DNA from: Macrostomum lignano
Taxonomy: Eukaryota
Length of the DNA: 64,000 bases
Assembly: GCA_002269645.1 (NCBI GenBank)
Contig: NIVC01000090.1
Location: forward strand, 62,001 to 126,000
Direction of reading: 5' to 3'
In this document: positions 1 through 64,000 of the stretch, piece after piece
Numbering within the stretch: the stretch's first letter is position 1
Layout: the number at the start of each line of letters is the position of its first letter
Position numbers and translations under genes: made by a program
Notes under the pieces: generated by a model
What the model was told of the DNA's origin: nothing
The model's database searches: none
Seen by the model: only the letters and a program-made list of their open reading frames with translations

Positions 1-26
1 GGGACCTTTTGGCCGAAAGGCTTCCG

Positions 27-1013
27 TCAGGTCTGCATGTTGATGATGGAGACCTTGGCAGCTGTGTCCACCAACAGCGGAGTGCTGAACCCGTTGATCC
101 TGACGCTGGCTCTCTTGTACTCGCCCTTCTTGTCCGTGCTGACGGCGAAGATGCTTAGCTGAGCGGAGCTGTCAAAGTCGACGCCTTGAATCTTCTTCTG
201 AGCCGAGTGCGGTGCCGCGGTGCTGCTCTTGCACACGCTGGCGAAGTGGTTGAGCTTCCCGCACTTCTTACACGCTTTGCCACGGGCAGCGCAGCGCGGG
301 TCGCTGCCTGTGCGGTGGCCCGGCTTACCGCAGTGCGAGCAGCAGGGCTCCTGCGATGGTCGCGCTGCCTGGCCTCTGGTGCCGATCGGAGCTCTCTTGG
401 CGTTGATCTTCCTGACGCTGTCGTCAGCTGCATTCTTGCCGATCAAGGACTTCTCACTCTGGACAGCTTTTTCCACCTGGGCGGAAATCTGGATTGCTCT
501 ATCCAGGGTGAGCTCTTGCTCTAGCAGGAGGCGTTCGCGCACCTTCGCTGATGAAGTTCCGAAGATCAGCTGGTCCAAGATGAGGTCGTCGTGAAGGCTC
601 TGGAGCTCGCAGTCTCTGGCGGCATAGCGCAAGTTTGCCACGAATGCATGCACGCCTCCGCCGCTCCGCTGGACGCACTTCCGGAAGTGGCGCTTGGCAT
701 ACACGCTGACGGTGGGCTGAAAGTGCTCCTTGAGCAGTTTGCATGCCGTTTCGAGTGTCGCTGGAGCTTCATCTGGAGACTTGATGAGAGTCCGGTAGAC
801 TCGCACTCCTTCCCGCCCGAGGCAGTGCACGAGCAGTGCGATCTTCCTGGCTTCTTGCAAGCCGTCGACTCCTGACGCTAGCAGGTAGGTGTCGAACTCA
901 GCGGCCCAAGTTTCCCACGAAACCACAGGTGTTCCCGGGTTGTCGAGAAATGGAGGCGGTTCTCTGAGGTTTAGTCGTAGCGCTGGCGCTGTGGCGTTGT
1001 CAGAGCTGCTCAT
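27..1013 (-). CDS. Gag (two CCHC zinc knuckles) running into aspartic protease of a Ty3/Gypsy LTR retrotransposon; pol lies beyond the window edge
   Basis: ORF has retrotransposon Gag N-terminus (WETWAAEFDTYLLA...), knuckles CSHCGKPGH..C and CKKCGKLNHFASVC, and protease motif LLVDTAAKVSII. Confidence 0.9.
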   Translation of the reverse strand: MSSSDNATAPALRLNLREPPPFLDNPGTPVVSWETWAAEFDTYLLASGVDGLQEARKIALLVHCLGREGVRVYRTLIKSPDEAPATLETACKLLKEHFQPTVSVYAKRHFRKCVQRSGGGVHAFVANLRYAARDCELQSLHDDLILDQLIFGTSSAKVRERLLLEQELTLDRAIQISAQVEKAVQSEKSLIGKNAADDSVRKINAKRAPIGTRGQAARPSQEPCCSHCGKPGHRTGSDPRCAARGKACKKCGKLNHFASVCKSSTAAPHSAQKKIQGVDFDSSAQLSIFAVSTDKKGEYKRASVRINGFSTPLLVDTAAKVSIINMQT

Positions 1014-1062
1014 TTCTAACTTCGCTGTGCTGAGTTTGCAGAATGTGCTGAGTTTTCGCTAA

Positions 1063-1252
1063 GTCCCTGCTTGCGATGCCAGTGTTGTGGCACCTGTCCA
1101 AATGAATTAAATCAATTCACTTAAGGTGAAGGAGAGGAGAGGTGGCTCTCAGCTACAGTGAGCTAGCCAATATATTGTCTGACTGATACAAGATAGATGT
1201 ACATCGGTGCGCGTACGTTACATGATAGCATTGAGCATGCACATTCACAACA
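1063..1252 (-). mobile_element. 5' LTR (1083-1252, 170 bp) and primer-binding site of the Gypsy element
   Basis: Segment bounded by TGTTGTG...CACAACA inverted termini; on the minus strand followed after 1 nt by TGGCATCGCAAGCAGGGAC (PBS-like, starts TGG), then gag ATG. Confidence 0.8.
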
Positions 1253-1871
1253 ATCTGCCTAAGACACCAAAGATGGCACCTCTACCAACTAACCTATCGA
1301 TCCTAGCAAATACTGTTGCGTCAATAGCAACCAAACGTGACTAGTTGGTCGACCTTAGCAACCAACTCGTGGATAGCAACCAGCTAGAACTAAGCTCAGT
1401 CAAAATCTTGGTTCGCGGTTGGTTTAATCTCCCTGACTTCCTGTTTCAGTGCTGGACGTTCTATCCACTTGGTACAGTGAAATCAAGGACTACAATTTTG
1501 ATCAGCACAACGAGTCGCCGCGCACTTGTAAGAAACCTACTTAAATACTACTTCATTTCAATGAAATGAGTAGCATAGTTTGTTCCCCCATTTTTTCAGC
1601 TTTCTTTACTCAAATGATCTGGGCTTCAACTCGAGTTGCCGGATTCGCCAAAGCAAAGTCGAAGTCCGGCAGAACCTTCATTGTGGCCAGATTTCGACCT
1701 ACGGGCAATTTGGTCGGTGAATATCAGGCAAATGTGTTCCCTCCCATCGGCTAGCAACTGAATGATGCTCAGTGTTTGATAGGGTATTTCGATGTTTAAT
1801 AAACTATTAGACTTTATTGTTAATAAGCCTCAATATATAAAAACTTGTTGTCGAACAAAATTTGCTTTAAA

Positions 1872-2340
1872 TGTGTCTTTAGTTGGGCGCATGTGTCTTT
1901 AATCGGGCGCATGTGTCTTTAATTGGGCACATTTGTCTTTAATTGGGCACATGTGTCTTTAATTGGGCACCTGTGTCTTTAATTGGGCACCTGTGTCTTT
2001 AATCTGGCGCATGTGTCTTAAATCGGTCACATGTGTTTTTAATCGGTCGCATGTGTCTTTAATCGGGCGCATGTGTCTTTACGAGAGTTGGGCGCATGTG
2101 GCTTTAATCGGGCGCATGTGTCTTTAGTTGGGCGCATGTGTCTTTAATTGGGCGCAAGTGTCTTTAATTGGGCACATGTGTCTTTAATTGGACTCCTGTG
2201 TCTTTAATTTGTCACCTGTGTCTTTAATTAGGCACCTGTGTCTTTAATTAGTCACCTGTGTCTTTAATTAGGCACCTGTGTCTTTAATTAGGCACCTGTG
2301 TCTTTAATTAGTCACCTGTGTCTTTAATTAGGCACCTGTA
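1872..2340. repeat. 20-bp minisatellite (ATGTGTCTTTAATTGGGCAC)
   Basis: About 23 tandem units visible. Confidence 0.95.
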
Positions 2341-3069
2341 TCCTTGAGTGGCCACTTGCGATTTTCTGTGGCAACATGCGCAAATCGTGCGAGTTAAATT
2401 GGCGAGCTGGTTACTAAGATAAACGGTTAATATTTTTTAAATAATTAATAGAACTCCAGATGCAGAGAAGAGCATACTGTGCTTTTGCAGGACGCGCTTT
2501 CCTGACCCGAAGGCTCATCTGTCGCTGTCTCAGTCAGTAAGTATAGAAATTTATTTCTGATTGATCCCTTTTCTGGGTGGCTCTCTAGTCCGTGGTTTAG
2601 GTGAAAACGGGCGCTTTTATATTGTACTATTAAATCAAAACCTCAAACCCACCGCGGTAGCTCTTGCAGCGAGTCGCCATCTATACAGAACAATGCGATG
2701 GCAATGTAAGAAGTAATGAATTGTGCGCACGGCCACGAAGGTAGCAATTACTGTCCAATGTGCACTCCATTCACCTTCCTATCAAACTTCGAGCAGTAAT
2801 GCTCTGCTGCGATATTCATTGACTGAAAAGAAAATACAGCGACTGAACATTCCTGCATGAGCATCGTCTCGGCACGACGCGCGCACCGCATGACTAAGAG
2901 AGAGCCGAGAGAGTATCTCTACTCCAAGCGCCTGGCATAAATATAAACTGCTGAGAACAGCTATGCAGAAAGATAGTTCCAACTATTGCAATATTTCTTG
3001 GTTCCAAATAGAGTAAAAACTGAACTTCTCTAGAAAATTTCACTAGAAAACAAGCCAAATACGAGTGTA

Positions 3070-3840
3070 ATGCGTCGTGCAATAAATCTGCTAGTGACAA
3101 TTTTCTCGTGTCTAGTCATTGGCATCCTGAGCGAGAAACTCGACTCCTGCAGGGCCAAATTTCCCGAAGGCTCGCTGGATCTGTCCCCGCTAGATGGTTT
3201 GGTTAATGACACCAAAGGTGAGCCGAAATTTATCAACTTTGCCCAGGTGTCAATCGCCGGTGTCTTGTACTTTCTGAGTTATAATCCCTGCTCGGGTTTC
3301 GGCTGCGTCGGCGACAACTCGGCGGCGATCTGCGCAAAGGATGCATACAAAATTGGGCTTAAATACGACGTGGCTAGCCAGATTGACAATGATATTTACC
3401 TGGAGAATGGCACTGTTCAGATTCGGTACACAAGCGTCGACAAAAGTCAGAGTAAATATTTCGTCACCATAGTAACGCTAGTCTGCATTCTTAATAGTCA
3501 AACTCGCGTTAATTCGTCGTTTATCGACAAGGTCAATTTGACGTTGGAAAATCGGCTGACATTCCGGCTGCATTCGGTGCACAGCTGCCTGACTAATAAA
3601 ACATCTAGTGGCTGGAGTCCCGGCGATGTACTTCTGCTGATTGTAGGCCTCATGCTGCTTATGTATTTCTTCGGCTTTCTGCTGTTTAATGCGTTCGTGC
3701 AGAAACGAACTGGACTGGACGTATTGCCGCATCGGCACGCCTGGATCTACCTGGCTCTGCTAATCAAGGACGGATTCAGCTTCACTATTGGCGCCGTGCG
3801 GAGAAAATTCTGCAAGAGACACGAATACTCGGAGATTTGA
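3070..3840 (+). CDS. Cation-dependent mannose-6-phosphate receptor / ATG27-like type I membrane protein, single coding exon
   Basis: Signal peptide, Cys-containing MRH-like ectodomain (C...DLSPL, YNPC), TM helix, tail ...G.DVLPH..W......DGF..T and C-terminal YSEI sorting motif. Confidence 0.85.
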   Translation: MRRAINLLVTIFSCLVIGILSEKLDSCRAKFPEGSLDLSPLDGLVNDTKGEPKFINFAQVSIAGVLYFLSYNPCSGFGCVGDNSAAICAKDAYKIGLKYDVASQIDNDIYLENGTVQIRYTSVDKSQSKYFVTIVTLVCILNSQTRVNSSFIDKVNLTLENRLTFRLHSVHSCLTNKTSSGWSPGDVLLLIVGLMLLMYFFGFLLFNAFVQKRTGLDVLPHRHAWIYLALLIKDGFSFTIGAVRRKFCKRHEYSEI

Positions 3841-4227
3841 ACTGTGGATAGGTGACCGAGCTCTTACGATGTTCATGCAACTGCTCGGCATTTTAGAGCC
3901 ATTTCCGTAATTTTAATATGCCATTTACTATGCCCTAATCTCCGTCCAGATCCTTGACTCTGCATCACCGCTCCCCTAGTTGACAATCTTACAAACTGAC
4001 TTGTCAGATCTGATTTCTCTTGAATAGTCTTATTAAATCTTCTCAGATCTGTTCAAAAAATGTAAGTGACAGATAAAAATCTATGATTAGTATGTTTTGT
4101 ATGCAAACAATATTTTCCTGCTTTAAAGGTCGAAAAAGCTTTTATAATGTGATAATTTAATTCACTAATTCACAGTTTAGTTGATCTAACAGATTTCGCA
4201 AGGTGATGCAAGTTGCGATTGCATATG

Positions 4228-4820
4228 TATTTCTCCACATCCAATTGACTCTGCATCACCACTCTTTCTCCAGATCCAATTGACTCTGCATCACCGCTCT
4301 TTCTCCACATCCAATTGACTCTGCATCACCGCTCTTTCTCCACATCCTTGACTCTGCATCACCGCTCTTTCTCCAGATCCAATTGACTCTGCATCACCGC
4401 TCTTTCTCCACATCCATAACTCTGCATCACCGCTCTTTCTCCAGATCCAATTGACTCTGCATCACCGCTCTTTCTCCACATCCTTGACTCTGCATCACCG
4501 CTCTTTCTCCAGATCCAATTGACTCTGCATCACCACTCTTTCTCCACATCCTTGACTCTGCATCACCGCTCTTTCTCCAGATCCAATTGACTCTGCATCA
4601 CCGCTCTTTCTCCAGATCCAATTGACTCTGCATCACCGCTCTCTCTCCAGATCCAATTGACTCTGCATCACCGCTCTTTCTCCAGATCCAATTGACTCTG
4701 CATCACCGCTCTCTCTCCAGATCCAATTCACTCTGCATCACCGCTCTCTCTCCAGATCCAATTGACTCTGCATCACCGCTCTTTCTCCAGATAATTGACT
4801 CTGCATCACCGCTCTCTGCA
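4228..4820. repeat. 35-bp minisatellite (CTCCAGATCCAATTGACTCTGCATCACCGCTCTTT)
   Basis: About 17 tandem units; one isolated unit near 3945-3975. Confidence 0.95.
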
Positions 4821-7800
4821 TCATGCACTCCTGCATGATCCTTGACTCTGCCTAAATATAAATACAAGAAGTAAGTTGTGAATGCCAGTAAGTAAAGTAT
4901 TCAGTTGAACGCGTTGCAAAATAAAATGACACGATGTTATATTTTTCAAAAGCTGTATTAATTAACTGAAAATGATGTTACTGATGTTGTCTTCTCGATC
5001 CATTTATACTTGACCAGAGGTGAACTTTTTGGAGCTTCTGTGACTTTATCAAACCAATTAAATTCTAGAACTGTATAGTATCTTGCAAAATAAAAAAGTA
5101 TTACATGTACTATATATTGTGTTTTGGTTTCAACCAAACATGTGTTTTTAGTTTTTCTCATGTCTTTAGGAGTCCAGAAAGATATAAGATTTTTTTCAAG
5201 CGGGGAAATTGCGTGCCGTGCCCTTCGAAATTAATCAATAGGCTGGCAAAATTATAGTCCCCTCCTGTACAGTGCTTGATATCTTGTAAAACCGAAGTAG
5301 CATACGATCCATGTACACGATCGTACATACTGATGTACATGTACAGTTGATTGTTATGTTAAAATTATCAGCCTTCAGCTGACGTAATTTGCCAGCCGAC
5401 GTTTGCCAGCCGACGTTGCCAGCCGATCGACGTTCACCTAGACCACAGAAACTAGAATACTATATAGATGGGCCACTTCAGCACATTTGCGTGTAAACTA
5501 CTTTCAGTTCAGTAGTAAGTTAACATGCAAAAGCATTTTTATGTATTTTAAAGCTACAAGACTCATTTATTGGCTCTTACCCTCTAGCTTAAAACCTCCA
5601 ACTGCGCTTTTCAGTTTCCACAATATTTTATAAAATAGCCCGTATTATTCTTTGCTACGGACTGAAAGTAGAAAACTTGTTTGTTTTGCTAAGATGCCTG
5701 AGTGGCAGATCTACTTATTTTAGTAGTGAATTATATTAAATTAGATTAGAAGCTTAGATTTGGGCTCTACATTCAATTTTACAGCTCAACCCAGCTAGAA
5801 CTTGTCGTTATTCTTCGTTGCTGGTAGTGATTTTGATTATATCACCCCTTCGCATTGAGGCTCTTCACGGCAATCGATTCCAGAACCAGAATCGGTTCGG
5901 ATTTCCAAGAAAAAAAGCAGTACAACTTTTTAACTTTGTTGAATGTTTGACTGCCTTAACAGCCTCACTCTGCACAATTTTTCACTTTCTTCTTGGCTAT
6001 TGCCATCCAATAATCACAATTTTAAAGCACTAAAATCCCTCTAGTTTAGGAGACAAAAAGTTATACTTTACAAATTGGTTCTGGTTCTAGAACCAGAACA
6101 AGCAATATGAAGAGCCTCATTGTCTAACAGGGATCGGACGAGCGGAATCGTACACGTGCGTTAAGCCGATCGATCTTCTGACTCTTGGGGTCCTGGCTCC
6201 CGTCGGTGTCCCCCCTGTGTAAAAGGGCAATCTTGTGGAATTGTTGGTCTTGTGTTTGCGAAGTTTACATTTACCATGTAATCTTAAATTGCTTAGGACT
6301 ATGCCTTCTGCCTAAAATTTAGTTAGATTTTTTTGCCTTATATAGTAGTTAGGCCTATGGATGGTCTTATGATAAGACTCTTATCAAGTTATCATATGGA
6401 TTGAATGGTTTGAAATTTGTCTTCATCTCATTCAGACAGTTAGAAAATGTACCACTAGGATATATAGATAGGGCAGGTTGAGTAGGGCCTAATGCCAGTG
6501 ACAGTGTTGCATTCATGAATGGCCTAGTATTCATTTAGGTTTGATTTATTTAACAGCTTGCATGCATGGCAGCCGTCCACTCCACAGTCTACCCAGTGTT
6601 TAAATTTCATGCATGGCAGCTGTATCTTAACTTATTATATAGGGCCTAATATGTCATATACTGTTTGAATTATTGATATTTAAAAATTAACAAATATAAC
6701 TATGAATTGAAATTACAAGTAATAAGTTATTAAATAAGTTCAGTCAGTAGCAACATGCAGATTTGAGGAAAAGGATCCAATTTGCAATTCACTATATTGC
6801 CAATCTGCTGGCTGCCATGCACACAATTAAAAACACTAAATGGATGCCAGATAGTTGCTGTGCACACAATTAAAATACTAGGCCTAGGTAGACAGTTGCA
6901 ATGTCTACAATTTAAACATTGCTATATAGATAGATAGAGCTGCTATGCATGCAATTTAAACACTGGGTAGATAGCTAGGGGCCTACCATGCATACAAGCT
7001 TTCTGTTTAGGCTATTTAATTACCATTAGCCAGAGCTAGCAGGGGTAGATCTAGAGGGGGCCAAGGGCAAAGGCTATACTTTTTTGGCCTGTAAATAATT
7101 TATGCCAAGTCCTTTTTTAATATTGGATTGTAGTATTTGACTGCTTAGTGTAGCTTGTTCCCCCCTTAAAATTTTTCTTAATCTATGCTTGAAGCTTAAT
7201 AAAATTAACTAGGCCTAAGTCAATGGGCCCCCTATTTATATTGTATTTATAGGCCTAATTAGCTCCTATCTTCTGTCTATAATTGTATAAATCTAATAGC
7301 TTTGCTTTTGTTAATTTGTTTATTAAGTTCAGCATTTTTTGTAAGATAGCAAATCTTTTAATTGGCTTATTTTTTTGTATATTAACATGTATACCAAATG
7401 TCTTAAGTATAGGCCTACCCTATAAATTTCTAATATACATGCCTTCTTCTTCTAGACTATGAATTATACCTAGTGTTTATATAAGCAATAATTGTTCAAT
7501 GTTTGCTTGTTTAAAATAAGTGCTTGCCTTATATAGACAAGAATTAAAAAAAGAAATTATGAATTTTAGCTATAGATGAATAAATGCTAGAAATATTTTT
7601 TAAAGTTTTAGTCTATTAGTATTTTAGTTTTATAATTTTTTAATCTTAATAAAAAATAGGCCTATACAGTTTTTAGACTATAATAAAATTTTCAGTAATA
7701 TATACAAGTATGTATATACTTCAAAAAAAATATTAAAAAGTTAGAATAGAACTTAAACTAAATGATATATAGCTTAGAAAAAACAATATTCCAGGTTTTA

Positions 7801-8438
7801 GGATATACTAAAATATAAAAAATAATATAGCAGACTATGCCACTAATCATGTTAAGTTGATATATCAACTATCAATAAGTCTGCAATATGTTTTTTAAGT
7901 TTCTAATATAGTTTTCATAGTTTTATCTTTTTTGTACTTTATTATAGTTTTTTGATATTATTGCTAGGTCTTAGGCAATATCTAGTATTTGCATCTACTA
8001 CTCTGCAACAGTTTAAAGTGCATTGCACAGCCTTAAGCAGAGGCTAGTGAAAAGAAAAAACTTAAGAAGAGTAGTTATAGTTAGAATTGGATTAAAGCTT
8101 CCACTTATTGACCAATAGTTTTAAGATAGAAACTTTAATATGTTGTTGATTAAGAAAGCTAGATACTTGTATCATTTTAACATCTTAAGTCCTATTTTAA
8201 AATCAAAATAATGTGCCAAAAAAGAAGTTGTATGTCATGTTTATAAGTAGCAGGTTGGACAAGATCACATATTTAGTACAAGCAAGCACACAATTCCACT
8301 ATAATGGAATTGTAATCATAATCTACCTCATTATTAATTTTGGTGATCTCAATTGATGGTTTGACACTTGGCTTCGAGTGCTTAAATGTCTAGGCCACTT
8401 TTAGTTCATAACTACAACTACAACTACTTCATATACTA

Positions 8439-9078
8439 TTGGTTTTTGCATGCTAAGTGAGACATTTTTCAAGCAATCTGAGACTGAATAGCAAAAACAC
8501 TATTGTCTATGGCCACCCCTCGCTGCAGCCCAGCTTTTTGGGCACGCCTTGCAAGTATTTTTTAGCAAGTAGCTAAGTGAGAACCATATTGAAAACAAAG
8601 GGGTGGTTTTACGAAATTACAAAATGATGTACTGTCAGAAACTATATATTTAGAAAAGGGTATGCAGGAACACAACAAAACAAGCGGTACAAAATTGTTG
8701 ATAATGTCATAAGTGTTCAAATAAAGGGTTGCATGTTGATACACTGAGCAAACTTTCGCTGCGTAGCAACTCCATATCCAATAGGCCGTCTTCTTGTTCA
8801 GATTAAGGATTTTGGACGCAGTCGAAATTGAGTAACCATCTTTGACGGCATTGACCAGGCGCTCTCTATCCTTGTTGCTTGTTAGACGCAGTTGATTTGC
8901 CATAGCCCAGCCTTTGTTTTCAATATGGTTCTCACTTAGCTTTAAAAAATTTCTCACTTTGCTTGCAAGGCGATTCCAAAAAGCTGGGCTGCAGCGAGGG
9001 GTGGCCATAGACAATAGTGTTTTTGCTATTCAGTCTCAGATTGCTTGAAAAATGTCTCACTTAGCATGCAAAAACCAA
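8439..9078 (-). mobile_element. Internally deleted IS630/Tc1/mariner-type DNA transposon with long TIRs
   Basis: About 102-bp identical TIRs (TTGGTTTTTGCATGCTAAG...) extending imperfectly to ~165 bp, TA on both flanks (8437-38, 9079-80); ATG at 8903 opens an HTH-like peptide (SNKDRERLVNAVKDGYSISTASKILNLNKKTAYWI); no DDE domain. Confidence 0.8.
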
Positions 9079-9367
9079 TACTGCTTTAGTTAGAAAATAG
9101 ACAGGTTGGACCATAGAATAACACGCAGATTCCTGACTTAAAAACTTCACTGCGAGACCAGCACATCCGAAATTAAGTTTTGTCAAAGACAGAGAGCCAG
9201 CATAATCTAGTTGTCAGAAATTTGTGCATTGTCTATGGCCCAACCTGTTTTAATTCTATATAGGCTTTCAACCTTAGTTGTACGCTTTTAAGTTGTATTC
9301 CAGGACTAAAGGCTAAAATTCCTATTCCTGCTAGGTAGAAATTAATCGAAGTTAAAAAGAAAACAAG

Positions 9368-9802
9368 ATGGCAACAAATCCAAATCCTTCCCTCAATGTG
9401 GAACTCGACGAAGAGGCCAAACTGCGCCAGAAATATCCCAACCTGAGTCGCAAAGGCATTGGAGCCGCGGCTCTACAAAAACGGCTCAGCGGTAAAGGTC
9501 CGAAGTACTTTGATAGCGGAGATTATAACATGGCTAGAGCTAAGATTTCTAATCAGCATCAGGCAGCGGAAGTTGAAGTGGATGCCATGGCCAATAATGA
9601 TGCAACAGACTCTGCTCCGGTAGCCGAGGTGCGTCTTCTAGAAGAAGTGACTGGCGACACAATTCCAACGCCGGATAATATTCCTGTGCCAACTGGGCGA
9701 AAGAGATCGCTGACGTCTGGGAATTTGGATCTGCCGCATCAGTTTACTCATCCAGATGCTACGGTTGTGCAGCAGCATCAGCAGCACCAGCAGCAGGCTT
9801 AA
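9368..9802 (+). CDS. ENSA: Alpha-endosulfine / ARPP-19 family PP2A-B55 inhibitor
   Basis: EEAKL..KYP..L and KYFDSGDYNMA motif with the Greatwall-site Ser. Confidence 0.95.
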   Translation: MATNPNPSLNVELDEEAKLRQKYPNLSRKGIGAAALQKRLSGKGPKYFDSGDYNMARAKISNQHQAAEVEVDAMANNDATDSAPVAEVRLLEEVTGDTIPTPDNIPVPTGRKRSLTSGNLDLPHQFTHPDATVVQQHQQHQQQA

Positions 9803-10121
9803 AAAACTCGTGAACAAAATTGTTTAAACTCACTTTTCAAGAGGTGCTCTGCTCAGAAAAAAAGTACATATGTCTATTGATTTTTAAGGACCGTTTCTCG
9901 CTTGACAGTGTCTTCTAAAATTCACAATCAATCAGATTCTTTGCTTTAACATTTTTGTAGAAATTCGCTATTTCTCCATTGTTTTTTAATTAATTGATTA
10001 ATTGACTCGGATTCTTTCTGACACGCTGCTGCTTCAGAACCAAGATTCTTTTTAATTTTAAGGTTTTTGTTGCGCTAGAATTGAAAAAAAGTTGCTGATT
10101 TTCTGAACTTCCTTATTTTGT

Positions 10122-10415
10122 ACAATGGGGCGGGAGTGAGGTGGGTGTACAATGGGGCCGGGAGTGAGGTGGGTGTACAATGGGGCGGGAGTGAGGTGGG
10201 TGTACAATAGGGCAAGGAGTGAGGGGGTGTGCAATGGGGTAAGGAGTGAAGTCGGTGTACAATAGGGCAAGGAGTGAGGTGGTGTGCAATGGGGTAAGGA
10301 GTGAAGTCGGTGTATAATGAGGCAAGGGAGTGAGGTGGTTGTAAAAAAAAGGCGGGGAGTGAGGTGGGTGTACAATGGGGCAGGGAGTGATGTGGGTGTA
10401 CAATTGGGCAGGGAG
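10122..10415. repeat. ~27-bp G-rich minisatellite (TACAATGGGGCGGGAGTGAGGTGGGTG)
   Basis: About 11 degenerate tandem units. Confidence 0.9.
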
Positions 10416-11226
10416 TAAGGCGAAAGTATAACTGAACAGTTTGCTATTTCTATTAGTAAATCTGCATGTATGGTAAAGCATAGAATTATGTAACTTTAAA
10501 GGTTCTTGTGTCGATGCAAAATGGCATAAGCATATTTAGTCGAGTGTTTTTTTCGAGACAACCGCACGAAATTTGAGAAAATTGATTTTTTATTCTGACA
10601 GGGACGGCATTATTGATATAACATTGTTTGTACTACCCCTGTTTTCTTTGCATTATAAATAACTGTTTGGTGATGTATTGTTGGACCCATTGCTAATTAA
10701 GCTTTATATATTTTGAATATTGATGCCGTTGTATATCCGAGTGTTTTATTCAATAAAAATCTGCTTTCTGCAGCAGTTCTGGCAGACCATCTGTAGTTTA
10801 TCAGTATCGAAGTGCACTACTTGTTAGTAGGCTAAACTGATTATTTAATGTCTTTATATTATTAATTTCTTCCTTTAATCAATAGCCATACTTTTCGTAG
10901 TTTATTAGCTAAAAAACTGAATTATAAACAGAAGGCGTGTTGTCATAAATCGCAGAAGTTAGTCGCAAAGCATTTTTTAAACATTTAATGAGTCTACAAC
11001 ACTGCCACCAATATGACTGCAGACTAAAAATAGTTTAGGGCTGGAGTTTTGGTTTAAGAATTAGAGTTTTAATTAGGGTCGTGGTTTAGGTTAGGCTTTG
11101 TCAATTTGCCCTAGACCCACATAACACAGCACGTATCGAACGGAAAAGGACTAAACAAAGACGAAGAAGACAGACGGAACAAAGACTACCCTAGCTTAAA
11201 TGTGTTGCACACATGTACACGCGAAT

Positions 11227-14200
11227 TCACTCTGATCCCAGCGTGAAGCCAAGCGAACTGCCTTGCTGGCGTCTCTTCCAGGAAGCGCGGCTTTGATCGC
11301 TCTCTTCAGAGAAACCGGAGGCTGCAAAAGACATTTGCTGGTCATGCCGTCTCCAGTTTGTTAAATCGCGCCGCGTCTCTTGATGCTCCTCCAGACCGAA
11401 GATGTCGCTGCCTGACTCGCTACTCGACTGGTCTTGCCGATTTCCTTGACAACTGAGCGAAGGATCGACCGAGTGATTGAGCTCGGCAGTAGAAACTGCC
11501 TGCAGAGGTCCCGATCCGCTGCCAGCCTTCATCAGCAGGTGACAGGTCCGGCAGATTCTGCGCGGTTTATTGCCTTGAGCCGGCAGGACTGTGCGTTGGT
11601 TTGAGCAGCTGGCGCATATCAGGTTGCCGCATCTGCGACAGTGATGCTGGATAGGATTGGTTTCGTTTGATAGCATTGATTGCAACGGTTATCACTGTTG
11701 CTATGCGATCGAAGGTCATCCCATAAGTACTCCGTTTTGATTTGTAACTATCATGCAGGTACGATCACCTTGAGCAGCATTGCATAATTTGAAAGGAACT
11801 TATACCCTGGCGCACTTTAAGCGACATTGTCACACAACCGGCGAGAGGCATTACTGCCCATTCCGCCGACTCCCCTGAGCAGGCACACAAACGCGCGGAT
11901 ACGTACGCAGTCATATGCACAGGCACACACACAGGAGTGTACAGCGGCCCTAACTTTATTTATCGTTAGGCATGTACACTCCACTGTGCCTTGGGGGGGT
12001 TGGCTCTCAAGGGCGTTAATTGCACGAGCAGAGCCAAGCCGAGATTCCAATTTAGCCCCAAATTACTGTCGACTGGACTTGGAATCGAGCCTGGTCCGCT
12101 GGAAGCTGGAACATTTCCACTAGGCTACGGCCCCCTGGATACGATGCTATACTCAGCAACATTGAAAAGTCGCCACTCTATGCGCCAGTGAGCAATTTCT
12201 CCTGGACTATTCTGAAATAAAAGATACGAGAAAACGGAAGGGTAGCTTTAATCCGTCCAAGCCTTGAACACCGCTCCCCCACTTCATTCCTTTACATAAG
12301 TCAGCCGCGGCGTAGCTGAGTTGCGTCACTCGCAAAGATTGAGAGACTTCACCTGCACTCAAAAGTGGCGACCACAGACGGAATCTTCTGTGATGGCAAC
12401 TGTTCGATGTTGCTGAGTATAAGTCCAGTTGCTGCTTCCAGTCACTGCGCATCGCCTTTTATTTGTTCACGTCTCTTGATTGATCACTCTGTTCCAAGTT
12501 TAAATGAATATTTATTCGCATTCACTATTCACCGTTTGTTCGAGGTCTATCACCTGGTCTAGAGTTACAAACAAATGCAGAAGACTTTTGGGATAACCAT
12601 CTTACATGTAGTACGAGTCAGTAGGTGGTCATGTTTCAGATGAATGTACATGCAATTTTCCTAGATGCGTAAAGCTGAGCATGTTTAATGATACTGGACA
12701 TGTGGGTTGTAATGTCGAGGAATAGGTAAAGGTGTCAGATGCTTGTATAAGGTAGTGTTCGAGAGATGATGCTGTTGAATGTATGTAACCCAACGTGGAT
12801 GTCAGATGGGTCTTAGTTGATGATGTCAGATAGGTCTTAGTTGATTATGTCAGATAGGTCTTAGTTGATGTCAGATAGGTCTTGGTTGATGATTTCAGAT
12901 ACATGTAGGTCTTAGTTGATGTCCGATGGGTCTTAGGTAATGATGTCAGATGATGATGTCAGTTAGGTCTTACATGTAGTTGATGATCTCAGATAGGTCT
13001 TAGTTGATTATGTCAGTTGGGTCTTAGTTGATGATGTCAGATAGGTCTTAGGTAATGGTGTCAAATAGTTGATTATGTCAGATACGTCTTGTTGATCGTG
13101 TCAGATTATTTGTCATAAGATTTAAAGTAGTTCTGTCAAATGAGAGCTATTTTAAGCACACAAAAGTTCACGAACTGTTTAACTGTAAAAATATTTAAAT
13201 CGTCATTGTAAGTAACCAGCTACAGCTAAACTACTTCTGCTTCGTGAAAAGCATTAAAATAGATAGTTTGGTAATGAAATTTGCTAAAATAGGCAATATT
13301 TTACATGTAGCTATGCCTGTAGACTGAAGTGTACGCGTGATTTCAATCTAGACCCCCCACCTGCTTTTTCCCGAGGTCTTACACACAGAGGTCTAATTAT
13401 CAACCTTCATTGCTGACTTCACATGGGCTGTGCAAGTTTAAAGCGCAAGGATGCAACAGAACCTACAGAAGTAATTATATATTGATGCTAGATTAGTATC
13501 TGTTTAGTTTTAAAAGCATCACCACCAGAGTGTACTAGCAAACGTGTTCCATACAGAATAGTTCTCGCATAGCTGCATAACTTCGCAGCGAAGTTTTCTT
13601 TCGAAATCAGAAATACTGTTGTTGTGAATTAACATAACTGCAGATTTAACTTTTTAAGAAAACTTTAAAAGACTATCGACTATTTAGGTAAAAAATTCTA
13701 ATAGGAAAGCTGATAATAATTGTTGTTAAAACATAGGAAAGATGCAATTAAAAACAGCCAACCAAGATGCCACTAGATGGACCATCAATATGACACTAGA
13801 TGGACAACCAAGATGCCACTAGATGGACCATCAAAATGCCACTAGTTAGACCATCAAGATGCCACTAGATGGACCATCAATATGACACTAGATGGACAAC
13901 CAAGATGCCACTAGATAAACAACTAAGGTTCCACTAGATGGAACATCAATATGCCACTAGATGGACGATCAATGTGCCACTAGATGGACAACCAAGATGC
14001 CACTAGATGGACCATCAATATGCCACTAGATGGAACATCAATATGCCACTAGATGGAACATCAATATGCCACTAGATGGACAATCAAGATGCCACTAGAT
14101 GAACCAACAACATGCTTCTACTTAAATTGACAATCCAGAGGCTGACCATGTCATGTTGCAACCAAGCTGCAATCAGCGGAAGCAGCAAAAATTCTATAAC

Positions 14201-17200
14201 AATCGACTCACCCGTCGATTAACCAATGAGAATTTCTGCTGGCAGCTCATACACGCAGCGTGCAGTCCGTCTGGCACCCACATGGGTATCAAATCGTGCT
14301 CCAGAGTGCCTCGAGGAAGCTGGGTCGAGTTCGCAACTGGCAGCACGGTGCCGCCGCTGCACCTGGCAACGCAGCGCTTGATGCTGTCAATCCATTTTGC
14401 CGCCTCTTGTTCGGTGTTGGTTCGAACGGTGAAGGATTTTTTCTTTGAAATGATCTGCAGGTAGATTTGGCTTGTCAAGGTGACTTGTTTAGGATTATAA
14501 AGCGATTAGAATTGTTGCTCAGCTCATCGAGTTAGTGTTTATACTTCAGCCTCATGAACCAGCCTCATCAATCAGCCACCTCATCAACCAACTTTATCAA
14601 ACCAGACTCATCCATCAATCAACTTCATTTATCAGCCTCATTCATCAATAAGCCTCATTGATCAGCCTTAGCAACTAGCATCATCAATCATTCTCACATA
14701 CAAGCCTCATCCGTCAATCAGCCTCATCAATCAATCATCCTCATCAATCAATCAGCCTCATTAAAGAGACTCATCAATCATCCTCATCAATCAATCAATC
14801 TTTCTCATCAATCAACAGTCTCAACAATCAACAGTCTCATCAATCAACATTCTCATCAATCATCCTCATCAATCAATCAATCTTTCTCATCAATCAACAG
14901 TCTCATCAATCAACAGTCTCATCAATCAACAGTCTCATCAATCAACAGTCTCATCAATCAACAGTCTCTTATCAATCAACAGTCTTATCAATCAATCAGC
15001 CTCATCAATCAACAGTCTCATCAATCAACAGTCTCATCAATCAATAGTCTCTTATCAATCAACAGTCTTATCAATCAATCAGCCTCATCAATCAATCAGC
15101 CTCATCAATCAATCAGTCTCATCAATCAATCAGTCTCATCAATCAATCAGCCTCATCAATCAATCAGTCTCATCAATCAATCAGCCTCATCAATCAACAG
15201 TCTCATCAAATCAACAGTCTCATCAATCAATCAGCTTCATCAATCAATCAGTCTCATCAATCAACATTCTCATCAATCAATCAGCCTCATCAATCAATCA
15301 GTCTCATTAATCAACTTTCTCATCAATCAATCAGCCCCATCAATCAATCAGTCTCATCAATGAATCAGTCTCATCAATCAACATTCTCATCAATCAATCA
15401 GCTCCATCAATCAATCAGTCTCGTCAATCAATCAGTCTCATCAATCAACATTCTCATCAATCAATCAGCTCCATCAATCAATCAGTCTCATCAATCAATC
15501 AGTCTCATCAATCAACATTCTCATCAATCAATCAGCGCCATCAATCAATCAGCCCCATCAATCAATCAGTCTCATCAATCAATCAGCCTCATCAAACAAT
15601 CAGCCTCATCAATCAATCAGCCCCATCAATCAATCAGTCTCATCAATCAATCAGCCTCATCAAACAATCAGCCTCATCAATCAATCAGTCTCATCAATCA
15701 ATCAGCCTCATCAATCAATCAGTCTCATTAATCAACTTTCTCATCAATCAATCAGCCCCATCAATCAATCAGTCTCATCCATCAATCAGTCTCATCAATC
15801 AACATTCTCATCAATCAATCAGCCCCATCAATCAATCAGTCTCATCAATCAATCAGCCTCATCAAACAATCAGCCTCATCAATCAATCAGTCTCATCAAT
15901 CAATCAGCCTCATCAATCAACAGTCTCATCAAATCAACAGTCTTATCAATCAATCAGCATCATCAATCAATCAGTCTCATCAATCAACATTCTCATCAAT
16001 CAATCAGCCTCATCAATCAATCAGTCTCATTAATCAACTTTCTCATCAATCAATCAGCCCCATCAATCAATCAGCCCCATCAATCAATCAGTCTCATCAA
16101 TCAATCAGTCTCATCAATCAACATTCTCATCAATCAATCAGCTCCATCAATCAATCAGTCTCATCAATCAACATTCTCATCAATCAATCAGCTCCATCAA
16201 TCAATCAGTCTCATCAATCAACATTCTCATCAATCAATCAGCTCCATCAATCAATCAGTCTCATCAATCAATCAGTCTCATCAATCAACATTCTCATCAA
16301 TCAATCAGCTCCATCAATCAATCAGTCTCATCAATCAACATTCTCATCAATCAATCAGCGCCATCAATCAATCAGTCGCATCAATCAATCAGTCTCATCA
16401 ATCAATCAGCATCATCAATCAATCAGTCTCATCAATCAACATTCTCATCAATCAATCAGCCTCATCAATCAACAGTCTCATCAAATCAATCAGCCTCATC
16501 AATCAATCAGTCTCATCAATCAATCAGCCTCATCAATCAGCATCATCAACCAGCCTCATCAAACAGCCTCGTCAACCAGCCTCGTCAACCAGCCTCGTCA
16601 ACCAGCCTCGTCAACCAGCCTCATCAATTCAGCCTCGTCAACCAGCCTCGTCAACCAGCCTCATGAATTCAGCCTCGTCAACCAGCCTCGTCAACCAGCC
16701 TCATCAATCAGCCTCATCAACCAGCCTCATAAATCAGCCTCATCAATCAATCAATCAGCTTTAATGAGCCTAACCGTACTCGAACTCTCATGCTAAAATA
16801 GTGTAGCAGAGCCCCCTTCTACTTTAGCTGCCAATAACTGAATACCTCGAAGCAATTGGGATCTGATTCGAGCTTGTTGGCTGCCAGGCACTTCAGCTCC
16901 AGAACCCGCTGCTTGCTAAGCCTCTTAGCGCCGTCACCTTTCCCAGGACTGCCATAAACCAGCAAGTCGTTGAATAGAAAAAAATGCCGCCGTTTCGGCC
17001 GGTTGCCGCGCATTTTGACGAGCACACCTTCGGCTAGTAGGACCCGGCCACGCCGGTGCAGGGGTATGCTGTTTCTGCAGCCGCTGCTGAACCGCATTTC
17101 GATCTGACGGATTCTCTGCACGTTGATTTCGCTGAGTGCTGAAAGTGATAAGGAGTGTCTAGCTCAGCTTTTTAGGAGGCTGCCGATTAATGTTAAATTT

Positions 17201-17261
17201 GATGCAATTGATTGCAAATTAAATAATACCTACACAGAGCTTCAAATTCTGGCGCTGTCAT
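11227..17261 (-). CDS. PLEKHF2: PH-FYVE protein, Phafin/PLEKHF family (~327 aa); exons 17261-17234, 17138-16846, 14454-14212, 11646-11227
   Basis: PH (GRVLLAEGVLVK..PKRRHFFLFNDLLVYG) and FYVE (WVPD..C..C..KFSLVNRR-HHCRRCG..IC..CS) join in frame across GT-AG introns; exon 1 (MTAPEFEAL) is less certain. Confidence 0.9.
11804..12135 (-). mobile_element. tRNA-derived SINE, family A
   Basis: Minus-strand head GGGGCCGTAGCCTAGTGG...GGCTCGATTCC (A/B-box-like); body shared with 26925-27290 and 57984-58483. Confidence 0.8.
12795..13100. repeat. Degenerate ~24-bp minisatellite (GATGTCAGATAGGTCTTAGTTGAT)
   Basis: Tandem units in PLEKHF intron 3. Confidence 0.85.
13765..14100. repeat. 23-bp minisatellite (GATGCCACTAGATGGACCATCAA)
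   Basis: About 14 tandem units. Confidence 0.9.
14560..16755. repeat. (ATCA)n-derived ~17-bp satellite, 2.2 kb, filling PLEKHF intron 2
   Basis: Units such as ATCAATCAATCAGTCTC / ATCAATCAATCAGCCTC. Confidence 0.95.
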
Positions 17262-17464
17262 TCTTTTCTATTCGTCAGTTTAGAAAACTTATCTCTCGCT
17301 TCGTCTGAAAGTTCAGTGCCAAGGTAAATAAACGATTTTAAATTTGCGCGCATTTTTCGTTCAATCCACATGATGTTTTACACAGAATATTCCGGGTTTA
17401 TTGACTGCTTTAATTCTATTTCTTAAGGAAACAAAGTCTAAACTTACAAAATAAAAAAATTATG

Positions 17465-17812
17465 GGGTGCCATTTCACTTGATTGAGTGCCATTTCATTA
17501 GATGGAGTGCCATTTCATTAGATGGAGTGCCATCACTTATTGGAGTGCCATTTCATTCGATGGAGTGCCATTTCATGTCATGAAGTGCTTTTTTATCTGA
17601 TCGAGTGCCATTTCATTTGATGGAGTGCCATTTCATTTGATGGAGTGCCATTTCATTTGATTAAGAGTGATTTCATTTAATGTGGTGCCATTTAATCTGA
17701 TAGAGTGTCATTTCACTTGATGGAGTACCATTTCATTTGATTAAGTGTGATTCCATTTGATGGAGTGCCATTTCACCTGATGGAGTGCCATTTCATCTGA
17801 TGGAGTGCCATT
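17465..17812. repeat. 20-bp minisatellite (GATGGAGTGCCATTTCATTT)
   Basis: About 17 tandem units. Confidence 0.9.
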
Positions 17813-18919
17813 ACTTCAGCCGCTAATGCAAGGGAATGCCATATAACCCGTGCAGATTCCTGCATCATATGTGGCTCTGATTTTGGCCAGATAACTACTG
17901 TCTCAATAACATCGTCTGGTGTGGCCAAAATCGAGGCCTTGATAATTACGTGAGCAATTATTAATTTAATTTTCGCTCACGAAATTATTTTTAAACCCTA
18001 AATCCGGTTCAAATGCTGGGTTAGAATGGGAGCGACTATTTTTTGTGCCTTCTAATTTAATCGCAAGGCTTAAAGACAACGTGAACATGTGCAGTCGTAG
18101 GACTCTATACTGGGGTTTCTTAAAAAAGAGCTGGATCGCATTTGGAGCCAGTGCATTTAGAGCCACTTGGTTTGGCCATAGACATCGGCCGCTGGCAAAT
18201 ATTGTTGGGGCGAAATATACCAATATATACCAACACGCCTCGGCGTTGTAGTACGTTTCTGCCCTCTGCAGCCCATCCATATTAGTGTTATCGTTTCACG
18301 GGCCGCTGACACTGTCTATAGAAAAATCCTATTTACTCCAATGTATTCAGTCGGTGTCACGGCCCGCTGAAAATTTCTATGGCAAAGTAGAAAGAAAGCG
18401 GGGTCAAGGGGGCGCTGAGCCCTCTATTTCAATATGAGCCCTCATTTGCTCACCAGCACTCTAGACAAAGAGAGAAAGAATGAAATCTAAAAAATTTCTA
18501 TGGCCAAAACTCCTTATTTTTGCGAATTGAAAAAATAGTAGGTGATACTAAGCATTATTAAGCAGCACTAAGCTTTACTTTTAAAATATACTAAGTTGTA
18601 GAAACTTTAACTAGATACTTGCATGCATACGAGTTTTTTTACTTATTGAAGTCGGCCATAGATTATTGTCTCATAGATCAAGCCTACTGGCAACGCTTCT
18701 GACTGTCGCACGCTAGAGCAGATATTTAATTTTGACCATAGACTGGTCTAATATTTATTGGCTCGTATTACGCGTTCAACGATTGCGTGCAGACAATTTT
18801 CGCAGGGTAAAAATATGAATATGAGAACAACAAGCAAAAAGCGAAACAAATACGACTCATGTTAGTACAACAAAAAGTGGTGAACACAGATGTTATTGCC
18901 CTGTCACGTATTCCTAATA

Positions 18920-19922
18920 CTAATTGATATTGATCGTGCAATTTGCGAACTGGCAGTTGGAGAACACTGCAGCATTGGTATTCTCACGAACAGTTGCTGT
19001 CTGGTGGCCGACAATGCTTTTGCTGCTAGTCGAGACGCAGGTACCACTGCTGTCGTCATTCACACCGCCTAGTTCTAACGTAGCCCCCACAGTAGTTGCC
19101 ATGTCTCGAATGGCGCTGTCACGTTTCCGGGAGAGATACCGCCGCACAGTAGACTCCGTTTGTTGGCCAGTAATGCTCATGATGTCAGACACAGAATAGC
19201 CTGAATCTTTCAGATCAGCAATGCGAGTGACGCGGATGCAGTGGTTTGTATATCCCTTGCTCAGGCCGCACACCTTGCTGATCCGCTGCATGTACGTACA
19301 TAGCCAGTTTATGCCTCGGACTTGCTTACTTGAGAAAGCAAATTGTAAAGCGGAACTGGCCATTGGTCGCGGGAACATAGTGTCATCTTTCGTTTCATAC
19401 GGAAGGACGGACATGTACAGACGTAGAAGGTCGCACTGCTTCCCGTGCAATCGAGCTTGTTTGGGATTGAAACGCTTGGCTCGCGTCGGCTCGGCGCTTT
19501 TGTTTTTTGTCGGTAGCATTGGCAACTCGTAATACGGCTTACCATCACTCACTGTCGGTCTTTTCAATAAGACTATCTCTACCGCGCAGCTGCTTCATAT
19601 GTTCTTGTCCTCTTTCACCCAATACATACATCAGTGTGAAGAGTACCTCATCCTGTAATCGTTCACTATTGGATTGATCAAAGTACGCAAATATTTTCTT
19701 GAGGTCAGTTTCCTCAATCGGTTCGAAGCGCTTCACACTTCCACCTGCAGCATGATATTCTCGAAATTTCATGTGCAGCATACGGTTAGTGCTGCCGAAT
19801 TCGGGTGCATCGATGATGATGATTTGTTGCTTAATGATGTAGGTAAAAAAGCGCTGGATGCCAGCCCTTATGCTAACCCGAAGCTCCCCGTGGCCATAGA
19901 CATTAATGACCTCTGAAACCAT
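18920..19922 (-). pseudogene. Crypton-type tyrosine recombinase (DUF3504/CryptonA-like), 5'-truncated and frameshifted
   Basis: Two overlapping ORFs give SIRAGIQRFF, EPIEETDL..I..YF, LQDEV.F....LGERGQEH, YTNHCIRVT, IMSITGQQTESTVRRY; a 4-bp duplication (AGTGAGTG near 19547) breaks the frame. Confidence 0.85.
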
Positions 19923-20541
19923 GCTATAGTATTACATTAATCTGGCCTGCCATAATTTGATTTAATCGTTACGTCATTCTTTCTGGCTTTTGTTTTACTG
20001 TTCCAAATATTTCTTCTTATGTACATGCATTGTTCTGTATTATATTTTCTCTCCATATAGACAGACTGCCTCTAGGCCCTCCATCTCTCGCCCTATTGGT
20101 TGGGCAGGGCAATTATAGTATGCGAGCTTTCAGCAGTGTCCAGCGCCGCCCCCCATCCCACATCTCCCAAAGTCACTTATTTCTATCTGCCTTATATTGT
20201 GCTGCAAATCTGGACCCATACAGTAATCGTGAATAGCAGAATTCTAAACCCACATATCTTCCTGAACCTGTGAGCGGCATCTGAAGGTAAGTGAGCGAAG
20301 TCTCCTCTCGATTCCCGAGCTAGAACCTTATCACCAAGTTCCAGAGCAAGAGCTAGTTATAAAAGCATTTTATAAATCATACTCGTAAGTCTTGAAGCTT
20401 TTTTCGCTTGCTGGTTTTAAATTCAGCTGACTCTCAACTCAAACTTTCACCGTTGGGGCTGTCGTACATTAATCAGATCACAGACTTGAGTGATCGATGT
20501 TCACTATGATGTATAGATTTAATAGTTTTGGTGCAGAAGAT

Positions 20542-21135
20542 TCGGTGCCATAGATTCTTAATATTCGGTGCCATAGATTATTAATATTCGGTGCCATAGA
20601 TTCTTAATATTCGGTGCCATAGATTCGTAATATTCGGTGCCATAGATTATTAATATTCGGTGCCATAGATTCGCAATATTCGGTGCCATAGATTCGCAAT
20701 ATTCGGTGCCATAGATTCTTAATATTCGGTGCCATAGATTATTAATATTTCGGTGCCATAGATTCGTAATATTCGGTGCCATAGATTATTGATATTTCGG
20801 TGCCATAGATTCGTAATATTCGGTGCCATAGATTCGTAATATTCGGTGCCATAGATTATTAATATTTCGGTGCCATAGATTCGTAATATTCGGTGCCATA
20901 GATTCGTAACATTCGGTGCCATAGATTCGTAATATTCGGTGCCATAGATTCGTAACATTCGGTGCCATAGATTCGTAATATTCGGTGCCATAGATTCGTA
21001 ACATTCGGTGCCATGGATTCGTAATATTCGGTGCCATAGATTCGTAACATTCGGTGCCATAGATTCGTAATATTCGGTGCCATAGATTCGTAACATTCGG
21101 TGCCATAGATTCGTAATATTCGGTGCCATAGATTC
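20542..21135. repeat. 23-bp minisatellite (CGGTGCCATAGATTCGTAATATT)
   Basis: About 25 tandem units. Confidence 0.95.
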
Positions 21136-22304
21136 CCAAGATTTGGTGTCATAATTTTACATTCGTATTGTTCGGCAGGTTCTTGATTTTCTCCTTGTAA
21201 TTGTACATTTTTTAACAGCAGCAGTAGCAATAGGCATAGGCTAGAACAATGTCCTTCATCCGTGCGTCACTCTGTACGCATGCCTCCACAAGCTCATCCC
21301 CTCCCTCTCCTATACCGAATGATTGCGGATCACATCCCGGCTGCAGTGATCCCAGCTGTTCGCCAGATCAAAGCAAATAAGATGCACTGGCCATTAGGCA
21401 TAATTGTTTAATTGAATGAGAGCTTCCTGAGATAGGAAGCGCCTGCCCATGTCAGTGCCGGCATCTAGTGACGCGCAGGCTAAGCTGCCGTCAATGCCAC
21501 AGAGTCGCTTATAGAGTCAGAATTAATACCTATAGCATTGAGCAAGCACTTAAGCTGCTGTCAGGGCAGCATTATATATTTACTGGCTTTACCTAACCAG
21601 TCAGTCAGTTCTATTATTTAGTGAAAATTAATTCCGGCGATGGAATCGAACAATTAGGCTGATGGAATCGAAAATTCCAGGGGATTGTTTAAAAACGCCT
21701 GCGAGCTGTCCCAGCACCAATCTTGACTAGACTGTTCATACGCTGGTAATATAAAAAATATCCAAAAATCCCCTTTGCGTTGCTCGATCGGCAGGTAATT
21801 TTTCTCCTCCTTCGATCTTCAGAATCTGTCTTCCCCCCGCGGCGTCGTCCTTTGATTTCGGACGAATTTGATTTTAGTAAAATTTTGCTTTAGCCAATTT
21901 CTAGAGTAGAGGCCTTTGAGTTTCGACTCAGTATAGGATTTTCTTTTCCCAAAGCCGCTTTTTTCGCAGTTTCCGCCTCATCTGCCCCCCCCATTCGCCT
22001 CAAGGCAGTTACGAAAAAGCAGCATTGCTAGGGCTGCACATGGCTCTTTCATATTTTCTGTCTGCTGTGTCATCCCGCGTCTTGAGCCATTTATCCCAGA
22101 CACGGGGCGGTAGGAAGTAAGGGGATACTCAAATAGGACTAGCTATATAAAGTGGAGCAAAAGCTATAAATGCCTCTGCCCGTCAAAGGCTGTCGCATAC
22201 ACTCTCTCCCAAGCTACACGGCTCAGCATCTAAACACTGTTGAATTGATTCAGCGAAAGAGCATTCCGACACAACAAACACTGACGAAACTTTTCACCCT
22301 GATA

Positions 22305-23430
22305 CCTGACTTCTGATCCGTCCTACCAGCTGACTTCTAATCCGTCCTACCAGCTGACTTCTGATCCGTCCTACCAGCTGACTTCTGATCCGTCCTACCA
22401 GCTGACTTCTGATCCGTCCTACCAGCTGACTTCTGATCCGTCCTACCAGCTGACTTCTTATCCATCCGACCAGCTGACTTCTGATCCATCCCACCAGCTG
22501 ACTTCTGATCCATCCTACCAGCTGACTTCTGATCCGTCCCACCAGCTGACTTCTGATCCGTCACACCAGCTGACTTCTGATCCGTCCCACCAGCTGACTT
22601 CTGATCCGTCACACCAGCTGACTTCTGATCCATCCTACCAGCTGACTTCTGATCCGTCACACCAGCTGACTTCTTACCCATCCTACCAGCTGACTTCTGA
22701 TCCGTCACACCAGCTGACTTCTGATCCATCCTACCAGCTGACTTCTGATCCATCCTACCAGCTGACTTCTTATCCATCCGACCAGCTGACTTCTGATCCA
22801 TCCGACCAGCTGACTTCTGATCCATCCTACCAGCTGACTTCTTATCCATCCTACCAGCTGACTTCTGATCCATCCTACCAGCTGACTTCTGATCCATCCT
22901 ACCAGCTGACTTCTTATCCATCCTACCAGCTGACTTCTGATCCGTCCTACCAGCTGACTTCTTATCCATCCTACCAGCTGACTTCTGATCCATCCTACCA
23001 GCTGACTTCTTATCCATCCTACCAGCTGACTTCTGATCCGTCACACCAGCTGACTTCTGATCCATCCTACCAGCTGACTTCTTATCCATCCGACCAGCTG
23101 ACTTCTGATCCGTCCTACCAGCTGACTTCTGATCCGTCCCACCAGCTGACTTCTGATCCGTCCTACCAGCTGACTTCTGATCCATCCTACCAGCTGACTT
23201 CTTATCCATCCGACCAGCTAACTTCTGATCCGTCCTACCAGCTGACTTCTGATCCGTCCCACCAGCTGACTTCTGATCCGTCCCACCAGCTGACTTCTGA
23301 TCCGTCACACCAGCTGACTTCTGATCCGTCACACCAGCTGACTTCTGATCCGTCACACCAGCTGACTTCTGATCCGTCACACCAGCTGACTTCTGATCCG
23401 TCACACCAGCTGACCTCTGATACATCCCAC
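22305..23430. repeat. 24-bp minisatellite (CCAGCTGACTTCTGATCCGTCCTA)
   Basis: About 47 highly similar units, ending ~50 bp before the predicted SYT15-like ATG. Confidence 0.95.
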
Positions 23431-23482
23431 CAACTGACACCACTGCCGCCACATTTACTATATAATTAATATTAACTATTAA

Positions 23483-30271
<6,789 letters not shown>

Positions 30272-30489
30272 ATTTTAATCGCGAACACAATGATTAATGC
30301 TGTTCGTAAAAAATGCTATTTTGTTTGTCTTATTTTGCTGTGAAATTTTGTGTATTCTTATAATGAAAAGTAGCACCGTATATTTTTGGTGCACTAACTG
30401 AAGTATTCAAGAAAAATGTAAAATCAAAAATGTATTTAAGGTATTGATAATTGTAAAATTTGGGGCTGCATCTCATATAGTGTGAGATC

Positions 30490-30630
30490 TCAAAGTGAGA
30501 CATCTCATCCAGTGAGACATCTCATCTAGTGAGACATCTCATCCAGTGAGACATCTCATCTAGTGAGACATCTCATCTAGTGAGATATTCAGTGAGACAT
30601 CTAAAGAGAGATCTCATACAGTGAGATGTC
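30490..30630. repeat. 17-bp minisatellite (GTGAGACATCTCATCTA)
   Basis: About 7 units. Confidence 0.85.
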
Positions 30631-31382
30631 TCTTTGAACTTCATAAATTATGTAGAATAAGATTATCTATTTTTATTTTTATTTTACATTCCCAATAAAA
30701 ATAGATTATTTCATATACCGGTAATACAATTATGGCAATACAAGATGAGCAAATTATGCCCTTAGTTACAATTAATTAGTTAATCCACGCGTTCTTTGTA
30801 AAACTTATCAGTTTAAGTCGAAATTACTAGTAGTCAGCCACTAAGATGGTTCAACTGTTGTCTATTGAATTATATATTGAATGGTATTTTTGTTGAATTA
30901 TTGAGAACCCGTTTTAAAATATATTGTTCATTCAAAATCGTGAACTCGTGCTAACTAATGGTAATAAAAAATTCAAAATTAATCAGGAGCTTCAGCTAGC
31001 TGTAGCTAAAGTATAATAAATTATTTATTTCTGGCTGTTATTGAATCCATCAGGTAAGCACAATATTCATCGCATGCAATTGTCTACAAAAGTGCCTAGA
31101 ATTGGATTTTAAAAAATTCTAATTAAATTTCTGACAAGAAGACTGCAGAGCAGTGTTTTTCTCACTGTTGATTGGTCCCCGAAATGGGGCATATCAAGCC
31201 TCTGAGTATAGTACCCCATTTTGGAGGAGTATAAATTCCCTTACGGAATTCCCAATACTTGATTTCTTTTAAAAATAATGATTTTTGCCTTAAAATGAAT
31301 CAAAATGAATGCAAGTTTAAATTCATCTGCTAATGCTTCGAAGCATTTGACTGCATAGCAAGGCCGCATGGTTTTGAGAAGG

Positions 31383-31552
31383 CATGAGTGCCAAAATGAG
31401 TGCCTGCGGCGCCAAAATGAGTGCCTGCGGCGCCAAAATGAGTGCCTGCGGCGCCAAAATGAGTGCCTGCAGCGCCAGAATGAGTGCCTGCGGCGCTAAA
31501 ATGAGTGCCTATGGCGCCAAAATGAGTGCCTGCGGCGCCATAATGAGCGCTG
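31383..31552. repeat. 21-bp minisatellite (GCGCCAAAATGAGTGCCTGCG)
   Basis: About 8 units. Confidence 0.9.
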
Positions 31553-32157
31553 ACAACACCGATTCTAAAAATAATGTACTTGTAGGAACTAGTCATGTAC
31601 TTGTACACGTAGAATTGTCGGCTTCGTCCCCCCCACCATAAAATCCATTGCGACGCCCCTGCATTCAATCAATTGCTAATTTTAGAAAAATAGCAAAATA
31701 CGTACAGTAGTACCCCAAATTAGTTGACGCCAATGAGGTACTAATTGGGGTAAAAAAAAACCCTGCTGCAGACTCAAGTGTTCCAAAGGAAACAGAATAC
31801 TCTAGAAAGCAAATCGAGTTGGCTAAGAAACCTTGGTTCTAAATTTAGGTTTAGTTTCCATAATTGGATGGCTGCTAAAAGCGATTTCTTTATCTTGCCT
31901 TCCGACAAAAATTCCGACTGTCTATAGAGGAGGCAAGATGTGCAGGTGTGCGCTACAGAGGTAAGCGGCGGGTGTTTAAAGAGCTTAAAACTGAAGCACT
32001 GTTGGGGACAGACACAAGAGGGGAAGACAATTTCTGCCACACCCTGTCGCTCCTTTCTCTCTGCAGTCTAACTCGAGCTCTCCCTCCTCCCATTCCTATT
32101 TCTCCAGCATCCGCCCCTCATCAGTACCCGCGCTTGTCTAGCAGTTTCCGAGCGCAG

Positions 32158-32171
32158 GTTGTCATGGCAAC
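32158..32171. promoter_or_regulatory. RFX X-box candidate upstream of GPR19
   Basis: GTTGTCATGGCAAC, one mismatch to palindromic GTTGCCATGGCAAC, ~230 bp before ATG. Confidence 0.55.
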
Positions 32172-32399
32172 CAGGAAATTCGTCTCCGATAGGACAGCCG
32201 GTGCAAGCCCTGTGCGAGTTGCCAGGGGGAAGAGATGCGCATCCAAGGACGTACACAGCGGGGGTTGAGTTGAGAAAGCAGTAGAAATTTCTCGAGCAAA
32301 GGTATAGATGGCGATAGCTGGACAGAAAGACAAGGGAAGCTGTGATTTTTACACTGAAATCTTAGAGGAAAATAAGACTACAGAAATTGACTGTTTATC

Positions 32400-33593
32400 A
32401 TGACGTCTACTACAGAATTTTGGATTTATTCGAACTCTACTACAACTCCGGTGGATAATTTTCGGTTAAAAAGTACAACTAGCAATCTCATTGCTTTCAA
32501 CGTGCTGGTCCTGCCAATGAGCGCCCGAACTCTCATTGCATTTTTATTATCCCTGTGCGCTGTGTTCAGTCTCATGGCTAACTGCATCACATGCCATGTT
32601 ATTCTGCACTCGCGTCGACTACAGAGTACCACAAATTATTTCATCATAGCCCTGAGCATTCCAGCACTACTAGTTACAGTGTGCATGGCACTAGTGCTCA
32701 CCGAGTTGGTAAGCGTCAGATGGCTACTAGGAGTTGAAGTTTGCAAAATCACTGGCGTATTTTTGCACACATTGTTAAGCTCTAACGCTTTTCTACTAGT
32801 GTCAATCATGGTGGACCGATACTACGCCATAGTGCTGCCGCAGAGTTTCAAGATCAGCAGGACCAAGGCTAAGAACATGATAGCGGCCAGCTTCGGTAGC
32901 GCTCTGGGCCTCTCCCTGCCAATGCTGGCCTTCTACGATCAGCTGCGGTGCAGTCCCGGTCACGTGATCTGCGCCTTCTTCAACTCGTTGAACAATTGGA
33001 CAAGCCTGGCCTTCTACGCCATACCCTACGCACTATTGACATTTGTAATGCCCTGTCTAGTGGCCGGTTTGCTGTTCTCCAGAATCTGGGCCTTCGTCTG
33101 GACAGTTAACAAGCAGCGCGGCTCGATCAGAGGTCGGGTACTGCAACGGACGACTAATCACGTGCCCCGGACCAAGATTAAAACGTTCAAACTCATAGCC
33201 TCAGTGTCGGCTGTTGACATGCTGGTTATGAGCGTCATCTTCGCGTTGGAGGTCGGCTTTCTGGCCTACGAAGTCAACGAAGCGCCGGGCTACGATCCGC
33301 TAACTCTAGTGTGCAGCATCTATTTCTTTGACGGATTCGCCAAGCCGATCATGTACGTGTGCATGAATTCGAACTTCCGTCGCGGCTGTCGCGAAGTACT
33401 GTGCTGGTCCCAGATGCGCTGCTACCGACAGGAGCTCTACACCGTCACTAGAGTGTCCGCCTTTGGCAAGAAGAACTACGTCACGGCTGTTGACGTGAAC
33501 GGCGTCACGGAGAATCGATGGGAGAATCCGTCGGTGTTTGAACTGGGAACGGCCAAGTCTGCGACTGTGACTAGACATAGCAATGCTATTTGA
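32400..33593 (+). CDS. GPR19: Class A orphan GPCR, GPR19 orthologue, intronless CDS
   Basis: 7 TM segments, DRY, VPRTKIKT loop, KPxxY in TM7, and NSNFRRGCRE..C.S.M.CYR...YT.T......KKNYV tail characteristic of GPR19. Confidence 0.9.
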   Translation: MTSTTEFWIYSNSTTTPVDNFRLKSTTSNLIAFNVLVLPMSARTLIAFLLSLCAVFSLMANCITCHVILHSRRLQSTTNYFIIALSIPALLVTVCMALVLTELVSVRWLLGVEVCKITGVFLHTLLSSNAFLLVSIMVDRYYAIVLPQSFKISRTKAKNMIAASFGSALGLSLPMLAFYDQLRCSPGHVICAFFNSLNNWTSLAFYAIPYALLTFVMPCLVAGLLFSRIWAFVWTVNKQRGSIRGRVLQRTTNHVPRTKIKTFKLIASVSAVDMLVMSVIFALEVGFLAYEVNEAPGYDPLTLVCSIYFFDGFAKPIMYVCMNSNFRRGCREVLCWSQMRCYRQELYTVTRVSAFGKKNYVTAVDVNGVTENRWENPSVFELGTAKSATVTRHSNAI

Positions 33594-33774
33594 CCGAATT
33601 GTTTGGATTTTTTAACTGAGTTTATAAATCTAAATCTAGGCTCGATTGTAGTTTATATCTTTGTTTTTTCGGAAAAAAAAGTTACTGTCTCGTGTATTAT
33701 TCGTCTATCATGTTTTGTGACGTCTTTCTCTCTTCCCGCAAACTCTTCAGATCGTTATGACGTTACTCGTACAA

Positions 33775-34008
33775 CAGGGGTCGGCAAATGTTTTTCAACT
33801 TTTGGGCTAAATATAGAATCTATAGCGCAAGATGGCTGCGGGCCAGAGAGAGGAGAGAAGGGAGAGAAGTGGAAGAGGAGAGAAAAAAGAAAGAGAACTG
33901 AGAAGAGTCACAATAAGCCTCGAGCGGGCCGGGGTTGCTCAATTATTGCTGCATGTAAAGTTTCAAAGGACCCGAGGGCTTCGCGGGCCGGATTTTGCCG
34001 ACCCCCTG
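33775..34008. mobile_element. hAT-type MITE
   Basis: TIRs CAGGGGTCGGCAAA / TTTTGCCGACCCCCTG; 8-bp flanks TCGTACAA / ACGTACAA (7 of 8). Confidence 0.8.
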
Positions 34009-35957
34009 ACGTACAAACAATCCAATGCACAGTAATATTTTCTCTATGGCTACCGGTGTCCTGAAGTCCTGAATTAGGGCTAATAAGATCTTACTATTTG
34101 GTGGTATTTATTTCATAAATTGCTACTGCTTAAATTTGAGCAAAGGATCTTGTTTGTCGCTATAATCTTCAGTTCAAATGTACGAATACGAGGCTCGTAA
34201 TATAGATCTGATTGACCCGCAATCAAATTATGAAGTATATAATAATGAGTGTAAGCTTGAATATGCTGTTTACTTCTATAACGGTGTTGTTACAGCAATA
34301 TTAATATAGAAATAAAAAAATACTTCATTCACTCAGTCATCATTCGATCGTCCTATTTTTGTTTTTTTTGGCCTGCCTTTTGCTTGTCTGAATCAGAAAG
34401 AGCTAGGTTGTTATGACACTCAAATAATTAATCCTTGGAGAAATCGCAGCTCACTATATTAGTCATGTGAAGGTACAAAGGGGACAAACAAACTCGTAAA
34501 AAACCACTTACTGTGTGGCCGCAAACCAAAGGAAAAAACTATATTTGCTTGGCTAATTTTATTGCCTAGGCTTTTGGCAGGACTGCGTAATGCAAGTGGG
34601 TATTTTATCAGGCCATTTGCTTCATAATTAATTAGCTGATATTACTCCTATAGTACGTATTTACCCTGGAATCGAAGCAAAAAATCTCTTATCATTATAG
34701 CTTTTATGTAGCCACATCGAGTAAAAAAAGAGTAAATCGAAATTCTGATTATTAATTTATTATTTTTAATTATTAAATAAGTTAATCGCATAGTTACTAT
34801 ATTATTGAAATATATTAACTTAGATAGTTTTACTGTCTGTTCTGCAAGTGAATAGTAGTTTTTATTTTTTATACGAATTTATATACAAAGTTACAAAAAT
34901 TTTAAGCATGGTTTAGTATACTGTCATACCGTATTTTTGTTGAACATTTATAAAGTTAGTATTCTATCATCTTGAAGCGATAAATATGACAGAAAATAAC
35001 AAATATAAAGGTTTAGGGAAAATACTCGTATCCATCGTTAATTGAAAATATTTGTTTAAAGTAAGTCACGAGCTGATTATAATAATGTCTATGGGCCGAT
35101 AGAAAATTACACCAAATATATGCATGTACAATAAAAGTCTTCGAAAGGGATCATGCATCAATGCATATGAAAATATATGTAAGAAAAGAAATTTTAAGGC
35201 CTTGTTTGTTCTATGGAAGAAAAAATAGACAATAGAAATCCGCCAGATCAGCGACAAAAGCTTACAATTGAAGGCCGCAGTAAAACAAATTATCCCTCAG
35301 CATTAAAATTACAATAGTAAAGCCCTTAGAAAAAATGTTCATTACGAGCTAAGAAAATATGCAATAAAAGTGCAAGGCATAAGTATTTAATTTAATATTC
35401 TTTCGAGTGCACTGCTCAAGAAAGAAAACAGTTTTAATCTCTAAAAAAGCTTGCGAAAAATATCTTCGGAAGAGGCATTCGAGGCACGATAATATTAAGG
35501 CGTATAAAATAAAACAAAAAATAGCACACTACCAATTATCAGTGATTAATGCCACTTTCGAAACTTTGCTTACCGACTATTCAGTTAATTAGTACATATG
35601 CATGTACAGCTTTAAATATAAGTGGTGTCTATAGTCATTGTAAAAGTCGCAAATCGTTTTTTGGCTTAATTTACGCATGCGGTTTAAAAAAAGTACACGC
35701 TAAAGCTTAAAATTTTCATGTAATTCGTTTTCTTTATTATACCCAACTCCAATTTGGCGCCAATTTGAATTTAAAACTGGAAGTAAACAAAAAACGAAAG
35801 CGGCCTGAGAATTCAGTTTACAGAATGTGTGGATAAAAACGTATTTTACGATTAAAAAATCCACGCTCAACAAAATACGAGTAATACCCTGTAATAACGC
35901 GTACTTGCTGTTCCTCTAATTAGCAGATACATGTAGATATTCAATTGATTATGAGTA

Positions 35958-37524
35958 TTATTGAACACCGTTGCTAGGACCCGGCGTAGCAGACTGATCA
36001 CCTGGGTGATTGCGACTCGACGCCTGCCATTTGAGGTACATCCACTTCTCCTTGAAGTACATCCACCTTGGAAAATTGACAAAAATTGATGGGAAAATTG
36101 CTTTGCATACATCAGAATCCTAAAAATGTACTTTTGCAGTTAATGAAATAAATTTACGAGAGCTATTTGGTTCGTCCCAAATTAAAAAAAAACTTGTTTC
36201 ACTGTTTGTTTGTTTGAGTATGTTTTCCGGGAAGGTTATACGAGCGTAATTATATTCAGCCATCAAATTAAATTGCATGTACATGTAGCAGTTGTTCTTC
36301 TAAAGTTTACATCAATCATGCACTCTAAAATTGATTTTTCATAGTTTTCGTTTTCAAGTCTTCAATAGTTATGCTTAATTATTTATTGACTGTAACTTTA
36401 TAGTTTTGAAGAAGTTGCAATGTGTCATTATTCGCTCTTATACGAAAATACTCAGGTCGCAGTTTATTTAGTGTTCCAGATGATCGATTTTCCAAAAGAA
36501 ACAAAACCTTTAAAGCCGGTTAACATGTTCGTGACTCACCTGTAAGCCGAATAAATTGACCAAGTGTTGACATCGTCTGCGACTGACTCAACAGCGTCTC
36601 GGCCTTGCACCTTCCAGTCATCGGGCTTCACGAACATTCTCGGCTCAATCATTCGTTCAATCAGCGGTTCAATGATCGCTCGTAGCTGTGCGATGTCATT
36701 CTGAACATTTTTAACCTCTTCAACTCGAAGCTTCTGCTCGGATTGAATTTTCATGCCAAGAACGGTTTTAACTGTCTGCGTGATCTCCGCTAATCGACGG
36801 ATTGACGCTTGGCACTGAAAATAATTTATACACTTGGTTGCTATGCAAATTGCACTTGCGATTGAATGATAATGACGAAAAAACTACTCATATATGGAGG
36901 CTGTACAACTTCAAGCTTCATGAGCTCGATGTCCGCCATGCCCGTAAAACAATCGTACACGTATCGACGACACAATGACTTTTAGACTTCATCAGCTGAC
37001 CCAAACTTTCTAAAAACAATCTAAATAAAGTATCCTGCAATTTTGAGCTTGCAAAAACTATCAACCTCTATATTTATTTCCAATCGAGTTTCAGTAAAAA
37101 TGACTAAATAATAACCACAAACCTTTGAAAAACTCTGACTTAGTGACTGTCGCTTAATCTCTTTTGGTCAATCTAATAAATAAGTCAAAACCCTTGGAAG
37201 AATTGTCACACCTCTTCCAAATCCCGTTTAGTGATGCCCTCGTCCTTGGGAATCAGCGAGCGAACAATGTCGATCTCTTTGCGCAGACTGTCGACGTCTT
37301 GGACCCGACCGGACACCTCAGCTCCGATGTTGGCCCGGGTGTCCTCCTTCAACAGGTTGATTCGTTCCGTGTTGCGGTTCACCTGCATTCGTAAAAGTAG
37401 TTAGTCAGCTTTTGTTTATTTCACTCGCAAAATGAGACACTTTTTAAAGAAAAAAATCCAAAACTGTCTAGCTGGAAAAGCACAAGCAACCAAGCCAAAC
37501 TCAACCAAGCCAAACTTGCAAAGC

Positions 37525-37570
<46 letters not shown>

Positions 37571-37675
37571 CTAACTAACTAACTAACTAACTAACTGACA
37601 ACTGACTGACTGACTGACTGACTGACTGACTGACTGACTGACTAACTAACTAACTGACTGACTAACTAACTAACG

Positions 37676-37763
<88 letters not shown>

Positions 37764-37787
37764 GACTGACTGACTGACTAACTAACG

Positions 37788-37827
<40 letters not shown>

Positions 37828-40800
37828 GACTAGCTAGCTAGCTAACTATCTAACAGGCAGCCTATTTGTTCACTAGATCGTTGGGTAACTTTATCCTCCT
37901 AATCAATCTGAAACGTAAAATAAAGATACTTTTTTTAACTCACCCCCTCATCAATGGTCTTGTGCACGGCCTTCATTTCGGCCACTTGAGCATTGGTCTG
38001 AGTCTGCCAGAGCGATATCGACTCGACTTTTTCTCGCAGATTCTGCGTCATTGCGGTTGTCGCCTGATGGGAAAGGAATCGATTTTTTATAATTAGCAGT
38101 TTTACGAGTCACGAAATGATACGGAAATAGACGACAACCCATCTTGCTTTGTCCGTTGGGACAACATGAGGACACATAAATAGAAAAACTGTTTCCATCC
38201 AATTTGGATTCCATTTATTGAAGTTTCACACAATATAATACATTTTTACAAGCATATATTCCAATTCATATTGTTTAGCTCGACTGAAACGAAGGAACAC
38301 ATAGATAAAGAAAGTGACACGGAGATATCTATAGTCTCCGTGTCACTTCAGTTCGCGGTAATTTCAATTTTTCCGGAATTATTTTTAACAAATGCATGTG
38401 TCGCGAGTAAAAATCCAGCAACTATGAAAATACGAGAAAATGATGAGATATCAGAATTCACTGTATATGTAATTAGATCAGCCAAAAAGATCTGACATCG
38501 AACAACGAACAATATTAGACTAAAATGTACATTTCCCTGTAGAGTATATATTGTACCTCAAATTGTTGTTCCACCTGAAACAATTTCGAGATTAAATAGT
38601 GTTTTGACTTTCGAAGCAAAGAGTTTTATACAGCGGATGCAGTAGACATAGTAAAACATGCAGAACGTACTGCAGACGCCATCTCAGAGGCCATCAAAAT
38701 TTATGAATCTAACTTTTGAAAAAGACGTTTTTAACTATCAAATTCAAAGAATCGTACAAAAATACGATGATGATAAAGTTGCCGCATGGTTTGTTATAAT
38801 GATTAATTTGAAAAATTAGTTCAGAAAACTTACGGCCGCCAGTTTCGACTCGACTCTGTCGTCTACACCCGCCAGTCTCTGTCGGAGACTTTCCAATTGC
38901 GCTTCGATGTCGGCCAGCTTTCTGCCATTTTCTTTCCGGTATTCTTCCAGCATTTCCTGCATGTGCTTCTTGTTCTGAAAATAACGAGGGTCGTTATTAT
39001 AGATATATAAATCTTATGAAAATTTTGCAACACATTTAGACACTATAAGTCAGAATATCTACGACTAAAGGCGCGAGATTTGTTGAGTTTTACGATCAAG
39101 TCAAAATAGTAAAACAAAAATTACAGTGGCAAATGTGGTAGTATTAATCCTATATTTTGGTCCTGTCGATTTCCCGACTAAAAGTTTTGTAAGCAAAACT
39201 GCCTTAAGTATAAGTTTTTAGTCAAAAATTCTGTAATTGAGATAGAAATAGACATTATTTTTACAGTATATTACTTATCAGTAGATAGTCAGCTTGATAG
39301 AAAAAACACGCTTCTTGTAGCGAATGCGAAAGAAGACAACTATTAAACGAAAAAAGTTTCGTTTCTACTTGCGGCTTACTTCCTCCTGAAGTTTGTGAGT
39401 TTGCAGATTTGATTGAAATGTGCAACAGCAAAAATTAAAACGATCATCGATATATTGTCTCAAAAATCACATTACTGCAGTTTGTCGACCAAAATTCTTT
39501 TTCATGCAGAAAACAGTTCAAAAATGAAATATATTGAATATACTAGCAATCATTGCCCCCGTTGACCTCTCAGCCTTGACATCTCAGCAATTTTTCATAA
39601 GCCCTGACATCTCAGCAATTCTCCCCATCAGCCTTGACATCTCAGCAATTCTCCCCATCAGCCTTGTCATCTCAGCAATTCTCCCCATCAGCCTTGTCAT
39701 CTCAGCAATTCTCCCCATCAGCCTTGGCATCTCAACAATTCTCCCCATCAGCCCTGACAACTCAACAATTCTCCCCATCAGCCTTGACATCTCAGCAATT
39801 CTCCCCATCAGCCTTGTCATCTCAGCAATTCTCCCCGTAAGCCTCGATAGCTCAACAATTCTCCCCATCAGCCTTGAAATCTCAGCAATTCTCCCCATCA
39901 GCCTTGGCATCTCAGCAATTCTCCCCATCAGCCTTGGCATCTCAGCAATTCTCCCCATCAGCCTTGACATCTCAGCAATTTCCCATGGGTCTTTATATTT
40001 TAGCAATTCCCCAATAAATATTTTATTTATTTTCGACATTACGCTTCTTTTACTTTTAAATTTAGTAGTTTACATGAACATAAGCTTGTAATTTGTTTTA
40101 TCCAGACAGATTGAACTAAGGATTACAAATCATCTATGAAAAATCAAGCATTGAAAACTTTGCTTACGGCCTCGCTAAGGCTGCGCATCTGAGTGGACAC
40201 CCCGGCAACCGCCTGCTGCAGAGCCGCTGTGGCCGCTGAAATCTTCTCTTCAACCTCGTGCATCCGGTCCTTCGTGTCCTTGTCTTTTGCTTTGCGCGAC
40301 GCAATCTCCGCGCCAAGCACTCGGCTCATGTCTTTTCTGGTTTCTTCCAGCTGTTTCTCCAAGATAACGACTGCGTCATCGATTTTGCGCACCGATTCAA
40401 CTGTCTTAGCTCGGTCGGATTTGTGCGTAGCGCGAAGCGACGCAAGCTCTTCTTCGTGTGCTCGGCGCAGCGTATCCCAGCGTCTCTCCTGCGCAAGTTC
40501 AGATCAAGGATGTTCGTTTCTGATTCATGATTACTCATTGATGATCAATTAATTACGTGTTTTTTCTACATCGGTTTTTACAAGAATAGCCTACAAGCCC
40601 ATCATGTCAATCGGTCGCATGCCTTCAGGCAAACACACATCAATCGATCATATGACTTCAGACAAACACACATCAATCGATCATATGACTTCAGACAAAC
40701 ACACATCAATCGATCATATGACTTCAGACAAACACACTAATCGATTAAATCTCGTGACGCACCAGCCGATCAGCCGATCAGCCGATCAGCAACTCTTCCC

Positions 40801-43800
40801 ATCCCTCACCTGCTCCTGGCGCGCCTCCTTCTCGTACGCCAGCCGAGACTCTTGCTCCTGCAGAATCATCTTCTCAGACTCTGCCTGCCGCCTCGCCGCC
40901 TCCTCTCTCAATCGAATCTCTTTCTCTAGAATTTTCTGGTTCACCTCCTCTAGCGAGTCCTGCAGTCGGGCCTGCAGGGTGGCGCGGTCGACTTCGGCTT
41001 GGCGCTCGCGCTCCCGCTGTCGCTGCTCCATGCCGTGCAGCGCCTCGTCTCGCTTGCGCGCCTGCTCGGCAAGCGCGGAGTTCATCTGCGTCAGCCGGCT
41101 GCCCAGCTTCTGCTCCAGATTCCTGCGCTCGTCCGACTCGGTCTCCGATCTGAGGTTGGTGAGGGTGTGGACGAAAACAAACTGCTCGTCTCCTAGGGAA
41201 TTCCCTGTTACTATTTTTAGAAAATGGAAATCCCAACTGTTTTATTCCGATGCGCAGGAAATCCCTGTTGCTATTTTTATCTTAAGGAGTGTGGACCCCC
41301 GTAGTTATTTTTAGCAAATGGAAAATCCACGTTGCTATTTTTATGCAAGAGAGAATCCCGTTGTGTCTAAAGTAAATCCTTTAACGCATTTTCAGATGTG
41401 CTTATTGGTTTTTTGTTGTCATTGTTTATCGATAAAATAAATACCGAGTTGGCTTTTCAAATTTAACGCTAAAATACTACTGAACTACTTACAGTAGCAG
41501 ACGCATTTAAAGATGGTTTAATAATCTATTTGCCACATGCAGCGCCTGCCACTCCGATAATACTTAGTTTTTGTAATAAAAAGGGAACTGAGAATTTTTT
41601 GTCTTGGTTGCCATTAGCAACCGAAGGCTATAGGTTCGTGTGCCCATTCTCTCTACTCCGGAGAGGAAGGAAGCTCAGCATCCAAGGCCGATCAGCATCA
41701 ATTGTTCCTTTCTACAGTGTAGTCTAATGGGCCCCAGCTCTTTTAACCCCGGGCGAGTGAATGAAACTTTAGAACAATATGTATAGTCTACCCAACGACA
41801 AGGCTCTGCTGCAAGTGAAGTGCAAACCAAAGAAAAAGGCAAGATTCTTTTTTGCTGGGCTTTGCTATGCTTTGCACTTTTAAATTATCATTTGAAAGTT
41901 CATTTAAGAATTTAATTCATTTAAGAATTTGAAAATTCACTGACAAAATTTAGGTAAGTAGTTCACAATTATTAAACTTGTGATTCACGGAATTCACTAT
42001 GTTTATTCGCAATCTGTGATTCACGGGTAGATAGAACTGTAGACAAGGTGTGGTTCACGGGTAGATTGAACTGTAGACAAGGTGTGGTTCACGGGTAGAT
42101 TGAACGGTAGACAAGGTGTGATTCACGGGTAGATTGAACGGTAGACAATGTATGATTCACAGATAGATTAAGTGGTAGAAAATACAAGATTCACAAGTAG
42201 ATTAATGGCTAGACAATCTGTGATTCACGAGTAGATTTAACGGTAGACAGGTGTGATTCCCGGGTAGATTGACGGTAGACAAGGTGTGATTCACGGGTAG
42301 ATTGACGGTAGACAAGGTGTGATTCACGGGTAGATTGAACGGTAGACAAGGTGTGATTCACGGTTAGATAAGTAGACAAGTTAGTTTACATTTTAACTGT
42401 GCTATCAATCATTTCTAAGTTCGAACTCACCTGGACCTCAGCTCAGTCAGGGCATCTCTCAGCTCTGTTATTTTGGCGTCCACCAGACCTCTCAGCTGCT
42501 GACTCTGCTGATCCAGTTCACTCGTCTTCTCCAGCTTCCTCTGCACACTTTCAAGCCTCAAGTTGTAATCGTCTTCAAGTCGGCGACTTTTCACTTTCAA
42601 ATCGCTGGTCACGGTGGAAAAGTCCAAGCCCTGCGCTTCGAGGCGCTGTTTCAAAGCGCGCATCTCTTCGACGAGTTGGAAAGCGACACGTTCTAGCTGG
42701 CCTTTGGCGCGGGTCATGCTCTGAGGAGAATTTTGGAGTTGAAATTTTGCAGTTTGTTAAAACTAAAAGCTCCTTTTAGGGAATACCGAAGCTCCGTCGA
42801 TCGGGGGCCAAAGATTCTGTAGAAAGGGGCGCCAAAATTCTGTAGAAAGGGGCGCCAAAGATTCTGTAGAAAGGGGCGCCAAAGATTCTGTAGAAAGGGG
42901 CGTCAAAGATTCTGTAGAAAGTGGGGCGCCAAAGATTCTGTAGAAAGTGGGGCGCCAAAGATTCTGTAGAAAGGGGCGCCAAAGATTCTGTAGAAAGGGG
43001 CGCCAAAGATTTTGTAGAAAGGGGCGCCAAAGATTCTGTAGAAAGGGGCGCCAAAGATTCTGTAGAAAGGGGCGCCAAAGATTCTGTAGAAAGGGGCGCC
43101 AAAGATTCTGTAGAAAGTGGGGCGCCAAAGATTCTGTAGAAAGGGGCGCCAAAGATTCTGTAGAAAGGGGCGCCAAAGATTCTGTAGAAGGGGGCGCCAA
43201 AGATTCTGTAGAAAGGGGCGCCAAAGATTCTGTAGAAAGGGGCGCCAAAGATTCTGTAGAAAGGGGCACCAAAGATTCTGTAGAAAGGGGCGCCAAAGAT
43301 TCTGTAGAAAGGGGCGCCAAAGATTCTGTAGAAAGGGGCGCCAAAGATTCTGTAGAAAGTGGGGCGCCAAAGATTCTGTAGAAAGTGGCGCCAAAGATTC
43401 TGTAGAAAGGGGCGCCAAAGATTCTGTAGAAAGTGGGGCGCCAAAGATTCTGTAGAAAGGGGCGCCAAAGATTCTGTAGAAAGGGGCGCCAAAGATTCTG
43501 TAGAAAGTGGGGCGCCAAAGATTCTGTAGAAAGGGGGGGCACCAAAGATTCTGTAGAAAGGGGCGCCAAAGATTCTGTAGAAAGTGGGGCGCCAAAGATT
43601 CTGTAGAAAGGGGCGCCAAAGATTCTGTAGAAAGTGGGGCGCCAAAGATTCTGTAGAAAGGGGCGCCAAAGATTCTGTAGAAAGTGGGGCGCCAAAGATT
43701 CTGTAGAAAGGGGCGCCAAAGATTCTGTAGAAAGTGGGGCGCCAAAGATTCTGTAGAAAGTGGGGCGCCAAAGATTCTGTAGAAAGTGGGGCTCCAAAGA

Positions 43801-44846
43801 TTCTGTAGAAAGTGGGGCTCCAAAGATTCTGTAGAAAGTGGGGCTTCAAAGATTCTGTAGAAAGTGGGGCTCCAATGTTTCTGTAGAAAGTGGGGCTACA
43901 ATGTTTCTGTAGAAAGTGGGGCTTCAAAGATTCTGTAGAAAGTGGGGCTCCAATGTTTCTGTAGAAAGTGGGGCGCGAAAGCTTCCTTAGAGGAACATGA
44001 AAAAGGGGGCAGTTGAAAGTCCAATCGCCGAAATCCAATGCGAATGCTCACCTCGAGGTCGCGTTCCAGTGTGGCAATGCGACTTATCTGCGATTCTCTC
44101 TTAGCGGTGAGATCCTGCTGCCTCTCCAGCGTGAGCTGCTCCACCGATCGAGTCTGGTTCACCACATCGGCCAGGGCGGCCCGTTCGTCAGCCAGCCGCT
44201 CCTCCTGCGCCCGGATTCGCTGGGCCAGCTGCGAAGTCAAATCTGATGAGGTGCGCAACGACGCCTCGAGATACTGGCGCGCCTGGCGTTCCTCTCTGAT
44301 CGCCTCTTCACCGCGACGCGACACGGCACGAACTTCCGTCTGCAGGCGGAGCACCTCGTCTAGGAGGCCTCGATTGGATCGTTCAGCGAGGCCTAGGCGG
44401 GTCTCCAGGCTGCGGACGCGCTCGTCTGAAGAGGAGTCGGCTGCGGAGTTTGCAGCGGGGGCAGCTGAGTAGCTTGAAGCATTGAAGGGCCGAGCGAGGG
44501 GCTCCAGCTGCTGCTCCTGCCCTGAGATGTCTGGCAAAGGCGGAAATCGGCTGGGGAACTGTTGTTGTTGCTGCTGCTGCTGCTGCTGCTGTTGCTGTCG
44601 TTGCTGCGCTGTCGGCGAGGGTGGCAGCTGCGACTGCGGCTGTGGAAAGCTGCAGAATAAATAAAATTAGCGGAAAATCTTGTTGGTGCGACTAGCTATG
44701 TACTTGATAATAATTGGGTGGTATGAATACGCGCAAGGCGTATCAGTCAACAAAATCGCATGTTTTGTCAGGACGTCGATGATGCATTCCGCATCATCTT
44801 CATGCACTTGTGCGTCTTGCCCTTGCATTTGTTTATCTGCCTTCAT
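35958..44846 (-). CDS. CCDC154: CCDC154-like coiled-coil protein; exons 44846-~44732(or ~44703), 44649-44052, 42720-42431, 41149-40810, 40488-40168, [39385-39380], 38974-38834, [38574-38557], 38063-37944, 37382-37212, 36814-36540, 36066-35958
   Basis: Phases agree across GT-AG junctions; C-terminus PRMFVK...VNTWSIYSAYRWMYFK resembles CCDC154 PRVFIK...NCWGVYQAVRWLRWK (recalled, not searched); first exon and microexons tentative. Confidence 0.7.
37525..37852. repeat. Compound tetranucleotide microsatellite (GTAA)n-(CTAA)n-(CTGA)n
   Basis: Direct reading. Confidence 0.95.
39563..39985. repeat. 30-bp minisatellite (CTCAGCAATTCTCCCCATCAGCCTTGACAT)
   Basis: About 14 units. Confidence 0.95.
40610..40740. 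repeat. 33-bp repeat (GACTTCAGACAAACACACATCAATCGATCATAT)
   Basis: 3-4 units. Confidence 0.85.
42015..42380. repeat. ~34-bp minisatellite (GATTCACGGGTAGATTGAACGGTAGACAAGGTGT)
   Basis: About 11 units. Confidence 0.9.
42800..43978. repeat. 21/23-bp minisatellite (GGGGCGCCAAAGATTCTGTAGAAA[GT])
   Basis: About 48 units filling one CCDC154-like intron. Confidence 0.97.
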
Positions 44847-47148
44847 GCATTTTTCCTTTGCAAGGCAAAAAATAGGACAGCCAAAAACTTTCTCGAAAGT
44901 GGAAGCCGTCAGTTGTGCACCCAGTCTTATTTCTGTCTCTCGAGATTCAACCCAACCCTGCCCAGGTTGGCCCATAGACGACTATTTGCTTCATAAATTC
45001 TTGCGAGAAAGTCTTGCAAGCCAAGAAAACTTAATTCATGTCTTTTGCAGATTTTCTTAGCTTGAGAGAATTTCTACGCGCAAAAATCTCGACAGTTAAG
45101 AAAATATTTTCCTTTTTTTCTTGGCTTACAAAAATTTCTGCCGAGATTTTCTCGATTTTTATTAATAGCTACCGTCCATTATCTTCGTCTCTATCTCTTA
45201 GTTTTTTATACGCGTTCGTTGGTTCAAAATATTTATCGAGGAATTAATTAAGCAATCTGTTAGTTAACTCTGAGGGACAATCTTTCTTTGGTGAATTTTC
45301 CAAATCAGGACTTTAGCTACGGTTTGAAAAAGCAAACCAAGGTAAAAGTGATATGTGAATTTTGGAACAGCTGATCACAAGGCGTCTATGTGACGATCAC
45401 AAACCTCTGCTTCTATTAACGATTTTTTGAAAGAATAAGATTCTCACAAATTTATGCAGTGAATCAGAGTTTATATTGAGACATTTTGAAAGAAATGCTG
45501 ACGATTGTAAATATATTAAACTCGTAGCGTAAAGCGCAAGCAAAGCAAGATGAAAAAAGCGAATCATCCTGCTACAGCATTCTCGTATTACTTCAGTATT
45601 TAGCAACTCTTTGCATGCTTCAAAATGCTCGAGTATACTGGAAACCGAGCTACTGGAAACCGTCTAAATTAAATTGGTTTGCTAGCTCACCTTACTTGTG
45701 AAATCGAATGATTGTGGTTGTGACTGGGAATGGCTTACAACAATTAATGAAACAGATTTAATTAGCTATACGATAAAATCCACGCCACTAAAAAGCAAGC
45801 ATCTACTGGCAAAGTTTTTGCAACAAACCTGCGTCGAAGTGGCTGCTCAACGACGCGATAATTTACAAAGTGTTCGGTCGAATTTCGTGCACTGTTCATG
45901 ATTGGCTGCAGAAAAATGTTGATACAGTTAATACTAATAGCACGCAACTTTCCAACTAGTAATTTAATGGCATTCATCGAATTGAAAAAGTAAAAAAAGC
46001 ATACATTTTTAGACTATGCTTTTTTACGAGTATTTACCTAAACAGTGAGAATTTTCCGAAAGTCACACATTACTCTTAATTTTTTATGACGAATGTAATT
46101 ACTCGTAGTGTCAAATATCGCAAGCCCAATAAAATTTTTACTAGTATAAAAGTATAAAACTTTCCTTTGTCTTCAATATTTCAATACAAAGTAAATTAAG
46201 GAATTAAAATATGTAAAATGCAAAATCAGTCATAAAAATCTTTCCTACCTTCTTGTAATAAGTTGGGATGACATTTAGTTCAGCTGCAGCAAGTAACAAG
46301 GCTAATTAAATAAATTATATGCACATGGTAATTCTTGTACGGAAAAAGCTCTAAATAAACGAAACTAAAATTTACCTGACGCAACAACTAAATAATTTTC
46401 TTTTTTGTACAAAGACCCACGGTAAAAATGAACAGTAACAAATATAAAATATCAGATTGTTAGTTTAAAAAACTATGCCTACGGCAAAAATAAAGCTGTA
46501 AAAATTGTTTTAACGTACAACTTTTTGCGCTCGTTCAAACCGACATATCATGTTTCTGAGAAAGTACGCACGCACACAACACACAAAGCCAGATTGTTAT
46601 TGATTGTTATGGCCTGGACCTAAGCCGCAATGCGCAATGAATTGGCTAATTAAGAAGACTTCAACGAGTCATAATCTAGTCATTTTATTCAATTTCTTAC
46701 TTATTATAAATGAGACGTGTATTAGACGATAGACGTTTATTCATTTTTTCTTCTGGTTGAAGTTAAAGGCCTACTACTGCCATACTGGCATTATGTTCTA
46801 CTTCTAGGCCTATTAATTGTTGGGCAATGCTGCAATGCATATTGCTATAAAGGAAAATAGCCAACTGTTCTGACTTGTATATATATTTAAATTAATTCAA
46901 TTGTAAGCCTATTCAACTTAGAAACATTTAGATAGAAGCCTTAACTCAAGGCTTGTGCTAGTAAAACTATAAAAGTTGTTGTCAGAATAAGTTGTTGACT
47001 TATAAGTCCTTATTCTGTAAGTAATGTAGGGTGTATCTAAATGTAAATTATAGTACCTAGCTAATCCTTATAATTAAATAGGCCTAAAAACAAAACAATT
47101 CATAAGGATTTTAAGGCTAGGCTTGTTGTGTAGGCTGTTTTTATGATA

Positions 47149-47601
47149 GGCAGTTGTTATTTGTCCGGTGAATGGACAAATAGCGATGTGGTTATTTGTC
47201 CGGTTACTGGATACTAACCATGCTTTCCAATTTATTTGGTTAATACCGGACAAATAGACATTTTGTTATTTGTCCAGTTAAATTGATAATGCTAAAATAT
47301 CTAGTTCATAAAAACCACAAGGTTAAATATTCCTAGACTTCAAAGACTTCTTACTCATATCTTGATTATTAGGGGCCTATATTGTTATACTAGTGTGTGT
47401 CTTATACATCAAATTATGCCAAATTGAATATACTGCTTTGCTTACACTCTAATATATAAGAAAATATTAATCAGTATATAAGAAAAGGTCTTAAAATCTA
47501 GAATATTCATCATTAAACAAATAAGATACTTGTGTTAGCAATTTAACCGGACAAATAGCAAAAAGGCTATTTGTCTAATCACTGGACAAATAACAACTGC
47601 C
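47149..47601. mobile_element. Mutator(MULE)-type MITE
   Basis: 36-bp TIR GGCAGTTGTTATTTGTCC..., perfect 9-bp TSD TTTATGATA (47140-48, 47602-10), internal TTATTTGTCCRG subrepeats. Confidence 0.85.
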
Positions 47602-49070
47602 TTTATGATATTATTGATAGTTGCTTCCATGTATATATAGTATAGGCATAGCCATAAATATAATAGGCCTAGTATGATTTTTTATCTTTAGTAACTTGGA
47701 CTTTTTCTAAAAATCAAATAGTTTTTATCCATAAATTGCACCTAAAATTTAGCTATGGCTAGGCCTAATGATGACTAATGATTAGGCCTAATCTTTATTT
47801 AGTTTATTGCAACATTAGCTAATTGACATGGTCTATTGCTCCTATTTATCATTTAATTCTTAAATAACTACTAACTTATAAGATTACTAAGTGAAGATAT
47901 AAATATAAATAAGTAGGCCTAAACCTAATAATTTACAAAAATCTTTATCATAATATCAAAAATGAATATATCTATTGTCTATAAAAAATTTAAAGCCTAA
48001 ATTAAAATGCTGAATAGAATTTATATATATAAAATCATTATTTGAATTAGTCGGGTATTTTATTATCTTGGCCATTTAGTATATTTAGGCTTATTTATTT
48101 AGATCTAGAGGTTGGACAAGATCTGCCAATTGATATTTCAAGATGCCAAGTGCCAAGAATCCAAGAAAATTAACTCATTAAAGTGGTACCTATATTAAGG
48201 AATTTAGCCAAGTGTTTAAAAAATAAAGCACTCCAAATTTTGGTGTTATGATTTAAAGGCTATGATTTTTTACTTTTGTTTTTCAAATATACATATAGTT
48301 GTACCAAGAGAACTGCTATTTTTAGTTTTCAGCTTTGTCTAATATGAATACGGTACTTAAAATCTCTATCAAATATTATATCATATTGTCAACAAAATGT
48401 TAAATTTGTAAAAATCCTGAAAATTTAAGGAATTGTCCAACAGAAAATGTCAAATCGCCCTATTTAGATCATATTCATAATAGCCTAAGATAGTTTTTTT
48501 AGAGTTACTTTTGTTATATATATTTTTATATATATGTTACCAATTTCAAATCTAATAGATTTAGACCTACATTTGATAATTTGTAAGCCTAATATACAAA
48601 GAGTATATGAAGAAAAATCAAGTGTTTTATTGTTTATAACAATATTAAAATACAATAATTATGTTTTAGTAGTATAGTATATAAATGCATAACTTCTGAA
48701 TTAAATAGATTAGGTATTTATAAGTAAGGCCTAAGTGCAAATTCTAATTGCCCATCATTTATGTTGTCTCATTTCACTTCTATTTGTAAAAAATATAAGT
48801 AGAATCATTATATTACATCATTATACTATGTTATTATTATAGAAAGCTTTAATTAAAATAAAAAATGCTTATCAGTATTTTAATTTTATATAATGTATAT
48901 AGTTATATAATATAGAGAATTTAAAAAAACTTAAATTATCTATGTTGTATTCAATTTTTTATTCTATTTTGATATATATTATGTTATATATGTTATTATA
49001 TATATAGCATTGTTATTTATACTTGCTTAATGGGTTGTTGCCTAGTGAAAATGTTTTTAGCCTAGTAAGA

Positions 49071-49320
49071 GGGTTGTAGTCTAGTGGTTAAAGCATTAGA
49101 CATTACTTGAAGGTTGGGAGATTGATTCTTAGCTATAAAATTAACCTAGCTATAAAATGGGTATCAATATTAGCTAGGGTATTTAAGGATATCTATGGTG
49201 ACCTAGTCCTTAGACTAAACAGCTATATGCAGCCTTTAGATATAGTGCACAAAGGTTGCAACTAAGCTGTTGGTTGCATATCTGGCCTAATTGAAGCAAG
49301 TGTAAACAATTATTATTATT
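49071..49320 (+). mobile_element. Hypermutated copy of CORE-SINE family B
   Basis: Colinear with 28884-29190 and 60545-60842 (head, CAGCTGTAAAATGGG to TAGCTATAAAATGGG, ATT tail); differences mostly C>T/G>A. Confidence 0.85.
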
Positions 49321-50472
49321 ATATATGCTAAAGATATACAACTATAGCTTAATGGTCTAATATAGTATTCTTATATATTAGTGGTCTATATGTGGCGTAA
49401 ATTAGAATCTTGGCTTATATCTACTAATGTCCTTAGGTCAAATCTCAAAGGCACAATGAAATGTATATGGCTAATGGTATATAAAATTAGAGGCATATAT
49501 ACTCTTGTATAAATGTATGCCTACTATCAAAGTGGGAAAAGGTCACATTAGTCATTTTGCCAATTGTATACAATGTCACTTAAACTGTATTAGGGTGCAT
49601 ATAGCCTTTTGCTTCTAACTAAAATAAGCTTAGGATATTTTAGTATGATTGTCTTTCAATCATATAAATATAAGAATTATGTATCTTTTATGTAATTCTT
49701 TTTAGCCTATCTTTTAGGCTATCTTACTATTAAATAAAAATGCTAAGTAGCTTTTGTATACTAATAAGCTATCAAAATATAGGTATTTTTTCAAATGACT
49801 AAAATTTTAATTTAAATTATTGAGACTTTGTAGTTAACAAAAATAGCAATCTAACTTGTTTTTTTGCTAGTTAAAATTAACATATAATATAGTTTAAAAT
49901 TTTTATAAATGATGTTAATAGACAATTTTTAAAGATTTAATAGCTTAATTTTTGAGGTGCCATGGAATCCTGGATTTAGAACCCCTAATGCTAGATAGAT
50001 ACCCTGTTTTTTCTAAAAGGTGTCAACCTTACTAAACCTGTAACAAATGAAACTATCAAGAACAAATATCATATTAAACTAGAAATAAAACTGTAAAATC
50101 TAAATTAAACCATTTTTTTGTTTGAATGCAAATTGCAAATATATTTTTTTCTAAAATTCTAAATTCTTTTCATCTGATTTTGAAATATTTCTTTTTTATT
50201 TTATTTTGAAGCTCTGAAATTTAGGGGCAAATAAAAATGAATTAGTATTGACAACTTGAGTGTCTTGTCTTGACAAATGGCAATAAAAGTTGGTGTCATA
50301 TATTTGTTAGGAATTTAGAAAGATAGAAATTTTCCTAATTTCAAACTTTCTGATTGATGCCACCTAGCATCCTGGTTTTTAGTTTTGCATTGGGGTTTTG
50401 GACCCTAGATTCCAAATGGCACTGCAATTTTGACAAAACCTAATTTAATAATGTACTTATAAATCTATTATC

Positions 50473-51120
50473 AAGGACAACTTAAATAAGATAGGGAAAA
50501 TGCACTATAGAGATAGGAAGTTTTCATTTTTCAGCACAAAAATTGTTATTGCTTTTTATTGGAGGCAGATCCTATGTTTATCTTTCAATATGTTGTGCCT
50601 TTCTTATTGCTCTATGAATATTAATAAAGCTTTTCATTCAGAAAATTAGGATTCTATGTTAATTTATTATTCTACATACATTTCCTATACCTAACAATCA
50701 TAAAAAGGCATGGCACAGCTCCAATCTTAGGTTTTATGAATCTATTTTATCATCTCTGTTGCAAATATCTGTTATACAGTCAGCTAAGAATGATAAAATA
50801 GACTCAAAAACCAAAGAGCCAAGCTGTGCTATTTTAATGGTTTTTAGGCACAAGACATTTGCAAATGTATGTAGAATAAAAATTAACATAGAGTCCTAAT
50901 TCTTTAAACAAAAAGCTTTATGGATATCAATAGAGCAATAAGAGAGGCACTGCATATCAAAAGATGAACACTGGATCTGCCTCCTATCAAAAGCAATAGC
51001 AATTTATGTGCTGAAAAAATGAAAACTTCCTATCTCCGTAGTGTATTTTTTTCGGGAAAGCCTGCCTTCTAAAATTTTCTAAGAAACAAGCTTTCCCATT
51101 CTTCTACTTAAGTCGTCCTT
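50473..51120. repeat. ~650-bp imperfect palindrome (foldback/MITE-like)
   Basis: Left arm AAGGACAACTTAA..GAGATAGGAAGTTTTCATTTTTCAGCAC.. aligns to the reverse complement of the right arm over >250 bp. Confidence 0.85.
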
Positions 51121-51639
51121 GTCTATTTCTATTATATGCTCCTACAAGTAGAATGAACATATCCATATTTATACCAATAAAAACAAAACCAATAATTATT
51201 TTCATGTACTGAATTACTAAAAGTAGTATGATCGCTAAATAGCTATTTTTTATTCCTAGCATATGCTGTTAGTAGATCTTTAGATGTAATTTTTTTGTTA
51301 TCTATGGTTGATTTTTTTCATCTATATTTAGTAAATTCAGATTGGGTTTTTTACTTCAATAAAGTTTCCTAATTTAGATTGGGTAGGTCTTCCTTGCTAG
51401 GCTTTTCTTTGTAGATCTAAAGTGCAAATTTTTCTTTTCTCCCATAAGCAATACATTTTTTGTCTACTATAAACATTGTCTCTTGCTTTTCTGATTTCTG
51501 TCCTGCCTTCTTGGCCATTTCTTTCTTTCTTTTTCCCGTCTTGTATATACAAGCTTTTCACTTCCATCCCTGCTGTGACCTGATCTGGCTGGTTCATGGA
51601 CTTCTAGACACAGATGCCTGGAATGACATCCCTTTGATA

Positions 51640-52100
51640 ACGTTACCGTGACAAGAATCGCTAAAGAGTCATTGCAAACACCTCACTAGTGACTCTAGCG
51701 ACTCTGCAGCGACTATTGTGACTTTTTAACGACTCAAACAAATGTAATAGCGGCGAATGTTAAGCCACGAGTGCATTACGTGATTTCCACAGTCATTGTG
51801 TTAGTGCTTAACTTCTACTATCTCGAGTAGACTAAATAGAGTTGTTATAAATGCAAAATGCGATTCAAATTCATCAAGTGACGCAGGTGCACTTTAGACG
51901 CAACTTAGTGATTCTACAGCGTCTCTAGCATGCCTCAGATACAACTGTACGGCCCCAGAGTCATTTTAGAATCGCCTCAGGCTCAAAGTCCCAGACAATT
52001 AAACGTCTCAAATTGACTGTTAGGCGAATCTTTGATGACTTTTTGGCGACTTGTACAGTGACATCTCATCGTTTAAGAGTCGTCTAGAGTCACTTCTTTC
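51640..52100. mobile_element. Unclassified dispersed repeat, copy 1
   Basis: Shares GTTACCGTGACAA..AATCGCTA, AAATGC..ATTC.AATTCAT.AAGTGACGCAG and GTCGTCTAGAGTCACTTCTTTCCT with 61817-62200. Confidence 0.7.
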
Positions 52101-52772
52101 CTATTTTAATGTTACTTGCAACTTTTAATGTTACTTTTTTCAATTGGACATCCCTTCATTACAGAACCCAAGCGTCTGAAGCCTATTAATTTTTTTTATT
52201 AGAATAGAGACTTTCGTAGCTAAACGCTTTATGGTTTGTCAAAGTTGGTTAAACACATTCTAGGAAAAGGTTCCAATCTAGTCTAGATATCTATATTTAG
52301 AACTCCACGACTAGCAGCGCCCTCCCCGCTTTCGGGAGTGAACAGAAGAAATCTTCTAGACTGTGCAAAAGTTAGTTTGGAATGTGCGCGCACGGCTTCA
52401 TAGCAGGGCGATGTTGGTCTGAAGTTTTTTTGCCCTTTTCGATTTTCGGGACTTTACGGATATAGCCTAGCGAACTGTTGCTTTGGGGGCGAGGGGGCAG
52501 GTAGGGGCGATGATTTTTTTACGCAAGAAAACTTCCTCTTTTCTAGAGGCTTGATGTATAATAGTAATATTATCCAACAAGCTGATTGGGCCTTGGCTCT
52601 AGGATAACTCATTGGCTGTTGAAATCTATACTTATAGCTACTACTAGGCAACTATCACTCCTTTTTGACATCCATATTTCAGCAGTAGAGGCGTCTGAAT
52701 AGCTGAAATTTATTATGGCTTAAATAGTATAAATACAATACTAATCAATTGCCATATAGAATACGAGTAGCA

Positions 52773-55700
52773 ATGCCTGGATTAGTGCTGTTTAAGCGAA
52801 GATGGTCCATTGGATCCGACGATATTGTTGTACCAGCGGCGCTGCTTTTCTGCTGTCATCTGATTCAGTGAGTTTGACTAGTAGCATTTTTTAAATAATA
52901 GAAGTGAATTCATTTACCCTACTTCATTCTAAGAATCGCTTCTCAGTCCATTCTAGGAATCGCTCCTAAACTTTTCTTAGAAATCGCCCCTAAACTCATT
53001 CTTTAAATTGCTCCTGAACATATTCTAAAAAATCGCTTCTAAACCCATTCTAAAAATCTGTTCTTAACTCATTCCAAGAAATCCTTCTAAACTCATTCCA
53101 AGAAATCCTGCTAAACTTATTCTAAGAAATCGCATCTAAACTGATTCTAAGAAATTGCATCAACTCATTCTAAGAAATTGCATCTAAACTCATTCTAAGA
53201 AATCGCTCCTAAACTCATTCCAAGAAATCCTTCTAAACTCATTCTAAGAAATTGCATCTAAACTCATTCTAAGAAATCGCTCCTAAGCTCATTCCAAGAA
53301 ATCCTTCTAAACTCATTCTAAGAAATTGCATCTCAATTCATTTTAAAAAATCGTTTTTAAATTATTTCGAAGAAATTGCTCATAAACTCAATATTTTCAA
53401 TCGCTTCTTAACCCATTCTTAGAAATCGCTTCTGAATCCATTTTAAGAATCTGTTAAGAACTCATTCTCAGAAATCGCTCGTAAACTTATTCTAAGAAAT
53501 CTCTTCTTTCGCATTCTGAGAATCACTAATAAAGTCATTCTAAGAATCGCTGCTAAACCCATTGCTCACAAGTACATCCACAAAAGTTAATTTGATGCAA
53601 ATCATAATATAATAAACTAAACAGATCAGCCGTAATGCTATCAGTGCTACTAATTTATAATCCAATGACGGATTCTTCAACTGAAGAGTTCTCATCAGCG
53701 CCAACCACATCGGGCACAGTTCTGCCGGCTGAAGATCGTGTCAATTCAACTATAGCAACAACTACAGCAGTGAATGGATTAGAATTGGTCAATAGGAGCG
53801 TGTCCGAATGGGGCCGCACTGTGCTTAGCGGTTATTTTTATAGTCAGCATTCAGCTTGGCCCAGTATAATTAATACTTGCCAGTTCTCTGTGTACACTTT
53901 GATCTATTTAGTACTGCTGTTGGCCTGTTTGTTTGTTGAATTCGCCTGCGCTAAGTGCAGCTTGAGAGGCGGAATATTGGCAGTTGATAGAAGATCGATT
54001 GTTCAATGTTTGCTCTACGTTAGGCTGGGTGAGTTTTTTCTTGAGCTCGTAATTATGCTTTGCTTTGATTGACTTTTTGTGACTGTCTTTCTCTGTCCTA
54101 CTCACTCCTCTCTCTCCCCCTATCCTTCATCTCCTCTCTCCCCCTATCCTTCATCTCCTCTCTCTCCCCTTATCCTTCATCTCCTCTCTCCCATACTCTC
54201 TCCCTTCCTCTCCCTTCCTCTCCCTTCCTCTCCCTTCCTCTCTCCCGTACTCTCTCCCTTCCTCTCTCCCGTACTCTCTCCCTTCCTCTCTCCCGTACTC
54301 TCTCCCTTCCTCTCTCCCGTACTCTCTCCCTTCCTCTCTCCCGTACTCTCTCCCTTCCTCTCCCCCGTACTCTCTCCCTTCCTCTCTCCCGTACTCTCTC
54401 CCTTCCTCTCTCCCGTACTCTCTCCCTTCCTCTCTCCCGTACTCTCTCCCTTCCTCTCTCCCGTACTCTCTCCCTTCCTCTCTCCCGTACTCTCTCCCTT
54501 CCTCTCTCCCGTACTCTCTCCCTTCCTCTCTCCCGTACTCTCTCCCTCTCCCCCGTACTCTCTCCCTTCGTCTCCATCTCCCTCTCCCTTCGTCTCCCTC
54601 TCCCTTCCTCTCTCCCTTTCCCTCTTCCTTCCTCTCTCTCTTTTCTCTCCCTTCGTGTCTTCTTTCAAAGCTTATTGAACGCTTACTTTACCGCTACCTT
54701 GAAAAAGCAAAAGATTGAAGCCCTTTCGAATCAGAAAAGAATCCCCCAGTGTATCCGGTATCTTAGGATAATTAATTAGCTCAAATAGATTTATTTATGC
54801 GCGGCAGATTCGTTTGAAAGCAAAGCAAAACGAATCTGCTGACTCGCTCGCCCACTTACACTCTGTGATCTGATCTAATAACGACAGGCGCTTTCCTGCC
54901 TCTCCGCCTCTCGCCCTCGCCCTCGCCCTTATCCTATTTTCCTGACGCATTAACAAGAAGCATTAGTTAGTTTATATATATGTATATATGCGCGAGTATT
55001 TTTATATTCTAAAAAAGGCACTCGGAAGTTGCCAAAAAGGCTATGCTGATGTGTAGCATGAATACTGTTGTATTTTTATTATCTACCAGAGCTGACCGTG
55101 TGTTAATTATATTGATCGTATAATAGCGTGATTGGATACAATTTACAGCAGCTCTTGACGCTCGAGACTGTAAACTAGTATTTGGGACACTTCACCATCC
55201 ATTCTGTGCAGAATCTGCATATAAAAAAGCTTTTATGTATTTATCTTTAATTACCTTTTTACGTGTTTGGAGAGTGTATTATGATAATGTGATTAATGTC
55301 TGCCTGTATATGCGTCTGTCTGTAGATCTGTAGAAGATATTTCTGTCTGTAGGTCTGTAGACCTGTCTGTAGATCTGTAGACTTGTCTGTCTGTAGACCT
55401 GTCTGTCTGTAGATCTGTAGACCTGTCTGTCTGTGGATCTGTAGACCTGTCTGTCTGTGGATCTGTAGAATATATGTCTGTCTATAGATCTGTAGACCTA
55501 TCTGTCTGTAGATCTGTATATCCGTAGACCTGTCTGTCTGTAGATCTGTAGAATATATGTCTGTCTATAGATCTGTAGACCTATCTGTCTGTAGATCTGT
55601 ATATCCGTAGACCTGTCTGTCTGTAGATCTGTAGAATATATGTCTGTCTATAGTTCTGTAGACCTATCTGTCTGTAGATCTGTAAATCTGTAGACCTGTC

Positions 55701-58700
55701 TGTCTGTAGATCTGTAGAAGATATGTCTGTCTGTAGATCTGTAGACCTGTCTGTAGATCTGTAGACTTGTCTGTCTGTAGATCTGTAGACCTGTCTGTAG
55801 ATCTGTAGACCTGTCTGTCTGTGGATCTGTAGACCTGTCTGTCTGTAGTTCTGTAGACCTATCTATCTGTAGATGATATGTCTGTCTGTGGATCTGTAGA
55901 CCTGTCTATCTGTAGATCTGTAGACCTATCTGTCTGTGGATTTTTCGACCTATCTGTCTGTGGATCTGGAGACCTGTCTGTCTGTGGATCTGGAGACCTG
56001 TCTGTCTGTGGATCTGGAGACCTGTCTGTCTGTAGATCTGTAGAAGATATGTCTGTCTGTAGATCTGTAGACCTGTAGACTGTAGAAATACGGCAATTTC
56101 TCTGCATAGCTACCTTATTTCAACTCCGTCCATGCTCCTTAGACTCGTTGGATGTACTGAAGCATAGTGACTGTCTCCTAGACTGCTAGTAACCAGTGAC
56201 TGTATTCATATTTCCTTATACAGACTCTTCTTTTCGCAAATATTGGCTTGCATAGCAAAGTGAAGCTCAACTCGTGTCCTGCATGCGAGTCTGCGCAGCC
56301 CTCTTGATTGATGAACGAGTTCAGTATGGTACCTTGTTTAATAAAAACCCTATGAGGAACTCTTTTCCCAGTGAATATTATTTGCATTCGTCAGGCTTGT
56401 CGAAAATTTTTATTTGTAGCCCTGTTCGTATTGGAGATTCTGTTGCTGATCCTTGGCGTGGTTGTACTAATCCGGTTGCGCTATTTTGTCAGCTGCACTG
56501 GTCGGTATTCGCCTATTCGAGTTATGACAGGTTGGTTTTAGGTATTCGGGTGGGGATTTGTAACTGTTATCTTTGCGGGTTGTAGCGCTGTTTATGTCTA
56601 ATGCTGGACCTGAGAATCGAGGAGTTGTCGGGGTAGGCTGTGTCATTGTGTATGACCCTGGGAATCGAGGGGTTGTGCGGGTAGACTGGGTAATTGTATG
56701 ACCCTGGGAATCGAGGGGTTGTGCGGGTAGACTGGGTCATTGTAGGAACCTGGGAATCGAGGTGTTGCGAGGGTAGACTAGGTCATTGTAGGACCCTGGG
56801 AATCGAGGGGTTGTGAGTTAGACTGGGTCATTGTAGGAACCTGGGAATCGAGAAGTTGCGGGGGTAGACTGGATCATTGTAGAACCCTGGGAATCGAGGG
56901 GCTGTGGGGGTAGACTGGGTCATTGTAGGACCCTGGGAATCGAGGGGCTGGGGGTAGACTGGATCATTGTAAAACCCTGGGAATCGAGGGGCTGTGGGGG
57001 TAGACTGGGTCATTGTAAAACCCTGGGAATCGAGGGGTTGTGGGGATAGACTGGGTCATTGTGTATGACCCTGGGAATCGAGGGGCTGTGGGGATAGACT
57101 GTGTCATTGTAGGACCCTGGGAATCGAGGGGTTGTGCGGGTAGACTGGGTAATTGTATGACCCTGGGAATCGAGGGGTTGTGAGTTAGACTGGGTCATTG
57201 TAGGAACCTGTGAATCGAGGGGTTGCGGGGGTAGACTGGGTCATTGTAGAACCCTGGGAATCGAGGGGTTGTGAGTTAGACTGGGTCATTGTAGAACCCT
57301 GGGAATCGAGGGTTTGTGGGGGTAGACTGGGTCATTGTAGGACCCTGGGAATCGAGGGGTTGTGACTTAGACTGGGTCATTGTAGAACCCTGGGAATCGA
57401 GGGTTTGTGGGGGTAGACTGGGTCATTGTAGGACCCTGGGAATCGAGGGGTTGTGAGTTAGACTGGGTCATTGTAGAACCCTGGGAATCGAGGGTTTGTG
57501 GGGGTAGACTGGGTCATTGTAGGACCCTGGGAATCGAGGGGTTGTGGGGGTAGACTGGGTCATTGTAGGACCCTGGGAATCGAGGGGTTGTGACTTAGAC
57601 TGGGTCATTGTAGAACCCTGGGAATCGAGGGTTTGTGGGGGTAGACTGGGTCATTGTAGGACCCTGGGAATCGAGGGTTTGTGGGGGTAGACTGGTTCAT
57701 TGTAGAGACGAGACAGACCATGTGAGTTGGAAGAAATCGAATTCCACATGTATACGGAATTGATGGTAATTTCAGTGGTAGTGGCCGTGAACTGGTCAGT
57801 GACAGTGCTGGTGCTGCTCACAGTCTGGTGCGTGTTCGATCGTGCCGGCCGTAGCTGGGTGAAAACTCGCCGCTTTCAACAGCAACAACAGCAGCGCCAG
57901 CAGCAACGCAGAAGCGTTCTCGATGCGACGAAACGACGAAAAACTGGCAGCAGTCGGAGACGAAATCTGAAGCATAGGTGAATTCCTGAGCAGGCACACA
58001 AGGGCGCGGATACGTACGCAGTCATACGCACAGGCACACACTAACACATGCGCAACTGCTGGCCGATCTGGTCAATGTATCTTATGGTGGACCAGGGGTT
58101 CGTCGATAAAATGCCCACCCAAAAGAAAAGGCGTAGTACTAATTAGATGACGAGGCATTTACCCTTATAGGACAGTCATAGTTACTCCTGCCGTTTACCC
58201 AACGTTGCGTGAATTATGCTTAAGGATTTCTTTCACAGGTATGTCGCACGGCCAGTGTAAATCAGGGGGTTGCGCATGCATGCACACACTCACACAGGAG
58301 TGTACAGCGGCCCTAACTTTATTTATCGTTAGGCATGTACACTTACTTCACTGTGCCTTGGGGGGTTGGTCCTTAAGCTGGGCGTTAATCGCACGAGCAG
58401 AGCCAAGCCGAGATTCCAATTTAACCCCAAATTAATGCGACTGCACTTGGAATCGAGCCTGGGCCGCTGGCGCATCAGAGCGCCTAGCTAGAATCAACAC
58501 ACACACAAACTTTTCTTTGAAAATATTGCCCGACTTAGACAAAATTCTCCGGACCGAACCCTTGCCAGGCAGGCTCTGCTTCAGTACGAACAAATCTGGG
58601 ATAGAAGATTTCGTCGGATGTTCTGCTGCCTATCCAATTCAGAAGCTAGTGGCGCAGGTTCTACTGAAGGTGCTTTTGCCGAAGTTGCTAGGCTGTTCTC

Positions 58701-61700
58701 GGATTTTTTCCAGGATCTGGACGTGGTACCGTCGGATGTGGTGGCTGGATTGGTGCTGCTTCGGCGATGCCAGAAACTGCTTGCTAGAGAAACGCTTAAG
58801 GTAATTTTCCAGTTTGTGATTGATTGATGAGAATAAATGCAATAATTACATAAAATAGATGCGATTGTGTAAGCTCTGAGGTGTCATTGTGTAAGCTCTG
58901 AGGTGCCATTGTGTAAGCTCTGAGGTGCCATTGTGTAAGCTCTGAGGTTTCATTGTGTAAGCTCTGAGGTGTCATTGTGTAAGCTCTGATGTGTCATTGT
59001 GTAAGCTCTGAGGTGCTATTGTGTAAGCTCTGAGGTGTCATTGTGTAACCTCTGATGTGTCATTGTGTAAGCTCTGATGTGTCATTGTGTAAGCTCTGAG
59101 GTGCTATTGTGTAAGCTCTGAGGTGCTATTGTGTAAGCTCTGAGGTGCTATTGTGTAAGCTGTTAACTTGTGTAGGCTGTTGTTCTGTTAACCATGTAAC
59201 TTTTCAACATAGGCTCTAAGGATGAGTTAACTCTCGAAGATCAATTCTGTAACTGCATATAAACTATTTACCTATTGTTATTTAGGATAAATCCAATCAA
59301 GTTCTTCAATTCATGTCGGGCCGACCAATTTACTTGTCAACAAATTTTTTGCAACTTACCGATCCAATTGAACTGAGTAATTATCGGATCGCTTTGCGTT
59401 GTATGAAATACGCACTGGCCGCCTATGGATGCCCTATGCTAGCTTATACTGGTCGGCTCTGCTGCCTGCTGTGTGATCTGAACATGTGCTGCTGCGGAAG
59501 GTTTGTTAACTATTTTATATAGATAGATTTTAAATAGATTTTCTAATGTCGAAGTCTTCGGATTGCTGGTTAAAGTACATGTGGTACTCTTTAGGTCCCT
59601 AGGAATCGAGGATTTTAGGGTTAAAGTACATGTGGTTCCCTTTAAAACCCTGGGAATCGAGGGATTTTGGGGTAAAGTACAATTGGTAGTCTCAGTAATC
59701 TAGAGGCTTATTAGGGCTAAATTATCATCAAAAGTGTTACCCTTTTGGACCCAGGGATTCGAGAGGCTTAGGGTTAAAGTGTCACTGATACCCTTTAGCA
59801 CATTAGAAATCTAGGGGCTTATAGGGTTACAGTACAAGTGGTACTCTTTAGGACTCTGGGAATCGAGGAGTTAGAGTTAAAAATATCATTGGTGGCTCCC
59901 TTTATCTATCCCTTTACGATAGATTATCTATCGTAATCTATGGCTTAGGGTTAAAGTACCCGTATACTAATAAAATCCTAACTTTCTGTAATCCTAAATA
60001 GCCTCATTAATTAAATGAATTTCTATCTATAGTGCTCAAACTCTAACTAGAGAAGACCGACCGAGACGCGACAGCACTGCATCGTGCAGTTCAGTTTGTA
60101 ACAGCGCAGACAATGACTACTGCGATAGTGACAATTCAGATAGATCCCAAACAGCTGGTTGTTGTTGCTGCCGATTGTACAGACCTGAAGCCAGCATTGA
60201 AGCTTTATTGAGACAGCGGGGCATTGACGGCAGTCAATTCCGATTGTTGCACCTATGCACCGATTTGGGCATCGAGCGTACGCCGTTCTACGTTGGAATT
60301 GATTATCGAATGCGACGGGTTATTGTAGCGATTAGGGGTACTCTGTCGCTGCAAGATGTTCTCACGGATTTGACCGCCGATTCCGAAGCGATTCCCGGCT
60401 GTGGCAGCGGTGGCGGAGCTGTGGAGGACGACAGTGACGAAGGCTGGTTCGGGCATCGGGGCATGGTTCGAACTGCTATCTATATTCAGGTGCGGTATCT
60501 AATTTTATTGTTCAAAATGTACTTTTGTAATGAATTAGTAGTAAGGGGTTTTAGCCTATAGTGGTTAGAGCATCGGACTCACGACGGAAAGGTCGGAGGT
60601 TCGATTCTCGACCCACTCGAAACAGCTTGTGTCGTTGAGCAAGACAACTCTGCATTGCTTCAGTTCATCCAGCTGTAAAATGGGTGCCAGCATTAGCTGG
60701 GATAATTGAAGCTGTGTGTGGCGACCCCCAGTCCTCGGACTGAACAGCCGTACGCAGCCTTCAGATGCGCCGCGCGATAGCTGCGGCTGAGCTGTCAGTT
60801 GCACATCCGGCCCGATTAGGGCAGGTGTAATCAATTATTATTTTTTTCAAATACATTAATTAGTATATTGCGCACTTTTAAAGCAGTACAAAGTGTACAT
60901 TTCAGGTGTATAATTTGTACTTTTTAAAGTAACAACTGTACTTTATTGAACTAGTACTGGGTGTACTTTTTAAAAATTATAATGCCTAAAGAAAGTACTT
61001 TTGTGTTATTTTGTGGAATAGTAAAGAATGTACTTTTGTTCCATAGTACAAAATGTACTTTTCAAACATTTTCAGTCAACCCTGGCCAAGCGCAGACTAA
61101 TCGAGCAGGCCCTAGACGAGCCTAATTGCCAGAATTTCGACCTGATACTCACCGGTCACAGCCTTGGCGCTGGCATTGCCTCTATACTAGGCTTATTGAT
61201 GCGACCAATCTACGGTCAACGACTGCAAGTGCTGGCGTTTAGTCCGCCTGGTGGACTTTTATCTTTATCGGCACTTAATTATTCCAAAGAATTCATCACC
61301 TCAGTAGTGGTTGGCAAAGACGTCATACCTCGGGTTGGCCTGCCGCAGCTGGAGCAGCTCCGATCGAGTTTAGTTCGATTAATAAGCAGCTGCGAACGGC
61401 CGAAGTGGTGCATTATTGGTTCCGGCCTGTGCGGTTGCTGCTGCTGCTGCTACTGCTGCTGCTCGAACAGCGATGAAGACAGTCTGATGCTGACTACTTA
61501 TAGTAGGACAGTTGATGAACTGAATGACAGGGAAGCAGCTGTACCAGCGCCTGTTGTTGCCGCGGTTACGCATCGGCCGTTGCATCTGCCTGGTAGAATT
61601 TGGCACCTGGTTCGCGAGGACAAACTGCTCAGCAGTAATAATAGTAATAATAATAGTGCTAATAATCAGCGCGGAAATAAGCGACGAGAGAAGTTGTTAG

Positions 61701-63310
61701 AATTTCGAGTCATCGATTCAGAGTTTACCGATTTTGAAGAGGTAATTTAACAGTTGTTTGTTGTAATACTTCTATGACACTTTGTTGCTAGGGGTTTGCT
61801 TTAAACCCTGTTGAAAATGTTACCGTGACAATAATCGCTAGAGAGTCATTGGGGCGACTCTTCTGTGACGAGGGTGCCGGCATTAGCTGGGGTAATTGAG
61901 CATCTATGTGTGGCCGTGTGTGTGTGGCCGTACGCAGCCAGCAGCCTTCAGATGCGCCGCGCAAATAGCTGCGGCTGAGCTGTCAGTTGCACATCAAGGC
62001 AGGTTGTAATCAATTATTATTAATTTTATAAATGCGATTCTAATTCATTAAGTGACGCAGATGCGCTTTAGACACGACCCAGTGATTCTACAGACAATAA
62101 AACACCACTAAATTACTCTTAAGCGACTCTTTGATGACTTATTTGGCGACTTGTACCGTAACATCTCGTCGTTTTAAAGTCGTCTAGAGTCACTTCTTTC
62201 CTTTGTTTACCTGTGTTGCTAACAGCGACTCTGGGGGAAGACGAAAGTACCGTTGTTAGTAACTACTAGACTTGTTATAAAATAATTGGCTCTTACTGAC
62301 CAATTCGCCACCTTCAGGTGTTGGTGTCGCCTTCAATGGTGCAGCATCACATGGCTGATTACGTATTGGATGCGCTAGAATCTGTGGCCCCAGCAGGTTT
62401 TCATGCCGATCAGTTTTTCAACGATCAAACAATTATTGCTGACGGCTCCCATGAAGAAATTGGAGAATCAGTATTGTTGGGTACAGCGGCTACTACTGTA
62501 TCAGCATCCGGTGATGCTTCATCTTTAATTAGAGCTAGTCGGTTAGCAACTAAAAGTCTGAGAACGCCCAGATCGAGTACTCTGCCATCGCGATTAGGCC
62601 CATTGACACCTAACTGGCTTCCTATCGATCAAATTAATGCCAGTAATAGTAATCGGACTTCTCACGTTGCTAAGCAACTAGCCGCTGCGCCCTTGGCAAC
62701 GCCGGAATCTTTATCGATAGCATCGTCTAGGATTCTGTCTTCCAAGCTATCAGTAGCCGCATCCGCGGAGGACAAGCCCCTGTCGGATGAAGATGATGAA
62801 GATAGCGACAATTTTGAAATGCCAATGCGCAGTCAACTGCAAAGGCCGGTGTCTCTGCACGAGAATTTAAGCGGCTATTGTTACTACCTGTTCCCCGACG
62901 AGGAGAGCGGCAGACGGAGACCGTTTGACGATATTTTGCCGAAGCCTAGGATTGACTTTGGTCGGATTGCCCACGCGGTTGGTAATAGACAATTGCTGTT
63001 GAAGCAGCAACAGCAGCAGCAGCAGCAATGCACTCTGCCGCACAGTTTATCCTCTTGCGAGACTTTAATCCCATCTGCTAAAGGAGAGCACAGTTTTCCA
63101 GACGACACCGTTATAGTTGTCGCATCGGCTATGCTACATACTACTGCTACTGCTAATAGTAGTAGTAGTAGTAGTAATATTAGCAACTATAATTTCAACA
63201 AACAAGAGCCAACAGATGATTGTCAATCTGTTGAGAGGACGCCTCAAATGCTGCGTTCATCTGGTGCTGTCTTGTGCAGACACTCGGATAGAAGAGTTGA
63301 TTACGTGTGA
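52773..63310 (+). CDS. DAGLA: Diacylglycerol lipase alpha-like; exons 52773-52867, 53625-54028, 56420-56530, 57776-57977, 58569-58800, 59286-59500, 60033-60489, 61076-61741, 62318-63310
   Basis: MPGLVLFKRRWSIGSDD start, four TM segments, FF.DLDVVPSDV.AGL, IRGTLSLQDVLTDL, GHRGM, GHSLG nucleophile, FSPPGG, KDVIPR; all junctions GT-AG in phase. Confidence 0.92.
52940..53560. repeat. Degenerate ~21-bp minisatellite (AAACTCATTCTAAGAAATCGC)
   Basis: Fills DAGL intron 1. Confidence 0.85.
54100..54650. repeat. CT-rich 24-bp minisatellite (CCTTCCTCTCTCCCGTACTCTCTC)
   Basis: Direct reading. Confidence 0.95.
55310..56085. repeat. ~20-bp minisatellite (CTGTCTGTAGATCTGTAGAC)
   Basis: Direct reading. 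Confidence 0.9.
56605..57705. repeat. ~43-bp minisatellite (GGGTCATTGTAGGACCCTGGGAATCGAGGGGTTGTG..TAGACT)
   Basis: About 25 units filling DAGL intron 3; degenerate relatives at 59590-59880. Confidence 0.93.
57984..58483 (-). mobile_element. SINE family A copy interrupted by a 233-bp insert (58049-58281)
   Basis: SINE body resumes after the insert; 15-bp duplication GCACACACT(A/C)ACACA flanks it. Confidence 0.8.
58138..58200 (-). other. 28S rRNA-derived fragment (R2 / I-PpoI target region), not an rRNA gene
   Basis: Minus strand GGGTAAACGGCAGGAGTAACTATGACTGTCCTATAAGGGTAAATGCCTCGTCATCTAATTAGT versus conserved 28S GGGTAAACGGCGGGAGTAACTATGACTCTCTTAAGGTAGCCAAATGCCTCGTCATCTAATTAGT. Confidence 0.85.
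58868..59162. repeat. ~22-bp minisatellite (TGTGTAAGCTCTGAGGTGTCAT)
   Basis: About 13 units. Confidence 0.92.
60545..60842 (+). mobile_element. CORE-SINE family B, CpG-intact copy
   Basis: Near-identical to 28884-29190. Confidence 0.85.
61817..62200. mobile_element. Unclassified dispersed repeat copy 2, containing a 3' fragment of SINE family B (~61878-62022)
   Basis: Shared ends with 51640-52100; internal CATTAGCTGGGGTAATTGAG...CAATTATTATT matches family B. Confidence 0.7.
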
Positions 63311-63474
63311 AGGTCATTCATATTTAGAGATCCTAATCATAGATTGAAACAATTCTGTTGCTATGGTTATTTTACTAATTTTTATTGTTGGTAGTGGAGC
63401 TTCCATTTCGATCATTGATTTGAATTTAATTACTTTTATAGAGGCAGTTTTGCCCATGCTTCCCTAGTATTTGA

Positions 63475-64000
63475 AGAGCCCCTTCATCAATCCTTGAATC
63501 AGCTTCTCCGCTCCCTCATCAGTCCTTGAATCAGCCTCTGTGCTACCTGCACCAGTCCTTGAATCAGCCTCCACTCCTTCATCAGTCCTTGAATCAGCCT
63601 CCACTCCTTCATCAGTCCTTGAATCAGCCTCTCTGCTCCTTCATCAGTCCTTGAATCAGCCTCTCTGCTCCTTCATCAGTCCTTGAATCAGCCTCTCCGC
63701 TCCTTCATCAGTCCTTGAATCAGCCTCTGTGCTCCTTCATCAGTCCTTGAATCAGCCTCTCTGCTCCTTCATCAGTCCTTGAATCAGCCTCTCCGCTCCT
63801 TCATCAGTCCTTGAATCAGCCTCTGTGCTCCTTCATCAGTCCTTGAATCAGCCTCTCCGCTCCTTCATCAGTCCTTGAATCAGCCTCTCCGCTCCTTCAT
63901 CAGTCCTTGAATCAGCCTCTCCGCTCATTCATCAGTCCTTGAATCAGCCTCTCCGCTCCTTCACCAGTCCTTGAATCAGCCTCTCCGCTCCTTCATCAGT
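63475..64000. repeat. 32-bp minisatellite (TCCTTCATCAGTCCTTGAATCAGCCTCTCCGC), runs off window
   Basis: About 16 units. Confidence 0.95.

What the first reader, a model, noticed from the sequence alone, without database searches (positions are those of the whole stretch)
46750..51120. Second, larger CpG-stripped TpA-rich domain: candidate RIP-like genome-defence system in an animal
About 9 CpG in ~4.3 kb by my count, 5 of them in one MITE, between two divergently transcribed genes. The domain is a mosaic of decayed transposon pieces. Identical repeat families inside introns are untouched, so mutation depends on the domain rather than the family. Near-complete CpG loss plus heavy CpA>TpA conversion resembles fungal repeat-induced point mutation, or dense CG+CA methylation with deamination. 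To my knowledge neither is described for intergenic islands in flatworms.
Basis: partly seen in the sequence, partly recalled or inferred. Interest (0 to 1): 0.85.

Follow-up and report, generated by a model that had tools for sequence, protein, structure and literature searches.

The report
Old C-to-T mutated islands in flatworm
Between two genes of the flatworm Macrostomum lignano lies a 4.3 kb stretch that lost nearly all its CpG sites and much of its G+C through an old, locally confined wave of C-to-T mutation; this is most simply the scar of past DNA methylation, not a fungal-style repeat-killing system.

Summary
Window 46735-51036 has 9 CpG (about 80 expected, z = -9), GC 27%, and sharp edges. 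A second island lies at 6260-8374 (1 CpG). Other AT-rich DNA in the window has CpG o/e of about 0.9-1.3.

The window is Macrostomum lignano, GCA_002269645.1, contig NIVC01000090.1:62001-126000. A duplicated (homeologous) contig carries both islands with the same left edge, so they predate the duplication and are not an assembly artefact.

Two SINE copies nested in the island, polarised with outside copies, carry 43 and 48 shared C:G>T:A changes against 0 and 5 reverse changes. Pooled rates by context are CpG 61%, CpA 51%, CpC 30% and CpT 23%, on both strands and interspersed. Outside copies of the same families carry 1-6 such changes.

Since the duplication the excess has dropped at least 2-5 fold, and young inserts in the islands keep their CpGs.

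This is location-dependent, not repeat-induced, so it fails as RIP. Past CG plus non-CG methylation with deamination fits best, because the species keeps DNMT1 and DNMT3. This is inferred, not shown.

Separately, the palindrome TAGGCCTA marks the islands and arises as TA<->TA-GGCC-TA indels. These look like transposon excision footprints.

The parts
46735..51036 (.). CpG-free, AT-rich intergenic island 2 (the finding). Record coordinates NIVC01000090.1:108735-113036.
   Evidence: 9 CpG against 79.5 expected, GC 27%. It is conserved as a CpG-free island in the homeolog L007 at 1534-1930 and 5431-8480.
46716..46735 (.). Sharp left edge: the last three CpGs (46716, 46727, 46734), then none for 432 bp.
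   Evidence: The homeolog L007 has the same three CpGs (1515, 1526, 1533), then none until a young insert at 2127.
47149..47601 (.). Young TIR element (MITE) with GGCAG...CTGCC ends, internal TTATTTGTCCGGT repeats and a perfect 9-bp TSD TTTATGATA (47140-47148 and 47602-47610). It holds 5 of the island's 9 CpGs.
   Evidence: It lies in a stretch (47136-47911) that the homeolog L007 lacks. Whether the window gained this stretch or L007 lost it is not resolved, because L007 shows no clean empty site.
49067..49320 (+). Hypermutated copy of the tRNA-derived SINE1, with a private 50-bp deletion.
   Evidence: Alignments. There are 43 shared C:G>T:A changes, 6 transversions and 0 T>C against the consensus of 4 outside copies. 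Identity is 71-74% in four letters but 92-95% in the purine/pyrimidine alphabet.
49396..49640 (-). Hypermutated, 5'-truncated copy of the second SINE family (SINE2). It is detectable only with transition-blind alignment.
   Evidence: There are 48 shared C:G>T:A changes, 5 T>C and 23 transversions.
49955..50425 (.). Old hAT-like MITE with AGGTGCCATGGAATC... TIRs, flanked by AATTTT(T)G. It contains no CpG.
   Evidence: It is present in both homeologs.
50497..51049 (.). Foldback element with arms about 83% complementary. The right arm keeps CTACGGAG where the left arm has CTATAGAG.
   Evidence: 29 transitions and 16 transversions between the arms.
46805..47921 (.). Cluster of six exact TAGGCCTA palindromes (46805, 47079, 47664, 47760, 47783, 47914), plus AAGGCCTA at 46766 and 48726.
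   Evidence: The density is 27-55 times the ceiling that C>T decay of ordinary sequence could produce.
6260..8374 (.). Island 1, of the same kind: 1 CpG, GC 30%, and six TAGGCCTA (6350, 6879, 7210, 7250, 7410, 7657). It lies upstream of the endosulfine gene (9368-9802, + strand).
   Evidence: The homeolog L009 differs from it by five or six TA<->TA-GG(G)CC-TA indels.
28927..29192 (+). Outside SINE1 copy used as a reference. Further outside copies lie at 60585-60845 and 61844-61995.
   Evidence: 3-6 C>T, 2-5 T>C and 2-5 transversions each.
26927..27287 (+). Outside SINE2 copy used as a reference. Further outside copies lie at 11804-12094 and 58279-58481.

Best explanation
The island is a relic of a heterochromatin-like intergenic domain in the M. 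lignano germline. Inside its fixed borders, cytosines on both strands were converted to thymine far faster than elsewhere. The order of loss was CpG first (all lost), then CpA (about half), then CpC and CpT (about a quarter).

The most likely chemistry is dense cytosine methylation by the DNMT1/DNMT3 system that this species retains, in CG and also in non-CG contexts, followed by spontaneous deamination of 5mC over a long period.

Anything that sat in or landed in the domain (SINEs, MITEs, unique DNA) decayed together. The flanking transcribed DNA stayed unmethylated and kept its CpGs.

The strong phase predates the duplication that produced the two homeologous loci. Since then the rate has fallen at least 2-5 fold, and new GC-rich inserts are not being stripped.

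Shown: a location-bound, directional, context-biased, two-strand C>T excess, and its timing. Inferred: methylation as the cause and heterochromatin as the domain.
For: Depletion: CpG depletion with z = -8 to -9 in both islands, while equally AT-rich neighbours have o/e of 0.9-1.3.

SINE1: 43 shared C:G>T:A, 6 transversions and 0 T>C. Four outside copies have 3-6, 2-5 and 2-5.

SINE2: 48 C>T against 5 T>C.

Pooled context rates: CpG 30/49, CpA 39/76, CpC 22/73, CpT 14/62. CpA against CpY gives an odds ratio of 2.9, p = 5e-4. Every ancestral CpG in SINE1 became TG, CA, TA or TT.

Strands: 26 C>T and 30 G>A, interspersed, with 35 runs against 28.9 expected. This fits many independent events on duplex DNA.

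Edges and age: the same left edge to the base, and the same CpG-free state, are found in the homeolog.

Flanks: there is no CpG hypermutability since the duplication. Transition differences are CG 9.4%, CA 7.6%, CC 10.5% and CT 8.3%. Inside the islands they are CG 5/14, CA 18.2%, CC 9.7% and CT 13.0%.

After the duplication: private changes in the two SINEs are still C>T biased, 13 against 5, p = 8e-5 against equal per-site rates.

Simulation: C>T decay with SINE-derived rates, applied to ordinary window sequence, reproduces the GC content and the TATA, ATAT, TTAA, CTAG and GATC densities of the islands.

Literature: M. lignano retains DNMT1 and DNMT3, has low 5mC, and its methylation pattern is unknown (PMC9246332, PMC11292947, PMC10658182).
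Against: No methylation data were examined, so the cause is inferred.

CpC and CpT cytosines are also mutated about 7 times more than in outside copies. CG plus CA methylation alone does not predict this.

The order CpC >= CpT is not the usual DNMT3 non-CG order (CA > CT > CC).

Polarised evidence comes from only two elements, both in island 2. Island 1 has none.

The right third of island 2 shows no TpA excess.

A young SINE2 copy inserted in the homeolog of island 1 shows no AT bias (6 C>T, 5 T>C). A 2.8-kb hAT-like insert in L007 keeps a CpG o/e of about 0.66. Present-day activity is therefore weak or absent.

Gene bodies, the usual invertebrate methylation target, are not CpG-depleted here.
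Confidence: 0.45

Rival explanations
1. Methylation-independent regional mutation bias. The island is compact or late-replicating chromatin in which deaminated cytosines (uracil) are poorly repaired, or AT-rich DNA that breathes and deaminates faster. This would give a self-reinforcing drift towards AT in all cytosine contexts.
For: All four contexts are elevated, including CpC (30%) and CpT (23%). The C>T bias persists in the old AT-rich parts after the duplication (13 against 5), but not in the GC-rich young inserts. The changes are two-stranded and interspersed.
Against: Equally AT-rich DNA next door (45000-46734, 34000-36000) keeps a CpG o/e of 1.0-1.3, so AT-richness does not trigger it. 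Complete CpG loss with a CpG >= CpA > CpY order points to a methyl-cytosine-type specificity. An edge sharp to within about 10 bp and conserved between homeologs is hard to obtain from replication timing.
Confidence: 0.22
2. A RIP-like or other enzymatic deaminase defence. A germline cytosine deaminase (RID/Masc1-like methyltransferase-deaminase, or an AID/APOBEC-like enzyme) attacked this DNA in one or a few bursts.
For: Almost pure C:G>T:A change with a CpA preference, up to half of the CpA sites converted, TpA/ApT of 1.05-1.12 (above the 0.89 used for RIP), and both strands hit. Most of the change falls in one interval before the duplication.
Against: It is not repeat-induced. At least four SINE1 and three SINE2 copies elsewhere are unmutated, although they are repeats of the same length. 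(CpA+TpG)/(ApC+GpT) is 1.28-1.34, not below 1.03. There are no strand-coordinated runs. It is not confined to retroelements, and there is no single-strand G>A asymmetry as in APOBEC editing. Six and 23 transversions accumulated over the same interval, so a long period is as likely as a burst. No such system is known in animals (no literature found).
Confidence: 0.08
3. Simply the oldest neutral DNA of the locus (or natively AT-rich, CpG-poor elements), with younger TE and gene DNA around it. The sharp edges would be insertion junctions.
For: SINE2 in the island is clearly older than its outside relatives (23 transversions against 1-8). The MITEs and the foldback may be natively AT-rich. The window has many young insertions and tandem arrays.
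Against: For SINE1, transversions are similar in and out of the island (6-7 against 2-5), yet C>T differs about tenfold. Outside copies show equal C>T and T>C counts at about 50% GC. The ordinary mutation regime would therefore never drive DNA to 27% GC or remove CpG. Flanks show no CpG hypermutability over the same period.
Confidence: 0.08

Closest known systems
CpG decay of germline-methylated domains in mosaically methylated invertebrate genomes, and genome-wide in vertebrates
   Same: A bimodal CpG o/e. Depleted DNA sits next to undepleted DNA. CpG becomes TpG or CpA. DNMT1 and DNMT3 are present in the species. Promoter-proximal and transcribed flanks are spared, as with CpG islands.
   Different: The depleted compartment here is small (2-4 kb) intergenic TE-bearing islands, not gene bodies. 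Non-CpG cytosines, CpA above all, were also lost, which lowered GC from about 42% to 27%. The process looks largely extinct.
Fungal repeat-induced point mutation (RIP) and its AT-rich relics (Neurospora; Leptosphaeria AT-isochores)
   Same: C:G>T:A only, a CpA preference, TpA enrichment, and AT-rich TE graveyards with sharp borders. In Neurospora such AT-rich relics are then methylated in all contexts.
   Different: There is no dependence on duplication, because the same families are untouched elsewhere. CpG is the top target. The second RIP index is not met. There is no strand coordination. This is an animal, and no RID-type gene was examined.
AID/APOBEC editing footprints in retroelements
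   Same: Clustered C>T / G>A hypermutation of retroelement copies.
   Different: Both strands are equally affected and interspersed. DNA transposons and surrounding DNA are equally affected. The preferred context is defined by the base 3' of the cytosine (CpG, CpA), not by the 5' TC/CC/WRC motifs.
Tc1/mariner-type excision footprints (TA + terminal nucleotides + TA)
   Same: TAGGCCTA differs from the empty site in the homeolog by exactly GGCC plus a duplicated TA (or GGGCC plus TA). This is the classic footprint form.
   Different: No donor element with a TA TSD and GG...CC ends was found in the 229 kb in hand. The direction of the indels (gain or loss) is not polarised.

Membership tests
Fungal-type RIP | Mutations are almost exclusively C:G>T:A transitions. 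| tested here: met
   SINE1 has 43 C>T, 6 transversions and 0 T>C. SINE2 has 48 C>T, 23 transversions and 5 T>C.
Fungal-type RIP | Triggered by duplication: repeated copies are mutated wherever they lie, and unique DNA is spared except by leakage. | tested here: not met
   Outside copies of both SINE families carry only 1-6 C>T changes. The whole island is depleted, including DNA with no other copy in 229 kb.
Fungal-type RIP | RIP indices: TpA/ApT above about 0.89 and (CpA+TpG)/(ApC+GpT) below about 1.03. | tested here: inconclusive
   The first index is 1.05-1.12 (met). The second is 1.28-1.34 (not met).
Fungal-type RIP | Strand-coordinated tracts (C>T or G>A runs) from processive events. | tested here: not met
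   35 runs observed against 28.9 +/- 3.6 expected in 56 changes.
Fungal-type RIP | A RID/Masc1-type cytosine methyltransferase homologue in the genome. | not tested
   No genome-wide gene search was possible with the loci in hand.
Methylation-driven CpG decay | A strong local CpG deficit relative to composition and to neighbouring DNA. | tested here: met
   o/e is 0.02-0.13 in the islands against 0.9-1.3 in AT-rich neighbours.
Methylation-driven CpG decay | Ancestral CpG replaced by TpG or CpA. | tested here: met
   8 of 8 aligned ancestral CpGs in SINE1 are now TG (4), CA (2), TA (1) or TT (1).
Methylation-driven CpG decay | A maintenance and a de novo DNA methyltransferase are present in the species. 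| not tested
   Stated for M. lignano in PMC9246332 and PMC11292947. Not verified on sequence here.
Methylation-driven CpG decay | 5mC is present on the domain in germline cells. | not testable with these tools
   This needs bisulfite, EM-seq or nanopore data.
AID/APOBEC editing of retroelements | A single-strand signature (G>A on the coding strand of the retro-copy) confined to the element. | tested here: not met
   30 G>A and 26 C>T changes, interspersed. The flanks and DNA transposons are equally CpG-free.
Tc1/mariner-type excision footprint (for TAGGCCTA) | The footprint is a TA duplication enclosing 2-3 terminal nucleotides of each transposon end. | tested here: met
   Five or six homeolog indels are TA against TA-GGCC-TA or TA-GGGCC-TA. 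None was found in about 44 kb of other homeolog alignments.
Tc1/mariner-type excision footprint (for TAGGCCTA) | A donor element with a TA TSD and GG...CC termini exists. | tested here: not met
   A scan of 229 kb found only a TAGGGAC...GTCCCTA element with a 7-bp TSD (hAT-like) and a TTGG...CCAA mariner-like element.

The most novel reading that the evidence does not exclude
M. lignano has, or had until after its genome duplication, a chromatin-domain-targeted cytosine hypermutation system. This would be an animal analogue of the Neurospora RIP-relic/DIM-2 loop. Small AT-rich intergenic islands are recognised, perhaps through piRNAs or AT/TpA content, methylated in all cytosine contexts or enzymatically deaminated, and act as traps that inactivate any transposon landing in them.
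Probability: 0.1. Interest if true: 0.85.

Novelty: new variant of a known kind. Interest (0 to 1): 0.5.

Why it matters
A 2022 review states that the genomic pattern of DNA methylation is not known for any free-living flatworm (PMC9246332). M. lignano is the flatworm model that still has DNMT1 and DNMT3.

If these islands mark where its germline was methylated, the target was small intergenic TE-bearing islands with non-CG involvement, not gene bodies. That departs from the usual invertebrate pattern. It also gives concrete loci, and a simple sequence signature, for testing where the worm's 'low-level' 5mC sits.

The islands also provide a natural clock. The strong phase predates the genome duplication of this species.

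The TA<->TAGGCCTA indels suggest that a so far unidentified TA-targeting transposon has repeatedly visited the islands.

Tried and rejected
- **tRNA and Rfam scans of the window:** nothing found.
- **Pfam on six-frame translations of the island:** I printed X-masked frames but did not submit them, because TE identity came from DNA alignments instead. A mitochondrial-DNA insert (NUMT) or a decayed transposase gene in the roughly two-thirds of the island without a relative is therefore not excluded.
- **Purine/pyrimidine-coded BLAST:** its E-values are meaningless and the output is flooded by chance hits and satellites. I used only hits above about 90 bits. This is how SINE2 was found.
- **First two protein searches:** they suggested a distant relative of M. 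lignano at 38-51% identity. This was misleading, because those genes are unannotated in the assembly. The DAGL search showed 99% identity, and a 100% DNA match followed.
- **Paralogous M6PR-like locus in M. lignano (L001, L002, L004) and DAGL paralogue loci (L005, L006):** no comparable complex island and no TAGGCCTA. About 100 kb is too little to estimate genome frequency.
- **TAGGCCTA as a by-product of C>T decay:** rejected. Its possible precursors (YRGGCCYR) occur at 0.05 per kb, against 1.4-2.8 per kb observed.
- **TAGGCCTA as part of a longer repeat:** rejected, because there is no flanking similarity.
- **TAGGCCTA in the literature:** the search found only primers and similar uses.
- **Foldback and MITE arm comparisons:** unpolarised and with weak context signal, so uninformative.
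- **Wasik et al. 2015 (bisulfite data for M. lignano):** not held in the library.

Full report
**1. The observation**

The range 46750-51120 contains 12 CpG. Between the flanking CpGs at 46734 and 51037 there are 9 in 4302 bp, and 5 of them lie in one MITE.

Shuffling the bases gives 79.5 +/- 7.6 CpG, never fewer than 55 in 2000 shuffles. GC is 27% against 42% for the window. TpA o/e is 1.04 against 0.81. GpC, CpC and GpG are over-represented.

A second island at 6260-8374 has 1 CpG in 2115 bp. The deficit is not a side effect of AT-richness. Every other complex 1-kb window with GC below 36% (34000-36000, 38250-39500, 45000-46700) has a CpG o/e of 0.9-1.3. The longest CpG-free gaps in the window that are not tandem arrays all lie in these two islands.

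**2. Where the window comes from**

A rhodopsin-type receptor and an M6PR/ATG27-like ORF gave only 38-51% identity to Macrostomum lignano proteins. That was because they are unannotated. The diacylglycerol lipase exons are 99% identical to M. lignano PAA91300.

The contig carrying that gene matches window 42773-64000 at 100% over 21228 bp. The window is therefore GCA_002269645.1, NIVC01000090.1:62001-126000.

The annotation places a 796-aa gene on the minus strand up to window position ~46274, and the lipase gene on the plus strand from 52773. Island 2 occupies the core of a 6.5-kb divergent intergenic region. Island 1 lies between an M6PR-like ORF (3070-3840) and the endosulfine gene (9368-9802).

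**3. Anatomy of island 2**

- Several TAGGCCTA palindromes in the left 1.2 kb.
- A TIR element at 47149-47601 with a perfect 9-bp TSD, holding 5 CpGs.
- A tRNA-derived SINE (SINE1) at 49067-49320.
- A truncated copy of a second SINE family (SINE2) at ~49396-49640 on the minus strand, visible only when transitions are ignored.
- A hAT-like MITE at 49955-50425.
- A 550-bp foldback at 50497-51049.

No relative was found for the remainder.

**4. What happened to the DNA**

SINE1 has four copies outside the islands, in the window and in fetched loci. I took as ancestral the base shared by at least three of them. The island copy then carries 43 C:G>T:A changes, 6 transversions and no T:A>C:G change that are shared with its homeologous copy, plus 2-4 private C>T changes. 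Each outside copy carries 3-6 C>T, 2-5 T>C and 2-5 transversions.

The island copy is 71-74% identical to the outside copies in four letters. In a purine/pyrimidine alphabet it is 92-95% identical. Transversions are similar inside and outside, so this copy is not simply older. It has about ten times more C>T changes.

SINE2 tells the same story, with an older copy: 48 C>T, 5 T>C and 23 transversions.

Pooled over both elements, the fraction of ancestral cytosines (both strands) now T is as follows:

| Context | Converted | Fraction |
|---|---|---|
| CpG | 30/49 | 61% |
| CpA | 39/76 | 51% |
| CpC | 22/73 | 30% |
| CpT | 14/62 | 23% |

CpA against CpC plus CpT gives an odds ratio of 2.9, p = 5e-4. 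Every ancestral CpG dinucleotide is destroyed.

C>T and G>A changes are equally frequent and interspersed, with 35 runs against 28.9 expected.

I applied C>T decay with these rates to the rest of the window. This reproduces the island's GC content and its TATA, ATAT, TTAA, CTAG and GATC densities. A model with uniform non-CpG rates fits CpA, TpG and the second RIP index better. The real island lies between the two models.

**5. Timing, from a homeologous copy**

The protein cluster of the lipase contains a second M. lignano protein on contig NIVC01000684.1, and so does the endosulfine cluster. These loci (L007, L009) are colinear with the window at 84-94% identity and carry both islands.

The left edge of island 2 is identical. 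The same three CpGs are present, and then there are none. The islands are therefore real, are not an assembly artefact, and predate the duplication.

Almost all SINE hypermutation is shared by the two copies, so it happened before the duplication.

Divergence since the duplication is as follows:

| Measure | Inside islands (5461 sites) | Outside (7781 sites) |
|---|---|---|
| Transitions per site | 0.043 | 0.034 |
| Transversions per site | 0.035 | 0.024 |
| Transition differences at CG | 5/14 | 9.4% |
| at CA | 18.2% | 7.6% |
| at CC | 9.7% | 10.5% |
| at CT | 13.0% | 8.3% |

Two conclusions follow. First, the flanks show no CpG hypermutability at all, so the bulk of this genome behaves as unmethylated in the germline. 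Second, a CpA/CpG-biased excess persists inside the islands, but it is weak. Scaled to transversions, the CpA>TpA rate is about 5 times lower than before the duplication, and at least 2.3 times lower allowing for Poisson error on 6 transversions.

Polarised private changes in the two SINEs are still biased, 13 C>T against 5 T>C, p = 8e-5 against equal per-site rates.

DNA that is present in only one of the two copies is not stripped:

- the MITE in the window keeps 5 CpGs;
- a 359-bp SINE2 in L009 keeps 19 CpGs and shows 6 C>T against 5 T>C;
- a 2.8-kb TAGGG...CCCTA element in L007 has a CpG o/e of about 0.66.

**6. Mechanism**

The data require a process with these properties:

- bound to a fixed stretch of DNA with base-sharp edges;
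- acting on duplex DNA on both strands through many independent events;
- hitting CpG >= CpA > CpC and CpT;
- indifferent to whether the DNA is repeated;
- sparing adjacent transcribed DNA.

Dense methylation of a heterochromatic intergenic domain, followed by 5mC deamination, meets all of these. It is available to this species, because reviews state that M. lignano keeps DNMT1 and DNMT3, has low-level 5mC, and has an undescribed methylation pattern (PMC9246332, PMC11292947, PMC10658182).

This remains an inference. The elevated CpC and CpT loss, and the absence of gene-body depletion, do not follow the usual animal pattern.

A methylation-independent repair or chromatin bias is the main rival. 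Against it stands the neighbouring DNA, which is equally AT-rich but CpG-normal.

RIP in the strict sense fails on its defining trigger, on one of its two indices and on strand coordination. APOBEC-type editing fails on strand symmetry and on the involvement of non-retroelement DNA. 'Just old' fails for SINE1, and because the outside mutation regime (C>T about equal to T>C at about 50% GC) cannot produce 27% GC.

**7. An unexpected second feature**

The palindrome TAGGCCTA occurs 12 times in the window. All 12 are inside the two islands, and there are none in the other 57.6 kb. GGCC in the islands is followed by TA in 20 of 24 cases.

There is no similarity beyond the 8-mer. Its density (1.4-2.8 per kb) is 27-55 times the ceiling that C>T decay could produce from YRGGCCYR precursors.

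The homeolog comparison shows how it arises. Five or six of the indels between island 1 and L009 are exactly TA against TA-GGCC-TA or TA-GGGCC-TA, in both directions. No such indel occurs in about 44 kb of other homeolog alignments.

This is the form of a Tc1/mariner-type excision footprint from an element with a TA target duplication and GG...CC ends. No such donor was found in 229 kb. L009 carries 13 copies of the motif, including two in a third CpG-free island at L009:1-1400. These footprints explain the GpC, CpC and GpG excess of the islands.

**8. Verdict**

The 'RIP-like defence' reading is not supported. The 'methylation plus deamination' reading is plausible but untested.

The phenomenon is an old, location-bound C>T hypermutation that is now largely quiescent. 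It is best filed as a new variant of methylation-type sequence decay in an animal whose methylome is undescribed.

The evidence is limited to two islands, two polarisable elements and about 230 kb of one assembly.

Noticed in passing
window 6350, 6879, 7210, 7250, 7410, 7657, 46805, 47079, 47664, 47760, 47783, 47914; L009 (13 sites); L007 (3 sites): The 8-bp palindrome TAGGCCTA is confined to the CpG-free islands. Between homeologs it appears as TA<->TA-GG(G)CC-TA indels, like excision footprints of an unidentified TA-targeting transposon with GG...CC ends.
   Followed up: partly
window 8437-9080: A 644-bp mariner-like deletion derivative: TA|TTGGTTTTTGCATGC... ends, perfect 64-bp TIRs and a weak HTH_28 hit. 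It abuts island 1 and lies in a stretch (8428-9080) that the homeolog L009 lacks, which suggests a recent insertion and an active family.
   Followed up: partly
L007 2099-4855: A 2.76-kb element with TAGGGACTTCAATGAGG... TIRs and a 7-bp TSD ATTTAAG (hAT-like, no transposase ORF found). It lies in the homeolog of island 2, and the window carries the empty site at ~48085. It keeps a CpG o/e of about 0.66.
   Followed up: partly
L009 1-1400 (NIVC01000684.1:214716-216100): A third complex CpG-free, AT-rich island (GC 28-30%, 2 CpG) with TAGGCCTA, including a tandem TAGGCCTAGGCCTA. It has no colinear counterpart in the window.
   Followed up: no
homeolog alignments outside the islands (window 4960-5855, 9081-12052, 45199-46734, 51037-53640): CpG sites differ by transitions no more often than other cytosines (9.4% against 7.6-10.5%). 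Ordinary M. lignano DNA therefore shows no CpG hypermutability since the duplication.
   Followed up: yes
window 32400-33593 (+) and 3070-3840 (+): Intact single-exon ORFs for a GPR19-like receptor (397 aa) and an ATG27/M6P-receptor-like protein (256 aa). Neither has an identical protein on record from this assembly, so they are probably unannotated genes.
   Followed up: partly
window 14500-16360, 22300-25300, 29300-30200, 39500-41400, 42700-44100, 53900-57700: Large minisatellite and tandem arrays (CA-rich, TG-rich, and 24-45 bp units). They produce long spurious ORFs and their own CpG-poor stretches, and should not be confused with the islands.
   Followed up: no
window 49394 / L007 6784: One of the island's rare CpGs (GGCGTA in the window) corresponds to GGCCTA in the homeolog. 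This is a C/G transversion inside the decayed SINE2, not a footprint.
   Followed up: yes

What the first reader, a model, noticed from the sequence alone, without database searches (positions are those of the whole stretch)
49071..49320. Direct evidence: SINE copy with directional CpG and CpA to TpA hypermutation
Against the two intact family-B copies (28884, 60545), the 3' ~175 bp has lost every CpG (several CG>TA double hits). It also shows about 14 CA>TA or TG>TA changes at sites that are CA/TG in the intact copies, versus roughly 6 transitions in CC/CT context and few transversions. Example: CCAGCTGTAAAATGGGTGCCAGCATTAGCTGGG becomes CTAGCTATAAAATGGGTATCAATATTAGCTAGG; GACTGAACAGCCGTACGCAGCCTTCAG becomes GACTAAACAGCTATATGCAGCCTTTAG. 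Ordinary CpG decay does not predict the CpA component.
Basis: seen in the sequence. Interest (0 to 1): 0.9.

Follow-up and report, generated by a model that had tools for sequence, protein, structure and literature searches.

The report
Decayed SINEs in CpG-free AT island
Two short mobile-element copies lie in a 5-kb AT-rich patch of a flatworm-like genome where cytosines became thymines about four to five times more often than elsewhere in the window, which suggests a locally methylated or otherwise deamination-prone patch rather than ordinary ageing.

Summary
Against the two intact family-B copies, the copy at 49071-49320 has no CpG left. It shows 40 G:C>A:T transitions, 4 A:T>G:C transitions and 12 transversions. 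C>T hit 14/30 CpA, 9/16 CpG and 8/50 CpC/CpT sites (p=0.004).

It is not an isolated edited SINE. A copy of a second SINE family directly downstream (49340-49630) shows the same bias. Both lie in a 4.8-kb island (46735-51537; 27% GC, CpG o/e 0.14). A second island lies at 6260-8375.

Controls outside the islands have a balanced spectrum and no CpA preference: other SINE copies, a diverged A-like copy with as many transversions, and 22 minisatellite arrays. So the excess is tied to the domain, not only to age.

C>T and G>A are interleaved on both strands, with a 3'-purine preference and no clear 5' preference. This argues against APOBEC-type cDNA editing. Intact copies of both families nearby, and an unreduced classical RIP substrate index, argue against RIP proper.

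Best reading: chronic cytosine deamination in a germline-methylated or heterochromatic repeat island, CpG > CpA > CpY. Methylation itself is inferred, not shown. An unexplained palindrome, TAGGCCTA, marks both islands.

The parts
49071..49320 (+). Decayed copy of SINE-like family B (the finding). 34.8% GC against 52% in intact copies, 0 CpG, ~50-bp internal deletion, (ATT)n tail.
49340..49630 (+). Decayed copy of a second SINE-like family (A), directly 3' of the B copy and in the same orientation. 39 G:C>A:T, 4 A:T>G:C, 19 transversions; 1 CpG against 20-22 in the full-length intact copies.
   Evidence: Found by transition-blind BLAST. Alignment and spectrum.
46735..51537 (.). AT-rich, CpG-poor island 1. 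27.5% GC, 10 CpG in 4.8 kb (CpG o/e 0.14), TpA o/e 1.03 against 0.76 outside, GpC o/e 1.7. Sharp left edge: CpG o/e is 1.2 in the equally AT-rich 1.7 kb to its left.
6260..8375 (.). AT-rich island 2 with the same dinucleotide signature and the same TAGGCCTA motif. It has a single CpG (at 6574), and 6575-8374 has none. No detectable homology to island 1.
28884..29205 (+). Intact family-B copy B1 (reference), 13 CpG.
60545..60850 (+). Intact family-B copy B2 (reference), 19 CpG.
61863..62023 (+). Partial family-B copy (3' part only) outside the islands. Keeps its CpGs and lacks the TA changes.
11792..12139 (-). Intact family-A copy A1 (reference).
26945..27287 (-). Intact family-A copy A2 (reference).
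58260..58486 (-). Intact partial family-A copy A3 (reference).
28585..28772 (-). Diverged A-like fragment outside the islands. It has as many transversions as the island copy, no G:C>A:T excess, 54% GC and keeps CpGs. Used as an age-matched control.
47147..47603 (.). MITE-like inverted-repeat element inside island 1, with ends TA|GG-CAGTTG...CAACTG-CC|T and repeated TTATTTGTCCGG boxes. It holds 5 of the island's 10 CpGs, so it is probably a later arrival.
50492..51054 (.). Large inverted repeat inside island 1. Over ~190 bp the arms show 163 identities, 19 transitions and 10 transversions. CA/TG pairs between the arms indicate independent decay of ancestral CpGs.

Best explanation
The feature is one of two adjacent, decayed SINE-like copies embedded in a ~4.8-kb repeat-rich island.

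Within the island, cytosines on both DNA strands have been converted to thymine about 4-5 times more often, relative to transversions and A:T>G:C changes, than in the rest of the window. The rate order is CpG (saturated) >= CpA (~46% of sites) > CpC/CpT (~23%).

The most likely mechanism is slow, repeated deamination of cytosine after insertion, in a domain that is methylated or heterochromatic in the germ line. The methyltransferase preference would be CpG > CpA > CpY, as known for DNMT3-type enzymes. Later insertions into the island are less decayed.

Shown: the directional spectrum, its dinucleotide context, its symmetry between strands, its restriction to the island, and its absence from controls.

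Inferred: that 5-methylcytosine is the substrate, that the process acts in the germ line, and that it is chronic rather than a burst.
For: - Two unrelated elements side by side show the same spectrum. B: 40 G:C>A:T, 4 A:T>G:C, 12 tv. A: 39, 4, 19.
- Pooled context: CpA 27/59, CpG 19/36, CpC 14/54, CpT 10/48. CpA vs CpY p=0.005; CpR vs CpY p=0.0003.
- Controls outside the islands are balanced. Private changes in other SINE copies are 24:26:43. Variants in 22 minisatellite arrays are 82:52:154, with CpA 24/92 against CpY 45/166. Island against arrays gives chi2=52, p=5e-12. Arrays against outside copies is not significant.
- The A:T>G:C to transversion ratio is the same in both data sets (1.1 vs 1.3 as per-type rates). 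G:C>A:T to transversion is 9.7-12 in the island against 2.2-2.6 outside.
- Over the same ~95 columns, the A-like copy outside the island has 8 tv, 8 A:T>G:C, 4 G:C>A:T and 3 CpG. The island copy has 6 tv, 2, 18 and 0 CpG (p=0.0015).
- The island is CpG-free, while the equally AT-rich left flank has CpG o/e 1.2.
- Most CpGs decayed to TG or CA by single hits. The inverted-repeat arms carry CA/TG pairs. Both are the classic mark of methyl-CpG deamination.
- Decay simulations match the island's TpA and CpA levels only when CpA is ~3x and CpG ~10x the CpY rate.
- The nearest relative found, Macrostomum lignano, is reported to keep DNMT1 and DNMT3 and to have low 5mC levels. One review states that genome-wide methylation patterns are unknown in free-living flatworms (PMC11292947, PMC9246332).
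Against: - No methylation data and no DNMT gene are available for this genome. Non-CpG methylation is generally reported as minor in invertebrates (my own knowledge).
- C>T is also raised at CpC/CpT, which needs relaxed methylation or a second cause.
- Island copies also carry more transversions (5-10% against 1-4%) and more deletions than the intact copies, so they are older too. Age and domain are partly confounded.
- B1 and B2 differ at ~10 CpG<->TpG/CpA sites out of ~30 differences, so some CpG decay also occurs outside the islands.
- The sample is two elements in one 64-kb window.
- The GpC excess and the TAGGCCTA motif of the islands are not explained by this model.
Confidence: 0.45

Rival explanations
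1. Age or epoch effect. The islands are simply the oldest neutral DNA in the window, and they record a mutation regime (strong AT bias, CpG and CpA hot) that acted genome-wide, perhaps in the past when methylation was heavier. The rest of the window would be younger repeats, satellites and constrained sequence.
For: - Island copies have 3-5 times more transversions, and several deletions, compared with the intact copies.
- CpG<->TpG/CpA differences are the commonest class between the intact copies B1 and B2. A few CpA>TpA changes are seen in the outside A copies.
- The window is full of young tandem arrays and repeats.
- Elements within the island show graded decay.
Against: - Variants in 22 arrays and private changes in the outside copies show only a 1.7:1 AT bias and no CpA preference.
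- The outside A-like fragment with equal transversion distance has no G:C>A:T excess and keeps its CpGs. It could, however, belong to another subfamily.
- The AT-rich left flank keeps CpG o/e 1.2.
Confidence: 0.25
2. An active, RIP-like or deaminase-based defence that hypermutates a repeat cluster in one or a few bursts, converting CpR to TpR on both strands.
For: - 3'-purine dinucleotide preference with no clear 5' preference.
- Both strands are hit.
- Sharp island edges.
- TpA/ApT rises to 1.15-1.35 in the two copies, and the composite index turns positive in the B copy.
Against: - Copies of both families within the same 64 kb are untouched (three of family B, four of family A), so the process is not homology-wide.
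- The RIP substrate index is not lowered: 1.12-1.14 in the copies and 1.29-1.34 in the islands.
- C>T and G>A are interleaved, with no strand runs.
- CpGs mostly took single hits.
- Decay differs between elements in the island.
- RIP is described as fungal-specific in the papers found.
Confidence: 0.12
3. APOBEC-type editing of SINE RNA or cDNA before integration.
For: Editing of this kind is known for retroelements in vertebrates (PMC5391955, listed).
Against: - Both strands are affected about equally. Over the strict column sets, C>T is 38 and G>A is 49 on the sense strand of two elements in the same orientation.
- There is no 5' TC/CC preference.
- The signature extends over the whole 4.8-kb island and over a second island with no recognisable SINE.
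Confidence: 0.02
4. The copy descends from an older subfamily whose source gene already had TA at these sites. Alternatively the stretch is an assembly or base-calling artefact.
For: Only four B copies are available. With so few copies a subfamily structure cannot be excluded formally.
Against: - Three other B copies agree on CG/CA/TG at these sites.
- An unrelated family next door shows the same changes.
- The surrounding kilobases share the same composition.
- 35% of all G:C sites are changed, together with long AT-only stretches. That is far beyond systematic base-calling error (inference).
Confidence: 0.04

Closest known systems
Repeat-induced point mutation (RIP) of filamentous fungi
   Same: C:G>T:A transitions on both strands of repeated DNA. 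The preference is set by the 3' neighbour (CpA; CpG too, from my own knowledge of some fungi). It produces AT-rich, TpA-rich blocks with sharp borders.
   Different: Here intact copies of the same families sit nearby. CpA+TpG is not depleted relative to ApC+GpT. C>T is also frequent at CpC/CpT. The host is an animal, and no RID-type gene could be examined.
Methyl-CpG decay in mosaic-methylated invertebrate genomes (bimodal CpG o/e)
   Same: Local, sharply bounded loss of CpG, mostly through single hits to TpG/CpA. The rest of the window has CpG o/e near 0.8-1.2.
   Different: Pure CpG decay predicts raised CpA/TpG and TpA o/e ~0.9. It does not predict a 10:1 G:C>A:T bias at non-CpG sites or a 2-fold CpA preference. 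The islands are repeat nests, not obvious gene bodies.
Non-CpG (mainly CpA) methylation by DNMT3-type enzymes
   Same: The context order CpG > CpA > CpT/CpC matches the observed C>T rates.
   Different: A germ-line mutational footprint of CpA methylation in an invertebrate is, to my knowledge, not described. No methylation data exist here.
APOBEC/AID editing of retroelements
   Same: Clustered C>T / G>A changes in retroelement copies.
   Different: The strand symmetry, the 3' rather than 5' context and the extension beyond the elements all contradict it.

Membership tests
RIP (fungal repeat-induced point mutation) | Excess of C:G>T:A transitions on both strands of repeated DNA | tested here: met
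   79 G:C>A:T against 8 A:T>G:C in the two island copies. C>T and G>A both occur and are interleaved.
RIP (fungal repeat-induced point mutation) | Dinucleotide bias (CpA>TpA) reflected in the RIP indices. Thresholds recalled from my own knowledge: TpA/ApT >= 0.89 and (CpA+TpG)/(ApC+GpT) <= 1.03. | tested here: inconclusive
   Per-site CpA rate is 2x CpY. The product index is met (1.05-1.35). The substrate index is not met (1.12-1.34).
RIP (fungal repeat-induced point mutation) | Homology dependence: all sufficiently long duplicated copies present are mutated | tested here: not met
   The B copies and A copies outside the islands in the same window are unmutated. The timing of their insertion is unknown.
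RIP (fungal repeat-induced point mutation) | RID/Masc1-type cytosine methyltransferase homologue in the genome | not testable with these tools
   Only a 64-kb window is available. The species is absent from the protein collection.
Methylation-driven CpG decay (mosaic methylation) | Local CpG depletion against a CpG-normal background, with TpG/CpA as the products | tested here: met
   CpG o/e is 0.03-0.14 in the islands against ~0.8 outside. Of the shared CpGs that align in the copy, the fates are TG 4, CA 2, TA 1, TT 1. CA/TG pairs occur between the inverted-repeat arms.
Methylation-driven CpG decay (mosaic methylation) | CpG decay alone accounts for the substitution spectrum | tested here: not met
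   Non-CpG C>T is 23-46% per site against 4% for A:T>G:C. A CpG-only simulation gives TpA o/e 0.89 and CpA 1.26, against observed 1.04 and 1.05.
Methylation-driven CpG decay (mosaic methylation) | 5-methylcytosine actually present in the domain in germ cells | not testable with these tools
   No methylation data. The literature only reports DNMT1/3 and low 5mC in M. lignano.
APOBEC-type retroelement editing | Strand-specific G>A on the element's sense strand, with a 5' TC/CC context on the edited strand | tested here: not met
   C>T 38 against G>A 49 on the sense strand. The 5'-neighbour rates in the B copy are A 30%, C 42%, G 26%, T 42%. The signature extends outside the elements.
tRNA-derived SINE | Short dispersed non-coding repeat with a pol III A/B-box head and a simple-repeat tail | tested here: inconclusive
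   Four B and five A copies of ~300-350 bp. A B-box-like GGTTCGAATC / GGCTCGATTCC and (ATT)n or A/T-rich tails are visible in the sequence. But ARAGORN and the Rfam tRNA model give no match, and no target-site duplications were established.

The most novel reading that the evidence does not exclude
A free-living flatworm has a genome-defence or chromatin state that marks particular repeat islands for cytosine-to-thymine conversion at CpG and CpA on both strands. This would be a RIP-like outcome in an animal, possibly linked to the TAGGCCTA palindrome that is 35-fold or more enriched in both islands and absent elsewhere in the window.
Probability: 0.12. Interest if true: 0.9.

Novelty: new variant of a known kind. 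Interest (0 to 1): 0.55.

Why it matters
[quoted passage not shown] Parasitic flatworms and planarians are reported to have lost DNMT1 and DNMT3, while Macrostomum keeps them.

Discrete, CpG-erased, TpA-enriched islands that hold decayed mobile elements would be a sequence-level fossil of where cytosine modification or deamination acts in such a genome. They would suggest targeting of repeat nests and activity beyond CpG.

If the process proved to be an active mutagenic defence, it would be an example of RIP-like silencing outside fungi.

The islands can be found from sequence alone (CpG o/e, TpA o/e, TAGGCCTA). The idea can therefore be tested directly on the full assembly and with one methylome.

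Tried and rejected
- More copies from public data. The window's species is not in the protein or contig collections. An exact look-up of the intronless GPCR failed. The homologue search gave nothing above 50% identity. A transition-tolerant SINE-B pattern found nothing in the metagenome contigs. A genome-wide test for bimodality was therefore impossible.
- tRNA identity of the SINE heads. ARAGORN and Rfam, even at E<=1, gave no match.
- APOBEC-type and UV-type contexts. No clear 5' neighbour effect was seen beyond a weak protection by 5' G (p=0.05).
- Strand-run test for processive one-strand deamination. Not significant.
- TAGGCCTA as the end product of CpR>TpR decay. Simulations never produce it, and its precursors are 35-fold too rare outside the islands.
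- TAGGCCTA as the termini of a decayed MITE family. The flanks are not conserved, and a motif-anchored inverted-repeat test was not significant.
- Literature search for the motif. It returned only primers.
- Homology between the two islands. None above the noise level of a transition-blind BLAST with reversed-sequence controls.
- PMC4603488 (the M. lignano genome paper) is not held.

Full report
**What the window is.** The 64-kb window is animal DNA.
- It carries an intronless GPR19-like receptor gene (32400-33593). Its best database relatives are two Macrostomum lignano proteins at 48-50% identity. The next best hits are other invertebrates or unnamed sequences at <=39%.
- It also carries Lipase_3, FYVE and ATG27-like exons and at least 25 minisatellite arrays.
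- The species itself is not in the searchable collections.
- Overall GC is ~42%, and CpG o/e is mostly 0.7-1.2.

**The observation.** The element at 49071-49320 aligns over its head and its 3' ~180 bp with the family-B copies at 28884 and 60545. It has a ~50-bp internal deletion.
- It has no CpG, against 13 and 19 in the intact copies.
- Where the two intact copies agree, it shows 18 C>T, 22 G>A, 4 A:T>G:C transitions and 12 transversions.
- By ancestral 3' neighbour, C>T hit 14/30 CpA, 9/16 CpG, 4/25 CpC and 4/25 CpT sites. CpA against CpY gives p=0.004.
- The 5' neighbour has no clear effect.
- A fourth, partial B copy at 61863-62023 keeps CG/CA/TG at these sites, so the TA states are private to the 49071 copy.
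One exception: CG>TA double hits are rarer than implied. Among the CpGs shared by both intact copies that align in the copy, four became TG, two CA, one TA and one TT.

**It is a regional feature, not a single edited copy.**
- A transition-blind (purine/pyrimidine-coded) BLAST of the surroundings against the window, with reversed-sequence controls, found a decayed copy of a second SINE-like family (A). It starts 20 bp downstream, at 49340-49630, in the same orientation.
- Against the consensus of A copies at 11792, 26945 and 58260, it has 39 G:C>A:T, 4 A:T>G:C and 19 transversions. C>T hit CpA 13/29, CpG 10/20, CpC 10/29 and CpT 6/23.
- Pooled over both elements, CpA is 27/59 against CpY 24/102 (p=0.005), and CpR against CpY gives p=0.0003.
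- Both copies lie in a block at 46735-51537 with 27.5% GC, ten CpGs in 4.8 kb, and TpA o/e 1.03 against 0.76 outside. The left edge is sharp: the equally AT-rich 1.7 kb to its left has CpG o/e 1.2.
- A second block at 6260-8375 has the same dinucleotide signature (CpG 0.03, GpC 2.0, CpC 1.2, TpA 1.09, TpC 0.66).

**Is it just age?** The island copies are older than the intact ones. They have 5-10% transversions against 1-4%, plus several deletions. I therefore looked for the background spectrum outside the islands. Three controls agree.
- Private changes in the SINE copies outside the islands are balanced: 24 G:C>A:T, 26 A:T>G:C, 43 transversions. Some of these columns are poorly aligned.
- Distinct variants against the unit consensus in 22 minisatellite arrays are 82: 52: 154. 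C>T hit CpA 24/92, CpC 23/77, CpG 13/32 and CpT 22/89. That means no CpA preference and only a 1.7:1 AT bias.
- nhmmer found a diverged A-like fragment outside the islands (28585-28772). Over the same ~95 columns it has 8 transversions, 8 A:T>G:C and 4 G:C>A:T, and it keeps 3 CpGs. The island copy has 6, 2 and 18, and no CpG (p=0.0015).

The island spectrum (79:8:31) differs from the arrays (chi2=52, p=5e-12) and from the outside copies (p=5e-9). Those two controls do not differ from each other (p=0.12).

As per-type rates, A:T>G:C relative to transversions is the same inside and outside (1.1 against 1.3). G:C>A:T relative to transversions is 9.7-12 inside against 2.2-2.6 outside. The islands therefore carry a roughly 4-5-fold excess of cytosine-to-thymine change on top of ordinary divergence.

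Caveats remain. The sample is small. The outside A-like fragment may belong to another subfamily. B1 and B2 differ at ~10 CpG<->TpG/CpA sites, so CpG decay is not confined to the islands.

**What kind of process.**
- C>T and G>A are interleaved. Runs tests give 24 observed against 20.8 expected runs, and 14 against 17.6 (P=0.12).
- Both strands are hit about equally: 38 C>T against 49 G>A over the strict column sets.
- The determinant lies 3' of the cytosine.
- The signature extends over kilobases, including a block with no recognisable SINE.

These points exclude editing of SINE RNA or cDNA by APOBEC-type enzymes. They also argue against a single processive event.
- Elements in the island differ in decay. 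The SINEs have lost ~35-39% of their G:C sites.
- The arms of the 50492-51054 inverted repeat differ by 19 transitions and 10 transversions. They carry CA/TG pairs, meaning independent decay of ancestral CpGs.
- The MITE at 47147-47603 still holds five of the island's ten CpGs.

This pattern fits a chronic process acting on whatever lies in the domain.

Simulated C>T decay of ordinary window DNA down to 28% GC reproduces the island's TpA (1.04) and CpA (1.05) levels only when CpA is ~3x and CpG ~10x the CpY rate. Uniform or CpG-only decay gives TpA 0.89-0.91.

The order CpG > CpA > CpY is that of DNMT3-type methyltransferases (established knowledge). M. lignano is reported to keep DNMT1 and DNMT3 and to have low 5mC levels, and one review says no genome-wide methylation pattern is known for free-living flatworms.

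I therefore favour deamination in a germ-line-methylated or heterochromatic repeat island. Methylation itself is inferred, not shown.

**Comparison with RIP.** The outcome resembles RIP in three respects: transitions on both strands, a 3'-purine preference, and AT-rich TpA-rich blocks with sharp borders. Two defining features fail.
- Other copies of both families in the same window are untouched.
- The substrate index (CpA+TpG)/(ApC+GpT) is not lowered. It is 1.12-1.14 in the copies and 1.29-1.34 in the islands. Only the product index TpA/ApT is raised, to 1.05-1.35.

The papers found describe RIP as fungal, and none of the listed papers reported a RIP-like process in an animal. I do not file this as RIP. 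A RIP-like active defence remains a minority possibility.

**An unexplained extra.** The palindrome TAGGCCTA occurs 12 times in the 6.9 kb of the two islands (0.05 expected) and never in the other 57 kb. GGCC occurs 25 times against 2.8 expected, usually as T-A-G(n)-C(m)-T-A.
- The GGCC core has no CpR step on either strand, so it should resist the biased decay.
- However, its possible precursors (YRGGCCYR) are 35-fold rarer outside the islands, and no simulation produces the motif.
- Flanks beyond the 8-mer are not conserved. A test for motif-anchored inverted repeats was negative.
- One MITE in the island has TA|GG...CC|T ends, which suggests an excision-footprint idea that I could not test.

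**Verdict.** There is a directional, domain-linked cytosine-to-thymine excess with a real but modest CpA component. It is most likely chronic deamination in a modified chromatin island, rather than a hypermutation event aimed at one SINE. A genome-wide survey and one methylome would settle the question.

Noticed in passing
6260-8375 and 46735-51537 (e.g. 6880, 7211, 7251, 7411, 7658, 46806, 47080, 47665, 47761, 47784, 47915): The palindrome TAGGCCTA occurs 12 times in the two AT-rich islands (0.05 expected) and not once in the other 57 kb. GGCC is 9-fold and AGGCCT 39-fold over expectation there. It is not explained by C>T decay, by shared flanks or by inverted-repeat structure.
   Followed up: partly
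6260-8375: A second AT-rich island (30% GC, zero CpG over 1.8 kb) with the same dinucleotide signature as the island holding the finding. It contains decayed tandem or inverted repeats (6556-6980) but no recognisable A or B SINE.
   Followed up: partly
47147-47603: A MITE-like element with SB/Tc1-like CAGTTG...CAACTG termini preceded by TAGG and followed by CCTT, and six TTATTTGTCC(G/A)G boxes. It holds half of the CpGs left in the island. It looks either inserted into, or able to leave behind, a TAGGCCTA site.
   Followed up: partly
49030-49070: Two partial head-like repeats (GGGTTGTTGCCTAGTG..., ...TTTTTAGCCTAGTAAGAG) lie just upstream of the decayed family-B copy. This suggests truncated or duplicated SINE heads.
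   Followed up: no
whole window, e.g. 4230-4815, 14706-16539, 22306-23438, 42803-43985, 56609-57705: An unusually high density of minisatellite arrays: at least 25 arrays of 17-50-bp units, many giving long spurious ORFs. Together they make up a large part of the window.
   Followed up: partly
51600-52150 and 61790-62260: A third repeat family (C), ~85-90% identical in segments. In the 61.8-kb copy its middle is replaced by the 3' half of a family-B SINE. That copy lies in the gap between two long ORFs of a Lipase_3-containing (possibly DAG-lipase-like) locus. The other copy abuts the right edge of island 1 and keeps its CpGs.
   Followed up: partly
32400-33593 (+): An intronless 397-aa rhodopsin-family GPCR. 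The named non-flatworm hits are annotated GPR19-like. The best hits are two Macrostomum lignano proteins at 48-50% identity, which is the only clue to the taxon.
   Followed up: yes
27-1013 (-): A 328-aa ORF in a 60%-GC stretch with CCHC zinc-knuckle-like motifs (CSHCGKPGH, CKKCGKLNH). It looks gag-like and is probably part of a retroelement running off the window. It has no Pfam match.
   Followed up: partly
28884-29205, 60545-60850: About one third of the differences between the two 'intact' family-B copies are CpG<->TpG/CpA (about 10 of 30). Some CpG hypermutability, or source-gene variation at CpGs, therefore exists outside the islands too.
   Followed up: partly
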